Assembly: GCF_013122565.1 (NCBI RefSeq) | Contig: NZ_CP053258.1 | DNA: 64,000 bases | Source of the DNA: Escherichia coli | Lineage (GTDB): Bacteria > Pseudomonadota > Gammaproteobacteria > Enterobacterales > Enterobacteriaceae | Direction: 5' to 3' (one strand) | In this document: positions 1 through 64,000 of the stretch, one piece after another | How positions within the stretch are numbered: the first letter of the stretch is position 1 | How the letters are laid out: every line of letters begins with the position of its first letter | Made by a program: the position numbers and the translations under genes | The notes under the pieces: generated by a model | Database searches by the model: none | Told to the model about the DNA's origin: nothing | The model's input: the letters and a program-made list of their open reading frames with translations, nothing else

Positions 1-208
1 AGCGCCAGTTGCCATGCTGCGCATACTGCTCGCCAAGCGCATCACTTAACAGTTGTAATCGCTGTTCATTACCATGCTTGATGTAATCAATAAAGCCACG
101 CTCAAAACTGATACGCACCGCCCAGTGCATACTGATCAGCAAGACAATGCAGGTGGCGAAAATCGCCAGAAACAGTTTGCCGGTAATACCGGGTCGCCAG
201 AACTTCAT
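1..208 (-). CDS. baeS: Sensor histidine kinase BaeS, N-terminal 69 codons only (gene continues beyond the window edge)
   Basis: Hand translation of the minus strand from the ATG at 208 gives [39 protein letters not shown]... with no stop down to position 1; start overlaps the mdtD stop by 4 nt. Matches recalled BaeS N-terminus. Confidence 0.8.
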
Positions 209-1620
209 TGCGCGCTCCTTTTTCGCCGCGAAATAGCTACATTTTGATGCGTATCGTTCGGCACTCTGGCAAAGATGAACGCCGGAAGGGCGATGATAAA
301 CGCCATGCTAAGCCAGGTGTACATAAAGACGGTTTGTGTGGTGCCGCTGTCGACGCTGACATGCTGCGAACCAAAAAGTCCCAGCAACAGCCCGGCGATG
401 GTGACGCCGATACTCATCGACAATTGCATAATCATCGACAGCAGACTGTTGCCGCTGCTCGCCAGATTGTCCGGGAGATCTTTCAGCGTCAGGGTGTTCA
501 TGGAGGAGAAACGGGTCGAGTTGACCATCCCTTGTAAAAACAGGACGAACGGCAAAACGTAGTACCAGCCCAACAGAGCGGTAGTCATAAACAACAGGGT
601 GACCAGCGACAGACCCAGCGTGGTCGCTACCAGTACCCGACGATAACCAAAGCGATTCACCACCTGTACAACAATCCGCTTCATCCCCATGCTGCCAAGC
701 ACCATCGGGATCATCATCAGTCCGGCATGAAACGGTGAGAAGCCAAGGCCAATTTGCAGGAAAACCGGCGTCATAAAGGGCAACATGCCGCTACCGATAC
801 GTCCGGCAAAGCTCCCCGCCAGGCCCAGCGAAAAGGTACGAGTGCGGAACAGTTTCAGACTGAAAAGAGCGCGGTTGTTATTTCTGGCGTGCAGCAGATA
901 AAGCACCAGTGCCACCACGCCAACTGCGACCAGGCCAGCAATCGCCAGCGGCGATAAACCTGTACCTTTACTGCCGTCCAGCGCCAGGGTTAATACCGCC
1001 ATGCCAACCGCCAGCAATAAAAATCCGGAGAGATCAAAGCGCCGCGTCTGCATGGTGTAGTTCGGCATTAACATCAGCGTGGCGATCGCGCCGATAATCC
1101 CCACCGGAATGTTGATCAAAAAGATCCAGTGCCAGGAGGCGTATTCCACCAACAGACCGCCGAGCGCCGGACCGAGCAGCGGCCCGACCTGACCGGGTAA
1201 CGTGACAAAGGTCATCGCCGCCATATATTGCTCGCGCGGTACGATTTTCATCACCGTCAACCTGCCGACCGGCACCATCATCGCACCGCCAACACCCTGT
1301 AACGCACGTGCCAGCAACAGTTCGTTCAGCGTGCCGGAAAGCGCGCAAAACAGTGAACCGAGAGTAAACAGCACGATGGCGGTAAAGAAAATATTGCGCA
1401 CGCCGACTTTGTCCGCCAGCCAGCCGCTGGCGGGCAGCATCACCGCCACGGTCAGCACATAAGAGACAATGACCATGTGCATATGCAACGGACTTTCCCC
1501 GAGGCTTTGCGCCATTGAGGGAAGGGCGGTGTTTACGATGGTGGTGTCCAGCGACTGCATAAAGAAGCCGAAAGCCACAATCCACAATTGCCAGCGGGTG
1601 CTGTCGGGAAGATCTGTCAT
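205..1620 (-). CDS. mdtD: MFS-type multidrug efflux transporter MdtD (471 aa)
   Basis: 471-aa ORF in the track, highly hydrophobic multi-TM protein; position directly downstream of mdtC and overlapping baeS as in the known mdtABCD-baeSR operon. Confidence 0.85.
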
Positions 1621-4600
1621 TTACTCGGTTACCGTTTGTTTAGGTTTACGCGAAAAACGCAGCCGCAGACGGTCGAAAAAGAGATACACCACCGGCGTGG
1701 TATACAGCGTCAGGAGCTGACTCATCACCAGACCGCCGACAATGGTGATCCCCAAGGGTTGGCGCAGCTCCGAGCCGTCACCGCCCGACAACACCAGCGG
1801 CAGCGCGCCAAACAGCGCCGCCAGGGTAGTCATCATAATCGGGCGAAAACGCAGCAGACAGGCCTGGAAAATAGCTTCCTGCGGCGTCAGGTTACCGTGC
1901 CGTTGGGCTTCAAGCGCAAAATCGACCATCATAATGGCGTTTTTCTTCACGATGCCGATTAATAGCATGATCCCTATCAGGGCGATTAGGCTGAACGGGG
2001 CATTGAACAGCTCCAGCGCCAGCAGCGCTCCAACGCCCGCCGAGGGCAGGGTGGAGAGAATCGTCAGCGGATGTACGTAACTCTCGTAAAGGATACCCAG
2101 CACGATATACACCGTGGCGATGGCGGCGATAATCAGGATCACCTGCGAGTTCATCGTCTCCTGGAACACCTGCGCCGTGCCGGCAAAACTGCCGCGCACC
2201 GTCGAAGGCACGCCAAGCTGGGTCATTGCGCGGTCGATCGCGGCACTGGCGTCCGAGAGCGATTTCCCGGTCGGCAGGTTGAACGAGATGGTCGAGGCCG
2301 CCGATAATCCCTGATGATTCACCGACAGCGGAGCATTCGCCGGTTGCCATTTAGCGAAATACGACAGCGGGATCGCTTTGCCTTCGTTATTGATAACGAA
2401 CATTTTTTCCAGCGCGCTGATGTCCTGGGTATAGCGCGGATCCACTTCCATCACCACTTTATACTGGTTCATCGGCTGGTAAATGGTCGAGATTTGCCGC
2501 TGACCGAAGGCGTTATTTAACAGGCTGTTGGCGGCCTGTACGTCGATTCCCAGCCGTGCCATGGTGTCGCGATCGTAAACCAGATTCATCTCCGCGCCGT
2601 TATCCTGCTGATCGGAGTTCACGTCCGCCAGTTCCGGCAATGTCGCCAGTTTTTTGCGGATTTTCGGCTCCCATTCGCGCAGTGCCGCCAGGTCGTCGGA
2701 TAACAACGTGTACTGGTAGCTGGCGTTCGACTGACGCCCACCAACGCGAATATCCTGTACCGCCATCAGGAACAGATTCGCCCCCGGTTCTTTCGCCAGT
2801 TTTACGCGCAGACGGTCGATAATTTGCTGCGCTGTTTCGCTGCGTTCGTCGCGTGGCTTGAGGGTGATAAACATCATGCCGCTGTTCACTCGCGAACCGC
2901 CGGTAAATCCGGTGACATTATCCACTGCCGGATCGTCACGGATAATTTTCATGAAATCCTGCAATTTGCCGCGCATTGCCTGAAACGAAATACTCTGATC
3001 CGCCTGTATCCCGCCCATCAGCACGCCGGTGTCTTGTTCCGGGAAGAAGGTCTTCGGGATCGAGATATAGAGCCAGATATTCAAAGCAATGGTGCCAAGC
3101 AGCACCACGCCCACCAGACGGGTATGATTGAGCACCCATTTCAGTGACTTACCATAGCCTTGTTGCAGGGCTACCAACATGCGACCAAAACCACGCAGTC
3201 GCTTTTGCTCGCGCGGCTTGCTGGCTTTCAGCATCCAGCCACACATCATTGGCGTTAATGTCAGAGAAACCAGCAACGAAATACCAATGGCGACAGAAAG
3301 CGTCACGGCAAACTCGCGTAACAGTCGGCCCGGCAATCCGCCCATCAACAGCAGCGGCAGGAACACCGCCACCAGTGACAGACTCATCGACAGCACCGTA
3401 AAGCCGACTTCGCGAGTACCTTGTAGCGCGGCCTGTAGTGGTTTCATCCCCGCTTCCAGATGACGGGCAATGTTTTCCAGCACCACGATGGCGTCATCCA
3501 CCACGAAACCAGTAGCGATGGTGAGCGCCATTAACGACAGGTTATTGAGACTGAATCCGCACAGGTACATCGCCGCAAACGTACCAATCAGCGAAACCGG
3601 CACCGCAACGGCGGGAATAATAGTGGCGCGACCCGAGCGCAGGAATAAAAAGACCACCAGAATCACCAGCGCCACCGAGATAATCAGCGTTTGCTCGACT
3701 TCTTCCAGCGAGGCGCGAATGGTGGGGGAGCGATCCTGAGCAATTTGCAGATCAATCGCCGCCGGAATGGTCTCCTGCAACTCCGGTAATTTTGCCCGGA
3801 TGCTGTCTACCGTCTGGATAATATTGGCTTCCGGCAGTTTGCGGATCATCAGCAAAATAGCCGGTTTGGCGTTGGTCATCCCGGCGTTGCGCACATCCTG
3901 CACTGAGTCGGTTACCGTTGCCACATCGCCCAGACGAACCGCACCACCATTGTTGTAGTGAATAATCAGCGGCTGATATTCAGCGGCGGTTTTCAGTTCA
4001 TCGTTGGTCTGGATCTGCCAGCGGTGAATGCCATCTTCCAGCGCCCCCTGTGGTTTACGTACGTTGGCATTGCTGATGGCAGTGCGTACGTCGTCCAGCG
4101 ACACGCCCTGATTAAACAGTGCTTGCGGGTTCAGCCCGACGCGCACCGCAGGCAGCGAGCTGCCGCCGACATCGACATCACCGACGCCGTCGATTTGAGA
4201 AATCGTCGGAGCCAGCTGCGTCGAGGCAAAATCGTACAGTTCACCTTGCGAATAAGTATCGGACGTCAGCGTGAGGATCATAATTGGCGCATCCGACGGG
4301 TTCGCTTTGCGATAGGTCGGACGGCTGGGCATCCCGCTGGGCAGCAAACTTTGTGCAGCGTTGATCGCCGCCTGCACATCGCGCGCTGCGCCGTTGATAT
4401 CGCGGTCAAAATCAAACTGCAAAATAATGCGCGTGCTGCCGAGCGAACTGCTGGAGGTCATTTCACTGACCCCGGCAATGCGCCCAAGTGATCGCTCCAG
4501 CGGCGTGGCAACGGAAGACGCCATTGTTTCTGGTGACGCACCGGGCAGCGAGGCGCTGACCATAATCACTGGAAAATCGACCTGCGGCAGCGGGGCGACC

Positions 4601-4698
4601 GGCAGCATACGGAAACCCAGTATGCCGCACAGGGTAATGGCGACCGACAGTAAAATCGTTGCCACCGGGCGGTAAATGAAGAGGGCAAAAAACTTCAC
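1621..4698 (-). CDS. mdtC: RND multidrug efflux pump subunit MdtC (1025 aa)
   Basis: 1025-aa ORF with RND/AcrB-like architecture (12 TM, two large periplasmic loops); start abuts mdtB stop; paralogous to the upstream 1040-aa ORF. Confidence 0.9.
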
Positions 4699-7600
4699 TT
4701 ACGCCTCCTCTTCATGACGGGCAAAGCGACTTTTGGTCCACAATGCCAGGCGGTCGAACAGCAGATAAATCACCGGCGTGGTGAACAGCGTCAGCACCTG
4801 GCTGACAATCAGACCGCCGACCATGCCGATACCTAACGGACGACGCAGTTCCGCGCCGACCCCGGTACTCAACATCAGCGGCAGCGCGCCAAGCAGAGCC
4901 GCCAGGGTGGTCATCAGGATCGGACGAAAACGCAACAGACAAGCCTGGTAGATTGCATCGCGCGGCGACATGCCTTGCTCGCGCTCAGCAGCCAGCGCGA
5001 AGTCGATCATCATGATGGCGTTCTTCTTCACGATACCGATCAGCAAAATAATGCCGATAATCGCAATCACATCCAGTTCGCTACCGGCAATCATTAACGC
5101 CAGCAGTGCGCCAACACCTGCCGTGGGTAGCGTCGAGAGAATGGTGATCGGGTGAATAAAGCTCTCGTACAGAATGCCGAGCACGATATACATCGCCACC
5201 ACCGCCGCGACAATCAGCCAGACGGTGCTGCCCAGCGCCGACTGGAAGGCGAGGGTGCTGCCCTGGAACTGCGTGGTGATATCCACCGGCAGATTCAGAG
5301 TCTTTTCGGTGTCCATAATCGCCTGCACCGCATCGCCCAGCGAATAGTTATCCGGCACGTTAAAGGAGATGGTCGTTACCGGGAACTGATCCAGATGGTT
5401 GATGGAAAGCGGCGCAAAACGCTGCTCAATTTTGGCAATTGAGCTTAACGGCACCACGCCACCGTCGCTGCTGGTCAGGCGAATGGTATCCAGCGCCGCG
5501 AGGCCTGGGGTATTTTCGGTGTTGTGCTCCAGCACCACGCGATACTGGTTAGCCTGAGTATAAATAGTGGAAATCAGCCGCTGACCAAACGCGTTGTACA
5601 GGGCGTTATCGACGTCCGCCATGCTGATCCCCAGACGGCTGGCGCTGTCGCGATCAACATTGACATACGCCACCAGCCCTTTGTCCTGCCAGTCGCTGGA
5701 GACATCAGATAGCTGTGGCAGCTGCTGGAGTTTTTCCATCAACTGTGGCACCCAGGTACTGAGCGCATCCAGTGACGTGGCCTGCAAGGTAAACTGGTAC
5801 TGGGTGCGGCTGACCTGAGTATCGATGGTCAGGTCCTGCGTTGGTTGCAGGAAGAGATCGACGCCCGGCACTTTATCCACCGCCGTTTGCAGACGGGCGA
5901 TGACTTTTTGCACCCGATCATCACGTTCATCCAGCGGTTTGAGGTTGATCTGCAAACGCGCACTGTTCAGCGACGGGTTAGTGCCATCAACGCCAACAAA
6001 TGAGGTCAGACTTTGCACTGCCGGATCCTGCAAAATCACGTCCGCGACCTGGCGTTGCCGCTGGGCCATATTGGCAAAGGAGCTGGATTGCGGTGCCTGC
6101 AAAGTGCCCTGAATAATGCCGTTATCCTGTACCGGGAAGAAACCTTTCGGAATGAACACCCACAATAGAACGCTAAGCAGCAGCGTGCTGAGCGCCACGC
6201 TTAAGGTCAGCCACGGATGATTCAGCACTTTCGCAAGTCCCTGACCATAGGCGGCGATTATCCTGTCGAACATTTTTTCCGAGGCACGGGAGAAGCGGTT
6301 CTGTTTACGCAGTGACTCCTGGCTGAGCATCCGCGCGCACATCATCGGTGTCAGGGTCAGCGACACCACGGCTGAGATCAAAATCGCTACCGCCAGGGTA
6401 ATAGCAAATTCGCGGAACAGTCGCCCGACGATATCGCCCATAAACAGCAGTGGGATCAACACCGCAATCAGCGAGAAGGTCAGCGAGATAATGGTAAAGC
6501 CGATTTCACCCGCGCCTTTGAGCGCCGCCGCCAACGGTTTTTCGCCTTTTTCGATATAGCGGGAAATGTTTTCGATCACCACGATGGCGTCATCGACCAC
6601 AAATCCGGTGGCGATAGTTAACGCCATCAGCGTCAGGTTATTGATTGAAAAATCGAGAAACACCATGACCGCGAAGGTGCCGATTAACGACAGCGGCACT
6701 GCGACGCCGGGAATGATGGTCGCCGGAATATTGCGCAAAAACAGGTAGATAATCATGACTACCAGCGCGATAGCCATCATCAATTCAAACTGAGTATCAT
6801 CGACGGATGCGCGGATATTGGTGGTACGGTCAGAAAGTACCGTCACCTTCACCGATTTCGGCAGACTCTCGGTGAGCTGTGGCAGCATCTGCCGGATGCT
6901 GTCGGCGGTGGAGATAATGTTAGCACCGGGCTGGCGCTGAACATTCATCACAATGGCCTGTTCTTTGTTCGCCCATGCGCCGAGCCAGCTGTTTTCTGCA
7001 CCTTGCTCTACGGTTGCGACATCGCCCAGACGAATCGGCGCGCCGTTCTGGTAGGCGATGATTAGCTGGCGATACTCTTCGGCGGATTGCATCTGGTCGT
7101 TAGCGGAAAGCGTAACCGCACGGGAAGGGCCGTCAAGGCTACCTTTAGCCGAGTTAACGTTAGCGCCGGTAATGGCGGTGCGCACGGTTTCGCTGGTCAG
7201 GCCGAGGGCGGCAATCGCCTGAGCGTTAAGTTTGACGCGAACAGCCGGACGCTGGCCGCCGGAAAGCGTCACCAGACCGACGCCGGAAATCTGCGAGATT
7301 TTCTGCGCGACGCGGGTTTCCACCATATCTTCCACTTGCGTCATCGGCATGGCTGTTGAGGTGACGGCGAGCGTCATGATCGGCGGATCTGCCGGGTTCA
7401 CTTTGCTGTAAACCGGCGGGTTAGGCAGATCGCTCGGCAACAAGTTGGTCGCAGCGTTAATCGCGGCCTGTACTTCCTGCTCGGCGACATCCAGCGGTAA
7501 TGTTAGCTGGAACTGCAAAGTGATAACTGACGCACCGCCGGAACTTTGCGACGACATCTGTTTCAGACCAGACATCTGCCCGAACTGGCGTTCGAGCGGC

Positions 7601-7821
7601 GCGGTAACGGCAGAGGTCATGACATCCGGGCTCGCACCTGGGTAGAGCGTGACCACCTGAATGGTCGGATAGTCCACTTCCGGCAGCGCCGAAACGGGCA
7701 GGGCGCGATAACCGATAATCCCGGCGAGTAAGATCGCCACCATCAGCAGCGTGGTGGCCACAGGACGCATAATAAACAGGCGCGACGGGCCGCCTGTGCT
7801 GCTCGGGGGTAACACCTGCAT
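4699..7821 (-). CDS. mdtB: RND multidrug efflux pump subunit MdtB (1040 aa)
   Basis: 1040-aa RND-family ORF; its ATG overlaps the mdtA stop codon by 1 nt (TGATG), indicating translational coupling. Confidence 0.9.
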
Positions 7822-9068
7822 CAGGAGCGTGCTCCTTTTTTCGCGTATTCGCGGCTGGTGGCTTTCTCTTCCGAAGTGGTGGCGCTCTGGGCTTCCACCA
7901 CTTCCACTTTCGCCCCTTCGGTCAGGCGATCAATGCCGTCTGTCACCACGCGATCGCCCGCAGAAATACCTGCGCGGATCACCACTTTCTGACTGTCCTG
8001 AATGCCCGGCGTCACCAGATGTTTGCTGACCTTGTTTTCGCTATTCAGCACCCAGACAAAATGGCCTTCATTGCCCATTTGCAGGGCGGCTGTTGGGATC
8101 ACCACGGCGTTTTGTTCGGTGTCGACTAACATACGCGCGTTAACAAACTGATTGGGAAACAGCGCATCATCCTGATTATTAAAGCGTGCTTTCACTTTAA
8201 TCGTACCGGTAGTGGCATCGATTTGGTTATCGAGACTTAACAGCGTGCCTTCACTTAATTTCTTCGAGTTGGTGCGATCCCAGGCTTCTACCACCAGCGG
8301 TTTTCCGGTTTTTTGCGCCTGCACAACGGTAGCGATATCGCTTTCCGGCAGGGTAAAGACTAAATCGATAGGATGCGTCTGGGTGATCACCACAATCCCG
8401 GAGGTATCACCACTGGAGATTTGGTTACCAACATCAACCTGCTTGAGACCAACGCGACCATCGACTGGTGCGGTGATGCGGCTCCAGTCGAGTTGCAGCT
8501 GTGCGCTGGCGACGCTTGCTTCATCAGCCTTAATGGTGCCTTCGGTTTCACTGACCAGCGCCTGTTGGGCATCCAGTTCCTGACGAGATACGAGATTGGT
8601 TTTTGCCAGTTGTTGATAACGCGCCAGGTCACGGCGGGCGTTGGCGAGCGTGGCTTTATCTTTTGCCAGTTGGCCCTGGGCTTGTGCTAATGCAACTTTG
8701 AACTGGCTTGGGTCAATTTCTGCCAGTAAATCGCCTGCTTTGACCTGCTGGCCTTCCTGGAAATGTAACGCCATCAGTTGACCGTCCACGCGGCTGCGCA
8801 CCGTAACAGTATTAGCGGCGGTAATGGTGCCAAGCCCGGTGAGGTAACGCGGAACAGCCTGTTCTACTGCGGTCGCCGCCTGAACCGGAGCTAATGGGCC
8901 GGCACGCATACCACGGCGACCACCCGCTGGCGATTGCTGCGCTTGTTTCGTCGCCCCAGGGGCTGCACTCTGGGAGTCATTGCGGCCTTGCCAGAACCAG
9001 AATGCGGCGATGGCGGCGATAACCACCACGATTACGATTACCCAACGGGATTTATAACTGCCTTTCAT
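7821..9068 (-). CDS. mdtA: Membrane fusion protein (periplasmic adaptor) MdtA, 415 aa
   Basis: Track ORF 7821..9215 is 464 aa; I place the start at the internal ATG at 9068 ([16 protein letters not shown]...), which gives the expected 415 aa with a signal/TM N-terminus. The 49 upstream codons are probably not translated. Confidence 0.8.
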
Positions 9069-9121
9069 CGTTAAGAGTTTCTCTTCCTGAAACGTTTCGC
9101 GGAATGATACTAGTGTAGCCA

Positions 9122-9139
9122 GCCAATAAGGGAGAAAAA
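9122..9139 (-). promoter_or_regulatory. Putative BaeR response-regulator binding box upstream of mdtA
   Basis: Plus strand reads GCCAATAAGGGAGAAAAA; its reverse complement TTTTTCTCCCTTATTGGC matches the recalled BaeR consensus TTTTTCTCCATDATTGGC with one mismatch. Located about 55-70 nt upstream of the mdtA start. Confidence 0.55.
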
Positions 9140-9276
9140 TGGAGGAATTATGAAACACTATCGGGAATCGTCTGAATGGCGGGCACATTTGCGAGCACGC
9201 ATCCAGTAATAACACAGGAAACTATTTTATCTACGCGTTAGCGATAGACTGCTTGCATGGCGAAAGGAGGTAAGCC

Positions 9277-9420
9277 GACGATTTCAGCGGGACGCTGAAA
9301 CGGGAAAGCCCCTATAAGGAAAGGGTCATGATGAAGTGGATCATCATCGTGGTGCTCTTAGTCATAAGCTTCCCGGCTTACTAAGACTACCAGGGCGGGG
9401 GAAACCCCGCTCTACCCTCA
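9277..9420 (-). ncRNA. sib: Sib-family antisense sRNA (antitoxin) overlapping ibs copy 1; boundaries approximate
   Basis: Minus-strand sigma70-like promoter: TTGACA (plus 9450..9455 reverse-complemented), 17-nt spacer, TAATTT; the transcript would run antisense across the whole ibs ORF. Length set to about 140 nt by analogy with the known SibA/SibB RNAs. Confidence 0.6.
9328..9384 (+). CDS. ibs: Ibs-family type I toxin peptide, 18 aa (MMKWIIIVVLLVISFPAY)
   Basis: ATGATGAAG... ORF preceded by AAGGAAAGGG Shine-Dalgarno; hydrophobic peptide with the Ibs family signature MMK...VISFPAY. Confidence 0.8.
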   Translation: MMKWIIIVVLLVISFPAY

Positions 9421-9594
9421 CTCCTGAAATTATGCCTTCACGATAAGATTGTCAATCCGCAGGCTTTGTAGTCTGCGATCCTGCCAGCAAATATTCTTTG
9501 CGAGTCGTTACGCAATAATCACACTGGAAACTATTTTATCCGCAAGTCAGCGATAGACTGCATACAGGGCGAAAGGAGGTAAGCCGACGATTTC

Positions 9595-9738
9595 AGCGGG
9601 ACGCTGAAACGGGAAAGCCCCTCCCGAGGAAGGGGCCTTAAATAAGGAAAGGGTCATGATGAAGATACTCATCATCGTGGTGCTCTTAGTGATTAGCTAC
9701 CCAGCATACTAAGACTACCAGGGCGGGGGAAACCCCGC
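9595..9738 (-). ncRNA. sib: Sib-family antisense sRNA overlapping ibs copy 2; boundaries approximate
   Basis: Same minus-strand TTGACA/TAATTT promoter arrangement (TGTCAA at plus 9768..9773) as in copy 1. Confidence 0.6.
9656..9712 (+). CDS. ibs: Ibs-family type I toxin peptide, 18 aa (MMKILIIVVLLVISYPAY)
   Basis: Second repeat unit; same SD spacing and peptide architecture as copy 1. Confidence 0.8.
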   Translation: MMKILIIVVLLVISYPAY

Positions 9739-9939
9739 TCTACCCTCACTCCTGAAATTATGCCTTCACGATAAGATTGTCAATCCGCAGGCTTTGTAGT
9801 CTGCGATCCTGCCAGCAAATATTCTTTGCGAGTCGTTACGCAATAATCACAGAGGAAACTATTTTGTTCACGCGTTAGCGATAGACTGCATTCAGGGCGA
9901 AAGGAGGTAAGCCGACGATTTCAGCGGGATGCTGAAACG

Positions 9940-10083
9940 GGAAACCCTCTCCCGGAGAAGAGGGCTTTTAATAAGGAAAGGGTTATGATGAAGCACGTCA
10001 TCATACTGGTGATACTCTTAGTGATTAGCTTCCAGGCTTACTAAGAACACCAGGGGGAGGGGGAAACCTCTCCCTAACCCTCA
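9940..10083 (-). ncRNA. sib: Sib-family antisense sRNA overlapping ibs copy 3; boundaries approximate
   Basis: Minus-strand promoter with TTGACA (plus 10113..10118 reverse-complemented) and TAATTT after a 17-nt spacer. Confidence 0.55.
9985..10044 (+). CDS. ibs: Ibs-family type I toxin peptide, 19 aa (MMKHVIILVILLVISFQAY)
   Basis: Third repeat unit; ORF one codon longer than the other two and ending FQAY instead of FPAY. Confidence 0.8.
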   Translation: MMKHVIILVILLVISFQAY

Positions 10084-10264
10084 CTCCTGAAATTATGTCA
10101 CTCCGCCCTTAGTGTCAATCGACGGCTCTCCGTTCTTGCGAGGCGAATAGCAAAATTTTCTGCGCCGCCGGGCCTAATTCTGAAAGTTTCTTCGTTTGCT
10201 CTTATTTCATTATTGCAATCGGTATGATACCGGACCTCGATAATTCTCTAAGAAAGGATTTCTT

Positions 10265-10924
10265 ATGAGCGAACAAATCACGTTTGCCACCAGCGATTTT
10301 GCCAGTAACCCGGAACCACGTTGCCCCTGCATTTTGCTGCTGGATGTTTCTGGTTCGATGAACGGTAGACCCATTAATGAACTTAACGCCGGATTGGTTA
10401 CCTTTCGCGATGAGCTGCTTGCCGATTCGCTGGCCTTAAAAAGAGTGGAACTCGGTATTGTGACGTTCGGCCCGGTGCATGTGGAACAACCATTTACCAG
10501 CGCCGCTAATTTTTTCCCGCCCATCCTGTTTGCCCAGGGCGATACACCAATGGGGGCCGCCATTACCAAAGTCCTGGATATGGTTGAGGAGCGCAAACGT
10601 GAGTATCGTGCAAATGGTATTTCGTATTATCGCCCGTGGATTTTCCTGATCACCGATGGCGCTCCAACCGATGAGTGGCAGGCTGCCGCCAACAAAGTGT
10701 TTCAGGGGGAAGAAGATAAGAAGTTTGCCTTCTTTACCATCGGTGTGCAGGGGGCGGATATGAAGACGCTGGCACAAATCAGCGTTCGTCAGCCTTTGCC
10801 ACTGCAGGGATTACAATTCCGTGAACTGTTTAGCTGGTTATCCAGTTCACTGCGTTCGGTTTCCCGCTCCACGCCGGGAACGGAAGTTGTGCTGGAAGCA
10901 CCAAAAGGCTGGACGTCAGTGTGA
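10265..10924 (+). CDS. yegL: von Willebrand factor A (vWA) domain protein YegL, TerY-like (219 aa)
   Basis: 219-aa ORF with a MIDAS-type motif ([11 protein letters not shown]) near the N-terminus; stop overlaps the start of the next gene (GTGA). Confidence 0.85.
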
Positions 10925-11682
10925 GCTGGCGTCTGGTCTATGCATCAACCGTTGGAACGTCGCACATCAGCGCGGACTTGCCTTGCCAGGATGCCTGCCA
11001 GATGCAGGTTGCCTGGTTAAATGACCAGCAGCCATTATTGTCGGTATTTGTCGCTGATGGCGCAGGCAGTGTCTCGCAGGGTGGCGAAGGCGCGATGCTT
11101 GCCATCAATGAAGCGATGGCTTATGTGTCGCAAAAAGTGCAGCACGGTGAATTTGGACTCAATGATATCCTCGCCACGGATATTGTGCTGACCGTTCGTC
11201 AGCGACTTTTTGCCGAGGCGGAAGCCAAAGAATTAGCAGTTCGCGATTTTGCCTGCACGTTTCTGGGATTGATTTCATCGGCTAACGGCACCTTGATTAT
11301 GCAGATTGGCGATGGCGGCGTGGTGGTGGATTTTGGTCACGGTCTGCAATTACCGCTTACGCCGATGGTGGGTGAATATGCCAATATGACGCATTTCATT
11401 ACCGATGAAGATGCCGTTTCCAGACTGGAAACTTTCACCATCACTGAGCGTGTGCATAAAGTTGCAGCATTTACGGACGGTATCCAGCGACTGGCGTTAA
11501 ATATGTTGGATAATTCTCCGCATGTGCCTTTCTTTACCCCGTTTTTCAATGGACTGGCGTCAGCAACGCAGGAACAACTCGATTTATTACCTGAATTGTT
11601 AAAGCAGTTTTTGTCCAGCCCGGCGGTAAACGAGCGTACGGATGATGATAAAACGTTGGCACTGGCGCTGTGGGCAGAGTGA
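10921..11682 (+). CDS. yegK: PP2C-family Ser/Thr protein phosphatase YegK (253 aa)
   Basis: 253-aa ORF starting at a GTG that overlaps the yegL stop; PP2C-like motifs ([24 protein letters not shown]). Confidence 0.8.
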
Positions 11683-11691
11683 GTTTCTCAT

Positions 11692-11719
11692 GGCGGTTGA
11701 AGACAACAATTCAACCGCC
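11692..11719. terminator. Hairpin between the convergent genes yegK and yegJ, possible bidirectional terminator
   Basis: GGCGGTTGAA-GACAACAA-TTCAACCGCC: perfect 10-bp stem with an 8-nt loop; the flanking U-tracts are weak. Confidence 0.5.
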
Positions 11720-11746
11720 AGTTTAAGCAATCAATATAACGGCTGA

Positions 11747-12208
11747 TTAGCGAACTAATTTTGCTCTTAGCTCGTCGGCTTCTTCTTTTGGATAGGTGAC
11801 CAATAAAGGATCAATGGTATAACCGCCGTAAATTTTATCCCCGCGCGTATACATCCAGTCTGAAATATCTTCTTTCTTGATTTTCCACTCCTGGCCATAT
11901 TCTACGTTTGTAACAATACCAGGGTCATTGCTGATTACGCCAATAAACATGCCGTTAGAATAAGTGACATCCGTAAGCCAGAAATGCTCGGTTCTTCCGT
12001 GATCGGTTATCGGGGCTTTGACTGCGAAAGTATCGGCATCTTTTTTATTCATAACCTCGATGAATTTATCGGTTTCTTTCCGCGCATGTTTAATCGCGTC
12101 AGACATCGCTTGTTTATCATAACCTCCTGTCACTAACGTATCCGAAACTTCACAATAGCCTGCGGTAGTAAAACATAGCAGGCTCAACATGAGTAATATC
12201 TTTTTCAT
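11747..12208 (-). CDS. yegJ: Secreted/periplasmic protein YegJ, unknown function (153 aa)
   Basis: 153-aa ORF with an N-terminal signal peptide (MKKILLMLSLLCFTTAGYC); position between yegK and yegI. Confidence 0.75.
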   Translation of the reverse strand: MKKILLMLSLLCFTTAGYCEVSDTLVTGGYDKQAMSDAIKHARKETDKFIEVMNKKDADTFAVKAPITDHGRTEHFWLTDVTYSNGMFIGVISNDPGIVTNVEYGQEWKIKKEDISDWMYTRGDKIYGGYTIDPLLVTYPKEEADELRAKLVR

Positions 12209-12405
12209 TTTTTCTCCAGAATCTCTGTGTAGTAAAAGTTAGCAAAACCTGTGGAAGTTAATCATTATCAGGTTGGAATTGAATTGTATCCTGATGAAAT
12301 TACATTATCATTTTTATTCTTGAGTGGGCTCTTCCCATATAGAAATAATTATAATGGGCAGTGTTATTATTCATTGAAATATAATATTACTGCCCTTGAA
12401 ACATT

Positions 12406-14352
12406 ATGAAGACAAATATAAAAGTATTTACATCAACAGGTGAAATGACCACTCTCGGTCTTGAACTGGGCAAAGGTGGCGAAGGTGCGGTTTATGATAT
12501 CGAGGAGTTTGTCGATAGCGTCGCTAAGATTTATCACACGCCGCCACCCGCCTTAAAACAGGACAAACTTGCCTTTATGGCTGCGACAGCTGACGCGCAG
12601 TTGTTGAATTATGTCGCCTGGCCGCAGGCAACGCTTCACGGTGGACGAGGCGGAAAAGTTATCGGTTTTATGATGCCAAAAGTTTCTGGTAAAGAACCGA
12701 TTCATATGATCTATAGCCCGGCACATCGTCGCCAGAGTTACCCTCATTGTGCGTGGGATTTTCTACTCTATGTTGCGCGCAATATTGCTTCATCTTTTGC
12801 TACGATTCACGAGCACGGGCACGTCGTGGGTGACGTAAACCAGAACAGCTTTATGGTAGGTCGCGACAGCAAAGTGGTGTTGATTGATAGCGACTCCTTT
12901 CAGATTAATGCCAATGGCACGCTGCATTTATGCGAAGTCGGCGTGTCGCATTTTACGCCGCCAGAGCTACAAACCTTGCCATCATTTGTCGGCTTTGAAC
13001 GCACCGCGAATCACGATAATTTTGGCCTTGCGTTGCTGATTTTTCACGTCTTGTTTGGTGGGCGGCATCCTTATTCTGGTGTGCCGCTTATCTCTGATGC
13101 GGGGAATGCGCTGGAGACGGATATTGCCCATTTCCGTTATGCCTACGCGTCAGATAATCAGCGACGTGGTTTAAAACCGCCGCCACGATCGATTCCGCTG
13201 TCGATGTTACCGGGCGATGTTGAAGCCATGTTTCAGCAGGCATTCACGGAAAGTGGCGTGGCAACCGCGCGTCCGACGGCAAAAGCGTGGGTAGCGGCAC
13301 TTGATTTACTACGCCAACAGTTAAAGAAATGTACCGTTTCGGCAATGCATGTTTACCCCGGTCATTTGACTGACTGCCCGTGGTGTGCGCTGGATAATCA
13401 AGGCGTTATCTATTTTATTGATCTCGGCGAAGAGGTCATTACCACCAGTGGTGATTTTGTGCTGGCGAAAGTCTGGGCGATGGTGATGGCGTCAGTAGCA
13501 CCGCCAGCATTGCAATTGCCATTACCCGATCATTTCCAACCGACTGGCCGGCCGCTTCCTTTAGGCCTGTTACGGCGCGAATACATCATTCTGATTGAGA
13601 TCGCACTGTCAGTGTTATCGCTGTTGCTTTGCGGCCTTCAGGCAGAACCGCGTTATATTATTTTGGTTCCTGTGCTGGCGGCTATCTGGATTATTGGCAG
13701 CCTGACAAGCAAAGCGTACAAAGCAGAAGTCCAGCGACGAAGAGAGGCTTTTAATCGCGCGAAAATGGACTATGATCATTTAGTCAGCCAGATCCAACAA
13801 TTGGGCGGGCTGGAAGGTTTTATCGCCAAACGGGCGATGCTCGAAAAAATGAAGGACGAAATTCTCGGGTTACCGGAAGAAGAGAAACGCGCTCTGGCAG
13901 CACTTCATGACACTGCAAGGGAACGGCAGAAGCAGAAGTTTCTGGAGGGATTTTTTATTGATGTTGCCTCTATTCCCGGCGTTGGCCCTGCGCGTAAAGC
14001 GGCGTTACGGTCCTTTGGTATTGAAACAGCAGCGGATGTTACCCGTCGTGTCGTTAAGCAAGTGAAAGGGTTTGGTGATCATCTGACCCAGGCAGTTATC
14101 GACTGGAAAGCAAGTTGCGAACGCCGTTTTGTGTTCAGGCCGAATGAAGTGGTAACGCCAGCAGACAGACAAGCGGTAATGGCGAAAATGACCGCCAAAC
14201 GACATCGGCTGGAATCGGCGTTGACTGTCGGCGCGACAGAGTTGCAGCGATTCCGCCTTCATGCTCCAGCACGGACCATGCCGTTGATGGAACCTTTACG
14301 TCAGGCGGCAGAAAAACTGGCTCAGGCGCAGGCAGATTTAAGCCGCTGCTGA
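12406..14352 (+). CDS. yegI: Protein-kinase-like protein YegI (648 aa)
   Basis: 648-aa ORF; N-terminal region has glycine-rich GLELGKGGEGAVY and catalytic-loop-like HGHVVGDVNQNSFMV...IDSDSF motifs; central hydrophobic segment; C-terminal coiled-coil-like region. Confidence 0.8.
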   Translation: MKTNIKVFTSTGEMTTLGLELGKGGEGAVYDIEEFVDSVAKIYHTPPPALKQDKLAFMAATADAQLLNYVAWPQATLHGGRGGKVIGFMMPKVSGKEPIHMIYSPAHRRQSYPHCAWDFLLYVARNIASSFATIHEHGHVVGDVNQNSFMVGRDSKVVLIDSDSFQINANGTLHLCEVGVSHFTPPELQTLPSFVGFERTANHDNFGLALLIFHVLFGGRHPYSGVPLISDAGNALETDIAHFRYAYASDNQRRGLKPPPRSIPLSMLPGDVEAMFQQAFTESGVATARPTAKAWVAALDLLRQQLKKCTVSAMHVYPGHLTDCPWCALDNQGVIYFIDLGEEVITTSGDFVLAKVWAMVMASVAPPALQLPLPDHFQPTGRPLPLGLLRREYIILIEIALSVLSLLLCGLQAEPRYIILVPVLAAIWIIGSLTSKAYKAEVQRRREAFNRAKMDYDHLVSQIQQLGGLEGFIAKRAMLEKMKDEILGLPEEEKRALAALHDTARERQKQKFLEGFFIDVASIPGVGPARKAALRSFGIETAADVTRRVVKQVKGFGDHLTQAVIDWKASCERRFVFRPNEVVTPADRQAVMAKMTAKRHRLESALTVGATELQRFRLHAPARTMPLMEPLRQAAEKLAQAQADLSRC

Positions 14353-14364
14353 GCCATTTTTCAA

Positions 14365-15717
14365 TTAACGAAACACCACTTCCGCCCAGCGTGCCAGCCC
14401 GGCGGTGACGGAGCCAAAGTCATCGCCGCCTGCAATCGGAATGCCCGGCAACTGTTCTGCCAGCGCTTTTTTAATCAGCGGAGAACGGGCGCTACCGCCG
14501 GTCAGGTATATAACGTCCGGTTTTTCCTGGGCGTTATCCAGGGCCAGTTGCACCTGTTCCAGAATCCGCGCCAGTGGCTGGCTGAGGGCGCTTTCCAGCC
14601 CTTGCTGGCTAATCAGCGTAGCCAGTTCATCGCTAATAAACGGCAGTGAGGCGCGGGTTTCCGCAGTGCTGGAAAGAGCAATTTTGCTCTCTTCTGCGCT
14701 ACGCACCAGGCGATAGCTTAAACGCTGACGCCAGACTTTCTGTAGCAGGGCCACTTTTTCCGGTTCGCGGGCATCGCGTACCAGATCGTTAAGCAGACGA
14801 CCGTTGGCACTACTGTAGAAATCACTCTGCGCAGGAACGTCGTTGATGGCAACCGCATTCCACCACGGCAGAATCGGCAGGGCGATGCCTTTTTCGGTTT
14901 CGCCACCCATGCCCAGTAACGGCATCAGGTTTTTAAACGCCAGCGCGATATCCAGATCGTTACCGCCAATACGGCAACCACTGTGACCGAGCAGGCTGGC
15001 TTCACGATCGAGACGCGAACGCCACTGCGGCCCCATCAGCAGCAATGAACAGTCAGTCGTACCACCGCCGATATCCACCACCAGCACCCGTTTTTCTTCC
15101 TGCAAGGTGGCCTCGTAATCCAGCCCAGCTGCTACCGGCTCGTACTGGAATACCACATCCTTAAACCCGGCACGCTTTGCCGCGCGTTCCAGAATTCCTT
15201 GCGCCTGAGCGTTTGCTTCATCACCCCCCAGCCCCTGGAAGTTGATCGGGCGACCAATCACCGCCTGAGTAATCGCTTCTGGCAGCTGCGCCTGCGCCTG
15301 CTGGCGAATGTGCAACATCATTGCGCAGACCAGATCCTCAAACAGCGCTACCTGCTGCGGTTTTAAGCCGCTGGCACCGAGGAACGATTTTGGTGATTTC
15401 ACAAACCACACTTCTTCTGGATCATCAATGTACTGTGCCAGTGAGGAAAGACCGAACTGCACGCTTTTCGCCGTAACATCGATATCTTCTTCGCGGTTAT
15501 AACGAATCGCCCGACGTAACAGCGCCTGCGTTTCATCGTCGTCTGCCGGAACATCATGATGGCGGTACAGCCATTCGCTTACCGCTTCACGCGTTGGCGC
15601 GCAAAGCATTGAAGGCAGCAGCGTGCTGTCGTTTTCCATTTTTAGCAAGTGCGGTTTACCGTCACGCATGACCGCCACTGAACAGTTTGCTGTACCGTAA
15701 TCAAAACCAATAAACAC
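14365..15717 (-). CDS. yegD: Hsp70-family (actin-like ATPase) protein YegD, 450 aa
   Basis: Track ORF is 471 aa from an upstream ATG; I place the start at the GTG at 15717 (V/M-FIGFDYGTANCSVAVM...), which gives the typical Hsp70 N-terminus and 450 aa. Confidence 0.75.
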   Translation of the reverse strand: MFIGFDYGTANCSVAVMRDGKPHLLKMENDSTLLPSMLCAPTREAVSEWLYRHHDVPADDDETQALLRRAIRYNREEDIDVTAKSVQFGLSSLAQYIDDPEEVWFVKSPKSFLGASGLKPQQVALFEDLVCAMMLHIRQQAQAQLPEAITQAVIGRPINFQGLGGDEANAQAQGILERAAKRAGFKDVVFQYEPVAAGLDYEATLQEEKRVLVVDIGGGTTDCSLLLMGPQWRSRLDREASLLGHSGCRIGGNDLDIALAFKNLMPLLGMGGETEKGIALPILPWWNAVAINDVPAQSDFYSSANGRLLNDLVRDAREPEKVALLQKVWRQRLSYRLVRSAEESKIALSSTAETRASLPFISDELATLISQQGLESALSQPLARILEQVQLALDNAQEKPDVIYLTGGSARSPLIKKALAEQLPGIPIAGGDDFGSVTAGLARWAEVVFR

Positions 15718-15790
15718 GAAATAATCCCCATGCCGGTGAAGAAGGGGCGTGACTTTAGCGAAATGTTGCCGTCGCGACAACCGGAATATG

Positions 15791-15798
15791 AAAGCAAA
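15791..15798 (+). promoter_or_regulatory. Ada box (AAAGCAAA) in the alkA promoter
   Basis: AAAGCAAA lies about 20 nt upstream of a TATGCT -10-like hexamer and 53 nt upstream of the alkA ATG, consistent with the known Ada-activated alkA promoter layout. Confidence 0.55.
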
Positions 15799-15850
15799 GC
15801 GTAGCGTCTGAATAACGTTTATGCTGAAAGCGGATTAACGAGGAGATGCG

Positions 15851-16708
15851 ATGTATACCCTGAACTGGCAGCCGCCGTATGACTGGTCGTGGATGTTGGG
15901 ATTTCTCGCCGCCCGTGCGGTGAACGGTGTGGAAACGGTCGCTGACGATTATTATGCCCGTAGTCTGACGGTGGGCGAATATCGCGGCGTGGTGACTGCT
16001 ATTCCGGATATAGCCCGCCATACTCTGCACATAAATTTAAGTGCAGGTTTAGAACCCGTTGCCGCAGAGTGTCTGGCGAAAATGAGCCGCCTGTTTGATC
16101 TGCAATGTGACCCGCAGATTGTTAACGGTGCGTTGGGAAAGTTAGGCGCGGGGCGGCCCGGATTGCGTTTACCCGGCAGTGTTGATGCTTTTGAGCAGGG
16201 CGTGCGGGCGATTTTAGGCCAACTGGTGAGCGTGGCGATGGCGGCAAAATTGACCGCCAAAGTGGTACAGCTTTATGGCGAAAGGCTGGATGATTTTCCG
16301 GATTATGTCTGCTTCCCGACGCCTCATCGGCTGGCTGCAGCCGACCCGCAGGCATTAAAAGCGTTAGGTATGCCGTTGAAACGGGCAGAGGCGCTGATTC
16401 ATCTGGCAAATGCGGCGCTGGAGGGCACCTTACCAATGACAATACCGGGCGACGTAGAACAAGCGATGAAAACGCTGCAAACTTTTCCGGGTATCGGGCG
16501 CTGGACGGCGAATTATTTTGCTTTGCGTGGCTGGCAGGCGAAAGATGTTTTCCTGCCGGATGATTATCTGATTAAACAGCGATTTCCGGGTATGACACCG
16601 GCACAAATCCGCCGTTATGCCGAACGCTGGAAGCCCTGGCGTTCTTATGCGCTGTTGCATATCTGGTATACGGAAGGCTGGCAACCAGACGGAACGGACA
16701 AATTGTAG
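15851..16708 (+). CDS. alkA: 3-methyladenine DNA glycosylase II AlkA (285 aa ORF)
   Basis: ORF begins MYTLNWQPPYDWSWMLGFLAARAV... and contains an HhH glycosylase region; size and neighbours fit alkA. Confidence 0.9.
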   Translation: MYTLNWQPPYDWSWMLGFLAARAVNGVETVADDYYARSLTVGEYRGVVTAIPDIARHTLHINLSAGLEPVAAECLAKMSRLFDLQCDPQIVNGALGKLGAGRPGLRLPGSVDAFEQGVRAILGQLVSVAMAAKLTAKVVQLYGERLDDFPDYVCFPTPHRLAAADPQALKALGMPLKRAEALIHLANAALEGTLPMTIPGDVEQAMKTLQTFPGIGRWTANYFALRGWQAKDVFLPDDYLIKQRFPGMTPAQIRRYAERWKPWRSYALLHIWYTEGWQPDGTDKL

Positions 16709-16709
16709 G

Positions 16710-16730
16710 CCTGATACGTCGTATCAGGCG
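16710..16730. terminator. Palindromic hairpin between the convergent genes alkA and dgcE
   Basis: GCCTGATACG/CGTATCAGGC is a perfect 10-bp inverted repeat immediately after the alkA stop; REP-like and likely a bidirectional terminator. Confidence 0.45.
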
Positions 16731-16745
16731 ATGGAGAAGCACGCC

Positions 16746-19700
16746 TCAGTTAATCGCGAAATAACTACTATTCACCAGCAAATCCAGCGGTTGGGCACCG
16801 GCAATCACATCACCATAAATCAGATCGAGGCCGATGCCAGAAAGCGTATCCATCACTAAGGGTAAAACGACTGGCCCGGCGATGGTTTTCATCCCGAGTC
16901 GCTGAGCGTGCCCCTGAATAATCGTAATCAGCATCTCATCCATCAAATTACCCTGCACGTTGGCGCATAACTCACCATCAAGTAGCAGGTAATCTGCCAT
17001 ATTCGCTTTCAGCGAGTTGAAGATTTGCAGATCGCGGCCCACCTGGCTGAGCACTATCCGACATCCCGCCAGCCGCAGTTTTTGCACGCTTTCTGCGTGA
17101 TCTAAAATCGCTTCAGCCGGAATAATCAGATGTAATAACCGTGGTGGTAGAGGGCTATTTTCCAGCTGCTCAAGCAGATCATTCACCAGCGTGGCGCTAC
17201 TCAAACCGGCAACGGAAAGGGGGAGGGCGATGCTTATGCCTTTACTGGCAACCGCTTTTGCGGCCTGCTGGAAAAATTCGTGGAATACCCGGCGGTCAAG
17301 AGCATGGCTAAGCGCCGGATCGCTGAAGCTACGACGAAATGTTTGTTCATCAATAATCTCGCCTTCGCAACTCCAGAGCTTAAGTGAAATCAGCCACAAA
17401 TTACGCGCTTCCGGGATCCGTGGCGAAGCGACACCGTGGGCGAGCATCATCAACTGATTCTCTTTAATCATCCGCCACTGTTCATCAAGCGACATCGCCG
17501 CCCGTTCGCTATGTGCGGCAGCTTGCTGCGGTTCGTACATCGTCACCCGGCCCCGGCCACCATTTTTGGAGGCATAACAGGCGATATCAGCCTGCGACAT
17601 CACTTCTGCCGCCTGATGATTGTTGTCATCAATCAAGGTAATCCCGGCACTGGCACCTACCCGATGCACACGGCCTTCCCATATAAAGTGATAGTCATTC
17701 ACGGCACTGATAATGCGTGTAGCGATAAAACGCGCGCTTTCAACATTACAGTCTGGCAGCAGCAGACCAAATTCATCACCACCGAGTCGCGCCAGCACGT
17801 CGCTGGAGCGCAGCATACTCAGCATCAACGACGCCAGTTCTCGCAGCAAAGCGTCGCCCGCCGCATGCCCGGCGCTGTCATTCACCGCTTTAAAGCGATC
17901 AAGATCGATAAACACCAGGGCATGTCGCTGATGTGTACTGTTTACCGTTTGCAGCAGGATACGCAGTTGCTTCTCAAAACTGGCGCGATTGGCGAGATGC
18001 GTCAGTGCATCATGGGAGGCGCTGTAGCTCAGCTGGCGCAGCATTTTGCGTGATTCGGTAACGTCCTGAATCACCAGTACCGAGCCTATATTGCTGCCGT
18101 CCAGAGTACTTAACGGCGTAATACTGTAATGCACGTCGTAGCTACCGCCGCTCCGGCAGTGCAACACCACATCTTGTTCAATCGCGGAACGTGAGGTGTC
18201 GGCACTGTAAATGTTCTCCATTAATGGTCCGTTGTCGCCAAAAGTAATATGCAACACCGTCAGGAGCGGAACACCTAATGCTTCTTCCTGCGTCCAGCCG
18301 CTCATCTTCTCCGCCACTGGATTCATAAAGGTAATTTTCATCGCCATATCAATACAGACCACGGCTTCACCGATGGAGTCCAGCGTAATGTGCAGGCGTT
18401 CTTTTTCCTGAAACAATGCCTCGTTAAGCTGTTTAACTTCGGTCATATCCATATTAATGCCGAGCAGGCGTTCGACTTCGCCTTCTTTATTCAATACCCG
18501 GTTGGCGAGGGCGCGGATATGGCGAATACCGTCTTTCACGGTAATGCGAAATTCCAGTTTAAAGGGCGAGCGTGATTGCAACGAATCACGAATTACTTTT
18601 TCGGCATGCTGGCGATCTTCCGGCAGCACACACTCGTACCACACCTGCCAGTTCGGTTTGATATGCGGAGGAATTTCATACAGCTCGAACATCCGCTTAT
18701 CCCAACTGAAAATATCCGGCTTCAGCTCCCATTCCCAGATACCAATCCCGCCCGCTTCGTTAGCCAGCGTGATGCGCTCCATCAGTTGCTGATTGACCTG
18801 TTCGGTGCGTTTTAGTTCGTTAATGTCTTCAATCTGAGCGATAAAATAGAGCGGCGTGCCATCCGTGTGGCGCACCAGTGAGACGGCAAGCAACGCCCAG
18901 ACAACATCGCCATTGCGGTTGTAGTAACGTTTTTCCATTGAATAGGTGTTTATTTCACCGCTTATCAGCTTTTCAACCTGTTGGAGATCTTTATTGAGAT
19001 CCTCCGGCCAGGTCAGTTGCTGAAAGGTGAGTCCGCGCAGCTCTTCCTGACTGTAACCGAGAAACTGGCAGAGTGCTTTGTTGGATTGCAGCCATTGTCC
19101 CTCGGTGCCCACTAACGCCATGCCGATAGCGGAATATTCCATCGCGTTCCGAAAGCGGGTTTCGCTTTCGGAAATGTGTTTGCGTTCCGCACGAAAGGCA
19201 TACATCACCATGGTCATGATGTTGGCGGGCAGCAGGATCAGCAAAAACGGTAGCCACGGCATATGGCTCATTAGGTATGTACGCGGCGTAGCAAGCAGGG
19301 AGGGATCCGCGGCCATCATCAGCGACACCATCATCACCGTGGTAAGGAAGATCAAAAAGGCTTCCATTCGTGGCAGGCGCACGGCGCTCCACATCAACAG
19401 CACAATAATGAAAGTAAAAGGCCACGGCAGATACAGCATCGAAAGCCAGCTTAACGTCAGTGTGATGGCTAACGTGAGCAGCGACTCAAAAAGCAACCTT
19501 GGGTTGCGATGGCGCAGCAGATAGTGTGGTTTAAATAACAATCCCAGCGGCACCAGTGCCAGAGCGCCGATGGATTCTGACAGTACCCATATCAAAAATG
19601 CCCTGAGAGGATCGTCTCCGGGCGTCAGCAGGACAACCAGAACACCCCCCAACAGAGGCGGAACAATGGCGCTGCCGAGTGCCAGACGCAGCCAGTCAGC

Positions 19701-20063
19701 CAGATTTTGCAAGGGGTTATACCACGGCAGCAATTTACGTAGTAGCACTGCCCCGACCACGGCTTCAACAATATTGATGGTCGTCCAGGTCATGTTCAGC
19801 GAGCTGGTGGAAAAAAGCAGGATGGATGCGGCGATATTTCCCAGCGAACAGCTCAGCGCAATTCCCGGCCACATGCGCCCGGCATGGCGATAAAACGCCA
19901 CCATCATGATGGACGTCGGGAACCACAGTGGGGCGAGTTGGGTGCCAAACTGCGAAAGCTCAAGCGAGAAAAGGGTGAAGATAAACGAGACTAAACCTAA
20001 ACTGACCAGGTGAAGCAGCGGGTGGGGCAGGGCAATTAATACATGCTGTGATTGTTTGCTCAT
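16746..20063 (-). CDS. dgcE: Diguanylate cyclase DgcE (YegE), multi-domain membrane protein (1105 aa)
   Basis: 1105-aa ORF with an N-terminal multi-TM region, PAS-like repeats, a GGDEF-type motif (RLGGDEFGLLL) and a C-terminal EAL-like region. Confidence 0.85.
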   Translation of the reverse strand: MSKQSQHVLIALPHPLLHLVSLGLVSFIFTLFSLELSQFGTQLAPLWFPTSIMMVAFYRHAGRMWPGIALSCSLGNIAASILLFSTSSLNMTWTTINIVEAVVGAVLLRKLLPWYNPLQNLADWLRLALGSAIVPPLLGGVLVVLLTPGDDPLRAFLIWVLSESIGALALVPLGLLFKPHYLLRHRNPRLLFESLLTLAITLTLSWLSMLYLPWPFTFIIVLLMWSAVRLPRMEAFLIFLTTVMMVSLMMAADPSLLATPRTYLMSHMPWLPFLLILLPANIMTMVMYAFRAERKHISESETRFRNAMEYSAIGMALVGTEGQWLQSNKALCQFLGYSQEELRGLTFQQLTWPEDLNKDLQQVEKLISGEINTYSMEKRYYNRNGDVVWALLAVSLVRHTDGTPLYFIAQIEDINELKRTEQVNQQLMERITLANEAGGIGIWEWELKPDIFSWDKRMFELYEIPPHIKPNWQVWYECVLPEDRQHAEKVIRDSLQSRSPFKLEFRITVKDGIRHIRALANRVLNKEGEVERLLGINMDMTEVKQLNEALFQEKERLHITLDSIGEAVVCIDMAMKITFMNPVAEKMSGWTQEEALGVPLLTVLHITFGDNGPLMENIYSADTSRSAIEQDVVLHCRSGGSYDVHYSITPLSTLDGSNIGSVLVIQDVTESRKMLRQLSYSASHDALTHLANRASFEKQLRILLQTVNSTHQRHALVFIDLDRFKAVNDSAGHAAGDALLRELASLMLSMLRSSDVLARLGGDEFGLLLPDCNVESARFIATRIISAVNDYHFIWEGRVHRVGASAGITLIDDNNHQAAEVMSQADIACYASKNGGRGRVTMYEPQQAAAHSERAAMSLDEQWRMIKENQLMMLAHGVASPRIPEARNLWLISLKLWSCEGEIIDEQTFRRSFSDPALSHALDRRVFHEFFQQAAKAVASKGISIALPLSVAGLSSATLVNDLLEQLENSPLPPRLLHLIIPAEAILDHAESVQKLRLAGCRIVLSQVGRDLQIFNSLKANMADYLLLDGELCANVQGNLMDEMLITIIQGHAQRLGMKTIAGPVVLPLVMDTLSGIGLDLIYGDVIAGAQPLDLLVNSSYFAIN

Positions 20064-20380
20064 TACCGCTTTATCCGCAAGACCTGGTCGCCAGTATTCG
20101 TTTCTGTGTTTATGCTAGTACAAAAGTTTTACATTTTATATGCGAATTGCTCATAAAGTGACGTAAAGGCGGATAATTTGCGCAACTGCGTATAACATTT
20201 TTTACCTTGTATAAAACTGATCAACGTAATTTGCCACCGGGAATTCTTCGTCAACAATTAACTCTGAGCGCGCGGCAACGCTATTCGACTGGTATCAGGC
20301 GGATGAAATCCCTATAATTGCCGCGTTTGGCGCTTCGTCGCCCCCTTCCTAACATCCAGGTTAATCAGGTCGCTAAATAT

Positions 20381-21022
20381 ATGACTGATCAGTCTCATCA
20401 GTGCGTCATTATCGGTATCGCTGGCGCATCGGCTTCCGGCAAGAGTCTTATTGCCAGTACCCTTTATCGTGAATTACGTGAGCAAGTCGGTGATGAACAC
20501 ATCGGCGTAATTCCCGAAGACTGCTATTACAAAGATCAAAGCCATCTGTCGATGGAAGAACGCGTTAAGACCAACTACGACCATCCCAGCGCGATGGATC
20601 ACAGTCTGCTGCTTGAGCATTTACAAGCGTTGAAACGCGGCTCGGCAATTGACCTGCCGGTTTACAGCTATGTTGAACATACGCGTATGAAAGAAACGGT
20701 GACGGTTGAGCCGAAGAAGGTCATCATTCTCGAAGGCATTTTGTTGCTGACGGATGCGCGTTTGCGTGACGAACTTAACTTCTCCATTTTCGTTGATACC
20801 CCGCTGGATATCTGCCTGATGCGCCGCATCAAGCGTGACGTTAACGAGCGTGGGCGTTCAATGGATTCAGTGATGGCGCAATATCAAAAAACCGTGCGCC
20901 CGATGTTCCTGCAATTCATTGAGCCTTCTAAACAATATGCGGACATTATCGTGCCGCGCGGCGGGAAAAACCGCATCGCGATCGATATATTGAAAGCGAA
21001 AATAAGTCAGTTCTTTGAATAA
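20381..21022 (+). CDS. udk: Uridine/cytidine kinase Udk (213 aa)
   Basis: Track ORF is 234 aa; I place the start at the ATG at 20381 ([22 protein letters not shown]...), which contains a P-loop and gives 213 aa. Confidence 0.9.
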
Positions 21023-21113
21023 GCTTGATAAATTGTGTACCGTTCAGTGATAACCTGGTATGCCCTTGACGTAATTGGCGTTAAGGGAGTGATGCGCGAA
21101 AGGAGAAAATGCC

Positions 21114-21695
21114 ATGCGTCTGTGTGACCGAGATATTGAAGCCTGGCTTGATGAAGGCCGTTTGTCGATCAACCCACGTCCGCCAGTGGAGCGTATTAAC
21201 GGCGCGACGGTGGATGTACGCCTGGGCAATAAATTTCGTACCTTCCGTGGTCACACGGCAGCGTTTATCGATCTGAGCGGTCCCAAAGATGAAGTGAGCG
21301 CCGCGCTTGACCGCGTGATGAGCGATGAGATCGTTCTCGACGAGGGCGAGGCGTTCTATCTTCACCCAGGAGAGCTGGCGCTGGCGGTGACGCTGGAGTC
21401 GGTGACGCTGCCAGCCGATCTGGTGGGCTGGCTGGACGGGCGTTCCTCACTGGCGCGTCTGGGGCTGATGGTGCACGTCACCGCGCACCGCATCGATCCG
21501 GGCTGGTCTGGCTGCATTGTGCTGGAGTTCTACAACTCCGGTAAGCTGCCGCTGGCGCTACGTCCGGGCATGTTAATTGGTGCGCTGAGCTTTGAGCCGC
21601 TTTCCGGTCCGGCGGCGCGACCTTACAACCGCCGTGAAGATGCGAAATATCGCAACCAGCAGGGCGCGGTAGCCAGCCGAATCGATAAAGACTAA
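21114..21695 (+). CDS. dcd: dCTP deaminase Dcd (193 aa)
   Basis: 193-aa ORF beginning [19 protein letters not shown]...; size and position between udk and asmA. Confidence 0.9.
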
Positions 21696-21716
21696 TTCAG
21701 GCCCATTGAGGATACC

Positions 21717-23570
21717 ATGAGACGATTTCTGACGACGCTGATGATACTCCTGGTCGTGCTGGTGGCCGGGTTATCTGCGTTAGTGTTGCTGGTGAATCCG
21801 AATGATTTCCGCGACTATATGGTCAAGCAAGTTGCTGCACGTAGCGGTTATCAATTGCAGCTCGACGGGCCACTGCGTTGGCACGTCTGGCCGCAACTTA
21901 GTATCCTCTCCGGGCGAATGTCTCTCACCGCCCAGGGCGCGAGCCAGCCACTGGTTCGCGCCGACAACATGCGTCTGGACGTGGCGCTTTTACCACTACT
22001 GAGTCATCAACTGAGCGTTAAGCAGGTGATGCTAAAAGGGGCAGTGATCCAACTGACGCCGCAGACGGAAGCGGTGCGCAGTGAAGACGCTCCGGTTGCA
22101 CCACGCGACAATACCTTGCCGGATCTGTCAGACGATCGCGGATGGTCGTTTGATATATCCAGTCTTAAGGTGGCGGACAGCGTTCTGGTGTTCCAGCATG
22201 AAGATGACGAGCAGGTGACAATCCGCAATATCCGCCTGCAAATGGAACAAGATCCCCAACATCGTGGCTCATTTGAGTTCTCCGGGCGGGTTAATCGCGA
22301 TCAGCGCGATCTCACGATATCCCTTAACGGTACGGTAGATGCTTCTGATTATCCGCATGATTTAACGGCGGCTATTGAACAAATTAACTGGCAGTTGCAG
22401 GGTGCCGATTTACCAAAACAAGGTATTCAGGGGCAAGGGAGTTTCCAGGCCCAGTGGCAGGAGTCACATAAACGCCTTTCATTTAACCAAATCAGCTTGA
22501 CCGCCAATGACAGTACGCTGAGCGGGCAAGCACAGGTCACGCTGACAGAGAAGCCGGAATGGCAGCTGAGACTGCAATTCCCGCAACTGAATCTTGACAA
22601 CCTCATCCCGCTTAATGAAACCGCGAATGGTGAAAACGGTGCCGCGCAGCAGGGGCAGAGCCAATCAACGTTGCCGCGCCCGGTTATTTCTTCGCGTATT
22701 GATGAACCGGCCTATCAGGGACTGCAAGGCTTTACGGCTGATATTTTGTTGCAAGCCAGTAACGTGCGCTGGCGCGGAATGAATTTTACAGATGTTGCCA
22801 CGCAAATGACCAACAAGTCGGGTTTGCTGGAAATTACTCAACTGCAGGGCAAGCTTAACGGTGGACAGGTTTCACTGCCGGGCACGCTGGACGCGACATC
22901 AATAAATCCGCGGATAAACTTCCAGCCACGGCTGGAAAACGTTGAGATTGGTACCATACTGAAGGCGTTTAACTATCCGATTTCGTTGACCGGAAAGATG
23001 TCACTGGCTGGTGATTTCTCCGGTGCTGACATAGATGCTGACGCATTCCGCCATAACTGGCAAGGACAGGCACATGTCGAAATGGCCGATACGCGCATGG
23101 AAGGGATGAACTTCCAGCAGATGATTCAGCAAGCGGTAGAACGTAATGGTGGTGATGTGAAGGCCGCTGAAAACTTCGATAACGTGACGCGTCTTGACCG
23201 CTTTACCACCGATTTGACGTTGAAGGATGGCATCGTGACGTTAAACGACATGCAAGGTCAATCGCCTGTGCTGGCGTTGACAGGGGAAGGCATATTGAAT
23301 CTGGCAGATCAAACCTGCGACACCCAGTTTGATATTCGGGTCGTGGGTGGCTGGAACGGGGAAAGTAAACTGATTGATTTCCTGAAAGAAACGCCAGTAC
23401 CGCTGCGGGTTTATGGCAACTGGCAGCAACTCAATTACAGTCTGCAAGTGGATCAGTTACTGCGCAAACATCTACAGGACGAAGCGAAACGTCGTCTGAA
23501 TGACTGGGCCGAGCGGAATAAAGATTCCCGCAATGGCAAAGATGTGAAGAAGTTGCTGGAGAAGATGTAG
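21717..23570 (+). CDS. asmA: Outer-membrane assembly protein AsmA (617 aa)
   Basis: 617-aa ORF with an N-terminal signal anchor (MRRFLTTLMILLVVLVAGLSALVLLV); position downstream of dcd. Confidence 0.85.
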   Translation: MRRFLTTLMILLVVLVAGLSALVLLVNPNDFRDYMVKQVAARSGYQLQLDGPLRWHVWPQLSILSGRMSLTAQGASQPLVRADNMRLDVALLPLLSHQLSVKQVMLKGAVIQLTPQTEAVRSEDAPVAPRDNTLPDLSDDRGWSFDISSLKVADSVLVFQHEDDEQVTIRNIRLQMEQDPQHRGSFEFSGRVNRDQRDLTISLNGTVDASDYPHDLTAAIEQINWQLQGADLPKQGIQGQGSFQAQWQESHKRLSFNQISLTANDSTLSGQAQVTLTEKPEWQLRLQFPQLNLDNLIPLNETANGENGAAQQGQSQSTLPRPVISSRIDEPAYQGLQGFTADILLQASNVRWRGMNFTDVATQMTNKSGLLEITQLQGKLNGGQVSLPGTLDATSINPRINFQPRLENVEIGTILKAFNYPISLTGKMSLAGDFSGADIDADAFRHNWQGQAHVEMADTRMEGMNFQQMIQQAVERNGGDVKAAENFDNVTRLDRFTTDLTLKDGIVTLNDMQGQSPVLALTGEGILNLADQTCDTQFDIRVVGGWNGESKLIDFLKETPVPLRVYGNWQQLNYSLQVDQLLRKHLQDEAKRRLNDWAERNKDSRNGKDVKKLLEKM

Positions 23571-23587
23571 GTTACCAGGTGATCTGT

Positions 23588-23627
23588 CCTGTAGGCCTGA
23601 TAAGACGCGTAAAGCGTCGCATCAGGC
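23588..23627. repeat. REP (repetitive extragenic palindrome) element
   Basis: CCTGTAGGCCTGATAAGACGCGTAAAGCGTCGCATCAGGC, a typical E. coli REP imperfect palindrome. Confidence 0.7.
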
Positions 23628-23986
23628 AATCACGTAGATTACTTTCAGCAAAGATGAATCATCAGTAAAAGCAAGATATTTCCGCGAGGGGGTTGGTCCG
23701 GCTGTAAATCGCCGAATCGTTTCCTGTAGGCCGGGGCAGCCCACATGGATGTGGGCTGAGGGCGCGTTTTACAGGGATGTTACCTCGCGCCCGTACCCGA
23801 TAGCCGAAAGGAATAAGATGAGGGAACCGCGCTAGCGGCGATTTACCGCCGGGAGCCCGGGTTGCCAGGGTGGTGGCGATTGAGCCACCCTGGCACGTTC
23901 ACCGACTTGAGCGTTCCATAGTAGCGAGGAACATAAAGTGAACGGAACAGCCTTCAATGTCACATACTCTCCCGGTTGAACGAAAC

Positions 23987-24024
23987 GCCTGATGCGACGC
24001 TTTACGCGTCTTATCAGGCCTACA
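23987..24024. repeat. REP element, inverted copy of the REP at 23588..23627
   Basis: GCCTGATGCGACGCTTTACGCGTCTTATCAGGCCTACA is almost exactly the reverse complement of the upstream REP, so the two form an inverted pair around a ~360-bp core. Confidence 0.7.
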
Positions 24025-24029
24025 TGCCA

Positions 24030-25613
24030 TCACACCTCGTACTCCATCTCGCCATCCTTACGCAGCGGAATAATTTGCACCTTCTGCACGCGATGGCTTT
24101 CCACCTGCAACGTTTTAAGCAAATAATCCCCCACCTGAACTTCTTCGCCAGGTTTTGGAATACGCTGTAAATATTCCATCAACAGCCCGGCAATGGTGTG
24201 ATATTCACGTTTTTCATCCAGCGGCAGCGGCACATATTGCACCAGATCTTCCAGCGGCATATGACCATTCGCCGTCCAGGAACCGTCCGCATTCTTCTGA
24301 ATATCATGGCGGGCGTCGATCTCTTCCACTTCGTTCGGTAAGTTACCGGCAATGGTTTCAGTGACGTCACTTAATGTCACAATCCCTTCCACCGAGCCAA
24401 ACTCATCCACCACAAAAGCAAAGTGTGTGCGGGCATTACGGAACTGCTCCAGGGCAGGTAACAACGGCAAGGTTTCCGGGAACACCAGCGGCTGGCGAAT
24501 CAACACCCGCAGGTTGAGCGGTTCGCCGCGCAGAGACTGTTGTAGCAGGTCGATAACGTGAACAACACCGAGCAAATCTTCTGCGTCATCACCGTCGGTA
24601 ACCACCAGCCGCGTATGCTGATTTCGCTCCAGCAACTGGCGGATCTCGTCTTCCGGCGCGTTGAGATCGATATGCTCAATATCGTGGCGCGACGTCATAA
24701 TGCTGCTGACGGTACGCTGGTTAAGATTAAGTACCCGCTCAATCATCCGCCGTTCCTGCGGATTAAAGATCTGCTGGTTACCATGATCCACCAGCATGGA
24801 CGCGGTTTCGGCGTCCAGTTCCGCATCCTCTTTTTGCCCGCTAAGCAGGCGCATTACCGCTTCGGTAGTCCGCTGGCGCAGCGTCTGGTTAGCGGAAAGA
24901 AAACGTCGCCGGTTAAAGATAGCCAACTGATTGAGCGCCTCGATCATCACCGAGAAACCAATGGCAGCATACAGGTAGCCTTTCGGAATGACGAAGCCGA
25001 AACCTTCTGCCACCAGGCTAAAGCCAATCATCAACAGGAAGCTTAAGCAGAGAATAACGATTGTCGGGTGACTGTTAACAAATTGCGTTAACGGCTTGCT
25101 GGCCATCAACATCAGGCTGATAGCGATAACCACGGCGGCCATCATGACCACTAAATGGTCGACCATCCCGACGGCGGTAATCACTGAGTCGAGTGAGAAG
25201 ATGGCGTCCAGTACCACAATTTGTGTCACCACCCCCCAGAACTTCGCACCTTTGCGTTGTGTGGGATTATTGCTGTCTTTCCCTTCCAGCCGTTCGTTCA
25301 GCTCCATCGTGGCTTTGAACAACAGGAAGAAACCACCAAACAGCATGATTAAGTCGCGGGCGCTAAAGGTAAACGAGCGGAAGCTGAACAGCGGTTGAGT
25401 CAGGGTGACCAGCCAGGAGATTGACGCCAGCAGTAACAGGCGCATTAACATCGCCAGCAGCAGCCCGGTAACCCGTGCGCGGTCGCGCTGCTTCGGCGGT
25501 AGTTTTTCGGCGAGGATGGCAATAAAGACCAGGTTATCAATGCCGAGGACCAGTTCGATCACAATCAGCGTGATTAACCCGGCCCAGATAGACGGATCGG
25601 CAATCCATTCCAT
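24030..25613 (-). CDS. yegH: TerC-family integral membrane protein with CBS/CorC domains, YegH (527 aa)
   Basis: Track ORF is 549 aa; I place the start at [21 protein letters not shown]..., giving 527 aa. N-terminal multi-TM region followed by a soluble C-terminal half. Confidence 0.8.
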
Positions 25614-26053
25614 AGTAAGTACAAAACCTATTCGTTGTATGACAAATGTCACAATTCGATCATGGATAAATCGGGGCAAAAATGCAATGTTGCAGCACTA
25701 TTTATCTCATATTATTTGAGGGTAATAACCTCACATTATCCCTGAATTAAAAGTGGTAATAATAAACATTATTTAAGAAATATCGCATGTGGAGACGCAA
25801 TATTAAATATTGTCAACCTAAAGAAACTCCTAAAAACCATATTGAATGACACTTAATATAATTCTTAAAAATAGCCAATTGCCGAATTGTTACCTTGCCT
25901 GCTATTCCGTTAGCTGTAACACTTCCTCCTGCATTATTGGAGAGCCAATATTCAATTACCATAATGTCACCTTATATTCGGAAGTTAATTTCCGCAATAA
26001 CCCTTTCTCATCAACGATTGTATGCAGAGAGGGTTTGAAAAATTAAGCTAAAT

Positions 26054-26092
26054 CAGTGTATTGGTAGCTAAAAAGCCAGGGGCGGTAGCGTG
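26054..26092 (+). promoter_or_regulatory. JUMPstart element with ops site (GGCGGTAGCGTG) in the wza leader
   Basis: CAGTGTATTGGTAGCTAAAAAGCCAGGGGCGGTAGCGTG about 180 nt upstream of wza; the GGCGGTAG core is the RfaH-recruiting ops motif. Confidence 0.8.
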
Positions 26093-26270
26093 TCTGGATG
26101 CCTGAAAGACCAGTCTGAATTATTCTGTCAATAGCCTGCGGATGAAATCAATTTTTTTAGGACTGATGCCAGTTAAATTTTTATTCAATTAACTGCAAGG
26201 TAAATGTGCATGGCGACATTGCTATTAATAGTGCACAGGATAATTACTCTGCCAAAGTGATAAATAAACA

Positions 26271-27410
26271 ATGATGAAATCCAAAATGAAATTGATGCCA
26301 TTATTGGTGTCAGTAACCTTGATAAGCGGTTGCACAGTACTTCCGGGCAGCAATATGTCGACGATGGGGAAAGACGTCATCAAACAGCAGGACGCTGATT
26401 TCGATCTCGACAAAATGGTGAATGTTTATCCGCTGACCCCGCGCCTGATTGACCAATTACGCCCACGACCCAACGTAGCGCGCCCCAATATGACGCTGGA
26501 AAGCGAGATCGCGAATTACCAGTATCGCGTCGGGCCGGGGGACGTTCTTAATGTCACCGTCTGGGATCACCCGGAACTCACCACGCCAGCCGGTCAGTAC
26601 CGCAGCTCCAGCGACACCGGCAACTGGGTACAGCCTGACGGCACTATGTTTTACCCGTATATCGGCAAGGTCCACGTAGTCGGGAAAACGCTCGCTGAAA
26701 TCCGCAGTGATATTACCGGGCGCTTAGCGACGTACATCGCTGACCCGCAGGTGGACGTTAATATCGCCGCCTTCCGCTCACAAAAGGCCTATATCTCAGG
26801 TCAGGTGAATAAATCTGGTCAACAGGCGATCACCAACGTACCACTGACCATTCTCGACGCCATCAACGCCGCAGGTGGCCTGACCGACACCGCTGACTGG
26901 CGCAACGTGGTGCTAACACACAATGGTCGTGAAGAGCGCATTTCTTTGCAGGCGCTGATGCAAAACGGCGACCTCAACCAGAATCGCCTGCTTTACCCCG
27001 GCGATATTCTCTACGTGCCACGTAATGATGATCTGAAAGTATTTGTGATGGGTGAAGTGAAGAAACAGAGCACCCTGAAAATGGACTTTAGCGGCATGAC
27101 CCTGACTGAAGCTCTGGGCAATGCCGAAGGTATCGACATGACCACCTCCAACGCCAGCGGTATCTTTGTCATTCGTCCGTTGAAAGGCGAGGGCGGGCGT
27201 AACGGCAAGATTGCCAATATCTACCAGCTGGATATGTCCGATGCCACGTCGCTGGTGATGGCGACAGAATTCCGCCTGCAACCTTATGACGTGGTATATG
27301 TCACCACCGCCCCGGTTTCCCGCTGGAACCGTCTGATCAATCAGTTGCTGCCAACTATTAGCGGTGTCCGTTACATGACGGATACAGCCAGCGACATTCA
27401 TAACTGGTAA
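26271..27410 (+). CDS. wza: Outer-membrane polysaccharide export lipoprotein Wza (379 aa)
   Basis: 379-aa ORF with a lipoprotein signal ([21 protein letters not shown]); first gene of the colanic acid cluster. Confidence 0.9.
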
Positions 27411-27415
27411 TCGTC

Positions 27416-27859
27416 ATGTTTAACAACATCTTAGTTGTCTGTGTCGGCAATATTTGCCGCTCCCCGACGGCGGAACGCTTACTGCAACGTTATCACCCGG
27501 AGCTGAAAGTGGAGTCCGCTGGACTCGGCGCGCTGGTCGGTAAGGGCGCTGATCCTACCGCTATCAGCGTCGCCGCAGAACATCAACTGTCTCTGGAAGG
27601 TCACTGTGCCCGTCAAATCAGCCGCCGTCTGTGTCGCAACTACGACCTGATTTTGACCATGGAAAAGCGCCATATCGAACGCTTATGCGAGATGGCACCG
27701 GAGATGCGCGGCAAAGTGATGCTGTTTGGTCACTGGGATAACCAATGTGAAATCCCCGATCCGTATCGCAAAAGCCGGGAAACGTTTGCAGCGGTGTACA
27801 CATTACTTGAACGGTCTGCCCGCCAGTGGGCGCAGGCATTGAACGCAGAGCAGGTATAA
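27416..27859 (+). CDS. wzb: Low-molecular-weight protein-tyrosine phosphatase Wzb (147 aa)
   Basis: 147-aa ORF with the LMW-PTP active-site motif (CVGNICRSP). Confidence 0.9.
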   Translation: MFNNILVVCVGNICRSPTAERLLQRYHPELKVESAGLGALVGKGADPTAISVAAEHQLSLEGHCARQISRRLCRNYDLILTMEKRHIERLCEMAPEMRGKVMLFGHWDNQCEIPDPYRKSRETFAAVYTLLERSARQWAQALNAEQV

Positions 27860-27861
27860 GA

Positions 27862-30024
27862 ATGACAGAAAAAGTAAAACAACATGCCGCTCCGGTAACG
27901 GGCAGTGATGAAATCGATATTGGTCGCCTGGTCGGCACCGTCATTGAAGCGCGCTGGTGGGTGATTGGCATCACCGCTGTATTCGCCCTTTGTGCCGTGG
28001 TTTACACCTTCTTCGCCACGCCGATTTATAGTGCCGACGCACTGGTACAAATCGAGCAAAGCAGCGGCAATTCGTTAGTGCAGGATATCGGATCGGCGTT
28101 AGCCAACAAACCGCCTGCATCGGACGCCGAGATCCAGTTGATTCGTTCGCGCCTGGTGCTTGGTAAAACGGTGGACGATCTCGACCTCGATATTGCGGTG
28201 AGCAAAAACACGTTCCCGATTTTCGGGGCGGGCTGGGATCGCCTGATGGGGCGTCAGAACGAGACGGTGAAAGTGACTACCTTTAACCGCCCGAAAGAGA
28301 TGGCGGACCAGGTGTTTACGCTTAATGTGCTGGACAATAAAAACTACACCCTGAGCAGCGATGGCGGCTTTAGTGCCCGTGGGCAAGCGGGCCAGATGCT
28401 GAAAAAAGAAGGCGTCACGCTGATGGTTGAAGCCATTCACGCCAGCCCGGGCAGTGAGTTTACCGTCACCAAATACTCCACGCTGGGGATGATCAACCAA
28501 CTGCAAAACAGCCTGACGGTAACGGAGAACGGCAAAGACGCAGGCGTACTGAGCCTGACTTATACCGGTGAAGATCGCGAACAGATCCGCGACATTCTTA
28601 ACAGCATCGCTCGTAACTATCAGGAACAAAATATTGAGCGCAAATCGGCGGAAGCGTCGAAAAGCCTCGCTTTCCTCGCGCAACAGTTACCGGAAGTACG
28701 CAGCCGCCTTGATGTTGCCGAAAACAAACTGAATGCCTTCCGTCAGGATAAAGATTCTGTTGATCTGCCGCTGGAAGCGAAAGCGGTGCTCGATTCGATG
28801 GTGAACATCGACGCACAGTTGAACGAACTGACCTTTAAAGAAGCGGAAATCTCCAAGCTGTTCACCAAAGTTCATCCGGCGTACCGCACGCTGTTGGAGA
28901 AACGTCAGGCGCTGGAAGACGAAAAAGCCAAACTTAACGGTCGCGTAACGGCGATGCCGAAAACCCAGCAGGAAATTGTCCGTCTGACCCGCGATGTCGA
29001 GTCTGGTCAACAGGTCTATATGCAACTGCTGAATAAAGAGCAAGAGCTGAAAATCACCGAAGCCAGCACCGTCGGCGATGTGCGCATTGTTGACCCGGCA
29101 ATCACCCAGCCTGGCGTGCTAAAACCGAAGAAAGGGCTGATTATCCTTGGGGCGATTATCCTCGGCCTGATGCTTTCTATCGTGGGTGTACTGCTGCGCT
29201 CGTTGTTTAATCGCGGTATTGAAAGCCCGCAAGTGCTGGAAGAACACGGAATCAGCGTCTATGCCAGCATCCCGCTGTCGGAATGGCAGAAAGCGCGCGA
29301 TAGCGTCAAAACCATCAAAGGGATTAAACGCTATAAACAGAGCCAGCTACTGGCGGTGGGGAATCCAACCGATCTGGCGATTGAAGCCATCCGCAGTCTG
29401 CGTACCAGTTTGCACTTCGCGATGATGCAGGCGCAGAACAATGTGTTGATGATGACCGGGGTTAGCCCGTCAATCGGTAAAACCTTTGTCTGCGCCAACC
29501 TGGCGGCGGTGATCAGCCAGACCAATAAACGCGTGTTGTTGATCGACTGCGATATGCGCAAAGGCTACACCCACGAGCTGTTGGGCACCAATAACGTCAA
29601 TGGGCTGTCGGAAATTCTGATTGGTCAGGGCGATATTACTACCGCTGCTAAACCGACCTCTATTGCCAAATTTGACCTGATCCCGCGCGGTCAGGTACCG
29701 CCAAATCCTTCTGAACTGTTGATGAGCGAACGCTTTGCCGAACTGGTGAACTGGGCGAGTAAAAACTACGACCTGGTGTTGATTGATACGCCGCCGATTC
29801 TGGCAGTGACCGATGCGGCAATTGTTGGTCGTCATGTCGGAACGACGTTAATGGTGGCGCGTTATGCGGTCAACACATTGAAAGAAGTGGAAACCAGTCT
29901 GAGCCGCTTTGAGCAAAATGGTATTCCGGTGAAAGGGGTGATTCTGAACTCCATCTTCCGCCGCGCCAGCGCGTATCAGGATTATGGCTATTACGAATAC
30001 GAATATAAGTCGGATGCGAAATAA
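27862..30024 (+). CDS. wzc: Tyrosine autokinase / polysaccharide co-polymerase Wzc (720 aa)
   Basis: Track ORF is 732 aa; start placed at the ATG at 27862 (MTEKVKQHAAPVTG...). Has a Walker A motif (SPSIGKTF) and a C-terminal Tyr-rich tail (YQDYGYYEYEYKSD). Confidence 0.9.
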   Translation: MTEKVKQHAAPVTGSDEIDIGRLVGTVIEARWWVIGITAVFALCAVVYTFFATPIYSADALVQIEQSSGNSLVQDIGSALANKPPASDAEIQLIRSRLVLGKTVDDLDLDIAVSKNTFPIFGAGWDRLMGRQNETVKVTTFNRPKEMADQVFTLNVLDNKNYTLSSDGGFSARGQAGQMLKKEGVTLMVEAIHASPGSEFTVTKYSTLGMINQLQNSLTVTENGKDAGVLSLTYTGEDREQIRDILNSIARNYQEQNIERKSAEASKSLAFLAQQLPEVRSRLDVAENKLNAFRQDKDSVDLPLEAKAVLDSMVNIDAQLNELTFKEAEISKLFTKVHPAYRTLLEKRQALEDEKAKLNGRVTAMPKTQQEIVRLTRDVESGQQVYMQLLNKEQELKITEASTVGDVRIVDPAITQPGVLKPKKGLIILGAIILGLMLSIVGVLLRSLFNRGIESPQVLEEHGISVYASIPLSEWQKARDSVKTIKGIKRYKQSQLLAVGNPTDLAIEAIRSLRTSLHFAMMQAQNNVLMMTGVSPSIGKTFVCANLAAVISQTNKRVLLIDCDMRKGYTHELLGTNNVNGLSEILIGQGDITTAAKPTSIAKFDLIPRGQVPPNPSELLMSERFAELVNWASKNYDLVLIDTPPILAVTDAAIVGRHVGTTLMVARYAVNTLKEVETSLSRFEQNGIPVKGVILNSIFRRASAYQDYGYYEYEYKSDAK

Positions 30025-30116
30025 CGACGCCTGCATTCGCACCGCCCCGTAAGCCGGATAAGGCGCTCACGCCGCATCCGGCAAGCAAACCAGCTCATAA
30101 GCCGGGAGAACAACCT

Positions 30117-30956
30117 ATGAAAGACAATCCGCTGATCTCAATCTATATGCCGACCTGGAACCGCCAACAACTGGCGATTCGGGCGATAAAATCGGTCCTG
30201 CGCCAGGACTACAGTAACTGGGAGATGATCATCGTGGATGATTGCTCCACCTCCTGGGAACAACTGCAACAGTACGTCAGCGCCCTCAACGATCCGCGTA
30301 TCACTTACATTCACAACGACATTAACAGCGGGGCGTGCGCGGTACGTAACCAGGCGATTATGCTGGCGCAAGGGGAATACATCACCGGGATCGATGATGA
30401 TGATGAATGGACACCCAACCGTCTGAGCGTCTTCCTCGCCCATAAACAGCAACTGGTCACACACGCCTTTTTGTACGCTAACGACTACGTTTGCCAGGGC
30501 GAAGTCTATTCCCAACCGGCAAGTTTGCCACTGTATCCCAAATCGCCGTACTCACGCCGCCTGTTCTATAAACGCAATATCATTGGCAATCAGGTCTTTA
30601 CCTGGGCGTGGCGTTTCAAAGAGTGTTTGTTCGATACCGAACTGAAAGCGGCACAGGATTACGACATCTTCCTGCGGATGGTGGTGGAGTATGGCGAACC
30701 GTGGAAAGTGGAAGAGGCGACGCAGATCCTGCATATCAATCACGGTGAAATGCAGATCACCTCGTCACCGAAAAAATTCTCCGGATACTTCCACTTTTAC
30801 CGCAAGCACAAAGATAAATTTGACCGCGCCAGCAAAAAATATCAGCTGTTTACCCTCTACCAGATCCGCAATAAACGTATGACCTGGCGCACTTTGCTGA
30901 CGCTGCTGTCGGTGCGTAACGGCAAACGTCTGGCTGATGGTATTCGGGGGCGCTAA
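30117..30956 (+). CDS. wcaA: Colanic acid glycosyltransferase WcaA (GT2 family, 279 aa)
   Basis: 279-aa ORF with GT2 N-terminus (ISIYMPTWNRQQLAIRAIKSV...IIVDDCS). Confidence 0.85.
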   Translation: MKDNPLISIYMPTWNRQQLAIRAIKSVLRQDYSNWEMIIVDDCSTSWEQLQQYVSALNDPRITYIHNDINSGACAVRNQAIMLAQGEYITGIDDDDEWTPNRLSVFLAHKQQLVTHAFLYANDYVCQGEVYSQPASLPLYPKSPYSRRLFYKRNIIGNQVFTWAWRFKECLFDTELKAAQDYDIFLRMVVEYGEPWKVEEATQILHINHGEMQITSSPKKFSGYFHFYRKHKDKFDRASKKYQLFTLYQIRNKRMTWRTLLTLLSVRNGKRLADGIRGR

Positions 30957-30958
30957 AG

Positions 30959-31447
30959 ATGCTGGAAGATCTGCGCGCCAACAGCTGGAGTTTACGCCCG
31001 TGCTGCATGGTTCTTGCCTATCGCGTCGCTCATTTTTGTTCGGTGTGGCGCAAAAAGAACGTCCTCAACAATATTTGGGCGGCCCCGCTGCTGGTGCTGT
31101 ATCGCATTATCACCGAATGCTTTTTCGGTTATGAAATCCAGGCTGCCGCGACCATTGGCCGCCGCTTTACTATCCATCACGGTTACGCCGTAGTGATCAA
31201 TAAAAACGTGGTTGCGGGGGATGATTTCACCATTCGCCATGGCGTCACTATCGGCAATCGTGGTGCCGATAACATGGCATGTCCACACATTGGCAACGGC
31301 GTCGAACTCGGTGCCAACGTCATTATTCTTGGTGATATCACGCTTGGTAACAACGTCACCGTGGGCGCGGGCAGCGTGGTGCTCGACTCTGTCCCGGACA
31401 ACGCGCTGGTGGTGGGAGAAAAAGCGCGAGTGAAGGTAATTAAATGA
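30959..31447 (+). CDS. wcaB: Colanic acid acetyltransferase WcaB (162 aa)
   Basis: 162-aa ORF with hexapeptide-repeat acyltransferase features (IGNGVELGANVIILGDITLGNNVTVGAG). Confidence 0.85.
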   Translation: MLEDLRANSWSLRPCCMVLAYRVAHFCSVWRKKNVLNNIWAAPLLVLYRIITECFFGYEIQAAATIGRRFTIHHGYAVVINKNVVAGDDFTIRHGVTIGNRGADNMACPHIGNGVELGANVIILGDITLGNNVTVGAGSVVLDSVPDNALVVGEKARVKVIK

Positions 31448-32661
31448 ATATTCTGCAATTTAATGTGCGACTGGCGGAAGGCGGGGCAGCAGGTGTGGCG
31501 TTAGATCTCCACCAGCGTGCGCTGCAACAGGGGCTGGCGTCACATTTTGTCTACGGCTACGGCAAAGGCGGCAAAGAGAGCGTCAGCCATCAGAACTATC
31601 CGCAGGTCATCAAACATACGCCGCGGATGACCGCGATGGCGAACATTGCCCTGTTTCGTCTGTTTAATCGCGATCTGTTTGGCAATTTCAATGAGTTATA
31701 TCGCACCATTACTCGCACACCGGGTCCGGTGGTCCTGCATTTTCATGTGCTGCACAGCTACTGGTTGAATCTTAAGAGCGTGGTGCGCTTTTGCGAAAAA
31801 GTGAAAAACCATAAACCGGATATCACTCTGGTCTGGACGTTACACGATCACTGGAGCGTTACCGGACGCTGCGCCTTTACCGACGGTTGCGAAGGCTGGA
31901 AAACGGGCTGCCAGAAATGCCCGACCTTAAATAACTATCCGCCGGTGAAGATTGATCGCGCGCACCAGCTGGTGGCGGGCAAACGCCAGTTATTCCGCGA
32001 GATGCTGGCGCTGGGCTGTCAGTTTATTTCCCCCAGCCAGCATGTGGCTGACGCTTTCAATAGTCTGTACGGGCCAGGGCGTTGCCGGATTATCAATAAT
32101 GGTATTGATATGGCAACCGAAGCGATTCTGGCGGACTTGCCTCCGGTGCGCGAAACCCAGGGCAAGCCGAAAATCGCGGTGGTGGCGCATGACCTGCGTT
32201 ACGACGGCAAGACTAACCAGCAACTGGTGCGTGAGATGATGGCGCTGGGCGACAAAATTGAACTGCATACCTTTGGTAAGTTCTCGCCGTTCACCGCTGG
32301 CAACGTGGTCAATCACGGCTTTGAAACCGACAAACGTAAGCTGATGAGCGCGCTCAATCAGATGGATGCGCTGGTGTTCAGTTCTCGTGTCGATAACTAC
32401 CCACTGATTTTGTGTGAGGCGTTATCAATTGGCGTGCCGGTGATTGCCACCCATAGCGACGCGGCGCGTGAAGTGTTGCAAAAATCCGGCGGTAAAACCG
32501 TCAGCGAAGAAGACGTGCTGCAACTGGTCCAGTTAAGCAAACCGGAAATCGCGCAGGCGATATTTGGTACCACACTGGCTGAGTTCAGCCAACGCAGCCG
32601 CGCCGCCTACAGTGGACAACAGATGCTGGAGGAGTATGTCAACTTCTATCAGAATCTGTAG
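31444..32661 (+). CDS. wcaC: Colanic acid glycosyltransferase WcaC (405 aa)
   Basis: 405-aa ORF, GT1-like; order in the cluster. Confidence 0.85.
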   Translation: MNILQFNVRLAEGGAAGVALDLHQRALQQGLASHFVYGYGKGGKESVSHQNYPQVIKHTPRMTAMANIALFRLFNRDLFGNFNELYRTITRTPGPVVLHFHVLHSYWLNLKSVVRFCEKVKNHKPDITLVWTLHDHWSVTGRCAFTDGCEGWKTGCQKCPTLNNYPPVKIDRAHQLVAGKRQLFREMLALGCQFISPSQHVADAFNSLYGPGRCRIINNGIDMATEAILADLPPVRETQGKPKIAVVAHDLRYDGKTNQQLVREMMALGDKIELHTFGKFSPFTAGNVVNHGFETDKRKLMSALNQMDALVFSSRVDNYPLILCEALSIGVPVIATHSDAAREVLQKSGGKTVSEEDVLQLVQLSKPEIAQAIFGTTLAEFSQRSRAAYSGQQMLEEYVNFYQNL

Positions 32662-33853
32662 CTACCTGCTGCTGCCGCTGATCTACCTGCTGGTTAACGT
32701 CAAAATCGCCCAGCTTGGTGAAAGTTTCCCCATCACTATCGTCACTTTTTTACCTGTCTTGTTACTGCTGTTTTTAGAACGCATCAGCGTTAAAAAATTG
32801 ATGATTGCCTTAGGGATTGGTGCGGGACTCACGGCGTTTAACTATCTGTTTGGTCAGTCGCTGGATGCCAGTAAATACGTCACTTCAACCATGCTGTTTG
32901 TCTATATTGTGATCATTATTGGCATGGTGTGGAGTATTCGCTTTAAAACGATTTCGCCACACAACCATCGCAAGATATTACGTTTCTTTTATCTGGTGGT
33001 CGGGCTGGTGGTGGCGCTGGCGGCGGTGGAGATGGCGCAAATTATCCTCACCGGCGGCAGCAGTATTATGGAGTCGATTTCGAAATATCTGATTTACAGC
33101 AACAGCTATGTGCTGAATTTCATCAAATTCGGCGGCAAGCGCACGACAGCACTTTATTTCGAACCGGCATTTTTCGCTCTGGCATTAATCTCAATTTGGC
33201 TCAGCATCAAACAGTTTGGTATCAAAACGCCTAAAACCGATGCTATGATTCTCGCAGGGATAATATTATCCGGATCGTTTTCAGGGGTTATGGCCTTTAT
33301 CCTGTTTTATTTGCTGGAGTGGGCATTTCAATATCTGAATAAAGAGGCGATTAAGAAAAAGTTACCGTTAGCATTGATTTCTCTGGCTGTATTCCTGGTT
33401 GGTGTAGTAATTGCATTTCCTTATATTTCCACCCGTCTGGGCGATTTAGGTACGGAAGGATCGTCATCGTATTATCGTATTGTCGGTCCGCTGGTGATGG
33501 TCGGTTATTCTTTGACCCATATTGACGGTGTAGTCAGATTTGGCTCACTTTATGAATATGTCGCATCATTCGGAATATTTAACGGTGCGGATGTCGGAAA
33601 AACCATAGACAATGGTTTGTATCTGCTGATTATTTATTTTTCCTGGTTTGCGGTGTTTTTATCGCTGTGGTACATGGGGAAAGTGATAAAAATGATGATC
33701 AACGCTTTTGGTGATAACCGCAATTTTCGCGTGCAATTATATCTTTTTACTCCGGTATCGCTGTTTTTTACCGGTTCGATATTTAGCCCGGAATATGCAT
33801 TTTTAATCGTCTGTCCGTTTATTTTGCGAAAAGCGTTAAATATTACGAGGTAA
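32636..33853 (+). CDS. wcaD: Colanic acid polymerase WcaD (405 aa)
   Basis: Track ORF is 429 aa; start placed at the ATG at 32636 ([19 protein letters not shown]...), giving 405 aa; multi-TM Wzy-like protein. Confidence 0.8.
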
Positions 33854-33863
33854 GAATAAGAAC

Positions 33864-34610
33864 ATGTTGCTTAGCATAATCACTGTCGCGTTTCGTAACC
33901 TCGAAGGGATAGTCAAAACACATGCCTCGCTGGCGCATCTGGCGCAGGCGGACGATATGAGCTTCGAATGGATTGTTGTCGATGGCGGTTCCAACGACGG
34001 TACCCGTGAGTATCTGGAAAATCTCAATGGTATCTATAACCTACGCTTTGTCAGCGAGCCAGATAACGGTATCTACGACGCCATGAACAAAGGCATTGCG
34101 ATGGCACAAGGCAAGTTCGCGTTGTTTCTCAATTCGGGCGATATTTTTCATCAGGATGCCGCAAATTTTGTCCGTAAGTTAAAAGTGCAAAAAGATAACG
34201 TGATGATCACCGGCGATGCGCTGCTGGATTTTGGCGACGGGCATAAAATTAAACGTAGCGCCAAACCGGGCTGGTATATTTATCACAGCCTGCCCGCCAG
34301 TCATCAGGCGATATTTTTCCCGGTATCCGGCTTGAAAAAATGGCGTTATGACCTGGAATATAAAGTTTCTTCTGATTACGCGCTGGCGGCCAAAATGTAT
34401 AAAGCCGGTTATGCATTTAAAAAACTCAATGGCCTGGTGTCTGAATTTTCTATGGGTGGGGTATCTACCACCAATAATATGGAATTGTGTGCTGACGCGA
34501 AAAAAGTCCAACGGCAAATATTACATGTGCCTGGCTTCTGGGCAGAATTATCCTGGCATTTACGCCAACGTACTACCTCAAAGACGAAAGCCTTATATAA
34601 CAAAAGCTGA
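33864..34610 (+). CDS. wcaE: Colanic acid glycosyltransferase WcaE (GT2 family, 248 aa)
   Basis: 248-aa ORF with GT2 motifs (SIITVAFRN...[10 protein letters not shown]). Confidence 0.85.
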
Positions 34611-34625
34611 ATATAAGGGAAAACG

Positions 34626-35174
34626 ATGCAAGATTTAAGCGGTTTCTCGGTGCCGAAAGGGTTCCGGGGCAGCAATGCTATTAAAGTGCAATTGTGGTGG
34701 GCGGTACAGGCAACAATATTTGCCTGGTCGCCACAAGTATTGTATCGCTGGCGGGCATTTTTATTACGTTTATTCGGCGCAAAAATAGGAAAAAACGTAA
34801 TTATTCGTCCGTCAGTAAAAATTACCTATCCGTGGAAATTAACTTTAGGTGATTACGCGTGGGTCGGCGATGACGTCAATTTATATACCCTCGGTGAAAT
34901 AACCATTGGCGCACATTCGGTGATATCGCAAAAAAGTTATTTATGCACCGGGAGCCACGACCATGCAAGTCAACATTTCACCATTAACGCCACGCCTATT
35001 GTGATTGGCGAGAAATGCTGGCTGGCAACCGATGTTTTTGTTGCCCCAGGCGTCACGATTGGCGACGGCACCGTCGTGGGTGCACGAAGCAGTGTTTTTA
35101 AATCGCTTCCGGCAAATGTGGTTTGCCGGGGGAATCCTGCAGTGGTGATACGCGAACGCGTTGAAACTGAATAA
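34626..35174 (+). CDS. wcaF: Colanic acid acetyltransferase WcaF (182 aa)
   Basis: 182-aa ORF with left-handed beta-helix acyltransferase repeats. Confidence 0.85.
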   Translation: MQDLSGFSVPKGFRGSNAIKVQLWWAVQATIFAWSPQVLYRWRAFLLRLFGAKIGKNVIIRPSVKITYPWKLTLGDYAWVGDDVNLYTLGEITIGAHSVISQKSYLCTGSHDHASQHFTINATPIVIGEKCWLATDVFVAPGVTIGDGTVVGARSSVFKSLPANVVCRGNPAVVIRERVETE

Positions 35175-35200
35175 ATTCAAAAAATACAGAGGAATAAGAC

Positions 35201-36322
35201 ATGTCAAAAGTCGCTCTCATCACCGGTGTAACCGGACAAGACGGTTCTTACCTGGCAGAGTTTCTGCTGGAAAAAGGTTACGAGGTGCATGGTATTAAGC
35301 GTCGCGCATCGTCATTCAACACCGAGCGCGTGGATCATATTTATCAGGATCCGCACACCTGCAACCCGAAATTCCATCTGCATTATGGCGACCTGAGTGA
35401 TACCTCCAACCTGACGCGCATTTTGCGTGAAGTGCAGCCGGATGAAGTGTACAACCTGGGCGCAATGAGCCACGTTGCGGTTTCTTTTGAGTCACCGGAA
35501 TATACCGCTGACGTCGACGCGATGGGTACGCTGCGCCTGCTCGAGGCGATCCGCTTCCTCGGTCTGGAAAAGAAAACCCGTTTCTATCAGGCTTCCACCT
35601 CTGAACTGTATGGTCTGGTGCAGGAAATTCCGCAGAAAGAAACCACGCCGTTCTACCCGCGATCTCCGTATGCGGTCGCCAAACTGTACGCCTACTGGAT
35701 CACCGTTAACTACCGCGAATCCTACGGCATGTACGCCTGCAACGGTATTCTCTTCAACCATGAATCCCCGCGCCGTGGCGAAACCTTCGTTACCCGCAAA
35801 ATCACCCGCGCAATCGCCAACATCGCCCAGGGGCTGGAGTCGTGCCTGTACCTCGGCAATATGGATTCCCTGCGTGACTGGGGCCATGCCAAAGACTACG
35901 TAAAAATGCAGTGGATGATGCTGCAACAGGAACAGCCGGAAGATTTCGTTATCGCGACCGGCGTTCAGTACTCCGTACGTCAGTTCGTGGAAATGGCGGC
36001 AGCACAGCTGGGCATCAAACTGCGCTTTGAAGGCACGGGTGTTGAAGAGAAGGGCATTGTGGTTTCCGTCACCGGGCATGACGCGCCGGGCGTGAAACCG
36101 GGTGATGTGATTATCGCCGTTGACCCGCGTTACTTCCGTCCGGCTGAAGTTGAAACGCTGCTCGGCGACCCGACCAAAGCGCACGAAAAACTGGGCTGGA
36201 AACCGGAAATCACCCTCAGAGAGATGGTATCTGAAATGGTGGCTAATGACCTCGAAGCGGCGAAAAAACACTCTCTGCTGAAATCTCACGGCTACGACGT
36301 GGCGATCGCGCTGGAGTCATAA
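35201..36322 (+). CDS. gmd: GDP-mannose 4,6-dehydratase Gmd (373 aa)
   Basis: 373-aa ORF beginning [32 protein letters not shown]..., a short-chain dehydrogenase fold. Confidence 0.95.
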
Positions 36323-36324
36323 GC

Positions 36325-37290
36325 ATGAGTAAACAACGCATTTTTATTGCTGGCCATCGCGGGATGGTCGGTTCCGCCATCAGGCGGCAGCTCGAACAGC
36401 GCGGTGATGTGGAGCTGGTATTACGCACCCGCGATGAACTGAACCTGCTGGACAGCCGCGCGGTGCATGATTTCTTTGCCAGCGAAAGCATTGACCAGGT
36501 CTATCTGGCGGCGGCGAAAGTGGGCGGCATTGTTGCCAACAACACGTATCCGGCGGATTTCATCTATCAGAACATGATGATTGAGAGCAACATCATTCAC
36601 GCCGCGCATCAGAACGACGTGAACAAACTGCTGTTTCTCGGATCGTCCTGTATCTACCCCAAACTGGCAAAACAGCCGATGGCAGAAAGCGAGTTATTGC
36701 AGGGCACGCTGGAGCCGACCAACGAGCCTTACGCCATTGCCAAAATCGCCGGGATCAAACTGTGCGAATCTTACAACCGCCAGTATGGACGCGATTACCG
36801 CTCAGTCATGCCGACCAACCTGTATGGCCCGCATGACAACTTCCACCCGAGTAATTCGCATGTGATCCCTGCATTGCTGCGTCGCTTCCACGAGGCGACG
36901 GCACAGAATGCGCCGGACGTGGTGGTATGGGGCAGCGGTACACCGATGCGTGAATTCCTGCACGTCGATGATATGGCGGCGGCCAGCATTCACGTGATGG
37001 AGCTGGCGCACGAAGTCTGGCTGGAGAACACCCAGCCGATGCTGTCGCATATTAACGTCGGTACCGGTGTTGACTGCACTATCCGCGAGCTGGCGCAAAC
37101 CATCGCCAAAGTGGTGGGTTACAAAGGTCGGGTGGTTTTTGATGCCAGTAAACCGGATGGTACGCCGCGCAAACTGCTGGATGTGACGCGCCTGCATCAG
37201 CTTGGCTGGTATCACGAAATCTCACTGGAAGCGGGGCTTGCCAGCACTTACCAGTGGTTCCTTGAGAATCAAGACCGCTTTCGGGGGTAA
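36325..37290 (+). CDS. fcl: GDP-L-fucose synthase Fcl (WcaG), 321 aa
   Basis: 321-aa ORF beginning [23 protein letters not shown]...; immediately downstream of gmd. Confidence 0.95.
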
Positions 37291-37772
37291 TGATGTTTTT
37301 ACGTCAGGAAGACTTTGCCACGGTAGTGCGCTCCACACCGCTTGTCTCTCTCGACTTTATTGTCGAGAACAGTCGCGGCGAGTTTCTGCTTGGCAAAAGA
37401 ACCAACCGCCCGGCGCAGGGTTACTGGTTTGTGCCGGGAGGGCGCGTGCAGAAAGACGAAACGCTGGAAGCCGCATTTGAGCGGCTGACGATGGCGGAAC
37501 TGGGGCTGCGTCTGCCGATAACAGCAGGCCAGTTTTACGGTGTCTGGCAGCACTTTTATGACGATAACTTCTCCGGCAAGGATTTCACCACTCACTATGT
37601 GGTGCTCGGTTTTCGCTTCAGAGTCGCTGAAGAAGAGCTGTTACTGCCGGATGAGCAGCATGACGATTACCGCTGGCTGACGCCGGACGCACTGCTCGCC
37701 AGTGACAATGTTCACGCTAACAGCCGCGCCTATTTTCTCGCTGAGAAGCGTGCCGGAGTACCCGGATTATGA
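37290..37772 (+). CDS. gmm: GDP-mannose mannosyl hydrolase Gmm (WcaH/NudD), Nudix family (160 aa)
   Basis: 160-aa ORF with a Nudix-like region; overlaps the fcl stop and the wcaI start. Confidence 0.85.
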
Positions 37773-38992
37773 AAATACTGGTCTACGGCATTAACTACTC
37801 GCCGGAGTTAACCGGCATCGGCAAATACACCGGCGAGATGGTGGAATGGCTGGCGGCACAAGGTCATGAGGTGCGGGTCATTACCGCACCGCCTTACTAC
37901 CCGCAGTGGCAGGTGGGCGAGAACTATTCCGCCTGGCGGTACAAACGAGAAGAGGGGGCCGCTACGGTGTGGCGCTGCCCGCTGTACGTGCCAAAACAGC
38001 CGAGCACCCTGAAACGCCTGTTGCATCTCGGCAGTTTTGCCGTCAGCAGTTTTTTCCCGTTGATGGCGCAACGTCGCTGGAAGCCGGATCGTATTATCGG
38101 CGTGGTGCCAACGCTGTTTTGCACGCCGGGAATGCGCCTGCTGGCGAAACTCTCTGGTGCGCGTACCGTGCTGCATATTCAGGATTACGAAGTGGACGCC
38201 ATGCTGGGGCTGGGCCTTGCCGGAAAAGGCAAAGGCGGCAAAGTGGCACAGCTGGCAACGGCGTTCGAACGTAGCGGACTGCATAACGTCGATAACGTCT
38301 CCACGATTTCGCGTTCGATGATGAATAAAGCCATCGAAAAAGGCGTGGTGGCGGAAAACGTCATCTTCTTCCCCAACTGGTCGGAAATTGCCCGTTTTCA
38401 GCATGTTGCAGATGCCGATGTTGATGCCCTTCGTAACCAGCTTGGCCTGCCGGATAACAAAAAAATCATTCTTTACTCCGGCAATATTGGTGAAAAGCAG
38501 GGGCTGGAAAACGTTATTGAAGCTGCCGATCGCCTGCGCGATGAACCGCTGATTTTTGCCATTGTCGGGCAGGGCGGCGGCAAAGCGCGGCTGGAAAAAA
38601 TGGCGCAACAGCGTGGTCTGCGCAACATGCAATTTTTTCCGCTGCAATCGTATGACGCTTTACCCGCACTGCTGAAGATGGGCGATTGCCATCTGGTGGT
38701 GCAAAAACGCGGCGCGGCAGATGCCGTATTGCCGTCGAAACTGACCAATATTCTGGCGGTAGGCGGTAACGCGGTGATTACCGCAGAGGCCCACACAGAA
38801 CTGGGACAGCTTTGCGAAACCTTTCCGGGCATTGCGGTTTGCGTTGAACCAGAATCGGTCGAGGCGCTGGTGGCGGGGATCCGTCAGGCGCTCCTGCTGC
38901 CCAAACACAACACGGTGGCACGTGAATATGCCGAACGCACGCTCGATAAAGAGAACGTGTTACGTCAATTTATAAATGATATTCGGGGATAA
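37769..38992 (+). CDS. wcaI: Colanic acid glycosyltransferase WcaI (407 aa)
   Basis: 407-aa GT1-like ORF beginning [24 protein letters not shown]... Confidence 0.85.
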
Positions 38993-38994
38993 TT

Positions 38995-40431
38995 ATGGCG
39001 CAGTCGAAACTCTATCCAGTTGTGATGGCAGGTGGCTCCGGTAGCCGCTTATGGCCGCTTTCCCGCGTACTTTACCCCAAGCAGTTTTTATGCCTGAAAG
39101 GCGATCTCACCATGCTGCAAACCACCATCTGCCGCCTGAACGGCGTGGAGTGCGAAAGCCCGGTGGTGATTTGCAATGAGCAGCACCGCTTTATTGTCGC
39201 GGAACAGCTGCGCCAACTGAACAAACTCACCGAGAACATTATTCTCGAACCAGCAGGGCGTAACACTGCACCAGCCATTGCGCTGGCGGCGCTGGCGGCA
39301 AAACGTCATAGCCCGGAGAGCGACCCGTTAATGCTGGTATTGGCGGCGGATCATGTGATTGCCGATGAAGACGCGTTCCGTGCCGCCGTGCGTAATGCCA
39401 TGCCATATGCCGAAGCGGGCAAGCTGGTGACCTTCGGCATTGTGCCGGATCTACCAGAAACCGGTTATGGCTATATTCGTCGCGGTGAAGTATCTGCGGG
39501 CGAGCAGGATACGGTGGCCTTTGAAGTGGCGCAGTTTGTCGAAAAACCGAATCTGGAAACCGCCCAGGCCTATGTGGCAAGTGGCGAATATTACTGGAAC
39601 AGCGGCATGTTCCTGTTCCGCGCCGGACGCTATCTCGAAGAACTGAAAAAATATCGCCCGGATATTCTCGATGCCTGTGAAAAAGCGATGAGCGCCGTCG
39701 ATCCGGATCTTGATTTTATTCGTGTGGATGAAGAAGCGTTTCTCGCCTGCCCGGAAGAGTCGGTGGATTACGCGGTCATGGAACGTACGGCAGATGCCGT
39801 TGTGGTGCCGATGGATGCGGGCTGGAGCGATGTCGGTTCCTGGTCTTCATTATGGGAGATCAGCGCCCACACCGCCGAGGGCAACGTTTGCCATGGCGAT
39901 GTGATTAATCACAAAACTGAAAACAGCTATGTGTACGCCGAATCTGGCCTGGTCACCACCGTCGGGGTGAAAGATCTGGTGGTGGTGCAGACCAAAGATG
40001 CGGTGCTGATTGCCGACCGCAACGCGGTGCAGGATGTGAAAAAAGTGGTCGAGCAGATCAAAGCCGATGGTCGCCATGAGCATCGGGTGCATCGCGAAGT
40101 CTATCGCCCGTGGGGCAAATATGACTCTATCGACGCGGGCGACCGCTACCAGGTGAAACGCATCACCGTGAAACCGGGCGAGGGTTTGTCGGTACAGATG
40201 CACCATCACCGCGCGGAACACTGGGTGGTGGTTGCGGGAACGGCAAAAGTCACCATTGACGGTGATATCAAACTGCTTGGTGAAAACGAGTCCATTTATA
40301 TTCCGCTGGGGGCGACGCACTGCCTGGAAAACCCGGGGAAAATTCCGCTCGATTTAATTGAAGTGCGCTCCGGCTCTTATCTCGAAGAGGATGATGTGGT
40401 GCGCTTCGCGGATCGCTACGGACGGGTGTAG
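38995..40431 (+). CDS. cpsB: Mannose-1-phosphate guanylyltransferase CpsB (ManC), 478 aa
   Basis: 478-aa ORF beginning [24 protein letters not shown]... with a C-terminal cupin/isomerase-like domain. Confidence 0.9.
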
Positions 40432-40532
40432 TAGTTGAATAATCAACCGGAATAAATCTCCGGCAAATAACGACAAAAACAAAATTGGCCGCTTCGGTCA
40501 GGGCCAACTATTGCCTGAAAAAGGGTAACGAC

Positions 40533-41903
40533 ATGAAAAAATTAACCTGCTTTAAAGCCTATGATATTCGCGGGAAATTAGGCGAAGAACTGAATGAAGA
40601 TATTGCCTGGCGCATTGGTCGTGCCTATGGCGAATTTCTCAAACCGAAAACCATTGTGTTAGGCGGTGATGTCCGCCTCACCAGCGAAACCTTAAAACTG
40701 GCGCTGGCAAAAGGTTTACAGGATGCGGGCGTCGATGTGCTGGATATCGGCATGTCCGGCACCGAAGAGATCTATTTCGCCACGTTCCATCTCGGCGTGG
40801 ATGGCGGCATTGAAGTTACTGCCAGCCATAATCCGATGGATTACAACGGCATGAAACTGGTGCGCGAAGGGGCTCGCCCGATCAGCGGGGATACCGGACT
40901 GCGCGATGTCCAGCGTCTGGCAGAAGCCAACGACTTTCCTCCCGTCGATGAAACCAAACGCGGTCGCTATCAGCAAATCAATCTGCGTGACGCTTACGTT
41001 GATCACCTGTTCGGTTATATCAACGTCAAAAACCTCACGCCGCTCAAGCTGGTGATCAACTCCGGGAACGGCGCAGCGGGTCCAGTAGTGGACGCCATTG
41101 AAGCCCGCTTTAAAGCCCTCGGCGCGCCCGTGGAATTAATCAAAGTACACAACACACCGGACGGCAATTTCCCCAACGGTATTCCTAACCCGCTGCTGCC
41201 GGAATGCCGCGACGACACCCGTAATGCGGTCATCAAACACGGCGCGGATATGGGCATTGCCTTTGACGGTGATTTTGATCGCTGTTTCCTGTTTGACGAA
41301 AAAGGGCAGTTTATCGAGGGCTACTACATTGTCGGCCTGCTGGCAGAAGCGTTCCTCGAAAAAAATCCCGGCGCGAAGATCATCCACGATCCACGTCTCT
41401 CCTGGAACACCGTTGATGTGGTGACTGCCGCAGGCGGCACCCCGGTAATGTCGAAAACCGGACACGCCTTTATTAAAGAACGTATGCGCAAGGAGGACGC
41501 CATCTACGGTGGCGAAATGAGCGCCCACCATTACTTCCGTGATTTCGCTTACTGCGACAGCGGCATGATCCCGTGGCTGCTGGTCGCCGAACTGGTGTGT
41601 CTGAAAGGAAAAACGCTGGGTGAACTGGTGCGCGACCGGATGGCAGCGTTTCCGGCAAGCGGTGAGATCAACAGCAAACTGGCGCAACCCGTTGAGGCGA
41701 TTAACCGCGTGGAACAGCATTTTAGCCGTGAGGCGCTGGCGGTGGATCGTACCGATGGTATCAGCATGACCTTTGCTGACTGGCGCTTTAACCTGCGCTC
41801 CTCCAACACCGAACCGGTGGTGCGGTTGAATGTGGAATCGCGCGGTGATGTGCCGCTGATGGAAGCGCGAACGCGAACTCTGCTGACGTTGCTGAACGAG
41901 TAA
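40533..41903 (+). CDS. cpsG: Phosphomannomutase CpsG (ManB), 456 aa
   Basis: Track ORF is 472 aa; start placed at the ATG at 40533 ([17 protein letters not shown]...); phosphohexomutase active-site region TASHNP present. Confidence 0.9.
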
Positions 41904-41957
41904 TGTCGGATCTTCCCTTACCCCACTGCGGGTAAGGGGCTAATAACAGGAACAACG

Positions 41958-43352
41958 ATGACAAATCTAAAAAAGCGCGAGCGAGCGAAAACCAATGCAT
42001 CGTTAATCTCTATGGTGCAACGCTTTTCAGATATCACCATCATGTTTGCCGGACTATGGCTGGTTTGCGAAGTCAGCGGACTGTCATTCCTCTACATGCA
42101 CCTGTTGGTGGCGCTGATTACGCTGGTGGTGTTCCAGATGCTGGGCGGCATCACCGATTTTTATCGCTCATGGCGCGGTGTTCGGGCAGCGACAGAATTT
42201 GCCCTGCTGCTACAAAACTGGACCTTAAGCGTGATTTTCAGCGCCGGACTGGTGGCGTTCAACAATGATTTCGACACGCAACTGAAAATCTGGCTGGCGT
42301 GGTATGGGCTGACCAGTATCGGACTGGTGGTTTGCCGTTCATGTATTCGTATTGGTGCGGGCTGGCTGCGTAATCATGGCTATAACAAGCGCATGGTCGC
42401 GGTGGCGGGGGATTTAGCCGCCGGACAAATGCTGATGGAGAGCTTCCGTAATCAGCCGTGGTTAGGGTTTGAAGTGGTGGGCGTATACCATGACCCAAAA
42501 CCGGGCGGCGTTTCTAACGACTGGGCGGGCAATCTGCAACAGCTGGTCGAGGACGCGAAAGCGGGCAAGATTCATAACGTCTATATCGCGATGCAAATGT
42601 GCGACGGCGCGCGAGTGAAAAAACTGGTCCATCAATTGGCGGACACCACCTGTTCGGTGCTGCTGATCCCCGATGTCTTTACCTTCAACATTCTCCATTC
42701 ACGTCTTGAAGAGATGAACGGCGTTCCGGTGGTGCCGCTTTACGACACGCCGCTTTCCGGGGTTAACCGCCTGCTCAAACGTGCGGAAGACATTGTGCTG
42801 GCGACGCTTATCCTGCTGCTGATCTCCCCGGTGCTGTGCTGTATTGCGCTGGCGGTGAAACTCAGTTCACCAGGGCCGGTTATTTTCCGCCAGACTCGCT
42901 ATGGCATGGATGGCAAGCCGATCAAAGTGTGGAAGTTTCGTTCCATGAAAGTGATGGAGAACGACAAAGTGGTGACCCAGGCGACGCAGAACGATCCGCG
43001 CGTCACCAAAGTGGGGAACTTTCTGCGCCGCACCTCGCTGGATGAATTGCCGCAGTTTATCAATGTGCTGACCGGCGGGATGTCGATTGTCGGGCCACGT
43101 CCGCACGCAGTAGCGCATAACGAACAGTATCGACAGCTCATTGAAGGCTACATGCTGCGCCATAAGGTGAAACCGGGCATTACCGGCTGGGCGCAGATTA
43201 ACGGCTGGCGCGGCGAAACCGACACGCTGGAGAAAATGGAAAAACGCGTCGAGTTCGACCTTGAGTACATCCGCGAATGGAGCGTCTGGTTCGATATCAA
43301 AATCGTTTTCCTGACGGTATTCAAAGGCTTCGTTAACAAAGCGGCATATTGA
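41958..43352 (+). CDS. wcaJ: Undecaprenyl-phosphate glucose phosphotransferase WcaJ (464 aa)
   Basis: 464-aa ORF with an N-terminal TM region and a C-terminal sugar-phosphotransferase domain (IVGPRPHA...KPGITGWAQ). Confidence 0.9.
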   Translation: MTNLKKRERAKTNASLISMVQRFSDITIMFAGLWLVCEVSGLSFLYMHLLVALITLVVFQMLGGITDFYRSWRGVRAATEFALLLQNWTLSVIFSAGLVAFNNDFDTQLKIWLAWYGLTSIGLVVCRSCIRIGAGWLRNHGYNKRMVAVAGDLAAGQMLMESFRNQPWLGFEVVGVYHDPKPGGVSNDWAGNLQQLVEDAKAGKIHNVYIAMQMCDGARVKKLVHQLADTTCSVLLIPDVFTFNILHSRLEEMNGVPVVPLYDTPLSGVNRLLKRAEDIVLATLILLLISPVLCCIALAVKLSSPGPVIFRQTRYGMDGKPIKVWKFRSMKVMENDKVVTQATQNDPRVTKVGNFLRRTSLDELPQFINVLTGGMSIVGPRPHAVAHNEQYRQLIEGYMLRHKVKPGITGWAQINGWRGETDTLEKMEKRVEFDLEYIREWSVWFDIKIVFLTVFKGFVNKAAY

Positions 43353-43353
43353 T

Positions 43354-44832
43354 ATGAGCTTACGTGAAAAAACCATCAGCGGCGCGAAGTGGTCGGCGAT
43401 TGCCACGGTGATCATCATCGGTCTCGGGCTGGTGCAGATGACCGTGCTGGCGCGGATCATCGACAACCACCAGTTCGGTTTGCTTACCGTGTCGCTGGTG
43501 ATTATCGCGCTGGCAGATACGCTTTCTGACTTCGGTATCGCTAACTCGATTATTCAGCGAAAAGAAATCAGCCACCTTGAACTCACCACGTTGTACTGGC
43601 TGAACGTCGGGCTGGGGCTTGTGGTGTGCGTGGCGGTGTTTTTGTTGAGTGATCTCATCGGCGACGTGCTGAACAACCCGGACCTGGCACCGTTGATTAA
43701 AACATTGTCGCTGGCGTTTGTGGTTATCCCCCACGGGCAACAGTTCCGCGCGTTGATGCAAAAAGAGCTGGAGTTCAACAAAATCGGTATGATCGAAACC
43801 AGCGCGGTGCTGGCGGGCTTTACTTTTACGGTGGTTAGCGCCCATTTCTGGCCGCTGGCGATGACCGCGATCCTCGGTTATCTGGTCAATAGTGCGGTAA
43901 GAACGCTGCTATTTGGCTACTTTGGCCGCAAAATTTATCGACCCGGTCTGCATTTCTCGCTGGCGTCGGTGGCACCGAACTTACGCTTTGGTGCCTGGCT
44001 GACGGCGGACAGCATCATCAACTATATCAACACCAACCTTTCAACGCTGGTGCTGGCGCGTATTCTCGGCGCGGGCGTGGCTGGGGGGTACAACCTGGCG
44101 TACAACGTGGCCGTTGTGCCGCCGATGAAACTGAACCCCATCATCACCCGAGTGTTGTTTCCGGCATTCGCCAAAATTCAGGACGATAACGAAAAGCTGC
44201 GCGTTAACTTCTACAAGCTGCTGTCGGTAGTGGGGATTATCAACTTTCCGGCGCTGCTGGGGCTGATGGTGGTGTCGAATAATTTTGTACCGCTGGTATT
44301 TGGTGAGAAGTGGAGCAGTATTATTCCGGTGCTGCAATTGCTGTGTGTGGTGGGGCTACTGCGCTCAGTGGGTAACCCGATTGGTTCGCTGCTGATGGCG
44401 AAAGCGCGGGTCGATATCAGCTTTAAATTCAACGTATTCAAAACCTTTCTGTTTATTCCGGCGATTGTTATTGGTGGGCAGATGGCGGGCGCAATCGGCG
44501 TCACGCTCGGTTTCCTGCTGGTGCAGATTATCAACACCATTCTGAGTTACTTCGTGATGATTAAACCGGTGCTCGGTTCCAGTTATCGCCAGTACATCCT
44601 GAGTTTATGGCTGCCGTTTTATCTCTCGCTGCTGACGCTGGTGGTCAGTTATGCACTGGGCATTGTGCTGAAAGGCCAACTGGCGCTGGGGATGCTGCTG
44701 GCGGTGCAAATAGCCGCGGGCGTGCTGGCGTTTGTGGTGATGATTGTGCTGTCGCGCCATCCGCTGGTGGTGGAAGTGAAGCGTCAGTTTTGTCGCAGCG
44801 AAAAAATGAAAATGCTTTTACGGGCGGGGTGA
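43354..44832 (+). CDS. wzxC: Colanic acid repeat-unit flippase WzxC (492 aa)
   Basis: 492-aa multi-TM ORF of the polysaccharide biosynthesis (Wzx) type. Confidence 0.85.
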   Translation: MSLREKTISGAKWSAIATVIIIGLGLVQMTVLARIIDNHQFGLLTVSLVIIALADTLSDFGIANSIIQRKEISHLELTTLYWLNVGLGLVVCVAVFLLSDLIGDVLNNPDLAPLIKTLSLAFVVIPHGQQFRALMQKELEFNKIGMIETSAVLAGFTFTVVSAHFWPLAMTAILGYLVNSAVRTLLFGYFGRKIYRPGLHFSLASVAPNLRFGAWLTADSIINYINTNLSTLVLARILGAGVAGGYNLAYNVAVVPPMKLNPIITRVLFPAFAKIQDDNEKLRVNFYKLLSVVGIINFPALLGLMVVSNNFVPLVFGEKWSSIIPVLQLLCVVGLLRSVGNPIGSLLMAKARVDISFKFNVFKTFLFIPAIVIGGQMAGAIGVTLGFLLVQIINTILSYFVMIKPVLGSSYRQYILSLWLPFYLSLLTLVVSYALGIVLKGQLALGMLLAVQIAAGVLAFVVMIVLSRHPLVVEVKRQFCRSEKMKMLLRAG

Positions 44833-44849
44833 GTTGTTGTTTTCGGTTC

Positions 44850-45047
44850 CGACAACGGTTGCCGGGTGCAGCGTAAAACGCCTTATCCATCCTACGGTTC
44901 TGTGCTCGGGACCTGTAGGCCTGATAAGACGCGTCAGCGTCGCATCAGGCACTGAATGCCGGATGCGGCGTGAACGCCTTATCCGTCCTACGTCTCTGTG
45001 CTCGGGACCTGTAGGCCTGATAAGACGCGTCAGCGTCGCATCAGGCA
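44850..45047. repeat. BIME/REP cluster: two direct ~70-bp copies separated by a PU-type REP
   Basis: CCTTATCC(A/G)TCCTACG...TGTGCTCGGGACCTGTAGGCCTGATAAGACGCGTCAGCGTCGCATCAGGC occurs twice, separated by GCCGGATGCGGCGTGAACGCCTTATCCG. Confidence 0.8.
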
Positions 45048-45107
45048 AAAAACGGCAACGAACACAACAAACACAGCCTCACCTGGCATCAAATTTATGA
45101 GGAAAAA

Positions 45108-64000: not shown

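Follow-up and report, generated by a model that had tools for sequence, protein, structure and literature searches.

The window, i.e., the whole 64,000-nt stretch of Escherichia coli DNA analysed here (contig NZ_CP053258.1 of assembly GCF_013122565.1), has at one end a familiar locus, the mdtABCD-baeSR operon activated by BaeR, with the compact arrangement usual for it. According to both the sequence read and the ORF list, mdtA, mdtB, mdtC, mdtD, and baeS follow one another in this order on one strand (−), adjoining or overlapping at all four junctions; the greater part of baeS, and all of baeR, falls beyond the window's edge. That the operon is a known one had already been said in a sequence-only reading of the same DNA, with which the gene models, the gene order, and the BaeR box agree. 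The features, listed from the promoter end, are the following:

9122..9139, minus strand: BaeR box TTTTTCTCCCTTATTGGC upstream of mdtA, in the operon promoter region, with 1 mismatch to the consensus TTTTTCTCCATDATTGGC
7821..9068, minus strand: mdtA CDS, periplasmic adaptor, 415 aa, ATG at 9068, stop TGA 7823-7821; NCBIfam NF008589 MdtA/MuxA equivalog, 723.6 bits
7823..7836, minus strand: Shine-Dalgarno motif (SD) of mdtB, GGAG at 7835-7832 (position −14), within the last mdtA codons, with a small predicted hairpin
7819..7823, minus strand: mdtA/mdtB junction TGATG, 1-nt overlap (−1), mdtB ATG 7821-7819
4699..7821, minus strand: mdtB CDS, RND permease, 1040 aa, stop TAA 4701-4699; NF007798 MdtB/MuxB equivalog, 2244 bits, aligned over 1-1039 of 1040
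4673..4714, minus strand: predicted hairpin over the mdtC SD, the mdtB stop, and the mdtC GTG, with SD GAAGAGGAGG at 4713-4704 and 3' arm CCCTCTTC at 4685-4678 (mdtC codons 5-7)
4696..4701, minus strand: mdtB/mdtC junction TAAGTG, 0 spacer, mdtC GTG 4698-4696
1621..4698, minus strand: mdtC CDS, RND permease, 1025 aa, GTG start, stop TAA 1623-1621; NF007905 MdtC equivalog, 2210.9 bits, aligned over 1-1024 of 1025
1618..1623, minus strand: mdtC/mdtD junction TAAATG, 0 spacer, without an upstream SD, mdtD ATG 1620-1618
205..1620, minus strand: mdtD (iceT) CDS, MFS transporter, 471 aa, stop TGA 207-205; NF007799 MdtD, 969.3 bits, aligned over 1-471 of 471
215..218, minus strand: SD of baeS, GGAG (in AAGGAG), within the last mdtD codons
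205..208, minus strand: mdtD/baeS junction ATGA, 4-nt overlap (−4), baeS ATG 208-206
1..208, minus strand: 5' part of baeS, truncated by the window edge after 69 codons; NF007837 BaeS equivalog, aligned over 1-69 of 466

We consider the start-codon calls to be correct because the NCBIfam equivalog models align from the N-terminal end: the profile alignments begin at position 1 for MdtB, MdtC, MdtD, and BaeS and at position 3 for MdtA, the scores being above the equivalog/subfamily cut-offs for all four complete genes. The same start positions were recovered in 72-82 orthologs. The distances of −1, 0, 0, and −4 (mdtA/mdtB, mdtB/mdtC, mdtC/mdtD, and mdtD/baeS, respectively) given by the sequence-only reading are exact to the base on the minus strand, and its main point, that there is no intergenic spacer anywhere from mdtA to baeS, is true but already tabulated for K-12. 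Indeed, the exact mdt/bae distances can be found in a published supplement (Huber 2023); the exact spacings, the operon, and the general principle are all already known and published. The same annotation is carried by this region in E. coli O157, and in the annotated E. coli genome nearest to this one, baeS runs on to overlap baeR by 4 nt; according to the literature, a single transcription unit under BaeR autoregulation gives a long transcript with baeSR at its end. The BaeR box, compared with the consensus of Nishino 2005 as quoted in PMC3799227, is the sole match in the 64 kb, where 0.02 would be expected by chance. An Rfam search returned no known RNA family within the operon, its sole matches being three Sib RNAs upstream.

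One has to ask how unusual such a layout is. Of 2,987 co-directional pairs in E. coli, 707 (24%) are at a distance of −8 to +6 according to published figures; in the window, with the operon excluded, 13 of the 31 same-strand junctions fall in that range and 8 of the 31 are at 0 or below. The window even holds another tight run of four junctions, gmd-fcl-gmm-wcaI-cpsB (+2, +2, −4, and +2), and about 10 runs of four junctions at −8 to +6 are expected per genome, an estimate that assumes independence and takes its marginal frequencies from the literature and from genes of the window. Since tight junctions are this common, four consecutive ones at 0 or below represent the tight end of a normal distribution and no anomaly. 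The abundance of the −4 spacing in particular probably reflects its ease of evolution, as argued in a review; tight spacing is both common and easily evolved, and the layout is an ordinary one that permits linked translation without proving it.

Conservation of the spacing says more. Our comparison sample consisted of 80 Enterobacteriaceae loci, with denominators varying from 72 to 80 depending on the junction. The mdtA/mdtB distance is −1 in all 72 orthologs and the mdtB/mdtC distance 0 in 72 of 76, while among 80 orthologs the mdtD/baeS distance is −4 in 54, −1 in 19, and +2 or +3 in 7 (i.e., −4 or −1 in 73/80). The mdtC/mdtD spacing, in contrast, ranges from −4 to +56 with 11 different values across the loci; it stays within −4 to +4 in 75/80 orthologs and reaches +20 to +56 in some genera. 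Because the geometry is, thus, free to change at this junction, its invariance at the others is meaningful. From the aligned sequences, three of the four junctions are nearly invariant across Enterobacteriaceae, and so are the positions of their SD motifs. For mdtC, 47 orthologs start with GTG and 29 with ATG, for which reason the idea that a GTG start halves MdtC output to set the B2C ratio was rejected.

An SD is found inside the upstream coding sequence for mdtB, mdtC, and baeS and is absent for mdtD. The core is GGAG for mdtB (at −14, 72/73 orthologs) and baeS (at −10, 78/80) and GAGG for mdtC (at −12, 73/77); these cores are fixed in position though the neighbouring codons vary. Not a single one of the 80 orthologs has GGAG upstream of the mdtD start. 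By predicted duplex energy, the mdtC SD (−12.0 kcal/mol) is among the strongest of the window, the baeS SD reaches −7.9 with an opening energy of 6.8 kcal/mol and is predicted to be accessible, and mdtD has only −3.0 kcal/mol. Strong SDs could serve independent initiation equally well, a point to be kept in mind against coupling. As for synonymous variability, the last 10 codons of mdtD are at the 4th percentile and the 3' end of baeS is below the 1st, whereas mdtC codons 1-11 show an unremarkable constraint (about the 21st percentile); windows of low synonymous entropy at mdtD codons 302-397 have equally extreme counterparts in mdtB and mdtC.

Structure prediction singles out the mdtB/mdtC junction, the fold analysis giving no notable structure at the three others. 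The hairpin over the mdtC SD and start has a fold z-score of −2.36, with 4 of 200 shuffles equally stable, and 87% of its cells are paired in 67 orthologs vs. 50-68% in slid controls. The alignment of these 67 orthologs holds 0 compensatory (double) changes, so that this conservation is one of invariance only, and z-scores from +0.5 to −2.0 in 12 other genera are unconvincing. The opening energy of the mdtC start is 17.6 kcal/mol, the second-highest of 46 genes (window median 7.4), and the ortholog median is 16.6 vs. 6.6-10.6 for the starts of the other four genes; on these models, strong occlusion of the mdtC start region is predicted. At mdtA/mdtB, a hairpin AGGAG-CACG-CUCCU ending at the TGATG junction is present in both the MFE and centroid folds, and a 3' arm permitting 4 bp (CTCC or TTCC) is found in 49/73 orthologs, but the z-score of the 80-nt fold is only −0.53 and not significant.

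Translational coupling is plausible at this operon and probably uneven among the junctions; we infer both its occurrence and its strength at each of them. In E. coli, coupling is most efficient at distances of −4 to +3 (Brown & Wade 2025), and changing a spacing from −4 to +3 cut it about 30-fold (Liljestrom 1988, as cited in Brown & Wade 2025). The four distances also fall within the −8 to +10 nt or so between stop and start that marks co-directional pairs of the termination-reinitiation class. Our preferred reading, to which we give a probability of about 0.6, is that translation of the downstream cistrons comes largely from ribosomes passed on by the cistron before, with a dependence that probably differs by junction. 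Such a hand-over is the most likely explanation because each downstream start lies within the footprint of the ribosome terminating upstream; it could proceed by termination-reinitiation, by ribosome-driven unfolding of the start region, or by both. For mdtB and mdtC, the conserved SDs embedded in the upstream coding sequence would be used, and mdtC is probably the most dependent of all, since, with mdtB untranslated, its start region is predicted to be sequestered in base pairs. Having no SD, mdtD would probably rely on reinitiation, while the strong and accessible SD of baeS probably also allows initiation of its own. The sequence-only reading had suggested coupling along the whole operon: this is supported insofar as the spacings (−4 to 0) are in the efficient range and three junctions are near-invariant with SDs, but it is too uniform a statement given the drift of mdtC/mdtD to +20 to +56. 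The same reading had the sensor kinase coupled to its own target. A baeS deletion is reportedly complemented by a plasmid in which baeS is preceded by no more than 500 bp of mdtD; this, together with the strong and accessible baeS SD, makes a strict dependence of the kinase on mdtD translation doubtful, and co-transcription and BaeR autoregulation already account for the kinase-target link. Our literature search found no coupling experiment on the mdt/bae operon and no paper on mdtB/mdtC coupling or on an internal baeS promoter.

It is also conceivable, though we hold it for somewhat unlikely, that there is no functional coupling at all: each gene would be initiated de novo at its own SD, the tight spacers would be a by-product of compaction and of the easy origin of NTGA and TGATG, and conservation would reflect selection on the SD-start distance and on the protein ends. 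The strong conserved SDs before mdtB, mdtC, and baeS fit this well, as do the accessible start of baeS and its function from a fragment with 500 bp upstream, the ease with which −4 spacings probably evolve, and the free drift at mdtC/mdtD. There is also a precedent in bioBF, which is not coupled and is initiated de novo despite its 4-nt overlap (Huber 2019). In that same study, however, 4 of 5 native E. coli pairs with a 4-nt overlap were coupled, the SD mattering in 4 of 5. A ribosome terminating at a distance of 0 or −1 covers the next start, so that full independence is impossible there, and the mdtC start is predicted to be poorly accessible alone. Then there is mdtD, SD-less in all 80 orthologs and yet at −4 to +4 in 75 of them, which is hard to explain without hand-over.

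Alternatively, only the tight mdtA-mdtB-mdtC junctions would matter, serving the subunit ratio and the co-translational assembly of MdtA with MdtB2C, with the mdtD and baeS junctions incidental. Subunits of heteromeric complexes are overrepresented 4.5-fold among tight pairs of E. coli, MdtB and MdtC assemble as a B2C heteromultimer, and mdtA/mdtB and mdtB/mdtC are the two invariant junctions. Still, a 2:1 ratio would not follow from one-to-one hand-over alone, a tuning device would be expected to keep its start codon, which mdtC does not (GTG in 47, ATG in 29), and mdtD/baeS is also strongly conserved although no MdtD-BaeS complex is known; we find this reading unlikely. Very unlikely, in our opinion, is a mainly transcriptional benefit, by which the lack of untranslated gaps over about 11 kb would deny Rho a loading site and ensure that the distal baeSR are reliably transcribed from the mdtA promoter, securing the autoregulatory loop: Rho-loading polarity on untranslated RNA is established and baeSR do come last on their long autoregulated transcript, but Rho would not load on spacers of only 10-30 nt anyway, so that zero spacing is not needed against it, the rise of baeS on BaeR amplification is only about 10-fold, no sign of perfectly uniform read-through, and both the fixed SD positions and the occluded mdtC start are left unexplained. 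As regards internal promoters, which bear on this last reading in its favour, no sigma-70-like one was seen on the minus strand of the operon, overall counts being equal to chance; a simple consensus scan of mdtD for a baeSR promoter gave none on the coding strand, again with counts equal to chance.

Coming back to ribosome hand-over, a stronger version of it can be put forward tentatively, with the odds against it: MdtC synthesis would be strictly gated by translation of MdtB through the conserved pairing of a very strong SD and the start at the zero-spacer junction, enforcing an ordered co-translational assembly of the MdtB2C heterotrimer, and the accessible SD of baeS would free it from coupling and provide a basal supply of kinase independent of the pump. 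The finding itself has little weight beyond good annotation. If coupling were shown, it would help to explain the concerted production of the subunits in a heteromeric RND pump, as well as how an autoregulated two-component system encoded at the end of an 11-kb transcript obtains its share of translation. The contrasts between junctions (occluded mdtC start, SD-less mdtD, accessible baeS SD) would, as modelled, offer specific and cheap hypotheses for work on BaeSR/MdtABC expression.

The closest known system is the K-12 mdtABCD-baeSR operon itself (b2074-b2079), with which our locus agrees in gene order, in having orthologs of all five genes, and in its BaeR box upstream of mdtA; the distances tabulated for K-12 (−1, 0, 0, and −4) match those of the window, baeS/baeR being also at −4 in K-12. 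The window differs from that system in carrying three Sib/Ibs copies upstream of mdtA, and its identity to the best match among 5,426 complete E. coli genomes is only about 98%. The coupled pairs of Huber 2019/2023 (hyfHI, astDB, ydbH-ynbE, as well as menDH) are, like mdt/bae, co-directional, spaced at −4 to +1, and provided with an SD in the upstream gene, a short local sequence being sufficient for coupling in the Huber pairs; they were, however, tested with premature-stop reporters, whereas coupling in mdt/bae is a predicted one and mdtD has no SD. Coupling by RNA unfolding, as in phage f1 genes VII/IX or rpmI-rplT (Brown & Wade 2025), may likewise have a counterpart in the mdtC SD and start, which lie in a predicted hairpin that could be opened by a ribosome finishing mdtB. 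Compared with these examples, the mdtC structure is a predicted one, without covariation and with weak z-scores in other genera. We take the gene pair in which the change of spacing cut coupling so sharply to be ompR-envZ (ompB). With its ATGA overlap, ompR-envZ is a precedent for coupling across a −4 junction in a two-component operon; there, the kinase follows its own regulator, whereas in mdt/bae it comes after a transporter gene and before the regulator.

The sequence-only reading had noted that no intergenic spacer separates the genes from mdtA to baeS, and this proved exact when the minus strand was read directly, the ORF list being in agreement: every junction from mdtA through mdtB, mdtC and mdtD to baeS overlaps or abuts. 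The five genes are placed as follows, from direct sequence reading and the ORF list:

mdtA, minus strand, ATG at 9068, stop TGA at 7823-7821
mdtB, minus strand, ATG at 7821, stop TAA at 4701-4699
mdtC, minus strand, GTG at 4698, stop TAA at 1623-1621
mdtD, minus strand, ATG at 1620, stop TGA at 207-205
baeS, minus strand, ATG at 208, 69 codons followed by the window edge

The mdtA/mdtB junction reads TGATG, with 1 base in common; mdtB/mdtC (TAAGTG) and mdtC/mdtD (TAAATG) both have a spacer of 0; mdtD/baeS (ATGA) has 4 bases in common. NCBIfam equivalog or subfamily models match MdtB, MdtC, MdtD and BaeS from profile position 1, the match to MdtA beginning at profile position 3, and identical start positions were recovered in 72-82 orthologous loci; alignment from the beginning of the profiles and recovery in orthologs thus exclude an ORF-calling artefact for the starts.

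Such spacing is real, and falls within the ordinary range, towards its tight extreme. In E. coli, 707 of 2,987 co-directional pairs (24%) are spaced at -8 to +6, the commonest tight spacings being -4 and -1 (Huber et al. 2023). Within the window, with the mdt/bae operon excluded, 8/31 same-strand junctions are at or below 0 and 13/31 fall at -8 to +6. The colanic-acid genes gmd-fcl-gmm-wcaI-cpsB form a second tight run of four junctions (+2, +2, -4, +2), an in-window control indicating that such runs are ordinary:

fcl-gmm-wcaI-cpsB, 36325-40431, with gmd upstream, control run of tight junctions

If junctions were independent at 24% each, about 10 runs of four tight junctions would be expected per genome, and clustering inside operons raises the true number further.

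We sought all five genes in each of 80 loci, one genome per species, from Enterobacteriaceae genera (MdtD identity 80-98%). The mdtA/mdtB spacing is -1 in 72/72 orthologs (TGATG in 70, TAATG in 2) and the mdtB/mdtC spacing 0 in 72/76, while mdtD/baeS takes -4 in 54 of 80, -1 in 19 and +2 or +3 in 7. The mdtC/mdtD junction, by contrast, shows 11 states from -4 to +56; this drift serves as an internal control showing that the geometry is free to change over this phylogeny, so it is constraint that keeps the others unchanged. Of the 72 complete loci, 44 have every one of the four spacings at or below 0, and 67 have them all at or below 4. A few genera have an mdtC/mdtD spacer of +20 to +56 nt (loci L077, L079, L080, L032 and L004), and in L077, L079 and L080 the enlarged spacer carries an SD-like GAGG/GGTGA stretch ahead of the mdtD ATG, as if a gained ribosome-binding site offset the lost abutment. 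Erwinia amylovora reportedly lacks mdtD.

Shine-Dalgarno (SD) motifs are conserved before three of the genes, namely GGAG at -14 of mdtB (72/73 orthologs), GAGG at -12 of mdtC (73/77) and GGAG at -10 of baeS (78/80), with core positions unchanged even where neighbouring codons vary; GGAG was found before mdtD in 0/80. Synonymous variability is low at the mdtD 3' end (4th percentile) and lowest of all at the baeS 3' end, adjoining baeR. There, beyond the window, the last ~20 baeS codons (loci L002-L081) are under stronger synonymous-site constraint than any other part of the gene, with a normalised entropy of 0.22-0.30 vs a mean of 0.64. In E. coli this end shares 4 nt with baeR, and the constraint suggests that a translation initiation region for baeR is embedded here. 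Codons 2-11 of mdtA (9038-9065) show by far the lowest variability in that gene (0.20 vs a mean of 0.67, 70 orthologs), which could reflect start-region structure, a signal/lipoprotein sequence or regulation. Three of the lowest-variability windows of mdtD lie at codons 302-397 (~433-717), 250-510 nt upstream of baeS, within a 500-bp fragment used as the "native baeS promoter" in a 2026 paper; mdtB and mdtC have minima at least as extreme, and a scan for a sigma-70 consensus gave no hit here on the coding strand.

Two energies were calculated for 46 window genes: that of the SD-anti-SD duplex, and that required to open positions -18 to +6 (window median of the latter 7.4 kcal/mol).

Predicted start-region energies in kcal/mol (SD duplex; opening; ortholog median of opening)
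mdtA: -3.8; 8.7; 6.6
mdtB: -7.9; 9.1; 10.6
mdtC: -12.0; 17.6; 16.6
mdtD: -3.0; 8.35; 7.9
baeS: -7.9; 6.8; 8.7

The mdtC opening energy is the second highest of the 46. In the predicted mdtC hairpin, GAAGAGGAGG pairs with CCCUCUUC of mdtC codons 5-7, and both the stop and the start codon lie between the two arms. The fold has a z-score of -2.36, and 87% of cells are paired across 67 orthologs vs 50-68% in slid controls. No compensatory changes occur among these 67 orthologs, z-scores in 12 other genera run from +0.5 to -2.0, and synonymous constraint at the mdtC start is unremarkable; support for this modelled hairpin is limited. The AGGAG-CACG-CUCCU hairpin predicted ahead of mdtB is not a significant fold, and its 3' arm is kept in just 49/73 orthologs. 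A predicted poorly accessible start region is common to mdtC and to other downstream genes of overlapping pairs: pphC (10921; yegL/pphC -4; 20.1 kcal/mol, the highest of the 46), wcaL (46385; wcaK/wcaL -4; 15.7 kcal/mol, with a very strong SD of -12.3) and wcaD (32636; 26-nt overlap; 14.8 kcal/mol).

The operon geometry is that of the termination-reinitiation class. Coupling efficiency in E. coli peaks at -4 to +3 nt (Brown & Wade 2025, review), and spacers of ~20 nt nearly abolish coupling; ribosome hand-over and ribosome-driven RNA unfolding are two non-exclusive models for it. With premature-stop reporters, 4/5 native E. coli pairs with a 4-nt overlap were coupled, bioBF being uncoupled, and the SD was of importance in 4/5 tested overlap pairs (Huber 2019). 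A literature search apparently yields no published test of downstream translation after upstream premature termination for the mdt/bae genes. The layout would let ribosomes move on from cistron to cistron; mdtC, with its predicted occluded start, and mdtD, without an SD, would depend most on the upstream gene, mdtB to an intermediate degree and baeS least. On BaeR amplification baeS goes up just ~10-fold, which fits baeS as the least dependent gene, as does the reported complementation of a baeS deletion by a plasmid with no more than 500 bp of sequence upstream of baeS. A tentative reading, at a probability of roughly 0.3, is that MdtC synthesis depends strictly on translation of MdtB, with baeS escaping coupling. 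As for the link between kinase and target, for which coupling along the whole operon had been suggested, co-transcription and BaeR autoregulation, both from the literature, already explain it. That each cistron initiates independently, compaction being a by-product, is doubtful; that the tight junctions serve to set subunit ratios in the MdtB2C pump, or to help it assemble, is unlikely. Avoidance of Rho polarity is an improbable role for them. None of these three would render the layout unusual.

Past the baeS-to-mdtA genes, the window continues with yegL-pphC-yegI, dgcE, asmA, the colanic acid cluster, an O3-type O-antigen cluster and gnd. Three tandem Sib antitoxin RNA copies (Rfam RF00113, 141-150 bits) lie between mdtA and yegL:

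Sib RNAs, 9313-9455, 9641-9783 and 9970-10118, minus strand, same strand as mdtA (Rfam RF00113)

They match type I toxin-antitoxin repeats (Ibs/Sib) in the annotation of E. coli O157, whereas just ibsA and ibsB are listed at this site for K-12. Against 5,426 complete E. coli genomes, all three window segments searched reach at best only ~97.6-98.0% identity, which points to an E. coli-like lineage without a close representative among them.

Both gene content and a BaeR box at 9122-9139 (1 mismatch to the published consensus, with no second copy in the window) place the genes in mdtABCD-baeSR, for which the literature reports a single transcript. In E. coli O157:H7, the same region is annotated baeR-baeS-mdtD-mdtC-mdtB-mdtA, with a 4-nt overlap also at baeS/baeR, and the supplement of Huber 2023 gives, for K-12, spacings of -1 (mdtA/B), 0 (mdtB/C), 0 (mdtC/D), -4 (mdtD/baeS) and -4 (baeS/baeR). 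The genes belong to mdtABCD-baeSR, a known operon, and their spacer-free layout has already been tabulated for K-12.

Follow-up and report, generated by a model that had tools for sequence, protein, structure and literature searches.

The 147 nt that precede mdtA in the Escherichia coli DNA analysed here (a window of 64,000 nt, to whose numbering all positions refer unless a genome coordinate is given) are very probably the promoter and 5' leader of mdtABCD(-baeSR), non-coding and activated by BaeR as the first-pass annotation of this DNA had proposed. That BaeR switches on mdtABCD-baeSR, and with it the MdtABC drug-efflux pump, under envelope stress is textbook knowledge. The window carries the mdtA promoter known from K-12 in a different E. 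coli lineage; site, spacing and operon are all shared with K-12. The features discussed below are collected in Table 1.

Table 1. Position of the features of the mdtA region in the window, with the number of invariant positions counted in five taxa where a segment was scored
Feature	Position	Strand	Basis	Invariant positions
mdtD, next after mdtC	205..1620		ORF list	
mdtC, next after mdtB	1621..4698		ORF list	
mdtB, after mdtA	4699..7821		ORF list	
mdtA CDS, leading the operon; 415 aa, MdtABC membrane-fusion subunit	7821..9068	-	ORF list, RefSeq, NCBIfam	
In-frame open stretch of 49 codons, very probably promoter and 5' leader, non-coding	9069..9215	-	ORF list, comparison	
Purine-rich element AGGAAGAG, preceding the mdtA ATG by 13-20 nt	9081..9088	-	read from sequence	
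Overlapping -10 candidates TACACT and TAGTAT	9117..9112 and 9112..9107	-	read from sequence	
-10 region	9121..9107			13/15
BaeR box TTTTTCTCCCTTATTGGC (the 18-mer of the first-pass annotation), 17/18 to the Nishino consensus	9139..9122	-	motif scan and shuffles	7/18
3' half of the 18-mer, CTTATTGGC	9130..9122			2/9
Unit 3, TCTCCCTTA, 5/7 to TCTNCANAA, inside the 18-mer	9135..9127	-		
Unit 2, CCTCCATTT, 4/7 to TCTNCANAA, core CTCCAT	9145..9137	-		
Unit 1, GTTTCATAA, 5/7 to TCTNCANAA	9156..9148	-		
20 nt directly upstream (units 1-2), GTTTCATAATTCCTCCATTT	9156..9137			18/20
Far upstream segment	9215..9181			7/35
Small ORF of 19 aa, divergent from mdtA, probably not a gene	GGAGG 9141..9145, ATG 9150, stop 9207..9209	+	read from sequence	
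mdtA-proximal ibs gene, its promoter and start site; divergent from mdtA, overlapping GTG 9215	9207..9257	+		
Three ibs/sib toxin-antitoxin units, Rfam SIB_RNA	9313-9455, 9641-9783, 9970-10118	-		

The known BaeR site of mdtA

A match to the BaeR recognition sequence with a single mismatch had been pointed out within the open stretch, and this match holds. The sequence GCCAATAAGGGAGAAAAA, read on the + strand at 9122..9139, is the reverse complement of TTTTTCTCCCTTATTGGC, which departs at one position only (A10 to C) from the consensus of Nishino, TTTTTCTCCATDATTGGC, in the form in which PMC3799227 and PMC3915751 quote it. When at most one mismatch is allowed, it is the sole match in the 64 kb, and none of 100 dinucleotide shuffles yields any. 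With up to three mismatches, 26% of the shuffles yield a match, so that only the near-exact match carries weight. The box precedes the mdtA ATG by 54-71 nt on the same strand, with mdtB, mdtC and mdtD downstream.

The BaeR sites reported for E. coli number only four, those of spy, mdt-bae, acrD and ycaC (Bury-Moné et al.). As mdt-bae is one of them, the box noticed in the window is one of the source sites of the consensus. The 18-mer is the known mdtA BaeR site of E. coli K-12, where control by BaeR is already established (Baranova and Nikaido 2002; Nagakubo 2002; Nishino 2005, as cited elsewhere). In a gap-free alignment, the sequence from 9158 to the mdtA ATG, box included, is identical to that of K-12, and the whole 147-nt stretch shows three differences (at 9160, 9163 and 9179). 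The K-12 mdtA (yegM) promoter thus shares with the window the 18-mer, its distance to the ATG, the -10 region, the leader and the mdtA-B-C-D order. It differs by these three upstream substitutions, by the presence of two ibs/sib units instead of three and by the lack of a 19-nt deletion in the proximal unit.

The region is matched in 5,416 of the 5,426 complete E. coli genomes, none of which reaches 99% identity over mdtA (98.6% for the best). Of 5,414 E. coli records, 5,291 have the 52-nt core at 9107..9158 unchanged, and the next 52 nt upstream are K-12-identical in only 1,098 of the 4,313 matching records. A scan of genome contigs with a pattern of 16 specified bases, TTTTTCTCCNTNATTGGC, was uninformative, since about 140 chance matches are expected in 298 Gb and the pattern is therefore too short. 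It gave at least 120 matches, nearly all in unrelated taxa, and the only useful one among the matches listed is an E. albertii locus that corresponds to spy.

Occupancy by BaeR was mapped in MG1655 by ChIP-exo (Choudhary et al., PMC7657598, Data Set S2). When the peaks are placed on the window by anchoring on the MG1655 mdtA ATG at 2,154,016, peak_5 (2153931-2153967, signal-to-noise 10.96) covers 9117..9153, with the whole box inside, and peak_6 (2153972-2153998, signal-to-noise 14.99) covers 9086..9112. These are the top two signal-to-noise values in the BaeR sheet. Furthermore, mdtA expression is 16-fold lower (log2 -4.0) in a baeR deletion in the presence of 5% ethanol and unchanged without stress (PMC7657598). 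In the same way, a baeS gain-of-function mutant of Klebsiella, belonging to a species that differs from the one aligned here, shows an increase of mdtA expression (log2 +3.7). Binding and regulation by BaeR are documented for the identical K-12 sequence and can be predicted for the strain of the window. The envelope-stress control of mdtA that had been suggested from the letters alone is therefore borne out by a K-12-identical site, by the MG1655 peaks and by the drop of expression in the baeR deletion.

A co-regulation of mdtA by CpxR has been reported in reviews. No match to the CpxR box GTAAA-N5-GTAAA with up to two mismatches was found in 9069..9215, nor any match with up to one mismatch to TCTNCANAA, a second published BaeR motif (Yamamoto 2008, as quoted in a citing paper). 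Both patterns have many matches elsewhere in the window, and each of them is too short to inform alone. No CpxR ChIP-exo peak was seen at the mdtA promoter in the MG1655 data.

Tandem units and probable architecture of the promoter

Three units resembling TCTNCANAA follow each other in direct orientation at 9156, 9145 and 9135, with a spacing of 11 and 10 bp. Taken singly, these matches are weak (4-5/7), and 17 phased triples of such quality occur in the window, i.e., about 0.02 expected per 147 nt. By its sequence, this succession of three phased TCTNCANAA-like units looks typical of a site for an OmpR/PhoB-type activator. It is proposed that 9127..9156 would be the full tandem site of BaeR, and that the box quoted in the first-pass annotation would be its promoter-proximal third.

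The alignment of the window with K-12, C. freundii, C. amalonaticus, Klebsiella and E. albertii, in which invariance was counted in five taxa, gives very different degrees of conservation along the promoter (Table 1). In this comparison, no other part of the core of the mdtA promoter is as poorly conserved across genera as the widely used 18-bp box. Klebsiella has lost unit 3 and C. freundii has an altered version of it, and almost all the positions of units 1-2 are invariant. It is a live possibility, even if a somewhat doubtful one, that the 18-mer is not the main determinant and that BaeR acts mainly through GTTTCATAA-TT-CCTCCATTT (9156..9137), the ATTGGC-containing 3' half of the box being dispensable; this would refine the box without contradicting it. 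Besides the contrast in invariance between units 1-2 (18/20), the box (7/18) and its 3' half (2/9), this is suggested by Klebsiella, in which AAGCGG replaces CTCCCT and whose mdtA is yet inducible through BaeS (in a different Klebsiella species), and by spy, in which a ChIP-exo peak lies on the equivalent upstream repeat and off the Nishino box. However, the match of the E. coli box to the consensus (17/18) is far beyond chance, the box is wholly within peak_5 when unit 1 is just partly within it, and the consensus was itself derived from BaeR-induced promoters, mdtA among them.

The spy promoter of MG1655 (genome 1825764..1825847) illustrates the relation between the two published motifs. It carries two perfect TCTNCANAA units, TCTTCATAA and TCTGCAAAA, which are 11 bp apart and coincide with BaeR peak_2, the upstream one of its two BaeR ChIP-exo peaks, and its Nishino-type 18-bp box, a perfect match to the consensus, is located between these two peaks. 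As the spy box is outside both peaks, the borders of ChIP-exo peaks are not precise footprints; as it is apart from the TCTNCANAA units, the two motifs mark different places in this promoter. Like mdtA, spy has the shared recognition unit at an 11-bp spacing, and units 1-2 of mdtA (GTTTCATAATTCCTCCATTT) align with TCTTCATAATCTCTGCAAAA of spy. However, spy carries at least four strong units (7/7, 7/7, 6/7 and 7/7) over about 80 bp, at 150-220 nt from its ATG, whereas mdtA carries three weak ones (5/7, 4/7 and 5/7) within 30 bp and near the -10.

Units 1-2 could also owe their invariance to another function, as ribosome-binding site and start of the small ORF of the + strand. A perfect GGAGG located 4 nt ahead of ATG AAA (GGAGG-AATT-ATG-AAA) and invariant across genera would indeed be a near-ideal ribosome-binding site. 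However, the length of the ORF varies among the sequences compared (9, 10, 19, 20 or 32 aa), the frame differs in Klebsiella, no promoter-like site was found upstream on the + strand, and BaeR units 1-2 already account for the same bases, the ribosome-binding site and start being the reverse complement of the invariant units. This explanation of the invariant block is very improbable. Since its length varies and its frame differs in Klebsiella, the small ORF is taken as a by-product of the BaeR units, and 9150..9209 is probably not a gene.

Two overlapping -10 candidates follow the box, whose end is 4 nt from TACACT and 9 nt from TAGTAT, and no -35 hexamer could be recognised at the mdtA promoter. 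This combination of a usable -10 (9117..9107) with no -35 points to an activator-dependent promoter. In the PhoB pho box and at the sites of other OmpR-family activators, the activator site replaces the -35 hexamer. Such sites resemble mdtA by direct repeats separated by about one helical turn, which end about 10 nt upstream of a -10 devoid of a -35, and differ from it in recognition sequence; by analogy with them, BaeR may contact region 4 of sigma-70 at mdtA. A further comparison is offered by the DzrR box of Dickeya and Burkholderia, in which CTCCAT repeats lie upstream of an RND efflux operon and serve an OmpR-family regulator; the footprint of DzrR falls on two such repeats with a spacing of 11 bp (PMC10052836), and the core of mdtA unit 2 is also CTCCAT. 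DzrR nevertheless differs from BaeR, its closest characterised homologue being AdeR and its action being reported as phosphorylation-independent (PMC10052836).

The reading favoured here is activation from the tandem site. Phosphorylated BaeR, a member of the OmpR/PhoB family, would bind the TCTNCANAA-like units of 9156..9127 head-to-tail, one helical turn apart, with the promoter-nearest unit inside the 18-mer and the whole site abutting or overlapping the position expected for the -35. BaeR would recruit the sigma-70 RNA polymerase, in a manner that would be class II-like, transcription would begin around 9100 (with 9105..9099 as the likely interval for the exact start), and translation from the ATG at 9068 would give the signal-anchored MdtA of 415 aa. 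No transcription start of mdtA was found in the accessible full text or in the supplements of Rend-seq and Cappable-seq papers, and the genome-wide map of uninduced cells has none at the mdtA promoter (Kim et al. 2012, PMC3415461). A start near 9100 would be consistent both with the ChIP-exo peak over 9086..9112 and with the absence of a start from the uninduced map.

Transcription of mdtA, alone or additionally, from a sigma-70-like TTCAGA-N18-CATAAT (9176..9147), with a start near 9140 that would leave the box in the leader, is unlikely. This is the sole promoter-like match of a consensus scan (9/12); both its hexamers are kept in Escherichia and Citrobacter, and CATAAT also in Klebsiella. 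However, a single match is no more than shuffles give (1.4 on average), an activator site downstream of the start fits poorly with a 16-fold activation depending on BaeR, and no start is detected there in the uninduced map. Furthermore, the conservation of CATAAT would be explained by its overlap with BaeR unit 1. As a separate observation, TTCAGA-N18-CATAAT and the CAGAC/GAC repeats at 9160..9175 form a conserved block on the minus strand. This block (9147..9176) may serve as a second promoter, or it may be the CpxR site that has been reported.

With a start near 9100, as proposed for the tandem site, the leader would run over 9069..9106 of the minus strand. In Escherichia, Citrobacter and Klebsiella, 26 of these 38 nt are invariant, vs 21 of the first 29 nt of the CDS. 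This predicted leader appears to be conserved beyond the needs of an untranslated spacer, and no Rfam family was found in it.

The open frame and the start of mdtA

As stated in the first-pass annotation, the frame of mdtA remains open over 49 codons ((9215-9068)/3) past the short start and up to 9215, and the six-frame list gives a maximal minus-strand ORF of 464 aa at 7821..9215. In contrast, the ATG that had been placed at 9215 does not exist, as the codon 9215..9213 is GTG. The in-frame starts available upstream are this GTG, the ATG at 9188, which is the first ATG and lies 40 codons up, and a GTG at 9158, 30 codons up. The probability of such an open run is about 0.10 ((61/64)^49), or about 0.06 when the local base composition is taken into account; chance can thus account for about 49-51 open codons in a row.

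Several lines of evidence support the short model of 415 aa, for which the first-pass annotation had opted and which the comparisons indicate to be the right one. In RefSeq, the homologous mdtA has 1,248 nt in C600, MLI104K2 and MG1655, with a start equivalent to 9068. The MdtA of the window, starting at ATG 9068..9066 with MKGSYKSRW, is identical to the deposited E. coli protein of 415 aa, WP_171459197.1 / QJU23727.1, and in every taxon compared the short ATG is where the N-terminus MKGS(Y/N/D)KSRW begins. The NCBIfam model NF008589 (MdtA/MuxA equivalog, 723 bits) aligns from position 3 to 391 of its 392 with residues 53-443 of the 464-aa ORF; as this alignment begins only at residue 53, the family begins at the short start. 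Moreover, AGGAAGAG is the sole Shine-Dalgarno-like element ahead of any candidate start of mdtA; its counterpart in Citrobacter and Klebsiella is AGGATGAG. Many Escherichia MdtA entries (P0015-P0025, P0044) have 394-398 aa and an unchanged N-terminus, which implies that about 20 internal residues of the 415-aa MdtA are deleted in them.

The comparison with other taxa also shows that the extension itself is poorly kept. Above the short ATG, only 4 codons are open in Klebsiella, 19 in C. freundii and 26 in E. albertii, in all three cases without a start codon; the run is of 47 codons in C. amalonaticus. In Klebsiella, the counterpart of the extension contains single-base indels that shift the frame. 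The three substitutions relative to K-12 all fall at codon position 1 or 2 of the extension (third position 0/3), and 27 of the 32 substitutions of the mdtA CDS fall at the third position. These features indicate that the 49-codon extension is non-coding and owes its openness to a chance absence of stop codons.

Models of MdtA with 455 aa are nevertheless common in public databases. They begin with MCP(P/S)FRRF at the ATG equivalent to 9188. For example, P0006 is a 455-aa ENA sequence that represents a cluster of 4,769 members in which 415- and 455-aa forms are mixed, P0123 is found on 348 contigs, including E. coli CE10 (AEQ13166.1), and P0004 is in NCBI nr. These repeated deposits (e.g., P0123 and P0004), together with the open frame of E. 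coli, could be taken as signs that the extension is translated into an MdtA isoform of 455 aa (from ATG 9188) or 464 aa (from GTG 9215). Such an isoform is hardly credible. No purine-rich or Shine-Dalgarno-like element was read ahead of 9188 or 9215, the extension is closed or startless in Klebsiella, C. freundii and E. albertii, with frame-shifting indels in the first, and every K-12 substitution hits a first or second codon position. The extension is also outside the family profile, and it would place 40-49 residues before the conserved signal-anchor N-terminus. Furthermore, the predicted BaeR-dependent transcript would begin downstream of both 9188 and 9215, and GTG 9215 is inside the divergent ibs promoter. 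The 455-aa MdtA is rather a recurrent over-extension by gene callers, in which 40 codons of promoter DNA are translated. As these promoter-including models are found on hundreds of contigs, the short MdtA model should be enforced.

The adjacent ibs/sib array and wider implications

Upstream of mdtA are found the ibs/sib array, then yegL and pphC. The array has three units in the window (9313..10118), vs two in K-12 (sibA and sibB), and three-unit arrays are also present in other E. coli genomes. The promoter of the mdtA-proximal ibs gene was located through the start site and the 50-nt promoter string given for ibsB in the supplement of Kim et al. 2012 (PMC3415461), which the gap-free K-12 alignment places as indicated in Table 1. 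About 340 nt separate mdtA from a phage-integrase fragment upstream of it in the contig of E. albertii.

Compared with K-12, 19 nt are deleted from the mdtA-proximal unit, the junction lying at 9313/9314 (region 9290..9340). This deletion removes the 5' arm and the loop of a GC-rich hairpin, GGCCCCTTCCTCGGGAGGGGC, after which the SibB of MG1655 is annotated to end. A strong stem of 11 bp is predicted for the middle copy and is absent from the mdtA-proximal one. The counterpart of the deleted hairpin is also within the ibs leader. A position of this hairpin beyond the 3' end of Sib, to which the Rfam match that stops before it could have pointed, was rejected, as SibB of MG1655 ends just past the hairpin. 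None of the 5,426 complete genomes of E. coli has this junction. It recurs in GCA_052983875.1, an assembly obtained independently, and the deletion is therefore real and lineage-specific.

No terminator-like site was found between Sib and mdtA. As both are on the same strand, a read-through into mdtA is conceivable. Loss of the Sib terminator, with transcription from the constitutive sib promoter, about 390 nt upstream of mdtA, reading through into mdtABCD-baeSR, is a rather unlikely outcome of the deletion. If this were true, the pump and BaeSR would have a basal expression independent of BaeR, and the in-frame GTG and ATG upstream of mdtA would be on an mRNA for the first time.

The promoter of mdtA has consequences for the analysis of other genomes. 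In searches for BaeR targets with the 18-mer, it should be considered that, in the alignment used here, the box is poorly conserved and the repeat adjoining it upstream is nearly invariant. In the same way, the open frame that crosses this promoter misleads automatic gene callers: it is a real annotation hazard and not a feature of the protein.

Follow-up and report, generated by a model that had tools for sequence, protein, structure and literature searches.

The region at positions 9188–10150 of the window, the 64,000-nucleotide stretch of Escherichia coli DNA (GCF_013122565.1, NZ_CP053258.1) that was analyzed here, comprises three head-to-tail ibs/sib units between mdtA and yegL. We read it, with a probability of roughly 0.93, as the three-unit form of the chromosomal mdtA-yegL ibs/sib locus, i.e. 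as three tandem type I toxin-antitoxin modules. The three-unit array as such is already known, and a considerable proportion of the complete E. coli genomes have it annotated automatically. The sole unusual detail of the array is a 19-bp deletion in its first unit, which was seen in this genome only among the collections searched.

Organization of the ibs/sib array between mdtA and yegL

Tandem Repeats Finder reported a single array at 9314–10097 with a period of 328 bp, 2.4 copies and 89% matches, and a repeat search of the window returned three-copy repeat families with spacings of 309/328 and 328/332 bp. Together with the alignment of the units, these repeat families place unit 1 at 9188–9496 (309 bp, 19 bp below the other units), unit 2 at 9497–9824 (328 bp) and unit 3 at 9825–10150 (~326 bp). 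The latter is the ibsA/sibA unit, which adjoins yegL and shares 98% identity with the ibsA unit of K-12. On the left, the array is flanked by mdtA on the minus strand (7821–9068, with the start codon at 9068), and on the right by yegL on the plus strand (10265–10924); both genes were taken from the ORF list and from the matching E. coli records. A 1.3-kb query spanning the locus gave matches in 5419/5426 complete E. coli genomes, and the annotation beneath the best matches consists of mdtA, two to four CDSs labeled “type I toxin-antitoxin system Ibs family toxin” including ibsA, and yegL. Synteny with both flanking genes extends over more than 5000 E. coli genomes, in which two, three or four Ibs CDSs are annotated. 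Both the mdtA-yegL position and the ibsA unit beside yegL conform to the ibsA/ibsB locus of E. coli. The three tandem units proposed between these genes by the first-pass annotation are thus borne out by the Tandem Repeats Finder result, the repeat families and the flank matches.

Each unit carries a short ORF on the plus strand. The ORF of unit 1 (9328–9384) encodes the 18-residue peptide MMKWIIIVVLLVISFPAY behind an intact Shine-Dalgarno (SD) sequence, AAGGAAAGGG; that of unit 2 (9656–9712) encodes MMKILIIVVLLVISYPAY, also 18 residues, and the ibsA ORF of unit 3 (9985–10044) encodes the 19-residue MMKHVIILVILLVISFQAY. All three peptides match existing RefSeq proteins exactly. The unit 1 peptide is identical to the product of the second unit in O157:H7 EDL933 (WP_012767741.1, “Ibs family toxin”), the unit 2 peptide to WP_012767742.1, which is the product of EDL933 unit 1 and of SM107 unit 2, and the unit 3 peptide to K-12 IbsA (WP_010723109.1). 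Comparison with the translated annotated CDSs confirmed the plus-strand Ibs-like peptides of 18–19 residues exactly as they had been given from the sequence at first reading. Between the ORFs of units 1 and 2, four synonymous third-position changes were found (GTC ATA versus GTG ATT; CCG GCT versus CCA GCA), which alter the RNA pairing and leave the peptide unaltered. The idea that the units are non-coding intergenic repeats bearing short ORFs by chance, for which the length of just 18–19 codons might speak, was rejected as practically untenable, because every unit retains the ORF with its SD and start codon, also in other genera, and several differences between the units are synonymous; in addition, raised Ibs expression is lethal to E. 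coli (PMC2943612), and Salmonella IbsA causes growth arrest according to a preprint (bioRxiv 10.1101/2025.05.26.656083).

On the minus strand, the Rfam family SIB_RNA (RF00113) was matched once in each unit, at 9313–9455 (140.9 bits, E = 2e-30), 9641–9783 (142.2 bits) and 9970–10118 (149.5 bits). All three matches are full length (model positions 1–147) with E-values near 1e-30, and scores of 141–150 bits against a gathering score of 56 are far beyond chance; this substantiates the earlier suggestion of an antisense Sib-like RNA gene in every unit. The body of the Sib1 antitoxin RNA was placed at 9303–9419, with the 5′ end (9419) set by homology to K-12 SibB and with a 3′ limit (9303) that is no more than the counterpart of the SibB 3′ end, since the 5′ arm of the terminator is missing. 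Sib2 is a SibB-like RNA of 136 nt at 9612–9747, whose ends were mapped from K-12 sibB and whose assignment is supported by Rfam and by its fold. Its listed best matches are 100% identical across all 136 nt and are annotated alleles in other E. coli, and in 2010 E. coli records the best match reaches at least 99%. Sib3, at 9939–10082 (144 nt), corresponds to SibA according to Rfam, its fold and the alignment with K-12 SibA, from which it differs by a single base. As is characteristic of the family, the three Ibs ORFs, each with its SD, lie wholly inside these Sib transcripts.

The Sib promoters were delimited by the hexamers TTGACA and TAATTT, separated by 17 nt, on the minus strand at 9427–9455 for Sib1 (−35 at 9450–9455, −10 at 9427–9432; Rfam model positions 1–29), at 9755–9783 for Sib2 (−35 at 9778–9783, −10 at 9755–9760) and at 10090–10118 for SibA (−35 at 10113–10118, −10 at 10090–10095). 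These hexamers are located 7 nt upstream of the positions homologous to the curated 5′ ends of K-12 SibA and SibB, which marks them, by sequence, as the putative sigma-70 promoters of the Sib RNAs. The first-pass annotation had described them as strong. The hexamers are indeed present in all three units, but the sequence does not justify that adjective: the −35 element is perfect, the −10 element agrees with the consensus at only three of six positions, and a generic promoter and terminator scan did not call them. The same scan also left the minus-strand terminators of the Sib RNAs (P7) uncalled, its −10 and T-run criteria being stricter than these sites. As it misses genuine P7 terminators, its negative results carry little weight.

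Copy number and allele order in E. coli and related genera

In the curated record of K-12, two units are listed at this locus, sibA (144 nt)/ibsA and sibB (136 nt)/ibsB, in agreement with the first-pass annotation. Genome-wide, K-12 MG1655 carries five ibs/sib copies (PMC4147584, PMC2943612), and seven Ibs genes were counted in O157:H7 Sakai in a study that also described lineage-specific duplications (Fozo et al. 2010, PMC2887945). Unit 3 of the window has the IbsA peptide of K-12 without any change and a Sib RNA one base off SibA; identity to the K-12 ibsB unit amounts to 87% for unit 1 and 92% for unit 2. K-12 IbsB (MMKLLIIVVLLVISFPAY) looks like a mosaic of the two, resembling unit 1 in the target recognition domain TRD1 and at the C-terminus, and unit 2 in TRD2 and the N-terminal part. 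The two loci share position and flanks, promoter, SD and the full antisense overlap; they differ in the number of units (two in K-12 versus three in the window) and in the terminator 5′ arm that is missing from Sib1 of the window.

We estimated the copy number at this locus from samples of the complete E. coli genomes. Based on PGAP annotation, at least three units are present in ~35–55% of the 5426 genomes, O157:H7 EDL933 among them. This range reflects two 40-row samples that are somewhat discordant (~56% versus ~40% with at least three units). Among 40 evenly spaced records, the locus showed at least three Ibs CDSs in 22/40 and two in 17/40. The other sample made use of the inter-unit spacer, which is expected to occur once less than the number of units at each locus and was found at 7870 places in 5288 genomes; here, 24/40 genomes had one spacer, 8/40 had two and 8/40 had three. 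Both of the three-spacer genomes that were inspected (n = 2) have four annotated units.

Among the species-representative genomes, a single SIB unit beside mdtA was found in E. albertii, E. whittamii, Escherichia sp. MOD1-EC7003, three Citrobacter species, Salmonella diarizonae, two Kluyvera species and one unclassified Enterobacteriaceae genome. Two SIB units at this position were found in Escherichia sp. E1V33, in a record named “E. coli E69” and in Pseudocitrobacter. As a general trend, related genera mostly carry a single unit beside mdtA. This bears on the earlier proposal that the three units of the window represent a copy-number expansion. With one unit in most relatives, the term is appropriate for long-term growth of the array; within E. 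coli, however, three units are not uncommon and the array simply varies. The three-unit state is best described as one allele of a variable tandem array of two, three, four or more units.

The order of the alleles varies between strains as well. In EDL933 the peptide starting with IL precedes the one starting with WI, whereas in the window WI comes first and IL second. The order of the window (WI..SFPAY, IL..SYPAY, IbsA) is that of units 2–4 in the four-unit array of WP8-S18-ESBL-07. The three- and four-unit arrays of O157:H7 EDL933, SM107, Res13-Lact-PEB21-38-A and WP8-S18-ESBL-07 share the locus, the 328-bp period and the peptide alleles with the window, but lack the 19-bp deletion and differ among each other in allele order. 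A further tandem pair in K-12, ibsD/sibD-ibsE/sibE, resembles the window in the arrangement of neighboring modules and in the concentration of its 14 sequence differences (over +1 to +115) in TRD1 and TRD2. It is located elsewhere, between yqiK and hldE, and has a period of 376 bp and peptides of 19 residues. Likewise, the ldr/rdl (LDR) loci contain tandem type I toxin-antitoxin modules with a cis-encoded antisense RNA in one intergenic region (PMC2887945, PMC4147584), but belong to an unrelated sequence family with a 35-residue toxin, and the overlap of Rdl concerns the 5′ UTR and not the entire ORF.

Target recognition and probable insulation between the modules

The K-12 Sib RNAs are ~140 nt long and span the ribosome-binding region and the ORF of the respective ibs gene (Han et al. 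2010, PMC2943612). Recognition begins at two segments, TRD1 (+46 to +68, within the ORF) and TRD2 (+99 to +115, in the ribosome-binding region); swapping TRD1/TRD2 between SibC and SibD switches specificity, and each K-12 Sib reportedly represses its cognate ibs only, with ibsA as the single exception (PMC2943612). The ibs mRNAs are more abundant once the gene for RNase III has been deleted, which suggests that degradation follows duplex formation (PMC4147584). By homology with these systems, each unit of the window would give rise to a short ibs mRNA from the plus strand, encoding a hydrophobic membrane toxin of 18–19 residues, and to a Sib sRNA of ~136–144 nt from a sigma-70 promoter on the minus strand, fully complementary to the ibs ORF and ribosome-binding site. 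In analogy to K-12 SibC, each Sib may first contact its own ibs mRNA via two variable segments, with TRD1 pairing with the 3′ half of the ORF and TRD2 with the SD/start region; the pairing would then block translation and expose the duplex to RNase III. Transcription, toxicity and cognate-only repression in the window are in this respect extrapolated from the K-12 homologues.

Sib1–3 were aligned with K-12 SibA–E, and the TRD coordinates of SibC were mapped on this alignment. As in other paralogues of the family, the RNAs of the window can be told apart by their variable TRD1 and TRD2. Over +1 to +115, Sib1 is separated from Sib2 by 14 differences, five of them in TRD1 and five in TRD2; Sib1 and Sib3 differ at three and six positions in these segments, and Sib2 and Sib3 at four and three. 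The diversification of peptides and target-recognition sequences noted at first reading therefore holds, as seen from these TRD differences, the synonymous ORF changes and the differing peptides. K-12 SibD and SibE, which are reportedly non-cross-reacting, likewise show 14 differences over +1 to +115 (five in TRD1 and three in TRD2). Given this equal divergence, mutual insulation of Sib1 and Sib2 is probable, and sequence divergence in TRD1 and TRD2 may be what prevents cross-reaction among neighboring modules.

A second candidate for a specificity element was the GC hairpin GCGGGGGAAACCCCGC, found at 9395–9410 in unit 1 and at 9723–9738 in unit 2. In unit 3 its place is taken by GGGAGGGGGAAACCTCTCCC, identical to K-12 SibA. 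The first-pass annotation had pointed out this hairpin and its divergence in unit 3 correctly, but had treated it as a separate element between the ibs stop codon and the sib promoter that could alter antitoxin specificity. It is instead part of Sib: it lies downstream of the Sib 5′ end (~+10 to +25), coincides with the paired Rfam model positions 45–62 and, according to the Rfam structure line and the fold, forms the 5′-proximal stem-loop of Sib1 on the minus strand, lying at the same time in the 3′ region of ibs1. We take it to be the stem-loop named P2 by Han et al. The same study placed specificity in TRD1 and TRD2 and found the loop contacts of P2 to be non-productive (PMC2943612), so that the hairpin is unlikely to set specificity, and we rejected this role.

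A 19-bp deletion in the terminator region of unit 1

An alignment of 11 units and of their upstream regions located the 19-bp deletion in unit 1 at the junction 9313/9314. It went unremarked in the first-pass annotation. The missing segment, CCCGAGGAAGGGGCCTTAA, makes up the 5′ arm and the loop of P7, the Sib terminator, and at the same time part of the ibs 5′ UTR, which is 19 nt shorter in ibs1. As the Rfam model ends before P7, the SIB_RNA match of unit 1 is still full length. In the folds of Sib2 and Sib3, P7 (minus strand, 9614–9639 and 9942–9967, respectively) appears as an 11-bp GC hairpin followed by the U-rich tail UUUCCCGUUU; in Sib2, UUUCC comes after the hairpin. The hairpin was not found in the Sib1 fold, where no U tract follows the next hairpin downstream. 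By contrast with this unit, P7 is present in 18/18 other units, namely units 2 and 3 of the window and those of 13 further genomes, altogether from five genera. These 13 genomes cover Escherichia (E. albertii, E. whittamii, two other species and “E. coli E69”), Citrobacter, Salmonella diarizonae, Kluyvera, Pseudocitrobacter and one unclassified Enterobacteriaceae genome. The Sib1 promoter, P1–P6, TRD1, the TRD2 core and the ibs1 ORF with its SD are intact. Judged by its sequence, unit 1 is an atypical Ibs/Sib member in its terminator hairpin, and the locus carries every other feature of the family that sequence can reveal.

The deletion junction was absent from 5426 E. coli genomes when searched with a 36-nt query centered on the junction; the equivalent query for the intact unit 2, which served as positive control, matched 4472 genomes. 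Nor did the junction, as an exact 25-nt pattern, occur in 100,044 species-representative genomes or in the metagenome contigs. If ibs1 is expressed, loss of the terminator might have been expected to be harmful, and the persistence of this loss suggests a mild effect, compensation or an assembly error.

For the function of Sib1, the binding properties of ProQ are of relevance. The FinO domain of ProQ binds intrinsic terminators and needs the terminator hairpin together with the U tail, and SibA binds full-length ProQ with a Kd of 2.4 nM (PMC7367173). Without the 5′ arm of its terminator, Sib1 is predicted to be unterminated, or else less stable and a poorer ProQ ligand. Possible effects of the deletion may hence include read-through toward mdtA, a lower stability of Sib1 and the loss of FinO-domain binding.

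One tentative explanation, which we hold to be the most plausible of those considered for unit 1 while still unlikely in itself, is that this unit is a decaying or defective module with an unstable or heterogeneous Sib1. It would be silent, or harmless through low ibs1 expression or through cross-repression by Sib2 or other Sib RNAs. The absence from Sib1 of a hairpin conserved in all 18 other units across genera is in line with this explanation, as are the requirement of the FinO domain for hairpin and U tail (PMC7367173), the shortened ibs1 5′ UTR and the identical runs of up to 41 nt that Sib1 and Sib2 have in common. However, all the remaining parts of the unit listed above are intact, and as the TRD1 sequence is sufficient for repression of ibsC (Han et al., PMC2943612), a read-through Sib1 could still work. 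Cross-repression by Sib2, in turn, is made less likely by a divergence of the two RNAs as large as that of the non-cross-reacting SibD and SibE.

A less probable explanation is that the deletion is not real and stems from an error of sequencing or assembly at a GC-rich palindrome within a tandem repeat, the true locus being a standard three-unit array. GC hairpins in repeats are typical sites of assembly errors, and the absence of the junction from the E. coli genomes, the species-representative genomes and the metagenome contigs is what an artefact would produce. On the other hand, the deletion is clean with exactly aligning flanks, and palindromes are true deletion hotspots as well. Moreover, the lineage of the window is only ~97–98% identical to any complete E. 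coli genome, so that unique variants are to be expected.

We consider it doubtful, and somewhat more so than an artefact, that unterminated Sib1 transcription reads into mdtA and thereby couples a constitutive antitoxin promoter to the mdtABCD-baeSR efflux operon. The arrangement would permit this, as Sib1 and mdtA share the minus strand, with mdtA starting 351 nt downstream of the Sib1 start. In addition, between 9303 and 9068 neither the scan nor the folds revealed a terminator-like site on this strand, and the sole remaining hairpin, UUUCAGCG-UCC-CGCUGAAA, has no U tract. Such read-through is deduced from the sequence, however, and the transcript could instead be stopped by Rho or cut short by RNase processing; the terminator scan, which also misses the genuine P7, is a weak negative at this point. 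A similarly low probability is assigned to the broader case that the deletion is real and Sib1 naturally terminator-less, resulting either in run-on into mdtABCD-baeSR or in lost ProQ binding and stability with a partial derepression of ibs1.

Irrespective of the fate of unit 1, our reading of the region as the three-unit form of the mdtA-yegL ibs/sib locus has little wider import by itself, as the ibs/sib family, its tandem organization and its variable copy number are all documented. It places the window within a highly variable E. coli tandem array, with two to at least four units and a shuffled allele order, at a position where related genera mostly have one unit. The deleted hairpin is conserved across five genera and is a reported binding place for ProQ-type proteins. 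If the deletion is real, it would provide a ready-made test of what the terminator contributes, and the strain would represent a natural experiment on the role of the conserved Sib terminator.

Divergence of the window from complete E. coli genomes

We searched the window's mdtA–mdtD region (1500–9000) and yegL–yegI region (10265–14352) against 5426 complete E. coli genomes, where the highest identities reached 97.9% and 96.8%, respectively, and no record in this collection matched either region at 99% identity or above. In the nearest species-representative loci of other Escherichia species, mdtA was at most about 94% identical to that of the window. On these identities, the window appears to derive from an E. 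coli-like lineage with no representative among the complete genomes, for example one of the cryptic clades or a lineage resembling Shigella.

RNA elements and transcription signals

Two plus-strand JUMPstart RNA elements (Rfam RF01707, ~57 bits each) were located at 26054–26092 and 50337–50375, presumably preceding the gene clusters for colanic acid and O antigen, as on the K-12 map. Between them lie an algC RNA motif (40479–40528, plus strand, 77.3 bits) and an naRNA4 (CssrE) match (44918–44988, minus strand, 72.9 bits), both identified with Rfam.

Next to the ibs/sib array, the promoter scan returned a minus-strand promoter-like site (TTCAGA-18-CATAAT, 9147–9176), which is situated some 80 nt upstream of where mdtA translation starts and may represent the mdtA promoter. 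Any read-through transcript from Sib1, the antitoxin RNA of unit 1, would cross this site. At the other end of the array, the promoter/terminator scan scored a plus-strand terminator-like site (9945–9964), consisting of the palindrome of the unit-3 P7 terminator hairpin followed by CTTTTAATAA, within the ibsA 5' UTR and immediately upstream of the Shine–Dalgarno sequence. The palindrome could act as a bidirectional terminator or attenuator restricting ibsA expression, and such a limitation would agree with the reported viability of cells lacking SibA (PMC2943612).

History of the mdtA-adjacent ibs/sib array

The K-12 IbsB/SibB pair shares features with two different units of the window. Its first target-recognition segment (TRD1) and the Ibs C-terminus (SFPAY) agree with the unit-1 type with one difference, while TRD2 of SibB agrees with the unit-2 type, again with one difference. 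From this comparison, K-12 IbsB/SibB looks like a mosaic of the two types, and this appearance fits an origin of the two-unit state of K-12 by unequal crossover inside a longer array.

Among species-representative genomes, an ibs/sib unit beside mdtA is kept, mostly as one copy, in Escherichia, Citrobacter, Salmonella diarizonae, Kluyvera and Pseudocitrobacter. One unit was present at 10 of the 13 loci (L011, L028, L037, L015, L022, L025, L044, L034, L039 and L030) and two at the other three (L032, L020 and L017). The conservation across genera therefore indicates that the position is old; tandem growth to two to four or more units is mainly a trait of E. coli.

Follow-up and report, generated by a model that had tools for sequence, protein, structure and literature searches.

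Organization of the yegL-pphC-yegI locus

The window, a 64,000-nucleotide stretch of Escherichia coli DNA, contains the already named yegL-pphC-yegI trio, whose annotation was known beforehand; the RefSeq gene names at the locus are yegL, pphC (= yegK), yegJ, and yegI. All four open reading frames (ORFs) are intact and lie at the positions given by an earlier, sequence-only reading of the window. Relative to the E. coli K-12 yegL-pphC(yegK)-yegJ-yegI region, nucleotide and protein identity is ~96–97%, and the genes, their order, the overlaps, and the yegJ insertion are shared. Since the stretch is no more than ~97% identical to any complete E. coli genome of the collection, the window derives from a somewhat divergent lineage. 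The toxin-antitoxin array and efflux operon previously noted beside the cassette are both in place: three Ibs/Sib type I toxin-antitoxin copies lie on its 5' side (three Rfam SIB_RNA matches, 141–150 bits), a feature that sets the window apart from the K-12 locus, and mdtA/mdtB are also located upstream. The E. coli cassette is surrounded by housekeeping genes.

The first gene, yegL (10265..10924, + strand), encodes a 219-aa TerY-like von Willebrand A (vWA) protein (Pfam VWA, E=8.6e-10) with a complete MIDAS metal site formed by D27, S29, S31, T94, and D131, confirming the DVSGSM motif (D27-V-S29-G-S31-M) that had been read from the DNA. Its C-terminus carries a conserved Ser-rich motif, W191-L-S193-x-S195...S200-x-S202. 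Across 61 homologs, the MIDAS (D-x-S-x-S...T...D) and tail residues are at least 93% conserved, and YegL is the most conserved member of the trio (median identity among homologs 66%, versus 42% for YegK).

The second gene, pphC (10921..11682, + strand), encodes a 253-aa PP2C-like Ser/Thr phosphatase (Pfam PP2C_2, E=2.3e-50), as had been proposed for yegK, and the junction sequence bears out the GTGA overlap between the yegL stop and the pphC GTG start. Residues W3, G12, H15, C22, and D24, all of which precede Met28, are at least 93% conserved, supporting the long pphC ORF. PP2C-like phosphatase activity has been published for the E. coli PphC orthologue (10.1101/303594); PphC dephosphorylates YegI and, in vitro, YegI phosphorylates PphC (10.1101/303594, 10.1101/819920). 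The journal versions of these two reports (J Bacteriol 2018, FEBS Lett 2020; Rajagopalan & Dworkin) are cited in PMC13232886. The third gene of the trio, yegI (12406-14352, + strand), starts 723 bp past the yegK stop, close to the ~700 bp estimated earlier, and encodes 648 aa.

A strain-specific insertion carries yegJ

Between pphC and yegI, on the opposite strand, lies yegJ (11747..12208, − strand), encoding a 153-aa DUF2314 protein (Pfam DUF2314, E=2.9e-25) with a hydrophobic signal-like segment at residues 4–22, in agreement with its previous description as a signal-peptide protein. Together with divergent promoters, yegJ is the cargo of an AT-rich insertion of ~750 bp (11675..12424; GC ~0.40) that is delimited by a dip in GC content and by alignment to yegJ-less loci. 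When aligned to Escherichia loci that lack yegJ (L001, L003, and L028), the insertion falls where these have a ~20-nt pphC/yegI overlap, and it alters the final pphC codons and the first ~6 yegI codons. Among 5,426 complete E. coli genomes, 1,933 (36%) carry the insertion, and yegJ was found at none of 66 loci of other genomes, four other Escherichia lineages included. yegJ is strain-specific insertion cargo outside the conserved cassette, and the earlier view of its product as a secreted partner of the trio fails on this distribution.

Within the insertion, between the convergent ends of pphC and yegJ, a perfect hairpin with a 10-bp stem and an 8-nt loop can be read (11693..11720, GGCGGTTGAA...TTCAACCGCC); it has no T-run, and a role as terminator is only a guess. 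A scan located a sigma-70 promoter-like site, ATGATA-17-TACAAT, at 12283..12311 (− strand), whose hexamers are identical to those of the K-12 yegJ promoter (Shimada et al. 2014, PMC3946193), and the table of the same study marks H-NS in the yegJ/yegI spacer. The position orthologous to the K-12 yegI promoter (12362..12391, + strand) reads GTGTTA-18-TATTAC, two substitutions away from the published TTGTTA-18-TATAAC (PMC3946193), of which the window holds no exact match, and is flanked by an inverted repeat (GGGCAGT...ACTGCCC). We infer that the ~750-bp H-NS-bound insertion split yegI from yegL-pphC and supplied yegI with its own promoter.

Domain architecture of the YegI kinase

Residues 1–304 of YegI (12406..13317, + strand) form a divergent Hanks-type Ser/Thr kinase domain containing a P-loop (G22xGGEG27), K41, H137-G-H-x-x-G-D143, D161-S-D163, T184-P-P-E187, and D204. 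The P-loop, K41, D143, D161, and the TPPE motif are conserved across homologs, while HRD is changed to HGD, DFG to DSD, and the catalytic Asn to Ser. Among the Pfam families suggested earlier as checks, VWA and PP2C_2 matched their respective proteins but Pkinase did not match YegI, and a PDB profile search with YegI reached E~0.1 at best. Structure prediction, likewise suggested, returned a bilobal protein-kinase fold with PknB as its closest relative. We assign YegI as a kinase because of this fold, the conserved catalytic residues, and the published biochemistry, and we regard the predicted fold as genuine.

E. coli YegI is a Ser/Thr kinase of the inner membrane, which it crosses twice; it is active and prefers Mn2+ (10.1101/303594, 10.1101/819920). 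The published work reports autophosphorylation on serines of the activation loop, with second-order kinetics of a dimer-like kind; in the REL606 protein, for which autophosphorylation was shown, the K39D and D141N mutants are dead. The window YegI is ~96–97% identical to the E. coli protein, and the K-12 and window proteins both have 648 aa, a DSD loop, and an HGD catalytic loop. The wording "kinase-like" and "role essentially unknown" is out of date in that PphC and YegI have been characterized biochemically, the latter phrase now fitting only the physiological role of the cassette.

The kinase domain is followed by a predicted zinc-binding module at residues 305–331 (13318..13398, + strand; C309, H315, H320, and C324-P-W-C327). 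In 35 sequences that include the ter kinase, C309, C324, P325, and C327 never vary and H315 is at least 90% conserved, and the model places strands 306–308 and 316–318 and helix 325–331 in a beta-hairpin plus helix with high pLDDT. A transmembrane hairpin spans residues 393–435 (13582..13710, + strand), so that the membrane segment reported earlier is a pair of hydrophobic segments (393–411 and 417–435; hydropathy 2.44 and 2.07) joined by a loop of ~5 residues with no periplasmic domain. The hairpin is retained in 50 of 55 homologs, and published E. coli work describes a two-pass topology with the N- and C-terminus both cytoplasmic.

Residues 441–648 (13726..14349, + strand) comprise a coiled coil, two helix-hairpin-helix (HhH) motifs at ~517–575 (IPGVGPARKAAL... 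and VKGFGDHLTQAV...), and a long C-terminal helix; this region matches Pfam HHH_5 (E=0.0024) and is modeled by AF2 with a pLDDT of ~90. The coiled-coil-(HhH)2 module is a portable juxtamembrane one: it matched 1,218 representatives of protein clusters (E≤1e-10), some of which are not kinases but carry TPR, TonB_C, or peptidoglycan-binding-like domains. DNA binding by (HhH)2 is only predicted; the module is common to envelope-associated proteins and may alternatively be a dimerization or partner-binding element.

Relationship to TerY-P triads and other Ser/Thr kinases

The TerY-P triad (Anantharaman, Iyer & Aravind 2012) is defined, as given in PMC11090510 and PMC4978471, by co-located genes for a TerY-like vWA protein with an intact MIDAS, a PP2C phosphatase, and a Ser/Thr kinase fused C-terminally to a zinc ribbon. 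Each of these elements is present here: the three genes lie together on the + strand, YegL is TerY-like with an intact MIDAS, PphC is homologous to the triad phosphatase, and the YegI kinase is fused to a predicted metal site, in which one first-knuckle Cys is replaced by His. No paper naming yegL together with TerY-P was found in the searchable literature.

The triad of ter plasmids (K. variicola pINF352_2, L068; IncHI2/IncFIB tellurite-resistance plasmids) has the same gene order as the window. YegL is 27–31% identical to ter-plasmid TerY (E=1e-19 to 1e-25, the 31% alignment having E=1e-25; pairwise E=8e-19 and 1e-25) and shares with it a C-terminal W-[LIV]-S-x-S motif; besides copies derived from E. 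coli and a few records of 60–80% identity, the non-self plasmid matches listed for YegL are ter-plasmid TerY paralogs. YegK and the ter PP2C, both of PP2C_2 type, are 27% identical over 153 aa (E=1e-5) with motifs in common, and the kinase plus zinc module of YegI aligns with the ter kinase in hhalign (85%, E=6e-6, residues 6–339, ~315 columns). Sequence comparison therefore supports the TerY-P-type match that had been proposed: the trio is a genuine, conserved cassette of this type, each of whose three members has its homolog in the triad of ter plasmids. The two also differ: the TerY-C domain is missing from YegL, PphC is without the ~330-aa extension at the N-terminus of the ter PP2C, the zinc module reads C-x5-H...CPWC in YegI versus C-x4-C...CPYC in the ter kinase, and YegI has ~300 aa extra (the transmembrane hairpin plus coiled-coil-(HhH)2). 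Moreover, the ter triad sits beside biosynthetic ter genes, whereas none lie near the window cassette; no TerD-family, TerZ, TerW, or TerC gene was found near the E. coli cassette or in seven Pfam-annotated loci.

The stand-alone TerY-P of Gao et al. 2020 is likewise a three-gene vWA/PP2C/Ser-Thr kinase system, and a TerY-P-like variant from that study is reported as anti-phage (PMC11090510, PMC7699616). Its kinase C-terminus is an OB fold (PMC11090510), whereas YegI ends in a transmembrane hairpin, coiled coil, HhH motifs, and long helix. CoCoNuT type II and III-A TerY-P triads share a MIDAS-perfect TerY-like vWA, a PP2C, and an STK-zinc ribbon fusion but sit inside McrBC-like CnuBC/CnuHE operons (PMC11090510); no CnuBC/CnuHE-type genes lie beside YegLKI in the window or the seven annotated loci. 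PADLOC-DB v2 made no TerY-P call at the locus: YegL matched the TerY model only at E=0.057, YegK had no match, and YegI matched only generic defense kinases (PD-T4-6, MkoA) at E≥2e-4. These TerY-P models are narrow and also miss the canonical ter triad. Compared with M. tuberculosis PknB/PstP and B. subtilis PrkC/PrpC, YegI lacks an extracellular sensor domain, whether PASTA or another, carries HGD, DSD, and Ser in place of HRD, DFG, and the catalytic Asn, and is invisible to Pfam Pkinase, and the YegI/PphC pair has an obligate vWA partner.

Conservation and genomic context of the cassette

Co-occurrence analysis, a further check that had been suggested, found yegL-pphC-yegI colinear and adjacent in 55 of 57 homologous loci with sufficient upstream DNA, a linkage far beyond chance. 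The order vWA, PP2C, kinase is kept across about ten phyla, and the cassette forms a self-contained unit without any constant neighbor gene. The kinase gene belongs to the E. coli core genome (5,410/5,426 genomes; 5,401/5,426 at ≥80% coverage of yegI), and two ORFs share YegI between them in L002, L003, L019, L022, and L025. The phylogenetic distribution is patchy, and megaplasmids, pQBR103 among them, carry copies of the family. Identity between the homologs of E. coli and of Betaproteobacteria is ~60%, with a gap between 90% and 63% in Enterobacteriaceae, and these identity jumps suggest horizontal transfer.

Known defense genes lie within ~6 kb of the triad in three of six independent non-Escherichia contexts, a raw count from a small sample. 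These three neighborhoods contain SLFN helicase, ScoMcrA/NOV_C, BrxR, and JetB (L069); AbiH and a KAP NTPase, close to a Tn7-like element (L070); and type I R-M plus Mrr (L075). In K. spallanzanii, GmrSD lies 3.1 kb downstream, followed at a greater distance by SymE and type I R-M. The L074 neighborhood is housekeeping. A genome-wide overproduction screen classed both YegL and YegI as DNA-damage-up, along with the neighboring membrane proteins MdtA and MdtB. Rajagopalan & Dworkin found no condition under which the locus is expressed, and recurrent yegI mutations are reported from the long-term evolution experiment.

Discussion

The locus is the E. coli yegL-pphC-(yegJ)-yegI orthologue, and we propose that the three conserved genes at its core make up a phosphorylation switch of TerY-P type, most likely with a DNA-linked stress or conflict output, a reading to which we assign a probability of roughly 0.75. 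The defense-rich neighborhoods and the DNA damage upon overproduction hint at a DNA-linked stress or defense role. Several observations weigh against this proposal: the kinase gene is core in E. coli and has housekeeping surroundings, unlike a typical mobile defense island, and L074 too has a housekeeping context; the published work found no condition of expression; the C-terminal module may serve dimerization or partner binding instead of DNA binding; the DNA damage was seen upon overproduction, in a screen that also picked out MdtA and MdtB; and PADLOC recognizes none of the three proteins as TerY-P.

It is possible, if doubtful, that the cassette is instead dedicated to defense against phages or mobile DNA, the membrane-tethered kinase sensing incoming DNA through (HhH)2 and setting off, by phosphorylation, a response that is abortive or directed at DNA, as reported for the TerY-P-like system of Gao et al. 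2020. Protection against T7-like phages is reported for TerY-P-like triads (PMC7699616, PMC11090510). The self-contained cassette without a fixed neighbor, the several non-Escherichia loci that are defense-rich or close to a Tn7-like element, the megaplasmid copies, the identity pattern suggestive of horizontal transfer, and the DNA damage caused by YegL and YegI overproduction would all fit, but PADLOC finds no TerY-P match, YegI has no C-terminal OB fold, the gene belongs to the E. coli core and keeps its synteny there, the cassette encodes no effector such as a nuclease or toxin, and the searchable literature yielded no phage phenotype. K-12, moreover, has the cassette yet is sensitive to T7-like phages, which further counts against such a role. 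The core status of the gene, the closeness of the YegI fold to PknB, and a C-terminal module common to envelope proteins with TonB_C, TPR, and peptidoglycan-binding-like domains could alternatively reflect a housekeeping Ser/Thr pair, like PrkC/PrpC or PknB/PstP, that tunes the envelope or stationary phase with YegL as an accessory scaffold and no conflict role. This appears unlikely in view of the patchy distribution with its transfer-like identity jumps, the plasmid and transposon-proximal copies, the lack of a periplasmic sensor domain in YegI, homology to the ter-linked TerY-P triad rather than to PASTA-type kinases, the split ORFs in several genomes, and the yegI mutations reported to recur in the evolution experiment.

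Those same split ORFs and recurrent mutations, the failure of the authors to find an expression condition, H-NS in the spacer, and the uncoupling of the operon by the yegJ insertion would be expected of a silent, decaying remnant, namely a cassette gained long ago by horizontal transfer and silenced by H-NS, on which selection in Escherichia has relaxed and which has no function at present. We consider this quite improbable: yegL, pphC, and yegI are all intact in the window, yegI is kept at ≥80% coverage in all but 25 of the 5,426 genomes, the catalytic, MIDAS, and zinc residues are strictly conserved, and the published purified proteins are active. A four-component system with secreted YegJ as a functional partner, as the sequence-only reading had it, is suggested by the location of yegJ between pphC and yegI, but can hardly be right. 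It is already contradicted by the distribution of yegJ (36% of complete E. coli genomes, 0/66 other loci), which is transcribed oppositely from its own promoter on an AT-rich insertion that breaks the ancestral pphC/yegI overlap.

In the three-gene phosphorylation switch that we favor, the YegI kinase would be held as a membrane dimer whose cytoplasmic coiled-coil-(HhH)2 module reads a signal, most likely DNA or a membrane-proximal partner, and this signal would lead to YegI trans-autophosphorylation. The YegL MIDAS may then read, or be controlled by, a phospho-site, for which its own Ser-rich tail and the kinase are candidates, and PphC would reset the switch. The output would most likely be a DNA-linked stress or conflict response, rather than routine growth control.

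Locus identity and published biochemistry

The ORF listing contains four intact genes where the sequence-only reading had placed them: yegL (10265-10924, + strand), encoding a 219-aa vWA protein (Pfam VWA, E=8.6e-10); yegK, or pphC (10921-11682, + strand), encoding a 253-aa PP2C-like protein from a GTG start (PP2C_2, E=2.3e-50); yegJ (11747-12208, - strand; 153 aa; DUF2314, E=2.9e-25); and yegI (12406-14352, + strand; 648 aa), whose product has a weak Pfam match to HHH_5 at residues 517-552. The proposed translational overlap of yegL and yegK is visible in the junction sequence, where GTGA joins the stop of the former to the start of the latter. Megablast against 5,426 complete E. coli genomes identified the region as E. 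coli yegL-pphC-yegJ-yegI, with the RefSeq products "vWA domain-containing protein", "protein-serine/threonine phosphatase PphC", "YegJ family protein", and "protein kinase YegI", flanked by mdtB, mdtA, and Ibs toxins on one side and by yegD, alkA, and dgcE on the other. Positions 9200-14400 are core, yet their best match in that set is only 96.5-97.3% identical (98.9% for the yegJ insertion), and the segment seems to come from a lineage without a close representative there.

The toxin-antitoxin array noted beside the triad is real. Three tandem ~330-bp repeats occupy 9313-10118. In each, the + strand holds an Ibs-type toxin ORF of 19 codons (MMK...AY*), and the - strand encodes a full-length SIB_RNA antitoxin (three Rfam matches, 141-150 bits). 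K-12 is usually described with two Ibs copies here (ibsA, ibsB); like the window, the nearest RefSeq genome has three, of which one is marked as a pseudogene. On the far side of the triad, YegD (Hsp70/actin-like; 14365-15780) shows a weak PADLOC match to the PDC-M61B candidate (E=1e-5 over 27 residues), which is probably just a shared ATPase motif.

Rajagopalan and Dworkin established in two papers (preprints 10.1101/303594 and 10.1101/819920; PMC13232886 cites the journal versions as J Bacteriol 2018 and FEBS Lett 2020) that PphC is an active PP2C-like phosphatase and that YegI has kinase activity, with a preference for Mn2+ and a requirement for K39 and D141 (REL606 numbering; K41 and D143 in the window). 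In YegI, VGDxxQxS replaces HRDxxxxN and DSD replaces DFG. The kinase autophosphorylates, with second-order kinetics, on serines of its activation loop, and it crosses the inner membrane twice with both termini in the cytoplasm. YegI is a substrate of the PphC phosphatase, and PphC is in turn an in vitro substrate of YegI. The authors also reported that yegJ occurs in K strains only, that pphC and yegI overlap by ATGA in REL606 and O157:H7, and that they found no condition giving expression of the locus. A chemical-genomics reanalysis yielded a single entry, an unexplained phenotypic correlation between yegK and mhpB. Because this enzymology is published, the earlier description of YegI as "kinase-like" and of the role of the triad as "essentially unknown" is partly out of date. 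Being annotated and biochemically characterised, the locus is already known.

The three genes form a conserved unit

To assess co-occurrence of the three genes across genomes, we used conserved YegI peptides to scan GTDB r220, with one genome for each species, and recovered 66 loci from Beta-, Gamma-, Alpha-, and Deltaproteobacteria, Planctomycetota, Acidobacteria, Cyanobacteria, Actinomycetota, Chloroflexota, Armatimonadetes, Nitrospira, Myxococcota, and Deinococcus. Iterative HMM searches of the ORFs found YegL, YegK, and YegI homologs adjacent, in that order and on one strand, in 55 of the 57 loci with at least 1.7 kb of upstream sequence; the two exceptions have a 2-kb gap (L045) or lack both upstream genes (L064, Deinococcus). 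YegL is the most conserved member, with a median identity of 66% against 42% for YegK, and conservation of its MIDAS residues D27, S29, S31, T94, and D131 reaches at least 93%. Clustering of 1,691 flanking ORFs revealed no recurrent fourth gene save a GYF-like gene (five loci) and an SNase gene (four closely related loci). YegD is rejected as a partner because it is a neighbour in Escherichia only.

Several accessory features were seen among these loci. The GYF-like protein (~380-440 aa; GYF-like N-terminus, as read from its sequence, plus TM segments) is encoded 120-1,800 bp upstream of the yegL homolog in five loci from different phyla (L010, L018, L023, L056, and L060). In a betaproteobacterial subset (L069:7932-8474, L073:7917-8501, L005, L006, L017, and L036), a staphylococcal nuclease-like gene with a signal peptide lies directly upstream of the yegL homolog on the same strand, and L073 has a second one downstream; this gene is a possible accessory or effector particular to that lineage. 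In L002, L003, L019, L022, and L025, two Escherichia species among them, the YegI homolog is broken into two ORFs, which suggests frameshifts or stops, and L025 has an additional kinase fragment ~5 kb away.

YegLKI is homologous to the canonical ter-plasmid triad

TerY-P systems, as defined in the CoCoNuT paper (PMC11090510), combine a TerY-like vWA protein with a PP2C-like enzyme and with a Ser/Thr kinase fused to a C-terminal zinc ribbon; for the stand-alone anti-phage form from Gao et al. 2020, the same paper notes an OB fold instead of the zinc ribbon. The sequence-only reading had assigned the triad to this class, and we examined the assignment leg by leg against the canonical ter-plasmid triad of K. 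variicola pINF352_2 (L068), in which TerY (vWA plus TerY-C) is followed by a 577-aa PP2C and a 499-aa kinase. Setting aside E. coli-derived copies and ~29 records of 60-80% identity, the plasmid matches listed for YegL are ter-plasmid TerY paralogs. Pairwise, YegL aligns with two of these at 31% identity (E=1e-25) and 27% identity (E=8e-19), and a C-terminal W-[LIV]-S-x-S motif is common to them. YegK matches the ter PP2C with E=1e-5 and shares its VADGAGS, GDG, and GEYA-x-T-x-F motifs. YegI aligns with the ter kinase over the end of the C-lobe and the zinc module (E=1e-5), and a profile of 20 YegI homologs extends the match to residues 6-339 (hhalign probability 85%, E=5.9e-6). Across 35 aligned sequences, the ter kinase among them, C309, C324, P325, and C327 do not vary and H315 is kept in at least 90%; the zinc module reads C-x5-H...CPWC in YegI, whereas it reads C-x4-C...CPYC in the ter kinase.

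Since each leg is homologous to its counterpart in the canonical triad, direct tests support the assignment to TerY-P, as does the co-occurrence of the three genes. PADLOC made no TerY-P call at E<=0.01 or at E<=10, with YegL reaching E=0.057 against the TerY model and YegK and YegI giving nothing. The same models also miss the canonical triad of pINF352_2, so the negative counts weakly against membership and excludes only the narrow Gao variant. A search of the surroundings of the window locus found no ter genes.

YegI carries a juxtamembrane (HhH)2 module

The sequence of YegI does not by itself establish it as a kinase: Pkinase gave no Pfam match, and a PDB sequence-profile search returned only TTK (E~0.1). 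AF2 modelling with 20 close homologs left the kinase domain at pLDDT <50, and the prediction was repeated with 35 diverse sequences. Directly after the kinase domain comes the predicted zinc module (strands 306-308 and 316-318, helix 325-331), followed by a hydrophobic hairpin in the hydropathy profile (residues 393-411 and 417-435, with a ~5-residue loop) and a C-terminal part predicted as a coiled coil, two HhH motifs, and a long helix (pLDDT ~90). The hairpin is apparently absent from five homologs (L027, L030, L042, L043, and L057, from Planctomycetota, Methylococcaceae, and cyanobacteria), which are ~30 residues shorter after the zinc module and are possibly soluble variants. Planctomycetota homologs L054-L060 have a much longer tail, at 900-1,065 aa.

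An exhaustive search with residues 441-648 (window 13726-14349) retrieved 1,218 cluster representatives (50%-identity clusters, E<=1e-10), most of them YegI-type proteins of ~645 aa. The coiled-coil-(HhH)2-helix arrangement also occurs in kinase-less proteins, always beside TM segments, where its partners are TPR repeats (matched proteins P0202 and P0152), a TonB C-terminal domain (P0199), a peptidoglycan-binding-like tail identified by eye (P0179 and P0229), or N-terminal zinc ribbons (P0199, P0254, and P0186). We found no Pfam family that covers it, and a PDB sequence search returned only the Rad51 N-terminal (HhH)2, at a marginal E=0.15. This recurrence beside other domains and next to TM segments marks residues 441-648 as a portable juxtamembrane module that Pfam does not describe.

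yegJ lies on an insertion that separates yegI from pphC

Compared with Escherichia loci that lack yegJ, ~750 bp (about 11675-12424, GC ~0.40) stand in the window where pphC and yegI overlapped by ~20 nt, altering the final PphC residues and approximately the first six YegI codons. A perfect 10-bp hairpin lies within the insertion directly 3' of the pphC stop. The yegJ promoter-like site (12311-12283, - strand; ATGATA-17-TACAAT) exactly matches the reported K-12 yegJ promoter, and H-NS binding in this spacer is likewise on record for K-12 (PMC3946193). Divergent from it, a yegI promoter-like site on the + strand at the orthologous position (GTGTTA-18-TATTAC) differs by two substitutions from the published K-12 hexamers, which do not occur in exact form in the window. 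With the insertion and its own promoter-like sites, yegI is therefore uncoupled from yegL-pphC here. A 7-bp inverted repeat (GGGCAGT...ACTGCCC, 12357-12395) surrounds the AT-rich putative yegI -35/-10 stretch and ends 11 nt upstream of the yegI ATG.

The earlier view of YegJ as a secreted partner of the triad does not hold: yegJ occurs in none of the 66 surveyed loci and its segment in 1,933 of the 5,426 E. coli genomes (36%), whereas yegI is present in 5,410. yegJ is insertion cargo. A 2026 paper speculatively placed YegJ in the pathway, on the basis of yegD induction and of a bacterial two-hybrid screen that reported its binding to the N-terminal, cytoplasmic half of RNase E; a conserved role of this kind is at odds with the distribution of yegJ. 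The YegJ N-terminus is signal-peptide-like (MKKILLMLSLLCFTTAGYC...), and the predicted export is hard to reconcile with binding to cytoplasmic RNase E. As a disruptive insertion, yegJ makes K-12 an unsuitable strain in which to study the operon in its evolved form; B strains and O157 keep the pphC-yegI overlap.

Genomic context and proposed function

We lean toward a role of the triad in DNA-linked stress or conflict. Seven Pfam-annotated loci outside Escherichia were sampled, representing six independent contexts because two Klebsiella loci have one flank in common. The triad lies among SLFN-like helicase, ScoMcrA_N/NOV_C, MazG-like, SNase, BrxR, and JetB genes in Piscinibacter; adjoins AbiH and a KAP NTPase in Chromobacterium, with a Tn7-like tnsABC/tniQ module 4.3 kb away; and adjoins a type I R-M system and Mrr in a metagenomic locus (L075). 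In K. spallanzanii, GmrSD is 3.1 kb downstream and SymE with a type I R-M system 5-10 kb out, and megaplasmids such as Pseudomonas pQBR103 carry family members. YegL ("strong") and YegI (at least 5-fold) were, moreover, independent positives in a published genome-wide screen for DNA damage on overproduction. Against such a role, E. coli carries the locus as a core, syntenic region, one surveyed locus has a plainly housekeeping context, the cassette contains no effector gene, and our literature search found no report of a phage phenotype.

Two further observations concern the window genes. The overproduction screen also lists MdtA and MdtB (mdtB and mdtA, 4699-9215), making four genes within ~10 kb. 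YegL, YegK, and YegI match phrog_28389, phrog_37072, and phrog_37888 full-length and almost identically (508-1516 bits), but no INPHARED phage genome has the genes and phage carriage was rejected; these families probably derive from prophage predictions taking in host flank.

Our preferred model is a membrane-anchored phospho-switch, of which published work shows the enzyme activities and the membrane topology. YegI would dimerise and autophosphorylate in response to a putative signal, turning the switch on, and PphC would reset it; the YegL MIDAS site would serve as reader or target, and the output would probably be DNA-linked. YegLKI could also be a distinct, widespread TerY-P subtype whose membrane kinase senses a DNA or envelope event through its (HhH)2 module and whose switch triggers a DNA-directed response, a reading we regard as unlikely at about 15%. 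The event might occur at the membrane, such as phage genome injection or conjugative entry; YegI would then act as on-switch, PphC as off-switch, and the YegL MIDAS site as reader, with the coiled-coil-(HhH)2 module being the one common to TonB_C-, TPR-, and peptidoglycan-binding-domain proteins. If true, this would make a core, H-NS-silenced E. coli gene set a cryptic immune or stress sensor and would account for the DNA damage seen on YegL or YegI overproduction.

The remaining interest lies in the physiology and in the previously undescribed HhH juxtamembrane module. Ser/Thr kinases are very few in E. coli, where YegI and PphC are the sole described Hanks-kinase/PP2C pair. Placing this pair and the overlooked YegL inside the TerY-P class yields hypotheses that can be tested in E. 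coli, the best-equipped of model organisms: a phospho-reader that depends on MIDAS, a zinc module, DNA sensing at the membrane through the HhH motifs, and a role in conflict or stress.

What the first reader, a model, noticed from the sequence alone, without database searches (positions are those of the whole stretch)
14340..14380. Convergent genes yegI and yegD separated by only 12 bp
The yegI stop (14352) and the yegD stop (14365) face each other with a 12-bp gap and no hairpin, so transcripts from either gene must terminate inside the other. This creates potential for antisense overlap or transcriptional interference between the kinase-like gene and the Hsp70-like gene.
Basis: seen in the sequence. 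Interest (0 to 1): 0.2.

Follow-up and report, generated by a model that had tools for sequence, protein, structure and literature searches.

The report
Shared terminator hairpin between yegI and yegD

Summary
The geometry is confirmed. yegI (+) ends with TGA at 14350-14352. yegD (-) ends with TAA at 14367-14365. The spacer is the 12 bp GCCATTTTTCAA, as in E. coli K-12.

The claim of "no hairpin" is wrong. A 52-nt near-palindrome at 14311-14362 folds at about -26 kcal/mol on either strand (z = -5.1; 0 of 200 shuffles fold as well). It reads GAAAAA, then a 39-nt stem-loop, then TTTTTC. That gives a U-tract after the stem on both strands, which is the signature of a bidirectional intrinsic terminator.

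- **Construction:** the left arm is the yegI codons Leu-Ala-Gln. The right arm is the last base of the Cys codon, the TGA stop and the first four spacer bases.
- **Rank in the window:** it is the strongest two-way terminator-like site in the 64 kb.
- **Predicted ends:** yegI transcripts should end in or at the spacer. yegD transcripts must run about 55 nt into the yegI coding region. The overlap would be about 50 nt.
- **Prior report:** a published RNA-seq survey (ExcludonFinder, PMC12288877) already lists yegD-yegI as a convergent overlapping pair in MG1655.

No 3'-end mapping data could be retrieved and covariation is uninformative, so function remains a prediction. The feature is ordinary and of low interest.

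The parts
12406..14352 (+). yegI coding sequence (Ser/Thr kinase YegI, 648 aa), stop TGA at 14350-14352
   Evidence: annotated as yegI in matching E. coli records
14365..15717 (-). yegD coding sequence (Hsp70-family protein, 450 aa, GTG start), stop TAA at 14367-14365
   Evidence: Pfam HSP70 E=1.1e-24
14353..14364 (.). 12-bp spacer GCCATTTTTCAA: GCCA completes the stem, TTTTTC is the U-tract for yegI (and the A-tract for yegD), and AA is left over
14318..14356 (.). Core stem-loop, forming on either strand: 8-bp lower stem TGGCTCAG/CTGAGCCA, 2x2 internal loop, 5-bp upper stem with one bulge, 8-nt loop. It contains the last 11 yegI codons, the TGA stop and 4 spacer bases
14311..14316 (.). GAAAAA on the + strand (yegI codons Glu-Lys). 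Read on the - strand it is the UUUUUC tract that follows the hairpin in the yegD transcript. Predicted yegD 3' ends lie at about 14307-14312
   Evidence: sequence and fold; 3' ends inferred
14357..14362 (.). TTTTTC on the + strand: the U-tract that follows the hairpin in the yegI transcript (tail score 3.9). Predicted yegI 3' ends lie at about 14361-14366
   Evidence: sequence and fold; 3' ends inferred

Best explanation
The junction carries one shared, bidirectional intrinsic (Rho-independent) terminator built across the end of yegI. The unit at 14311-14362 reads GAAAAA, a 39-nt stem-loop, then TTTTTC.

A polymerase coming from yegI transcribes the stem-loop and then UUUUU, and is predicted to release the RNA at about 14361-14366. 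That is inside the 12-bp spacer or at the yegD stop codon. A polymerase coming from yegD transcribes the complementary stem-loop, then G and UUUUU, and is predicted to release at about 14307-14312. That is about 55 nt past its stop codon and antisense to the last roughly 14 codons of yegI. The two mature mRNAs would share a complementary tail of about 50 nt.

Shown here: the anatomy, the fold stability on both strands, and its rank within the window. Inferred: that it terminates transcription, and the positions of the 3' ends. Also inferred: termination is leaky when the upstream gene is being translated. The yegI UGA sits inside the 3' arm, and the yegD UAA lies 8 nt from the core stem. Any read-through RNA would be untranslated antisense RNA, which is a substrate for Rho.
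For: - **Repeat and fold:** inverted repeat, 13-nt arms, 92% complementary. The 76-nt context folds at -29.2 kcal/mol on + (z -3.8) and -26.6 on - (z -3.1). The exact 52-nt unit folds at -26.1 and -25.4 kcal/mol, z -5.07 and -5.06, with 0 of 200 shuffles as stable.
- **Rank in the window:** my scan of both strands for a single stem-loop followed by a T-rich tail ranks it 4th by energy. It is the shortest of the top hits and the strongest of only four two-way candidates, and it lies exactly at the convergent junction. Tail scores are 3.9 on + and 3.5-4.0 on -.
- **Within E. coli:** the same unit is identical in K-12 and is present in IAI1-type, O157 and ST131 strains. In ST131 a T-to-G change in the spacer closes the only mismatch at the base of the stem (-30.2 kcal/mol, z -6.2).
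- **Other genera:** Kosakonia, Buttiauxella and Raoultella lack yegI and carry a canonical terminator 3-10 nt after the yegD stop, so a terminator is expected at that position.
- **E. albertii:** it deleted yegL through yegI but kept the last 70 nt of yegI, including the hairpin and the yegD-side U-tract. The yegI-side U-tract has decayed.
- **How it is built:** the C-terminal peptide KLAQAQADLS is conserved in homologues about 50% identical. The hairpin therefore combines constrained codons with the free bases (stop codon and spacer). Three distant homologues lack the unit.
- **Literature:** yegD-yegI is in the MG1655 core list of convergent overlapping pairs, and 146 of those 165 pairs have overlapping TransTermHP terminators (PMC12288877).
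Against: - No mapped RNA 3' end could be retrieved. The supplementary files held for Adams et al. 2021 contain no yegD or yegI entry, and the other data sets are not held. These genes are barely expressed in standard culture (PMC13232886).
- There is no covariation support. 93.9% of cells pair, but that is no better than shuffles (272 of 500 shuffles do as well), because the sequences are too similar.
- The hairpin is weak in the Escherichia sp. MOD1-EC7003 locus (z +0.4 and -0.8) and only modest in E. albertii (z -1.8). It is therefore not maintained across the genus.
- The stem is not textbook. It has an 8-bp lower stem, an internal loop and a bulge, and an A-U pair next to the U-tract. On the yegD strand one G separates the stem from the U-tract.
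- Both stop codons are closer to the stem than the roughly 27 nt needed to escape ribosome repression in a reporter system (PMC4824070), so efficiency in vivo may be low.
Confidence: 0.65

Rival explanations
1. Leaky junction, or a true excludon. The hairpin terminates poorly in vivo because ribosomes finishing yegI or yegD melt it. Polymerases then run hundreds of bases into the partner gene. The result is long antisense RNA, polymerase collisions and RNase III cleavage, so expression of the kinase gene and of the Hsp70-like gene is mutually exclusive.
For: - yegD-yegI is listed as a convergent excludon in at least 50% of 58 MG1655 transcriptomes (PMC12288877).
- The yegI stop codon is inside the 3' arm, and the yegD stop is 8 nt from the core stem.
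- In a reporter system, moving the stop codon from 28 bp to 5 bp upstream of a terminator cut termination from about 90% to under 10% (PMC4824070).
- A sigma-S in vitro transcription profile lists an EDL933 feature 'antisense of yegI' (PMC3141248).
Against: - The excludon call only requires the transcript boundaries to overlap. A 50-nt shared terminator would satisfy that.
- It rests on coverage thresholds applied to genes that are barely expressed.
- No reciprocal expression data exist for this pair.
- The strong two-way hairpin with U-tracts is hard to explain if it has no termination role.
Confidence: 0.2
2. Collision-assisted bidirectional termination. The stem-loop mainly acts as a pause or positioning element. 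Efficient release needs head-on and trailing polymerase collisions between the convergent genes, as proposed for E. coli bidirectional terminators.
For: The single-molecule and SEnd-seq work of Wang, Ju and Liu reports that a stem-loop between convergent genes positions collisions and sharpens 3' ends (bioRxiv 10.1101/2022.10.23.513370). The geometry here fits: convergent genes and a shared stem-loop.
Against: - That class was described as not resembling intrinsic terminators. This element does resemble one, with U-tracts on both sides.
- Both genes are weakly transcribed, so collisions should be rare.
Confidence: 0.08
3. Incidental or non-terminator hairpin. The palindrome is a by-product of the conserved C-terminal coding sequence, or it serves only as a 3' stabiliser against exonucleases. 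Real termination would be Rho-dependent, further downstream in the untranslated antisense RNA.
For: - No covariation.
- The hairpin has decayed in the Escherichia sp. MOD1-EC7003 locus.
- The left arm lies in conserved codons.
- Downstream RNA is mildly C-rich relative to G on both transcribed strands. GC skew is -0.17 at 14350-14449 for + transcripts, and +0.14 to +0.27 at 14000-14249, which means C-rich for - transcripts.
Against: - The right arm and both U/A-tract partners use unconstrained bases (stop codon choice and spacer), and they match the left arm.
- Three distant homologues with the same C-terminal peptide lack the unit.
- z = -5 on both strands, and the site lies exactly at the junction.
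Confidence: 0.07

Closest known systems
Bidirectional intrinsic terminators shared by convergent E. coli genes (A-tract, hairpin, U-tract), as discussed in PMC4824070 and mapped genome-wide by SEnd-seq (Ju et al. 2019, cited; that paper was not readable here)
   Same: A single stem-loop flanked by an A-tract and a U-tract, so that each strand reads hairpin then U-run. It sits between two facing genes. The predicted transcript overlap equals the length of the terminator.
   Different: Here the element does not fit in the intergenic space. About 40 of its 52 nt lie inside the yegI reading frame, and the yegI stop codon is part of the stem. Function has not been measured.
Convergent excludons (ExcludonFinder core excludome of MG1655, PMC12288877)
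   Same: This very pair is listed there. It has a short intergenic distance and a terminator embedded in the neighbour's transcription unit, as in 146 of the 165 listed pairs.
   Different: Reciprocal repression and RNase III processing, which define an excludon functionally, have not been shown for this pair. The overlap may be only about 50 nt.
Ribosome-repressed terminators close to stop codons (lambda tR2 reporter series, PMC4824070)
   Same: Both stop codons are within a few nucleotides of the stem or inside it. That is well under the roughly 27 nt at which repression disappears in that system.
   Different: That system was synthetic, on a plasmid and one-directional. No measurement exists for this natural site.

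Membership tests
Intrinsic (Rho-independent) terminator, bidirectional type | Stable G+C-containing stem-loop in the nascent RNA on both strands | tested here: met
   -26.1 and -25.4 kcal/mol for the 52-nt unit, z -5.07 and -5.06. The core 39-nt hairpin is -22.3 on + and -17 to -20 on -.
Intrinsic (Rho-independent) terminator, bidirectional type | U-rich tract directly 3' of the stem on each strand (an A-tract 5' of the stem on the other strand) | tested here: met
   On +, UUUUUC at 14357-14362, tail score 3.9. On -, G then UUUUUC at 14317-14311, tail score 3.5-4.0 counted from the first U and 2.4 if the G is counted.
Intrinsic (Rho-independent) terminator, bidirectional type | Position at the 3' end of a transcription unit | tested here: met
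   It straddles the yegI stop and begins 2-8 nt after the yegD stop. Other genera have canonical terminators at the same place after yegD.
Intrinsic (Rho-independent) terminator, bidirectional type | RNA 3' ends at the U-tract in vivo, or factor-independent termination in vitro | not testable with these tools
   No yegD or yegI 3' end appears in the held supplements of PMC7815308. Other data sets are not held.
Intrinsic (Rho-independent) terminator, bidirectional type | Evolutionary maintenance of the pairing (compensatory changes) | tested here: inconclusive
   13 Escherichia sequences: 93.9% of cells paired, one pair with a double change, no better than shuffles. The structure has decayed in the Escherichia sp. 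MOD1-EC7003 locus.
Convergent excludon | Overlapping transcripts from the two facing genes | not tested
   Taken from the literature only: the pair is listed in Table 1 of PMC12288877. The extent of the overlap is not given.
Convergent excludon | Mutually exclusive expression and RNase III processing of the overlap | not testable with these tools
   No data were found for this pair.
Known structured RNA family (Rfam) | Match to any Rfam 15 covariance model in 13900-14800 | tested here: not met
   0 matches at E <= 1.

The most novel reading that the evidence does not exclude
The shared hairpin acts as a translation-gated two-way switch. The yegI UGA lies inside the stem and the yegD UAA abuts it. 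A ribosome finishing either gene would melt the only terminator at the junction. Active translation of one gene would then drive antisense read-through into the other. This would couple the YegI kinase (with the PphC phosphatase) and the Hsp70-like YegD in a reciprocal circuit. YegJ overproduction is reported to induce yegD (PMC13232886), which hints that these genes are functionally linked.
Probability: 0.1. Interest if true: 0.45.

Novelty: already known. Interest (0 to 1): 0.12.

Why it matters
It matters little beyond annotation.

- **For annotation:** a very short gap between facing genes does not mean there is no terminator. The terminator can be built from the end of one coding sequence, its stop codon and the spacer.
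- **For work on YegI or YegD:** the last 13 codons of yegI double as the predicted yegD terminator. A yegI deletion or a C-terminal tag that removes 14311-14362 could change the yegD 3' end and its expression. The reverse also applies.
- **Evolution:** the yegL-pphC-(yegJ)-yegI block is an Escherichia-specific insertion immediately after the yegD stop codon. That explains the tight junction.

Tried and rejected
- **Consensus terminator scan:** it found nothing at the junction. It cannot see stems with internal loops, so this negative result was set aside after folding.
- **Covariation on 13 Escherichia sequences:** uninformative, because divergence is too low.
- **Search for direct 3'-end evidence:** Ju et al. 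2019 is not held. No supplements are held for ExcludonFinder, the Nanopore study, Dar & Sorek 2018 or the 3'-UTR valve paper. The Adams 2021 and TERMITe supplements have no yegD or yegI entry.
- **Rfam:** no known RNA family.
- **Ancestral yegD terminator captured by yegI?** Rejected. Homology with Citrobacter, Salmonella and other genera stops at the yegD stop codon, and the YegI C-terminus is conserved in distant homologues.
- **Hairpin travelling with the yegI family?** Not supported. Three distant homologues lack the A-tract, hairpin and U-tract unit.
- **SECIS-like or read-through signal at the yegI UGA?** Rejected by reading the sequence. The UGA is in the descending arm and no hairpin follows it. 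The long open frame after it is simply the antisense of yegD.
- **REP/BIME element?** Rejected by eye, from memory of the REP consensus; no tool was run for this.
Full report
**Observation**

The window carries yegI on the + strand at 12406-14352. It is 648 aa and 96.8% identical to K-12 YegI. yegD lies on the - strand at 15717-14365. It is 450 aa, 98.4% identical to K-12 YegD, and matches Pfam HSP70.

The yegI stop TGA is at 14350-14352 and the yegD stop TAA is at 14367-14365. MG1655 has the same layout: yegD ends at 2149026 and yegI at 2149039. The window is the reverse complement of K-12 at roughly 2.10-2.16 Mb.

The gap is stable. It is 12 bp in K-12, O157:H7, ST131 and the three other Escherichia loci that carry yegI (L002-L004). 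It is 11 bp (GCCATTTTCTT) in IAI1-type strains. Among the four convergent junctions in this stretch it is the tightest. In the window, pphC/yegJ has 64 bp and alkA/dgcE 37 bp; yegH/asmA has 273 bp in K-12.

The statement "no hairpin" is wrong. An inverted repeat with arms at 14313-14325 and 14349-14361 folds into a stem-loop on both strands. With 76 nt of context the energies are -29.2 kcal/mol on + (z -3.8) and -26.6 on - (z -3.1). The exact 52-nt unit at 14311-14362 gives -26.1 and -25.4 kcal/mol, with z -5.07 and -5.06, and none of 200 dinucleotide shuffles folds as well.

The anatomy, read on the + strand, is:
- GAAAAA (14311-14316), then an unpaired C.
- An 8-bp lower stem, TGGCTCAG paired with CTGAGCCA.
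- A 2x2 internal loop, a 5-bp upper stem with one bulge, and an 8-nt loop.
- TTTTTC (14357-14362).

Each strand therefore reads hairpin followed by a run of five U. On the yegD strand one G intervenes. That is the A-tract, hairpin, U-tract signature of a bidirectional intrinsic terminator (general description in PMC4824070). The tool's simple scan missed it because it does not allow interrupted stems.

**Is it more than chance?**

I scanned both strands of the whole 64-kb window for single stem-loops that end directly before a T-rich tail. The yegI/yegD hairpin scores -22.3 kcal/mol over 39 nt with a tail score of 3.9. It is 4th by energy and is much shorter than the three hits above it. It is also the strongest of only four sites that score on both strands at the same place. 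That such a site falls exactly on this junction is unlikely to be coincidence. Rfam has no match here.

**How the hairpin is built**

Codon by codon, the end of yegI is GAA AAA CTG GCT CAG GCG CAG GCA GAT TTA AGC CGC TGC TGA, coding EKLAQAQADLSRC*.

The peptide KLAQAQADLS is conserved in homologues of about 50% identity from unrelated bacteria, and they end within two or three residues of the same point. The left arm (Leu-Ala-Gln codons) and the A-tract (Glu-Lys) are therefore under protein constraint. The right arm is made of free bases: the third base of the last codon, the TGA stop codon and GCCA of the spacer. The U-tract fills most of the remaining spacer.

Ten of the 12 spacer bases thus belong to the element. 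Three distant homologues examined at the DNA level lack this unit. It is therefore a property of this junction and not of the gene family.

**Evolutionary context**

A scan of one genome per species with YegD returned 80 loci. yegI lies next to yegD only in Escherichia.

- In Citrobacter, Salmonella and Kluyvera, yegD is followed directly by the sib/ibs element and mdtA.
- In Kosakonia, Buttiauxella and Raoultella, a canonical terminator sits 3-10 nt after the yegD stop.
- One soil isolate labelled E. coli (MEI4BO-21, L089) also lacks the yegI block.

Homology with these genera ends at the yegD stop codon. The yegL-pphC-(yegJ)-yegI block is therefore an insertion immediately after yegD, and that explains the tight junction.

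E. albertii has a clean deletion corresponding to window 10334-14282. The deletion leaves the last 70 nt of yegI, including the hairpin. Its yegD-side U-tract survives (GUUUUCUC), whereas the yegI-side tract has decayed (CACGTCTCC). This fits a role as the yegD terminator, but it is a single case and the fold there is only modest (z -1.8).

Within E. coli the structure is kept. In ST131 a T-to-G change in the spacer closes the one mismatch at the stem base (-30.2 kcal/mol, z -6.2). In the Escherichia sp. MOD1-EC7003 locus the hairpin has largely decayed (z +0.4 and -0.8). A formal pair count on 13 sequences shows 93.9% pairing but no signal above shuffles, because the sequences are too similar. 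Conservation therefore neither proves nor disproves function.

**Mechanism (inferred)**

yegI transcripts should end about 5-9 nt after the stem, at 14361-14366. That is within the spacer or at the yegD stop codon. yegD transcripts must cross the spacer and the whole hairpin and should end at about 14307-14312. That is roughly 55 nt beyond the yegD stop and antisense to the last 14 or so codons of yegI. The two mRNAs would share about 50 nt of perfectly complementary 3' tail.

Both stop codons are very close to the stem. The yegI UGA is inside it, and the yegD UAA is 8 nt from the core. Reporter work shows that ribosomes suppress terminators placed within a few nucleotides of a stop codon, and that the effect disappears beyond about 27 nt (PMC4824070). 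Termination may therefore be leaky when the upstream gene is translated. Read-through RNA would be untranslated antisense RNA. The downstream RNA is mildly C-rich over G on both strands, so Rho could act as a back-up. That last step rests on general knowledge and was not tested.

**Literature**

- ExcludonFinder (PMC12288877) lists yegD-yegI, and also the neighbouring dgcE-alkA, among 165 convergent overlapping pairs found in at least half of 58 MG1655 transcriptomes. It reports that 146 of the 165 have overlapping TransTermHP terminators. The overlap is therefore already published, although the call only needs boundaries to overlap and these genes are weakly expressed.
- yegI, pphC and yegJ are barely expressed in standard growth, and YegJ overproduction induces yegD (PMC13232886).
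- yegD translation is activated by RyhB (PMC4666370).
- I could not retrieve any mapped 3' end for either gene.

**Verdict**

The geometry is real. The "no hairpin" premise is false. The feature is best read as an ordinary bidirectional intrinsic terminator, shared by two convergent genes and pushed into the end of yegI because an insertion left only 12 bp of spacer.

My confidence that it terminates in at least the yegD direction is about 0.65. The main rival is that it is leaky enough for real antisense interference (about 0.2). The kind of element is well known and the overlap of this pair is already listed in the literature, so interest is low.

Noticed in passing
window 11683-11746 (hairpin 11692-11719): The neighbouring convergent junction pphC/yegJ (64-bp gap) holds a perfect 10-bp stem, GGCGGTTGAA...TTCAACCGCC, with an 8-nt loop. 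The 91-nt context folds with z -3.4 on + and -2.8 on -. Its U-tracts are poor (AGUUUAAG on +, none on -).
   Followed up: partly
window 16709-16745, compared with L001 1585-1692: The alkA/dgcE convergent gap is 37 bp in the window but 108 bp in K-12. K-12 carries roughly 60-70 extra bases here; I did not identify them. dgcE-alkA is also in the published excludon list. One supplementary table of Adams et al. 2021, whose meaning I did not check, lists K-12 position 2146686 (+) as antisense to alkA.
   Followed up: partly
L005 4354-4500 (E. albertii), corresponding to window 10334-14282: E. albertii has a clean deletion of about 3.95 kb that removes yegL, pphC, yegJ and all but the last 70 nt of yegI. 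The remnant joins directly to the region upstream of yegL and sib/ibs.
   Followed up: partly
whole window (tested 1-8000, 10001-19000 and 12000-16000): The window is at most 98.2% (1-8000) and 97.4% (12000-16000) identical to any of 5,426 complete E. coli genomes, and 96.3% identical to K-12 over 10001-16691. It seems to come from an E. coli-like lineage not represented among the complete genomes. Its YegD is closest (99%) to Escherichia sp. E1V33.
   Followed up: partly
window 11674-12461, compared with L002-L004: yegJ and its flanks are absent from the three other Escherichia loci that carry yegI, where pphC and yegI abut. This agrees with published statements that yegJ is a lineage-specific insertion (10.1101/819920; PMC13232886). 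The window carries yegJ, as K-12 does.
   Followed up: no
window 9300-9720 and loci L006-L022 downstream of yegD: Sib/Ibs type I toxin-antitoxin repeats (GGAGTGAGGGTTAGGGAGGGTTTCCCCTCCCCCTGGTGTCTTAGTAAGCC) lie directly after yegD in Citrobacter, Salmonella, Kluyvera and other genera. They mark the ancestral neighbour of yegD before the yegI block was inserted.
   Followed up: no
window 63473-63501: This is the only other good two-way terminator-like site in the window: GAGGCCCGGCGTATATTGCACCGGGCTTT followed by a T-rich tail on both strands. It is a canonical short hairpin. Its gene context was not examined.
   Followed up: no
yegI antisense strand (position unknown): A sigma-S in vitro transcription profiling study lists the EDL933 feature Z3239 as 'antisense of yegI', enriched 2.49-fold with sigma-S polymerase (PMC3141248). 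It could be yegD read-through or an internal antisense promoter.
   Followed up: no

Follow-up and report, generated by a model that had tools for sequence, protein, structure and literature searches.

What occupies the long spacer between the convergent genes asmA and yegH of this Escherichia coli chromosome (assembly GCF_013122565.1, contig NZ_CP053258.1), and does it have a role? In the stretch of 64,000 nucleotides analyzed here (the window), asmA (21717..23570, + strand, a 617-aa ORF annotated in the 100% identical record NZ_CP051158.1) lies upstream and yegH (24030..25679, - strand, a 549-aa ORF annotated as yegH/TerC family) lies downstream; their ends at 23570 (+) and 24030 (-) confirm an unusually long convergent spacer of 459 bp (23571-24029). 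As the original prediction stated, no ORF of at least 60 aa is confined to this spacer, the biggest being 33-44 aa. Its view that the spacer is something other than a plain terminator region also stands: the core is repeated, insertion-polymorphic, strongly structured and non-coding, and a scan of the 459 bp found neither a promoter nor a terminator consensus. The best explanation, to which we assign a probability of about 0.8, is that the core is a divergent paralogue of the TRIP1/RRS repeat family and probably a weaker, hairpin-only obstacle to replication.

Three components most probably make up the spacer: a resident REP, a ~340-bp unit formed by an AT-rich leader of 52 bp and a core of 286 bp, and another REP. 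The left REP arm (23573..23627, + strand, with the REP hairpin at 23595-23627) is the sole spacer content of the empty allele (L079), and it is not part of the insert because it is present there too. The right arm (23987..24041, - strand) repeats the left REP exactly, in inverted orientation, over 33 nt; CTACATGCCA comes next, just as it does in the empty allele, and the outer end of the arm overlaps with the stop codon of yegH. Over 55 nt the two arms (23573-23627 / 23987-24041) are 89% complementary, with 38 nt perfect (23590-23627 / 23987-24024), which bears out the near-perfect inverted REP pair that had been proposed. Near-identical copies of these arms are found elsewhere in the window (44912-44951 and 45008-45048), and they gave weak naRNA4/REP matches in an Rfam scan. 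The idea that the two arms evolve in concert or pair with each other was rejected, the arms of Escherichia sp. E1V33 differing at 2 positions. Both arms are standard REPs, inverted as in a BIME; however, they are an exact inverted copy of the same REP type rather than alternating REPs joined by short conserved linkers, they lie 359 bp apart, and the core between them is unrelated to REP. The "partial third REP" once suspected at 23722-23732 (TCCTGTAGGCC) is a mere 11-nt match and a conserved part of the core, TTCCTGNAGGCCGGGGC being kept at this site in 48 of the 52 family members. The AT-rich leader (23628..23679, + strand, 31% GC) accompanies the core in its subfamily, referred to as type ii, and shares blocks with the upstream flanks of type-ii copies in Enterobacter, Lelliottia and Huaxiibacter.

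The core itself (23680..23965, + strand; 286 bp, 59% GC, with 62% GC in its 5' domain) is, by sequence similarity, very probably a divergent paralogue of the TRIP1 repeat family. It matches K-12 TRIP1a with 85.7% identity over 189 nt (blastn, E = 4e-54) and K-12 TRIP1c with 85.2% identity (blastn, E = 2e-52), and it aligns full-length with TRIP1 relatives under a family HMM (nhmmer, 291.7). The same HMM recovers TRIP1a and TRIP1c of K-12 with the published G4 motif on the expected strand, and alignment of the core to TRIP1a/c is better than alignment to shuffled sequence. TRIP1 has been described at five loci, namely 1a aqpZ-lysO, 1b putP-efeU, 1c dusC-mdtQ, 1d alx-sstT and 1e copA-ybaP (Rudd 1999; Li 2024, PMC10888264), and is the same element as the RRS, or "replication risk sequence". 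Like these published members, the window copy is GC-rich and adopts the same predicted multi-branch ("double-Y") fold (286 bp and 59% GC, compared with the published 146-273 bp and 62-65% GC), the copies are intergenic and sit a few tens of bases past a stop codon, and both presence and orientation vary between strains. It differs in being only about 78-86% identical to TRIP1a, which over most of its length is below the 84-94% identity found among published types (PMC10888264). Its locus is absent from the list of five type-specific loci (Li 2024), a list that describes the known TRIP1 members and does not define the family. The window copy is thus a previously undescribed, well-preserved TRIP1 copy, and the published catalogue gains two loci, asmA-yegH and proX-ygaY. 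The original prediction had named a known repeat as the outcome that would tell against it, and the core does belong to the published TRIP1/RRS family. Within this family, type ii comprises the window copy, the proX-ygaY copy and copies from Enterobacter, Lelliottia, Huaxiibacter and Silvania; it is without the RRS G-quadruplex and has another H4 hairpin and another P6 stem (CACGTTCAC...GTGAACGGAAC vs GCGCTCCT...AGGAGCGCAAC).

The BLASTN comparison that had been suggested places the core among repeated sequences: megablast finds it at 16,104 places in 5,418 of 5,426 E. coli genomes, with a median of 3 and a maximum of 7 places per genome. Its E. coli paralogues lie at putP-efeU, yohP-dusC and proX-ygaY, the last being a site that holds either the family element or a BIME. 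Kluyvera cryocrescens and Enterobacter sp. ENT03 have seven copies each. The loci differ between genera, and the only conserved position seen in other genera is that of one Kluyvera copy beside putP. Genome-scan matches in high-GC actinobacterial and alphaproteobacterial genomes did not fit the family HMM and were taken to be chance matches.

At asmA-yegH, the REP-core-REP' arrangement of the window is found in 39 of the 5,426 E. coli genomes, and an inverted full-length allele in ~1,400 of them. An evenly spaced sample of ranked matches gives approximate shares for the other alleles: roughly 45% truncated (the K-12 type of 273 bp and a 292-bp type), roughly 5% empty single-REP sites, and roughly 12% with a RelE/ParE-HTH toxin-antitoxin pair. 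K-12, for which the presence of the insert had been in question, differs from the window, its 273-bp spacer (2,139,486-2,139,758) harboring one REP and a truncated core in reversed orientation. The common full-length allele (L080 type) has only one REP, its hairpin H3 is broken and the GGA of hairpin H2 is lost. Two divergent Escherichia lineages share the intact window arrangement in collinear form, with 96.3% and 92.7% identity over ~1 kb. A recent REP x REP' inversion does not account for the window type and the common full-length type: their cores are ~4% apart (~8% for REP and core), their leaders are different, and the common allele is without a second REP.

What the family has conserved is a fold of ~270 nt, supported by an alignment of 52 sequences from eight genera. 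In this alignment 84.0% of the cells pair, against 38-44% when the partners are slid by 1-3 columns; changes on both sides affect 35 pairs and 284 cells, compared with a shuffled mean of 88 cells, and none of 500 shuffles reaches the observed value. Between the window and Enterobacter asburiae alone, seven pairs are compensated. Secondary-structure prediction on both strands, one of the checks initially proposed, found structure beyond chance for ssDNA as well as RNA. For ssDNA, the folding energies are -71.2 kcal/mol on the + strand (z = -6.1) and -65.9 on the - strand (z = -5.1). For RNA, the z-scores come to -4.4 and -3.5, respectively, and in each of the four runs 0 of 200 shuffles matched the observed fold. 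Because type ii keeps this fold by compensatory changes across genera, selection acts on the family, though not necessarily at asmA-yegH.

The fold is built from two parts. Its 5' domain (23704..23846, + strand, helices 1-10) is closed by the stem GUAAAUCGCC (23704-23713) / GGCGAUUUAC (23837-23846); at alignment columns 30-35 / 169-174 the pairs hold in at least 51 of the 52 sequences, several adjacent pairs having changed on both sides, and pairing in helix 10 reaches 99.5%, where 2 pairs show changes on both sides. Inside the domain, two adjacent hairpins (23731..23799, + strand) expose GGA loops, H1 (23737-23758) with the loop CAUGGAUG and H2 (23760-23792) with the loop ACAGGGAUGU; GGAUG is invariant in H1, and H2 retains its GGA in 49 of 52 sequences. 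They are followed (23804..23838, + strand) by a CC-GNAA-GG tetraloop hairpin (23804-23811), in which N varies (GAAA, GUAA, GGAA, GCAA) and G..AA is kept, and by H3, CCGC-GNNA-GCGG (23827-23838). The 3' part begins with hairpin H4 (23864..23894, + strand), an inverted repeat in the spacer with the arms GCCAGGGUGGUGG / CCACCCUGGC and the loop CGAUUGAG. H4 occupies the position of the G-quadruplex motif in RRS-type copies, and its arms compensate between subfamilies (GGGGGCGGC/GCCGCCCCC, GGGGGAGGA/UCCUCCCCC, CAGGGUGG/CCACCCUG). The two hairpins quoted in the original prediction are thus real (23737-23758 and 23863-23895). Next comes the stem P6 (23896..23944, + strand; CGUUCAC 23896-23902 / GUGAACG 23938-23944), which encloses a fast-evolving hairpin (23903-23937); in helix 13, pairing reaches 96.7% and 3 pairs show changes on both sides.

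Which strand carries the function cannot be read from the G-U to A-C ratio, since cells with G-U are about as rare as those with A-C (28 vs 39 in the core helices, 134 vs 104 in all helices) and the ratio is uninformative. The loop motifs (GNAA, GNA, GGA) favor the + strand. If the element were a DNA obstacle by thermodynamics alone, its near-invariant GGA loops and GNRA-type loop would have no known role.

The comparison with the RRS gives the preferred reading its mechanism. RRS-lysO and RRS-dusC fold once unwound as lagging-strand template and block lagging-strand synthesis, leaving behind the fork an ssDNA gap on which SSB and RecA are loaded after replication (Pham, Cox, Goodman et al.; PMC10287960, PMC11194060, PMC13308219). 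These authors report the RRS as conditionally essential genome-topology elements, placed as a symmetric pair about 650 kb either side of dif, and attribute their action to the G-quadruplex; the complementary strand, without a G4, still forms a gap in ~66% of encounters in vitro. The window copy has the same polarity to replication as both RRS in K-12, its sense strand being the lagging-strand template according to the GC skew of the window (+0.036), the co-orientation of asmA, dcd and udk, and synteny, not a mapped origin. Its predicted ssDNA stability is about 85% of that of RRS-lysO (-71.2 vs -83.9 kcal/mol). It differs in lacking the motif GGGGGTGCAGGGGGCGGCGG and any canonical G3+ x4 (maximum G4Hunter 1.04, compared with 1.84 for the RRS and 1.8-2.0 across RRS-type copies) and in its position, which is that of an extra copy ~90 kb terminus-side of RRS-dusC (K-12 coordinates; RRS-dusC at about 2,229,115-2,229,377). 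Also unlike the RRS, it is a dispensable element, and its E. coli copies are mostly degraded.

By analogy with the RRS, the + (sense) strand of the window copy, as lagging-strand template, would fold as ssDNA and impede lagging-strand synthesis. Because of this polarity and of a stability ~85% that of RRS-lysO, the copy would probably be a weaker obstacle made of hairpins only. We give even odds to the proposal that it has RRS-like replication-obstacle activity. That such activity is selected at asmA-yegH seems rather unlikely, because in most E. coli the copy has been lost, inverted or truncated. Several observations touch on the replication model. Against it are the absence of the G4, the main determinant according to the RRS authors, a location off the symmetric ~650 kb dif position, and near-invariant GGA loops that fit a published CsrA-binding hypothesis for the TwoAYGGAY RNA motif. 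The parity of G-U and A-C, the folding of both strands far beyond shuffles, the lack of any promoter or terminator consensus in the spacer and the variable orientation of family copies to their flanking genes speak for action at the DNA level. The orientation of the element at one site differs between strains, both at asmA-yegH and at dusC, which is awkward for a strictly polarity-dependent function.

The rival that survives best, although we hold it to be doubtful, is that the window copy is a functionless relic, an old, neutral copy that has stayed on in an intergenic 3' hot-spot which tolerates it and whose intact fold reflects only limited time for decay. Such neutrality would agree with the high polymorphism of the locus, where the window type is one allele among many (39/5,426), and with the broken H3 and lost H2 GGA of the common full-length allele. 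However, the collinearity of the intact arrangement in two Escherichia lineages as divergent as 92.7% and the maintenance of the type-ii fold by compensatory changes across genera both argue against it.

The original prediction also offered a structured non-coding RNA, and such a role for the core is possible. No Rfam family reaches its gathering score in the spacer, and the best match to the core, in the H1-H2 region (23731-23799), is sub-threshold: RF01731, the TwoAYGGAY RNA motif (Weinberg et al. 2010), at 29.1 bits (E = 0.031; gathering score 43). K-12 TRIP1a, which scores 30.6 bits over the whole model, and a Pseudocitrobacter copy likewise have this family as their best Rfam match, and a divergent sister copy (L022, 2218-2281) scores 49.2 bits, above the gathering score. 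The window element resembles TwoAYGGAY in its two adjacent hairpins with A-N-GGA-Y loops and a long enclosing stem; in the window copy the closing stems are present, loop 1 (AUGGAU) fits, and loop 2 (AGGGAU) has R for Y. They differ in that the GNRA and H3 side hairpins and a 3' domain of ~100 nt (H4, P6 and the variable hairpin) lie outside the Rfam model, and in that TwoAYGGAY was described as RNA, whereas experiments on the TRIP1/RRS family are at the DNA level only. Judging from these scores and loops, the TRIP1/RRS family is related to the TwoAYGGAY motif, a link not found in the literature searched. The RRS and TwoAYGGAY literatures therefore deal with one superfamily, for which they propose incompatible mechanisms.

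On this basis, an RNA could be proposed to arise by read-through of asmA, forming a 3'-UTR with a TwoAYGGAY-like fold whose two GGA loops bind a CsrA dimer; it would serve as a sponge or decoy for CsrA or as a stabilizer of the 3' end, and any effect on DNA replication would be a by-product of the stable fold. We regard this proposal as improbable. It is consistent with the lack of a terminator between asmA and the core, with GGA loops conserved even in the most divergent subfamily, with a CC-GNAA-GG loop that exists on the + strand only, and with the slightly better folding of that strand as RNA. The SELEX consensus of CsrA is RUACARGGAUGU, which the loops ACAUGGAUGU and UACAGGGAUGU fit. TwoAYGGAY itself has been proposed as a CsrA-binding sRNA (Gardner & Eldai 2015, PMC4333381). 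Against the proposal, the helices show no excess of G-U over A-C, the spacer has no promoter or terminator consensus and the family no conserved terminator past its 3' end, and most E. coli have lost or truncated the copy. Orientation to the neighboring genes is not conserved either, TRIP1a being antisense to both neighbors and TRIP1c sense to dusC. Finally, the CsrA CLIP-seq table (Potts 2017) reads "No" in all peak columns for dusC, ybjE and asmA, a weak negative given that peaks are assigned per gene and that the asmA-yegH copy of K-12 is truncated.

More generally, TRIP1/RRS and TwoAYGGAY might form one superfamily in which selection maintains a strand-specific fold that presents two GGA loops to a dimeric protein; we think this unlikely. 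If true, the partner would be CsrA for an RNA, or an ssDNA-binding factor for the unwound lagging-strand template, gaps would form from the fold together with the bound protein, and the G-quadruplex would be a subfamily embellishment. The evidence would come from the natural subfamily without G4 and from head-to-head pairs with one module each way.

A REP-bounded miniature mobile element, the other half of the original prediction, in which the REPs would serve as terminal inverted repeats (RAYT substrates, for instance) and mobilize the core, is very improbable: although the family is multi-copy at different loci in different genera, is polymorphic for presence with both orientations at one site, alternates with a BIME at proX-ygaY and has perfect 38-nt inverted repeats as arms here, flanking inverted repeats occur at just 3 of the 51 family copies with enough flanking sequence, all of them window-type asmA-yegH alleles, the common full-length allele has a single REP, the E1V33 arms are not kept identical, no transposase is nearby, and the flanks of these 51 copies hold no target-site duplication (the sole direct repeat, of 13 nt, is at non-equivalent positions of one copy). 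IS621/IS110 bridge RNA, IscB/TnpB guide RNAs, retrons, group II intron remnants and type I toxin-antitoxin loci (hok, ldr, sib) were also considered and set aside, as the core has no Rfam match to them, no neighboring enzyme and no conserved small ORF, and paralogues differ by single-base indels.

The divergent-paralogue reading makes the window copy itself ordinary: the repeat is a published one, and this paralogue of it is dispensable. Its interest lies in what it says about the RRS, which belong to a larger and older family whose conserved features are the ~270 nt fold and the two GGA loops, not the G4. The subfamily without G4, with an intact example in native polarity at this locus, is a ready-made test of G4 versus fold. 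The in-place orientation polymorphism at asmA-yegH and proX-ygaY bears, likewise, on the claimed polarity dependence. The hairpin within P6 (23903-23937) changes fast. A guide-like role was considered for it and rejected, since its longest match to its own flanks (600 bp) is 7-10 nt, compared with means of 6.5-8.5 at other loci. In one Enterobacter genome, this P6-enclosed segment exists in five versions among seven copies that are otherwise >97% identical.

The core of the asmA-yegH spacer (23680-23965) shares 85.7% identity over 189 nt with TRIP1a (E = 4e-54) and is very probably (about 0.9) a member of the TRIP1/RRS repeat family. The first description of TRIP1 is that of Rudd (1999); the later survey by Li et al. 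(2024; PMC10888264) lists five loci. The two "replication risk sequences" of Pham, Cox, Goodman and colleagues, RRS-lysO and RRS-dusC (PMC10287960, PMC11194060, PMC13308219), are TRIP1a and TRIP1c, which the family HMM located in K-12 with the published G4 motif on the authors' stated strand. The asmA-yegH and proX-ygaY loci are absent from the TRIP1 and RRS papers, and the window copy is a new member, at a new locus, in a G4-less subfamily of this known family. The reading of a repeated structured element in the original prediction is borne out: when 23640-23986 was compared by megablast with 5,426 complete E. coli genomes, 16,104 places were found in 5,418 of them (median 3 per genome, maximum 7), and further copies of the core lie in the proX/ygaY, putP/efeU and yohP/dusC intervals. 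One pattern scan over 100,044 species genomes, with 70 matches confirmed by nhmmer, placed copies in Escherichia, Enterobacter, Kluyvera, Pluralibacter, Pseudocitrobacter, Lelliottia, Huaxiibacter and Silvania; high-GC matches in other phyla were due to chance, according to nhmmer.

The spacer itself, 459 bp between the convergent asmA (21717-23570, + strand) and yegH (24030-25679, - strand), is as long as predicted and is bounded by the expected inverted pair, 55-nt arms (23573-23627 and 23987-24041) that are 89% complementary and perfect across 38 nt (23590-23627/23987-24024). The strong hairpins quoted earlier are present, and ORF inspection agreed that no ORF of at least 60 aa is confined to the spacer; the supposed partial third REP is only an 11-nt match, which belongs to the core as a conserved part. 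Judging by near-identical copies at 44.9-45.0 kb of the window and by weak naRNA4/REP matches, both arms are ordinary REPs. Those two additional copies (44912-44951 and 45008-45048), 95% identical to the spacer REP and ~96 bp apart, are probably a BIME.

Both strands of the core fold strongly: as single-stranded DNA, the + strand reaches -71.2 kcal/mol (z = -6.1) and the - strand -65.9 kcal/mol (z = -5.1), the corresponding RNA values being z = -4.4 and -3.5. The ssDNA fold has the architecture of RRS-lysO, at ~85% of its predicted stability. A common fold was already visible in four paralogues (24 of 77 pairs compensated). When the window fold was projected onto an alignment of 52 sequences, 84.0% of cells were paired, against 38-44% with partners slid by 1-3 columns, and both-side changes affected 35 pairs and 284 cells (shuffled controls averaged 88 cells, and not one of the 500 attained the observed number).

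The same alignment splits the family into three subfamilies. Type i comprises the RRS/TRIP1a-c copies with GGGGGTGCAGGGGGCGGCGG; type ii, to which the window copy belongs together with the proX-ygaY copy and those of Enterobacter, Lelliottia, Huaxiibacter and Silvania, differs from it in the H4 hairpin and the 3' P6 stem; the very divergent type iii lies head-to-head next to a type-i copy in Kluyvera, Pseudocitrobacter and Enterobacter sp. ENT03 (L022 1867-2134(-)/2182-2439(+); L061 5316-5581/5635-5890; L040 2427-2677/2769-3037; L020 5871-6120/6213-6479; all seven ENT03 copies, L026-L032). The repeated unit there consists of type-i (RRS-like) and type-iii modules 48-120 bp apart and facing opposite ways, so that each DNA strand carries one "sense" module. 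The seven ENT03 copies are >97% identical over ~230 nt, and the ~35-nt hairpin inside P6 (window 23903-23937) occurs in them in five distinct versions, two copy pairs being near-identical and the remainder unrelated; it had no match beyond chance in its own copies' flanks. In one Kluyvera cryocrescens copy (L037 1170-1458), the GGGGTGCA unit at the G4 site is expanded in tandem, which gives rise to GGGGGTGCAGGGGTGCAGGGGTGCAGGGG, a canonical G-quadruplex motif with four runs. In a short MAG contig (JAFAEO010000008.1, L021 1-141, 225-323, 431-690), part of yegH is joined to two copies resembling TRIP1c, probably because the assembly is chimeric at the repeat.

An Rfam covariance-model scan, suggested with the original prediction, did return a match, albeit below threshold: the best in the spacer sets the window's two GGA hairpins against TwoAYGGAY (RF01731) at 29.1 bits (gathering score 43). 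K-12 TRIP1a scores 30.6 bits across the whole 168-position model. The type-iii copy of Pseudocitrobacter faecalis passes the threshold (49.2 bits, E = 3e-7) and also aligns almost end to end with the family HMM (E = 2e-13); on this similarity, TRIP1/RRS can be taken to be related to, and to belong with, TwoAYGGAY. Within the head-to-head pair it is the type-iii module that passes the Rfam threshold. TwoAYGGAY, initially presented as a probable RNA, was later proposed to be a CsrA-binding sRNA (PMC4333381); in the papers searched, those on RRS and TRIP1 are not among the ones mentioning it, and the RRS papers nowhere mention CsrA. The main value of the window copy lies in this thread tying RRS/TRIP1 to TwoAYGGAY and in the natural test case that it offers.

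Whether the element acts as DNA or as RNA is a point on which the evidence is divided. The experiments on close relatives favor DNA, as do the folding of both strands, an orientation not fixed relative to neighboring genes, and a spacer scan in which promoter and terminator consensus sequences were not found. In addition, G-U cells are about as rare in the helices as A-C cells (28 versus 39 in core helices, 134 versus 104 overall), and thus there is no RNA-typical wobble excess. Unlike RRS, the window copy lacks a G-quadruplex: the canonical pattern was not found in it, and its maximum G4Hunter score is 1.04, versus 1.8-2.0 in RRS-type copies. Both the GC skew (+0.036) and the direction of the genes point to its sense strand as the lagging-strand template, a polarity shared by both K-12 RRSs; the site lies ~90 kb to the terminus side of RRS-dusC in K-12 coordinates. 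A 2026 preprint reports that the complementary RRS strand, which lacks the G4, still gives rise to lagging-strand gaps in ~66% of in vitro encounters; similar action by a family member that has only hairpins is therefore plausible. The chances that the window copy can impede lagging-strand synthesis seem about even. At the dusC locus, RRS/TRIP1c occurs in opposite orientations between the same flanking genes (L076 1616-1878(-) versus L005/L006 2477-2751(+) and L048 6082-6354(+)), in two alleles that also differ in sequence; in the differently oriented strains, barring some other rearrangement of the region, the leading-strand template would carry the G4 strand of RRS-dusC.

The copy might instead be a neutral relic at this locus, which we consider less likely than not. 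The window arrangement (REP, leader, core, inverted REP) occurs in 39 of 5,426 genomes, and ~1,400 carry an inverted full-length core with one REP, a different leader and structure-breaking changes (H3 broken, GGA of loop 2 lost). Two internal deletion types of the inverted form, that of K-12 (273 bp) and one of 292 bp, make up roughly 45% between them, an empty site (67 bp, one REP) roughly 5%, and a RelE/ParE-HTH toxin-antitoxin pair roughly 12%; these three proportions are approximate, having been read from ranked matches sampled at even intervals. Yet the window arrangement is collinear over ~1 kb in two divergent Escherichia lineages (96.3% and 92.7% identity) and is thus old, not a recent accident. 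In O157:H7 NE 1169-1 and others, the toxin and antitoxin genes replace REP and repeat (L082 403-1021); the spacer is a general insertion hot-spot. The proX-ygaY site likewise has alternative occupants, a two-REP BIME in K-12 (L078 2626-2816) and a type-ii TRIP1-like element in FDAARGOS_1289 (L003 2441-2892).

A function selected at the RNA level is improbable, even if several features point to an RNA or to a strand recognized by protein. The first hairpin loop is invariantly GGAUG and the second retains GGA in 49 of the 52 sequences; a CC-GNAA-GG and a CGC-GNA-GCG loop share a strand, loops of GNRA type being confined to one strand, and there is the match to TwoAYGGAY and CsrA. Weak evidence to the contrary comes from the CsrA CLIP-seq table of Potts 2017, where dusC, ybjE and asmA have no peaks.

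The REP-bounded MITE of the original prediction does not hold. Of the 52 aligned copies, 51 had enough flanking sequence for a comparison, and inverted repeats flank only three of these, all of them asmA-yegH alleles of the window type; the remaining 48 have neither such repeats nor a target-site duplication, and the left REP is already part of the empty site. Between two ATCAGGC heptamers the window allele has exactly 392 bp more than the empty one, a difference that may stem from either an insertion or a deletion. The family has nevertheless moved, as copies occupy different loci in different genera and their in-place orientation differs at asmA-yegH and dusC. An IS110-family "RNA-guided transposase" element lies within a TRIP1/RRS copy at a dusC-aqpZ recombinant junction of E. 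coli AF57 (L007 2574-3947), where it interrupts the hairpin-2 loop (ACAAGGAT^GTTACC) and has the dinucleotide AT at each junction; this conserved loop thus appears to be targeted by an IS110-type recombinase, much as IS621 targets REPs.

Elsewhere in the window, 48001-64000 has a GC content of 0.34-0.37 (0.485 for the whole window) and a strongly positive GC skew, and resembles a polysaccharide gene cluster of the O-antigen type, gained by horizontal transfer, downstream of the colanic-acid genes. Upstream of wza in K-12 (L001 3423-3461), a JUMPstart RNA (RF01707) scores 57.3 bits, above its gathering score, and is an expected known element near the locus, upstream of the colanic-acid cluster.

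Follow-up and report, generated by a model that had tools for sequence, protein, structure and literature searches.

The 39-bp element at positions 26054–26092 of the window, as the analysed 64,000-nt stretch of Escherichia coli DNA is called here, is very probably the JUMPstart of the colanic acid leader and the site at which RfaH loads for anti-termination across wza-wcaM. A JUMPstart carrying an ops had been claimed at this place in a first-pass annotation and was borne out, on the (+) strand and with the sequence CAGTGTATTGGTAGCTAAAAAGCCAGGGGCGGTAGCGTG. RfaH loading with anti-termination across the operon, as proposed in the same annotation, is supported by sequence, position, strand, operon context and the published record. 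Of these, sequence, position, strand, family membership and conservation were established in the present analysis, and RfaH occupancy and the base-level mechanism are taken from the literature. The wza JUMPstart/ops is already known and well described, having been in the literature since 1994–1996 with RfaH occupancy there demonstrated in 2022, and is nothing novel as a finding; its use is as annotation, showing where elongation modified by RfaH begins in the colanic acid operon. The features of the leader and the operon are as follows.

25819–25832, (+): block TAAAGAAACTCCTA, candidate RcsAB box; conserved, 10 of 14 positions agreeing with the RcsAB consensus TaAGaatatTCctA
25852–25870, (+): A/T-rich block CTTAATATAATTCTTAAAA, second candidate activator site; near-invariant in the cross-genus alignment
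25887–25925, (+): promoter-like block with a putative -35 TTGCCT, a 17-nt spacer and a weak putative -10 AACACT; conserved across genera
26054–26092, (+): JUMPstart of the wza leader, 39 bp; full-length match to the Rfam model RF01707
26061–26079, (+): predicted JUMPstart 5' hairpin, UUGGU (26061–26065) with GCCAG (26075–26079) and a 9-nt loop; Rfam consensus structure
26081–26092, (+): ops GGCGGTAGCGTG, the last 12 bases of the wza JUMPstart, in the non-template strand; exact match
26093–26270, (+): post-ops leader; conserved sequence blocks and nearly fixed length, more conserved than the early leader
26271–49010, (+): colanic acid operon wza-wzb-wzc-wcaA...wcaM, 20 genes; ORF map and RefSeq annotation of close relatives

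Against RF01707, whose gathering score is 35, the stretch 26054–26092 scored 57.3 bits, with E-values of 1.6e-10 over the window and 1e-12 locally, and model positions 1–38 were covered both by this element and by a second one at 50337–50375. The wza element agrees exactly with the 12-nt ops consensus GGCGGTAGnnTG; when both strands were searched, exactly one copy of GGCGGTAGCGTG was found in the window, the chance expectation being about 0.008 copies in 128 kb of two-strand sequence (128000/4^12). The pause base U11 corresponds to position 26091 and G12 to 26092, so that the dinucleotide T11-G12 is present (T 26091, G 26092), and positions 1–8 read G-G-C-G-G-T-A-G in both ops copies, with the recruitment bases C3:G8, G4, G5, T6 and A7 thereby intact. 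The ops is on the same strand as wza, in its leader, about 130 nt downstream of the promoter-like block conserved across genera, and 179 nt separate its end from the ATG (26271), in agreement with the distance of about 180 nt given previously. Judged by its sequence, the wza element is a JUMPstart/ops signal possessing every sequence-level defining feature of the family. Eight further ops-like sites with two mismatches occur in the window, a number barely above that in shuffled sequences (mean 4.3, maximum 10), and were rejected as loading sites; those on the same strand within the operon lose essential bases, namely T6A at 28647 and G8A plus T11C at 38762.

Upstream of the JUMPstart, the core ...TCCTAAAA of block 25819–25832 is kept in 11 leaders from at least five genera, and the reverse complement TAAGAATTATATTA of block 25852–25870 likewise agrees at 10 of 14 positions with TaAGaatatTCctA, taken here as the RcsAB consensus (reportedly that of Wehland & Bernhard 2000). 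From the conservation and this consensus we infer that an RcsAB box may be located in one of these two conserved A/T-rich blocks. The promoter, we infer, lies within 25887–25925, where the putative -10 reads AACAAT in other genera. This block is a better candidate than the sole sigma-70-like site returned for the wza leader by a consensus promoter scan (25938–25965), which was rejected as the promoter because it falls in the least conserved stretch of the alignment. About 110 nt before the JUMPstart, from about 25930 to 26040, vary freely across the 12 aligned colanic-type leaders.

On the downstream side, the distance from ops to the first aligned Wza residue (q13) is 213–218 nt in Escherichia, Citrobacter, Atlantibacter and RIT691 (215 nt in the window), 218–224 nt in Salmonella-type loci and 333 nt in one C. 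amalonaticus locus. Expressed as ops-wza spacing, the former group stays within about 5 nt of the 179 nt of the window, and Salmonella-type loci are up to about 9 nt longer. A search for conserved RNA structure in the post-ops leader (RNAalifold, nine leaders) found none supported, the covariation term being positive (penalising) and compensatory changes occurring in 2 of 35 pairs. The wza ATG is not preceded by a canonical Shine-Dalgarno sequence; the lack of a good one is typical of RfaH targets. The strong conservation of the post-ops leader is a further side observation of possible experimental worth.

Two other candidates in the leader were rejected. A long-range pairing of the JUMPstart 5' arm (26061–26067) with CUGCCAA (26249–26255) is invariant on both sides and shows no covariation, and a 7-bp match is expected by chance in a leader of such size. 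A 16-codon upstream ORF (26142–26192, MKSIFLGLMPVKFLFN), rejected as a conserved coding feature, has an intact frame in Salmonella arizonae and several Citrobacter and is lost by stop, frameshift or missing ATG in Citrobacter FP75, Atlantibacter and one further locus (L117).

Probable RfaH loading at the colanic acid operon

The gene order wza-wzb-wzc-wcaA...wcaM, then galF, recognised from the ORF map, RefSeq relatives and the Wza domains, is that of the colanic acid operon. The wza ORF encodes 379 aa with Poly_export, SLBB and Wza_C domains (Pfam), and the operon measures 22.7 kb from the wza start (26271) to the wcaM end (49010), matching the earlier figure of ~23 kb.

RfaH travels with RNA polymerase, excludes NusG/Rho-dependent polarity and couples the ribosome. 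At this locus, transcription would begin at an RcsA/RcsB-activated promoter upstream of the JUMPstart (initiation control), and RNA polymerase would pause at ops U11 (26091), the consensus pause being T11/G12. The exposed non-template strand would then fold into a small hairpin in which C3 pairs with G8 while G5 and T6 are flipped out, and the N-terminal domain of RfaH would recognise this hairpin. RfaH would open and remain on the elongation complex instead of NusG, suppressing pausing and Rho-dependent termination, and would bridge to the ribosome via its refolded KOW domain, which would aid translation of a first gene without a good Shine-Dalgarno sequence. The predicted outcome is full-length transcription of the 22.7-kb operon once it is switched on by Rcs. 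The 5' end of the wza transcript is said to have been mapped by Stout in 1996, and an rfaH mutant was reportedly studied by Navasa in 2014.

The bases concerned have been dissected: C3, G4, G5, T6, A7 and G8 are needed for RfaH recruitment, and T11 and G12 for pausing (Zuber 2018). In the same work, recruitment was abolished by the substitutions G4C, G5A, A7T and G8C, T11G ranked with the changes most damaging in vivo, as expected if pausing is essential, and G12C in vitro lost the U11 pause and kept RfaH recruitment; T11-G12 was common to every E. coli target of RfaH that had been validated by experiment (Zuber 2018). For the wza site itself, RfaH gave a ChIP signal at the ops in CFT073 delta-hns delta-stpA, and this signal disappeared in delta-rfaH (Hustmyer 2022, mBio, PMC9765446). 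Of 42 ops-like sites in CFT073, eight, wza included, lie in non-template leaders, and 8/8 bound RfaH; wza-wcaM was classed as a cryptic RfaH-regulated locus, and in the wild type in rich medium it was silent with H-NS at the promoter, RfaH being seen only after H-NS/StpA removal (PMC9765446). Because the locus is silent in rich medium in that strain, the wza element would matter only under Rcs induction of the operon. Colanic acid production has been referred to as "an RfaH-regulated process" (PMC3101779), and the cps JUMPstart is credited to Stout 1996 and Hobbs & Reeves 1994.

Within the operon, an algC RNA motif (RF02929, 77.3 bits) was located at 40479–40528 (+) in the cpsB-cpsG gap, directly upstream of the phosphomannomutase gene cpsG, and a REP-type naRNA4 element (RF02564, 72.9 bits) at 44918–44988 (-) within the untranslated gap of 276 nt that separates wzxC from wcaK. 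The latter gap could be the kind of place where Rho would act without RfaH.

Conservation and the second JUMPstart

About 4,140 of 5,426 complete E. coli genomes, O157:H7 and laboratory strains included, carry the wza-type 39-mer in identical form; in a sample of 30 evenly spaced rows, 27 were 39/39 matches. Over the 701 bp of the wza leader region, 4,808 of the same 5,426 genomes show an identity of 95% or more, and in 4,818 a single match spans at least 80% of it. In the alignment of 12 colanic-type leaders, the JUMPstart upstream of wza shows no variation in Citrobacter, Salmonella, Atlantibacter and E. whittamii. A cross-genus survey, carried out as a pattern scan with one genome per species, returned at least 120 JUMPstarts in Enterobacterales, including Citrobacter, Salmonella, Enterobacter, Pantoea, Erwinia, Serratia, Rahnella, Brenneria and Pectobacterium. 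Among the matches listed, 32 of 120 precede wza-wzb-wzc, and 56 of 120 form a galF-downstream class situated a few hundred nt after galF.

JUMPstarts were also encountered on contigs with non-enterobacterial labels, namely Arthrobacter sp. GMC3 (L020, L021), an Erysipelotrichia MAG (L031) and a Peptococcaceae MAG (L065). The JUMPstart and flank of L088 and L124 are identical to those of L020, and several of these six contigs carry an E. coli-like galF (96–100% identity). They look like contamination or mis-binning rather than a true occurrence outside Enterobacterales. E. coli E69 (CP089930.1), a group 1 capsule strain, possesses two loci with one JUMPstart each, a wza-type JUMPstart with standard ops (L064, 5391–5428) and a JUMPstart with the ops GGCGGTAGCATA (L063, 2956–2993).

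The window has the gene order asmA, yegH (divergent), leader, wza-wzb-wzc-wcaA...wcaM, galF, second JUMPstart, ISAs1 transposase, O3-family cluster and gnd. Elsewhere in it, at 9313–10118 (-), are three genes for SIB RNA (Sib/Ibs type I antitoxin) arranged in tandem (RF00113, 141–150 bits each). The features downstream of wcaM are as follows.

49185–50078, (+): galF; annotation of the relative L002 transferred by coordinates, 100% tblastn match
50117–50174, (+): terminator-like hairpin after the galF stop codon, then TTTTATAT; predicted MFE -39.6 kcal/mol, z = -4.24
50337–50375, (+): second JUMPstart, in the O-antigen leader; RF01707, 56.9 bits; 259 nt after the galF stop
50364–50375, (+): second ops GGCGGTAGCGTA, G12A; 11/12, with the mismatch at position 12
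50613–51662, (+): ISAs1-family transposase ORF, 349 aa, intact; Pfam DDE_Tnp_1_assoc plus DDE_Tnp_1
51849–61922, (+): O3-family O-antigen cluster (GT4, wzx, wzy, others); RefSeq annotation of L002 and GT4 Pfam domains

The first-pass annotation had placed two RfaH-loading sites about 24 kb apart on the same strand, and the second element indeed lies 24,283 bp downstream on the (+) strand. Its description as near-identical held in part: the element at 50337 is real (56.9 bits with RF01707), but only 33 of 39 positions are identical and the ops differs. The two-site layout, which had been the reason for flagging the element, is the standard arrangement and recurs in several genera, a wza-type plus galF-type pair on one contig being found in C. 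werkmanii, Citrobacter FP75, S. enterica arizonae, E. whittamii and C. amalonaticus. Such pairs across genera therefore mark the two-loading-site arrangement as ancestral and general. The O-antigen JUMPstart follows galF in E. coli generally (PMC6128206), and the wza element confirms the standard layout of cps, galF and O-antigen cluster in the window.

Folding revealed no terminator-like structure between wcaM and galF (z = +0.6). For the hairpin at 50117–50174, which ends about 160 nt before the second JUMPstart and was missed by a simple terminator scanner, 0 of 200 shuffles folded as well. This predicted hairpin is probably the galF terminator, separating the cps/galF transcripts from the O-antigen unit, and these folding results fit a separate O-antigen transcription unit in need of its own RfaH loading site. 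The second JUMPstart would likewise serve the O3 O-antigen operon, as a separate unit after galF; the corresponding genes of L002 are annotated as "O3 family O-antigen flippase/polymerase".

The second JUMPstart is identical at 38/38 bases to that of K-12 and many other E. coli copies. Its ops agrees with a shorter published form, RGGCGGTAGYNT, and carries T11-A12 (50374–50375) instead of the pause dinucleotide T11-G12. A full 39-base match with A12 was present in 3 of 60 evenly spaced E. coli rows, nearly all others stopping at base 38, which suggests that A12 is a natural variant carried by a minority, about 5%, of the matched E. coli genomes; the genomes with A12 carry differing clusters (O3, O174, "O8-family wzx"). 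Of the 120 elements among the matches listed, 100 have G at position 12, 10 have A, 8 have T and 2 have C, that is roughly 17% non-G, and non-G12 was seen in 1 of the 32 before wza versus 10 of the 56 after galF. Conservation in the galF class is near-maximal to ops position 11–12 and about zero within a few bases beyond, and this collapse right after the ops places position 12 at the edge of a variable cassette. As a natural G12A ops allele ahead of several O-antigen clusters, A12 could be informative about the extent of pausing required in vivo for RfaH to load.

The ISAs1 transposase follows the second ops and precedes the first O3 glycosyltransferase (leader 50376–51848). The element is annotated as two ORFs in L002, with two ISAs1 features in each of 15 listed related genomes, and the arrangement with ISAs1 in the leader is common to only 16 of 5,426 E. 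coli genomes; no convincing terminal inverted repeats were found within 50376–51900. Suppression of polarity by RfaH would be expected to be helpful at this position, and an IS inside an RfaH-served leader could be informative about the tolerance of RfaH-modified polymerase to such insertions.

Competing interpretations

The Rfam entry, named "JUMPstart RNA", implies that the functional unit might be RNA, a nascent hairpin binding a factor or acting as a cis-regulatory RNA independently of RfaH, and a conserved stem-loop in the 5' half of JUMPstart was reported, without more, by Weinberg 2010. In the wza element each of the five pairs of the model is a standard one, the same 5-bp stem is present in the second copy (50337–50375) with the U.G pair changed to C-G, and a pyrimidine stands opposite the closing G in 118 of 120 elements among the matches listed; the pattern used in the survey, however, fixed four of the five stem pairs, so that the survey cannot show covariation. 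Folding energies gave the hairpin no thermodynamic support relative to shuffles (z = -0.03 and -0.22), and the minimum-energy fold predicted for the wza 39-mer in isolation is a different one. We know of no RNA-binding partner of JUMPstart. Moreover, a non-template DNA ops supports RfaH recruitment in reconstituted systems, and ops gives RfaH-dependent reporter expression in vivo, with the ops bases dissected (Zuber 2018). An RfaH-independent RNA function is very improbable. A different role for the stem is suggested by its geometry: its 3' end sits 12 nt upstream of the ops pause base U11, with a 5-bp stem and an 8–9-nt loop. The his-type (class I) pause hairpin has a 5-bp stem and an 8-nt loop and lies 11 nt from the RNA 3' end. 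By this analogy JUMPstart might be a composite signal, with the pause at ops lengthened by a hairpin in the nascent RNA, a proposal that we regard as unlikely. Were it true, the greatest effect would be expected in alleles without G12, such as the A12 ops of the O3 leader, and the conservation of the whole 39 bp beyond the 12-bp ops would be accounted for.

The older O-antigen literature raised the idea of JUMPstart as a recombination junction, and the element could accordingly be seen mainly as a homology patch for the exchange of polysaccharide cassettes, with anti-termination secondary. The galF class offers some grounds for this, in the drop of conservation from near-maximal to about zero past ops 11–12, in the non-G bases at position 12 in 10 of its 56 members among the matches listed, and in the O3, O174 and "O8-family wzx" clusters, which share an identical 39-mer and diverge immediately after it. 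The wza element, however, is conserved on both flanks, and the leader after its ops is conserved and length-fixed across genera; therefore no cassette boundary lies there. Nor does recombination account for the base-specific conservation of the RfaH-contacting residues or for the published RfaH ChIP signal, and a mainly recombinational role is considered quite improbable for the wza copy, the two roles being not mutually exclusive in the galF copy. That the motif arose by chance or has decayed, with no current function at a locus normally silent at 37 C, would agree with the transcriptional silence in rich medium in CFT073, but Rfam E-values of 1e-10 to 1e-12, identity of the 39-mer in about 4,140 E. 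coli genomes, invariance across genera while the flanking leader varies, and occupancy of the wza ops by RfaH on promoter de-repression in CFT073 (PMC9765446) leave this explanation with a negligible probability, and it can be regarded as already refuted by the conservation data. RfaH loading for anti-termination of wza-wcaM is retained as the very probable function of the wza JUMPstart.

Comparison with known systems

A counterpart at the level of outcome is the EAR/epsC RNA (with LoaP) of Bacillus eps operons, in which a similar result, processive anti-termination of a long exopolysaccharide operon from its leader, is attained. The parallel with JUMPstart was drawn by Weinberg 2010, although EAR/epsC is a Firmicutes RNA element of a different family and without sequence relation. 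The ops elements of waaQ (rfa), hlyCABD, kps and F tra (Bailey, Hughes & Koronakis 1997; Belogurov 2009) share the 12-nt ops, the RfaH mechanism and the placement in leaders of long operons for surface or secreted products. The operons and their initiation regulators differ; the cps copy requires RcsAB for initiation and, under standard conditions, is cryptic.

The second element of the window corresponds to the O-antigen (rfb) JUMPstart after galF (Wang et al. 1998; Marolda & Valvano 1998), from whose common form it differs by A12 in place of G12 and by the ISAs1 element before the first glycosyltransferase. The wza ops of CFT073 (Hustmyer et al. 2022, PMC9765446) is the orthologous non-template leader ops of wza-wcaM, and it was described there as "directly upstream of" the O-antigen (wzx) locus, itself bound by RfaH, so that the two sites are laid out as in the window. 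Occupancy in CFT073 was observed only in delta-hns delta-stpA, and the strain and O type differ, the window carrying an O3-family cluster. With the JUMPstart of the E. coli K-12 cps/wza leader (Hobbs & Reeves 1994; Stout 1996; Stevenson et al. 1996), the window shares the locus, gene order and element, with no substantive difference, and thus holds another strain's copy of the same signal.
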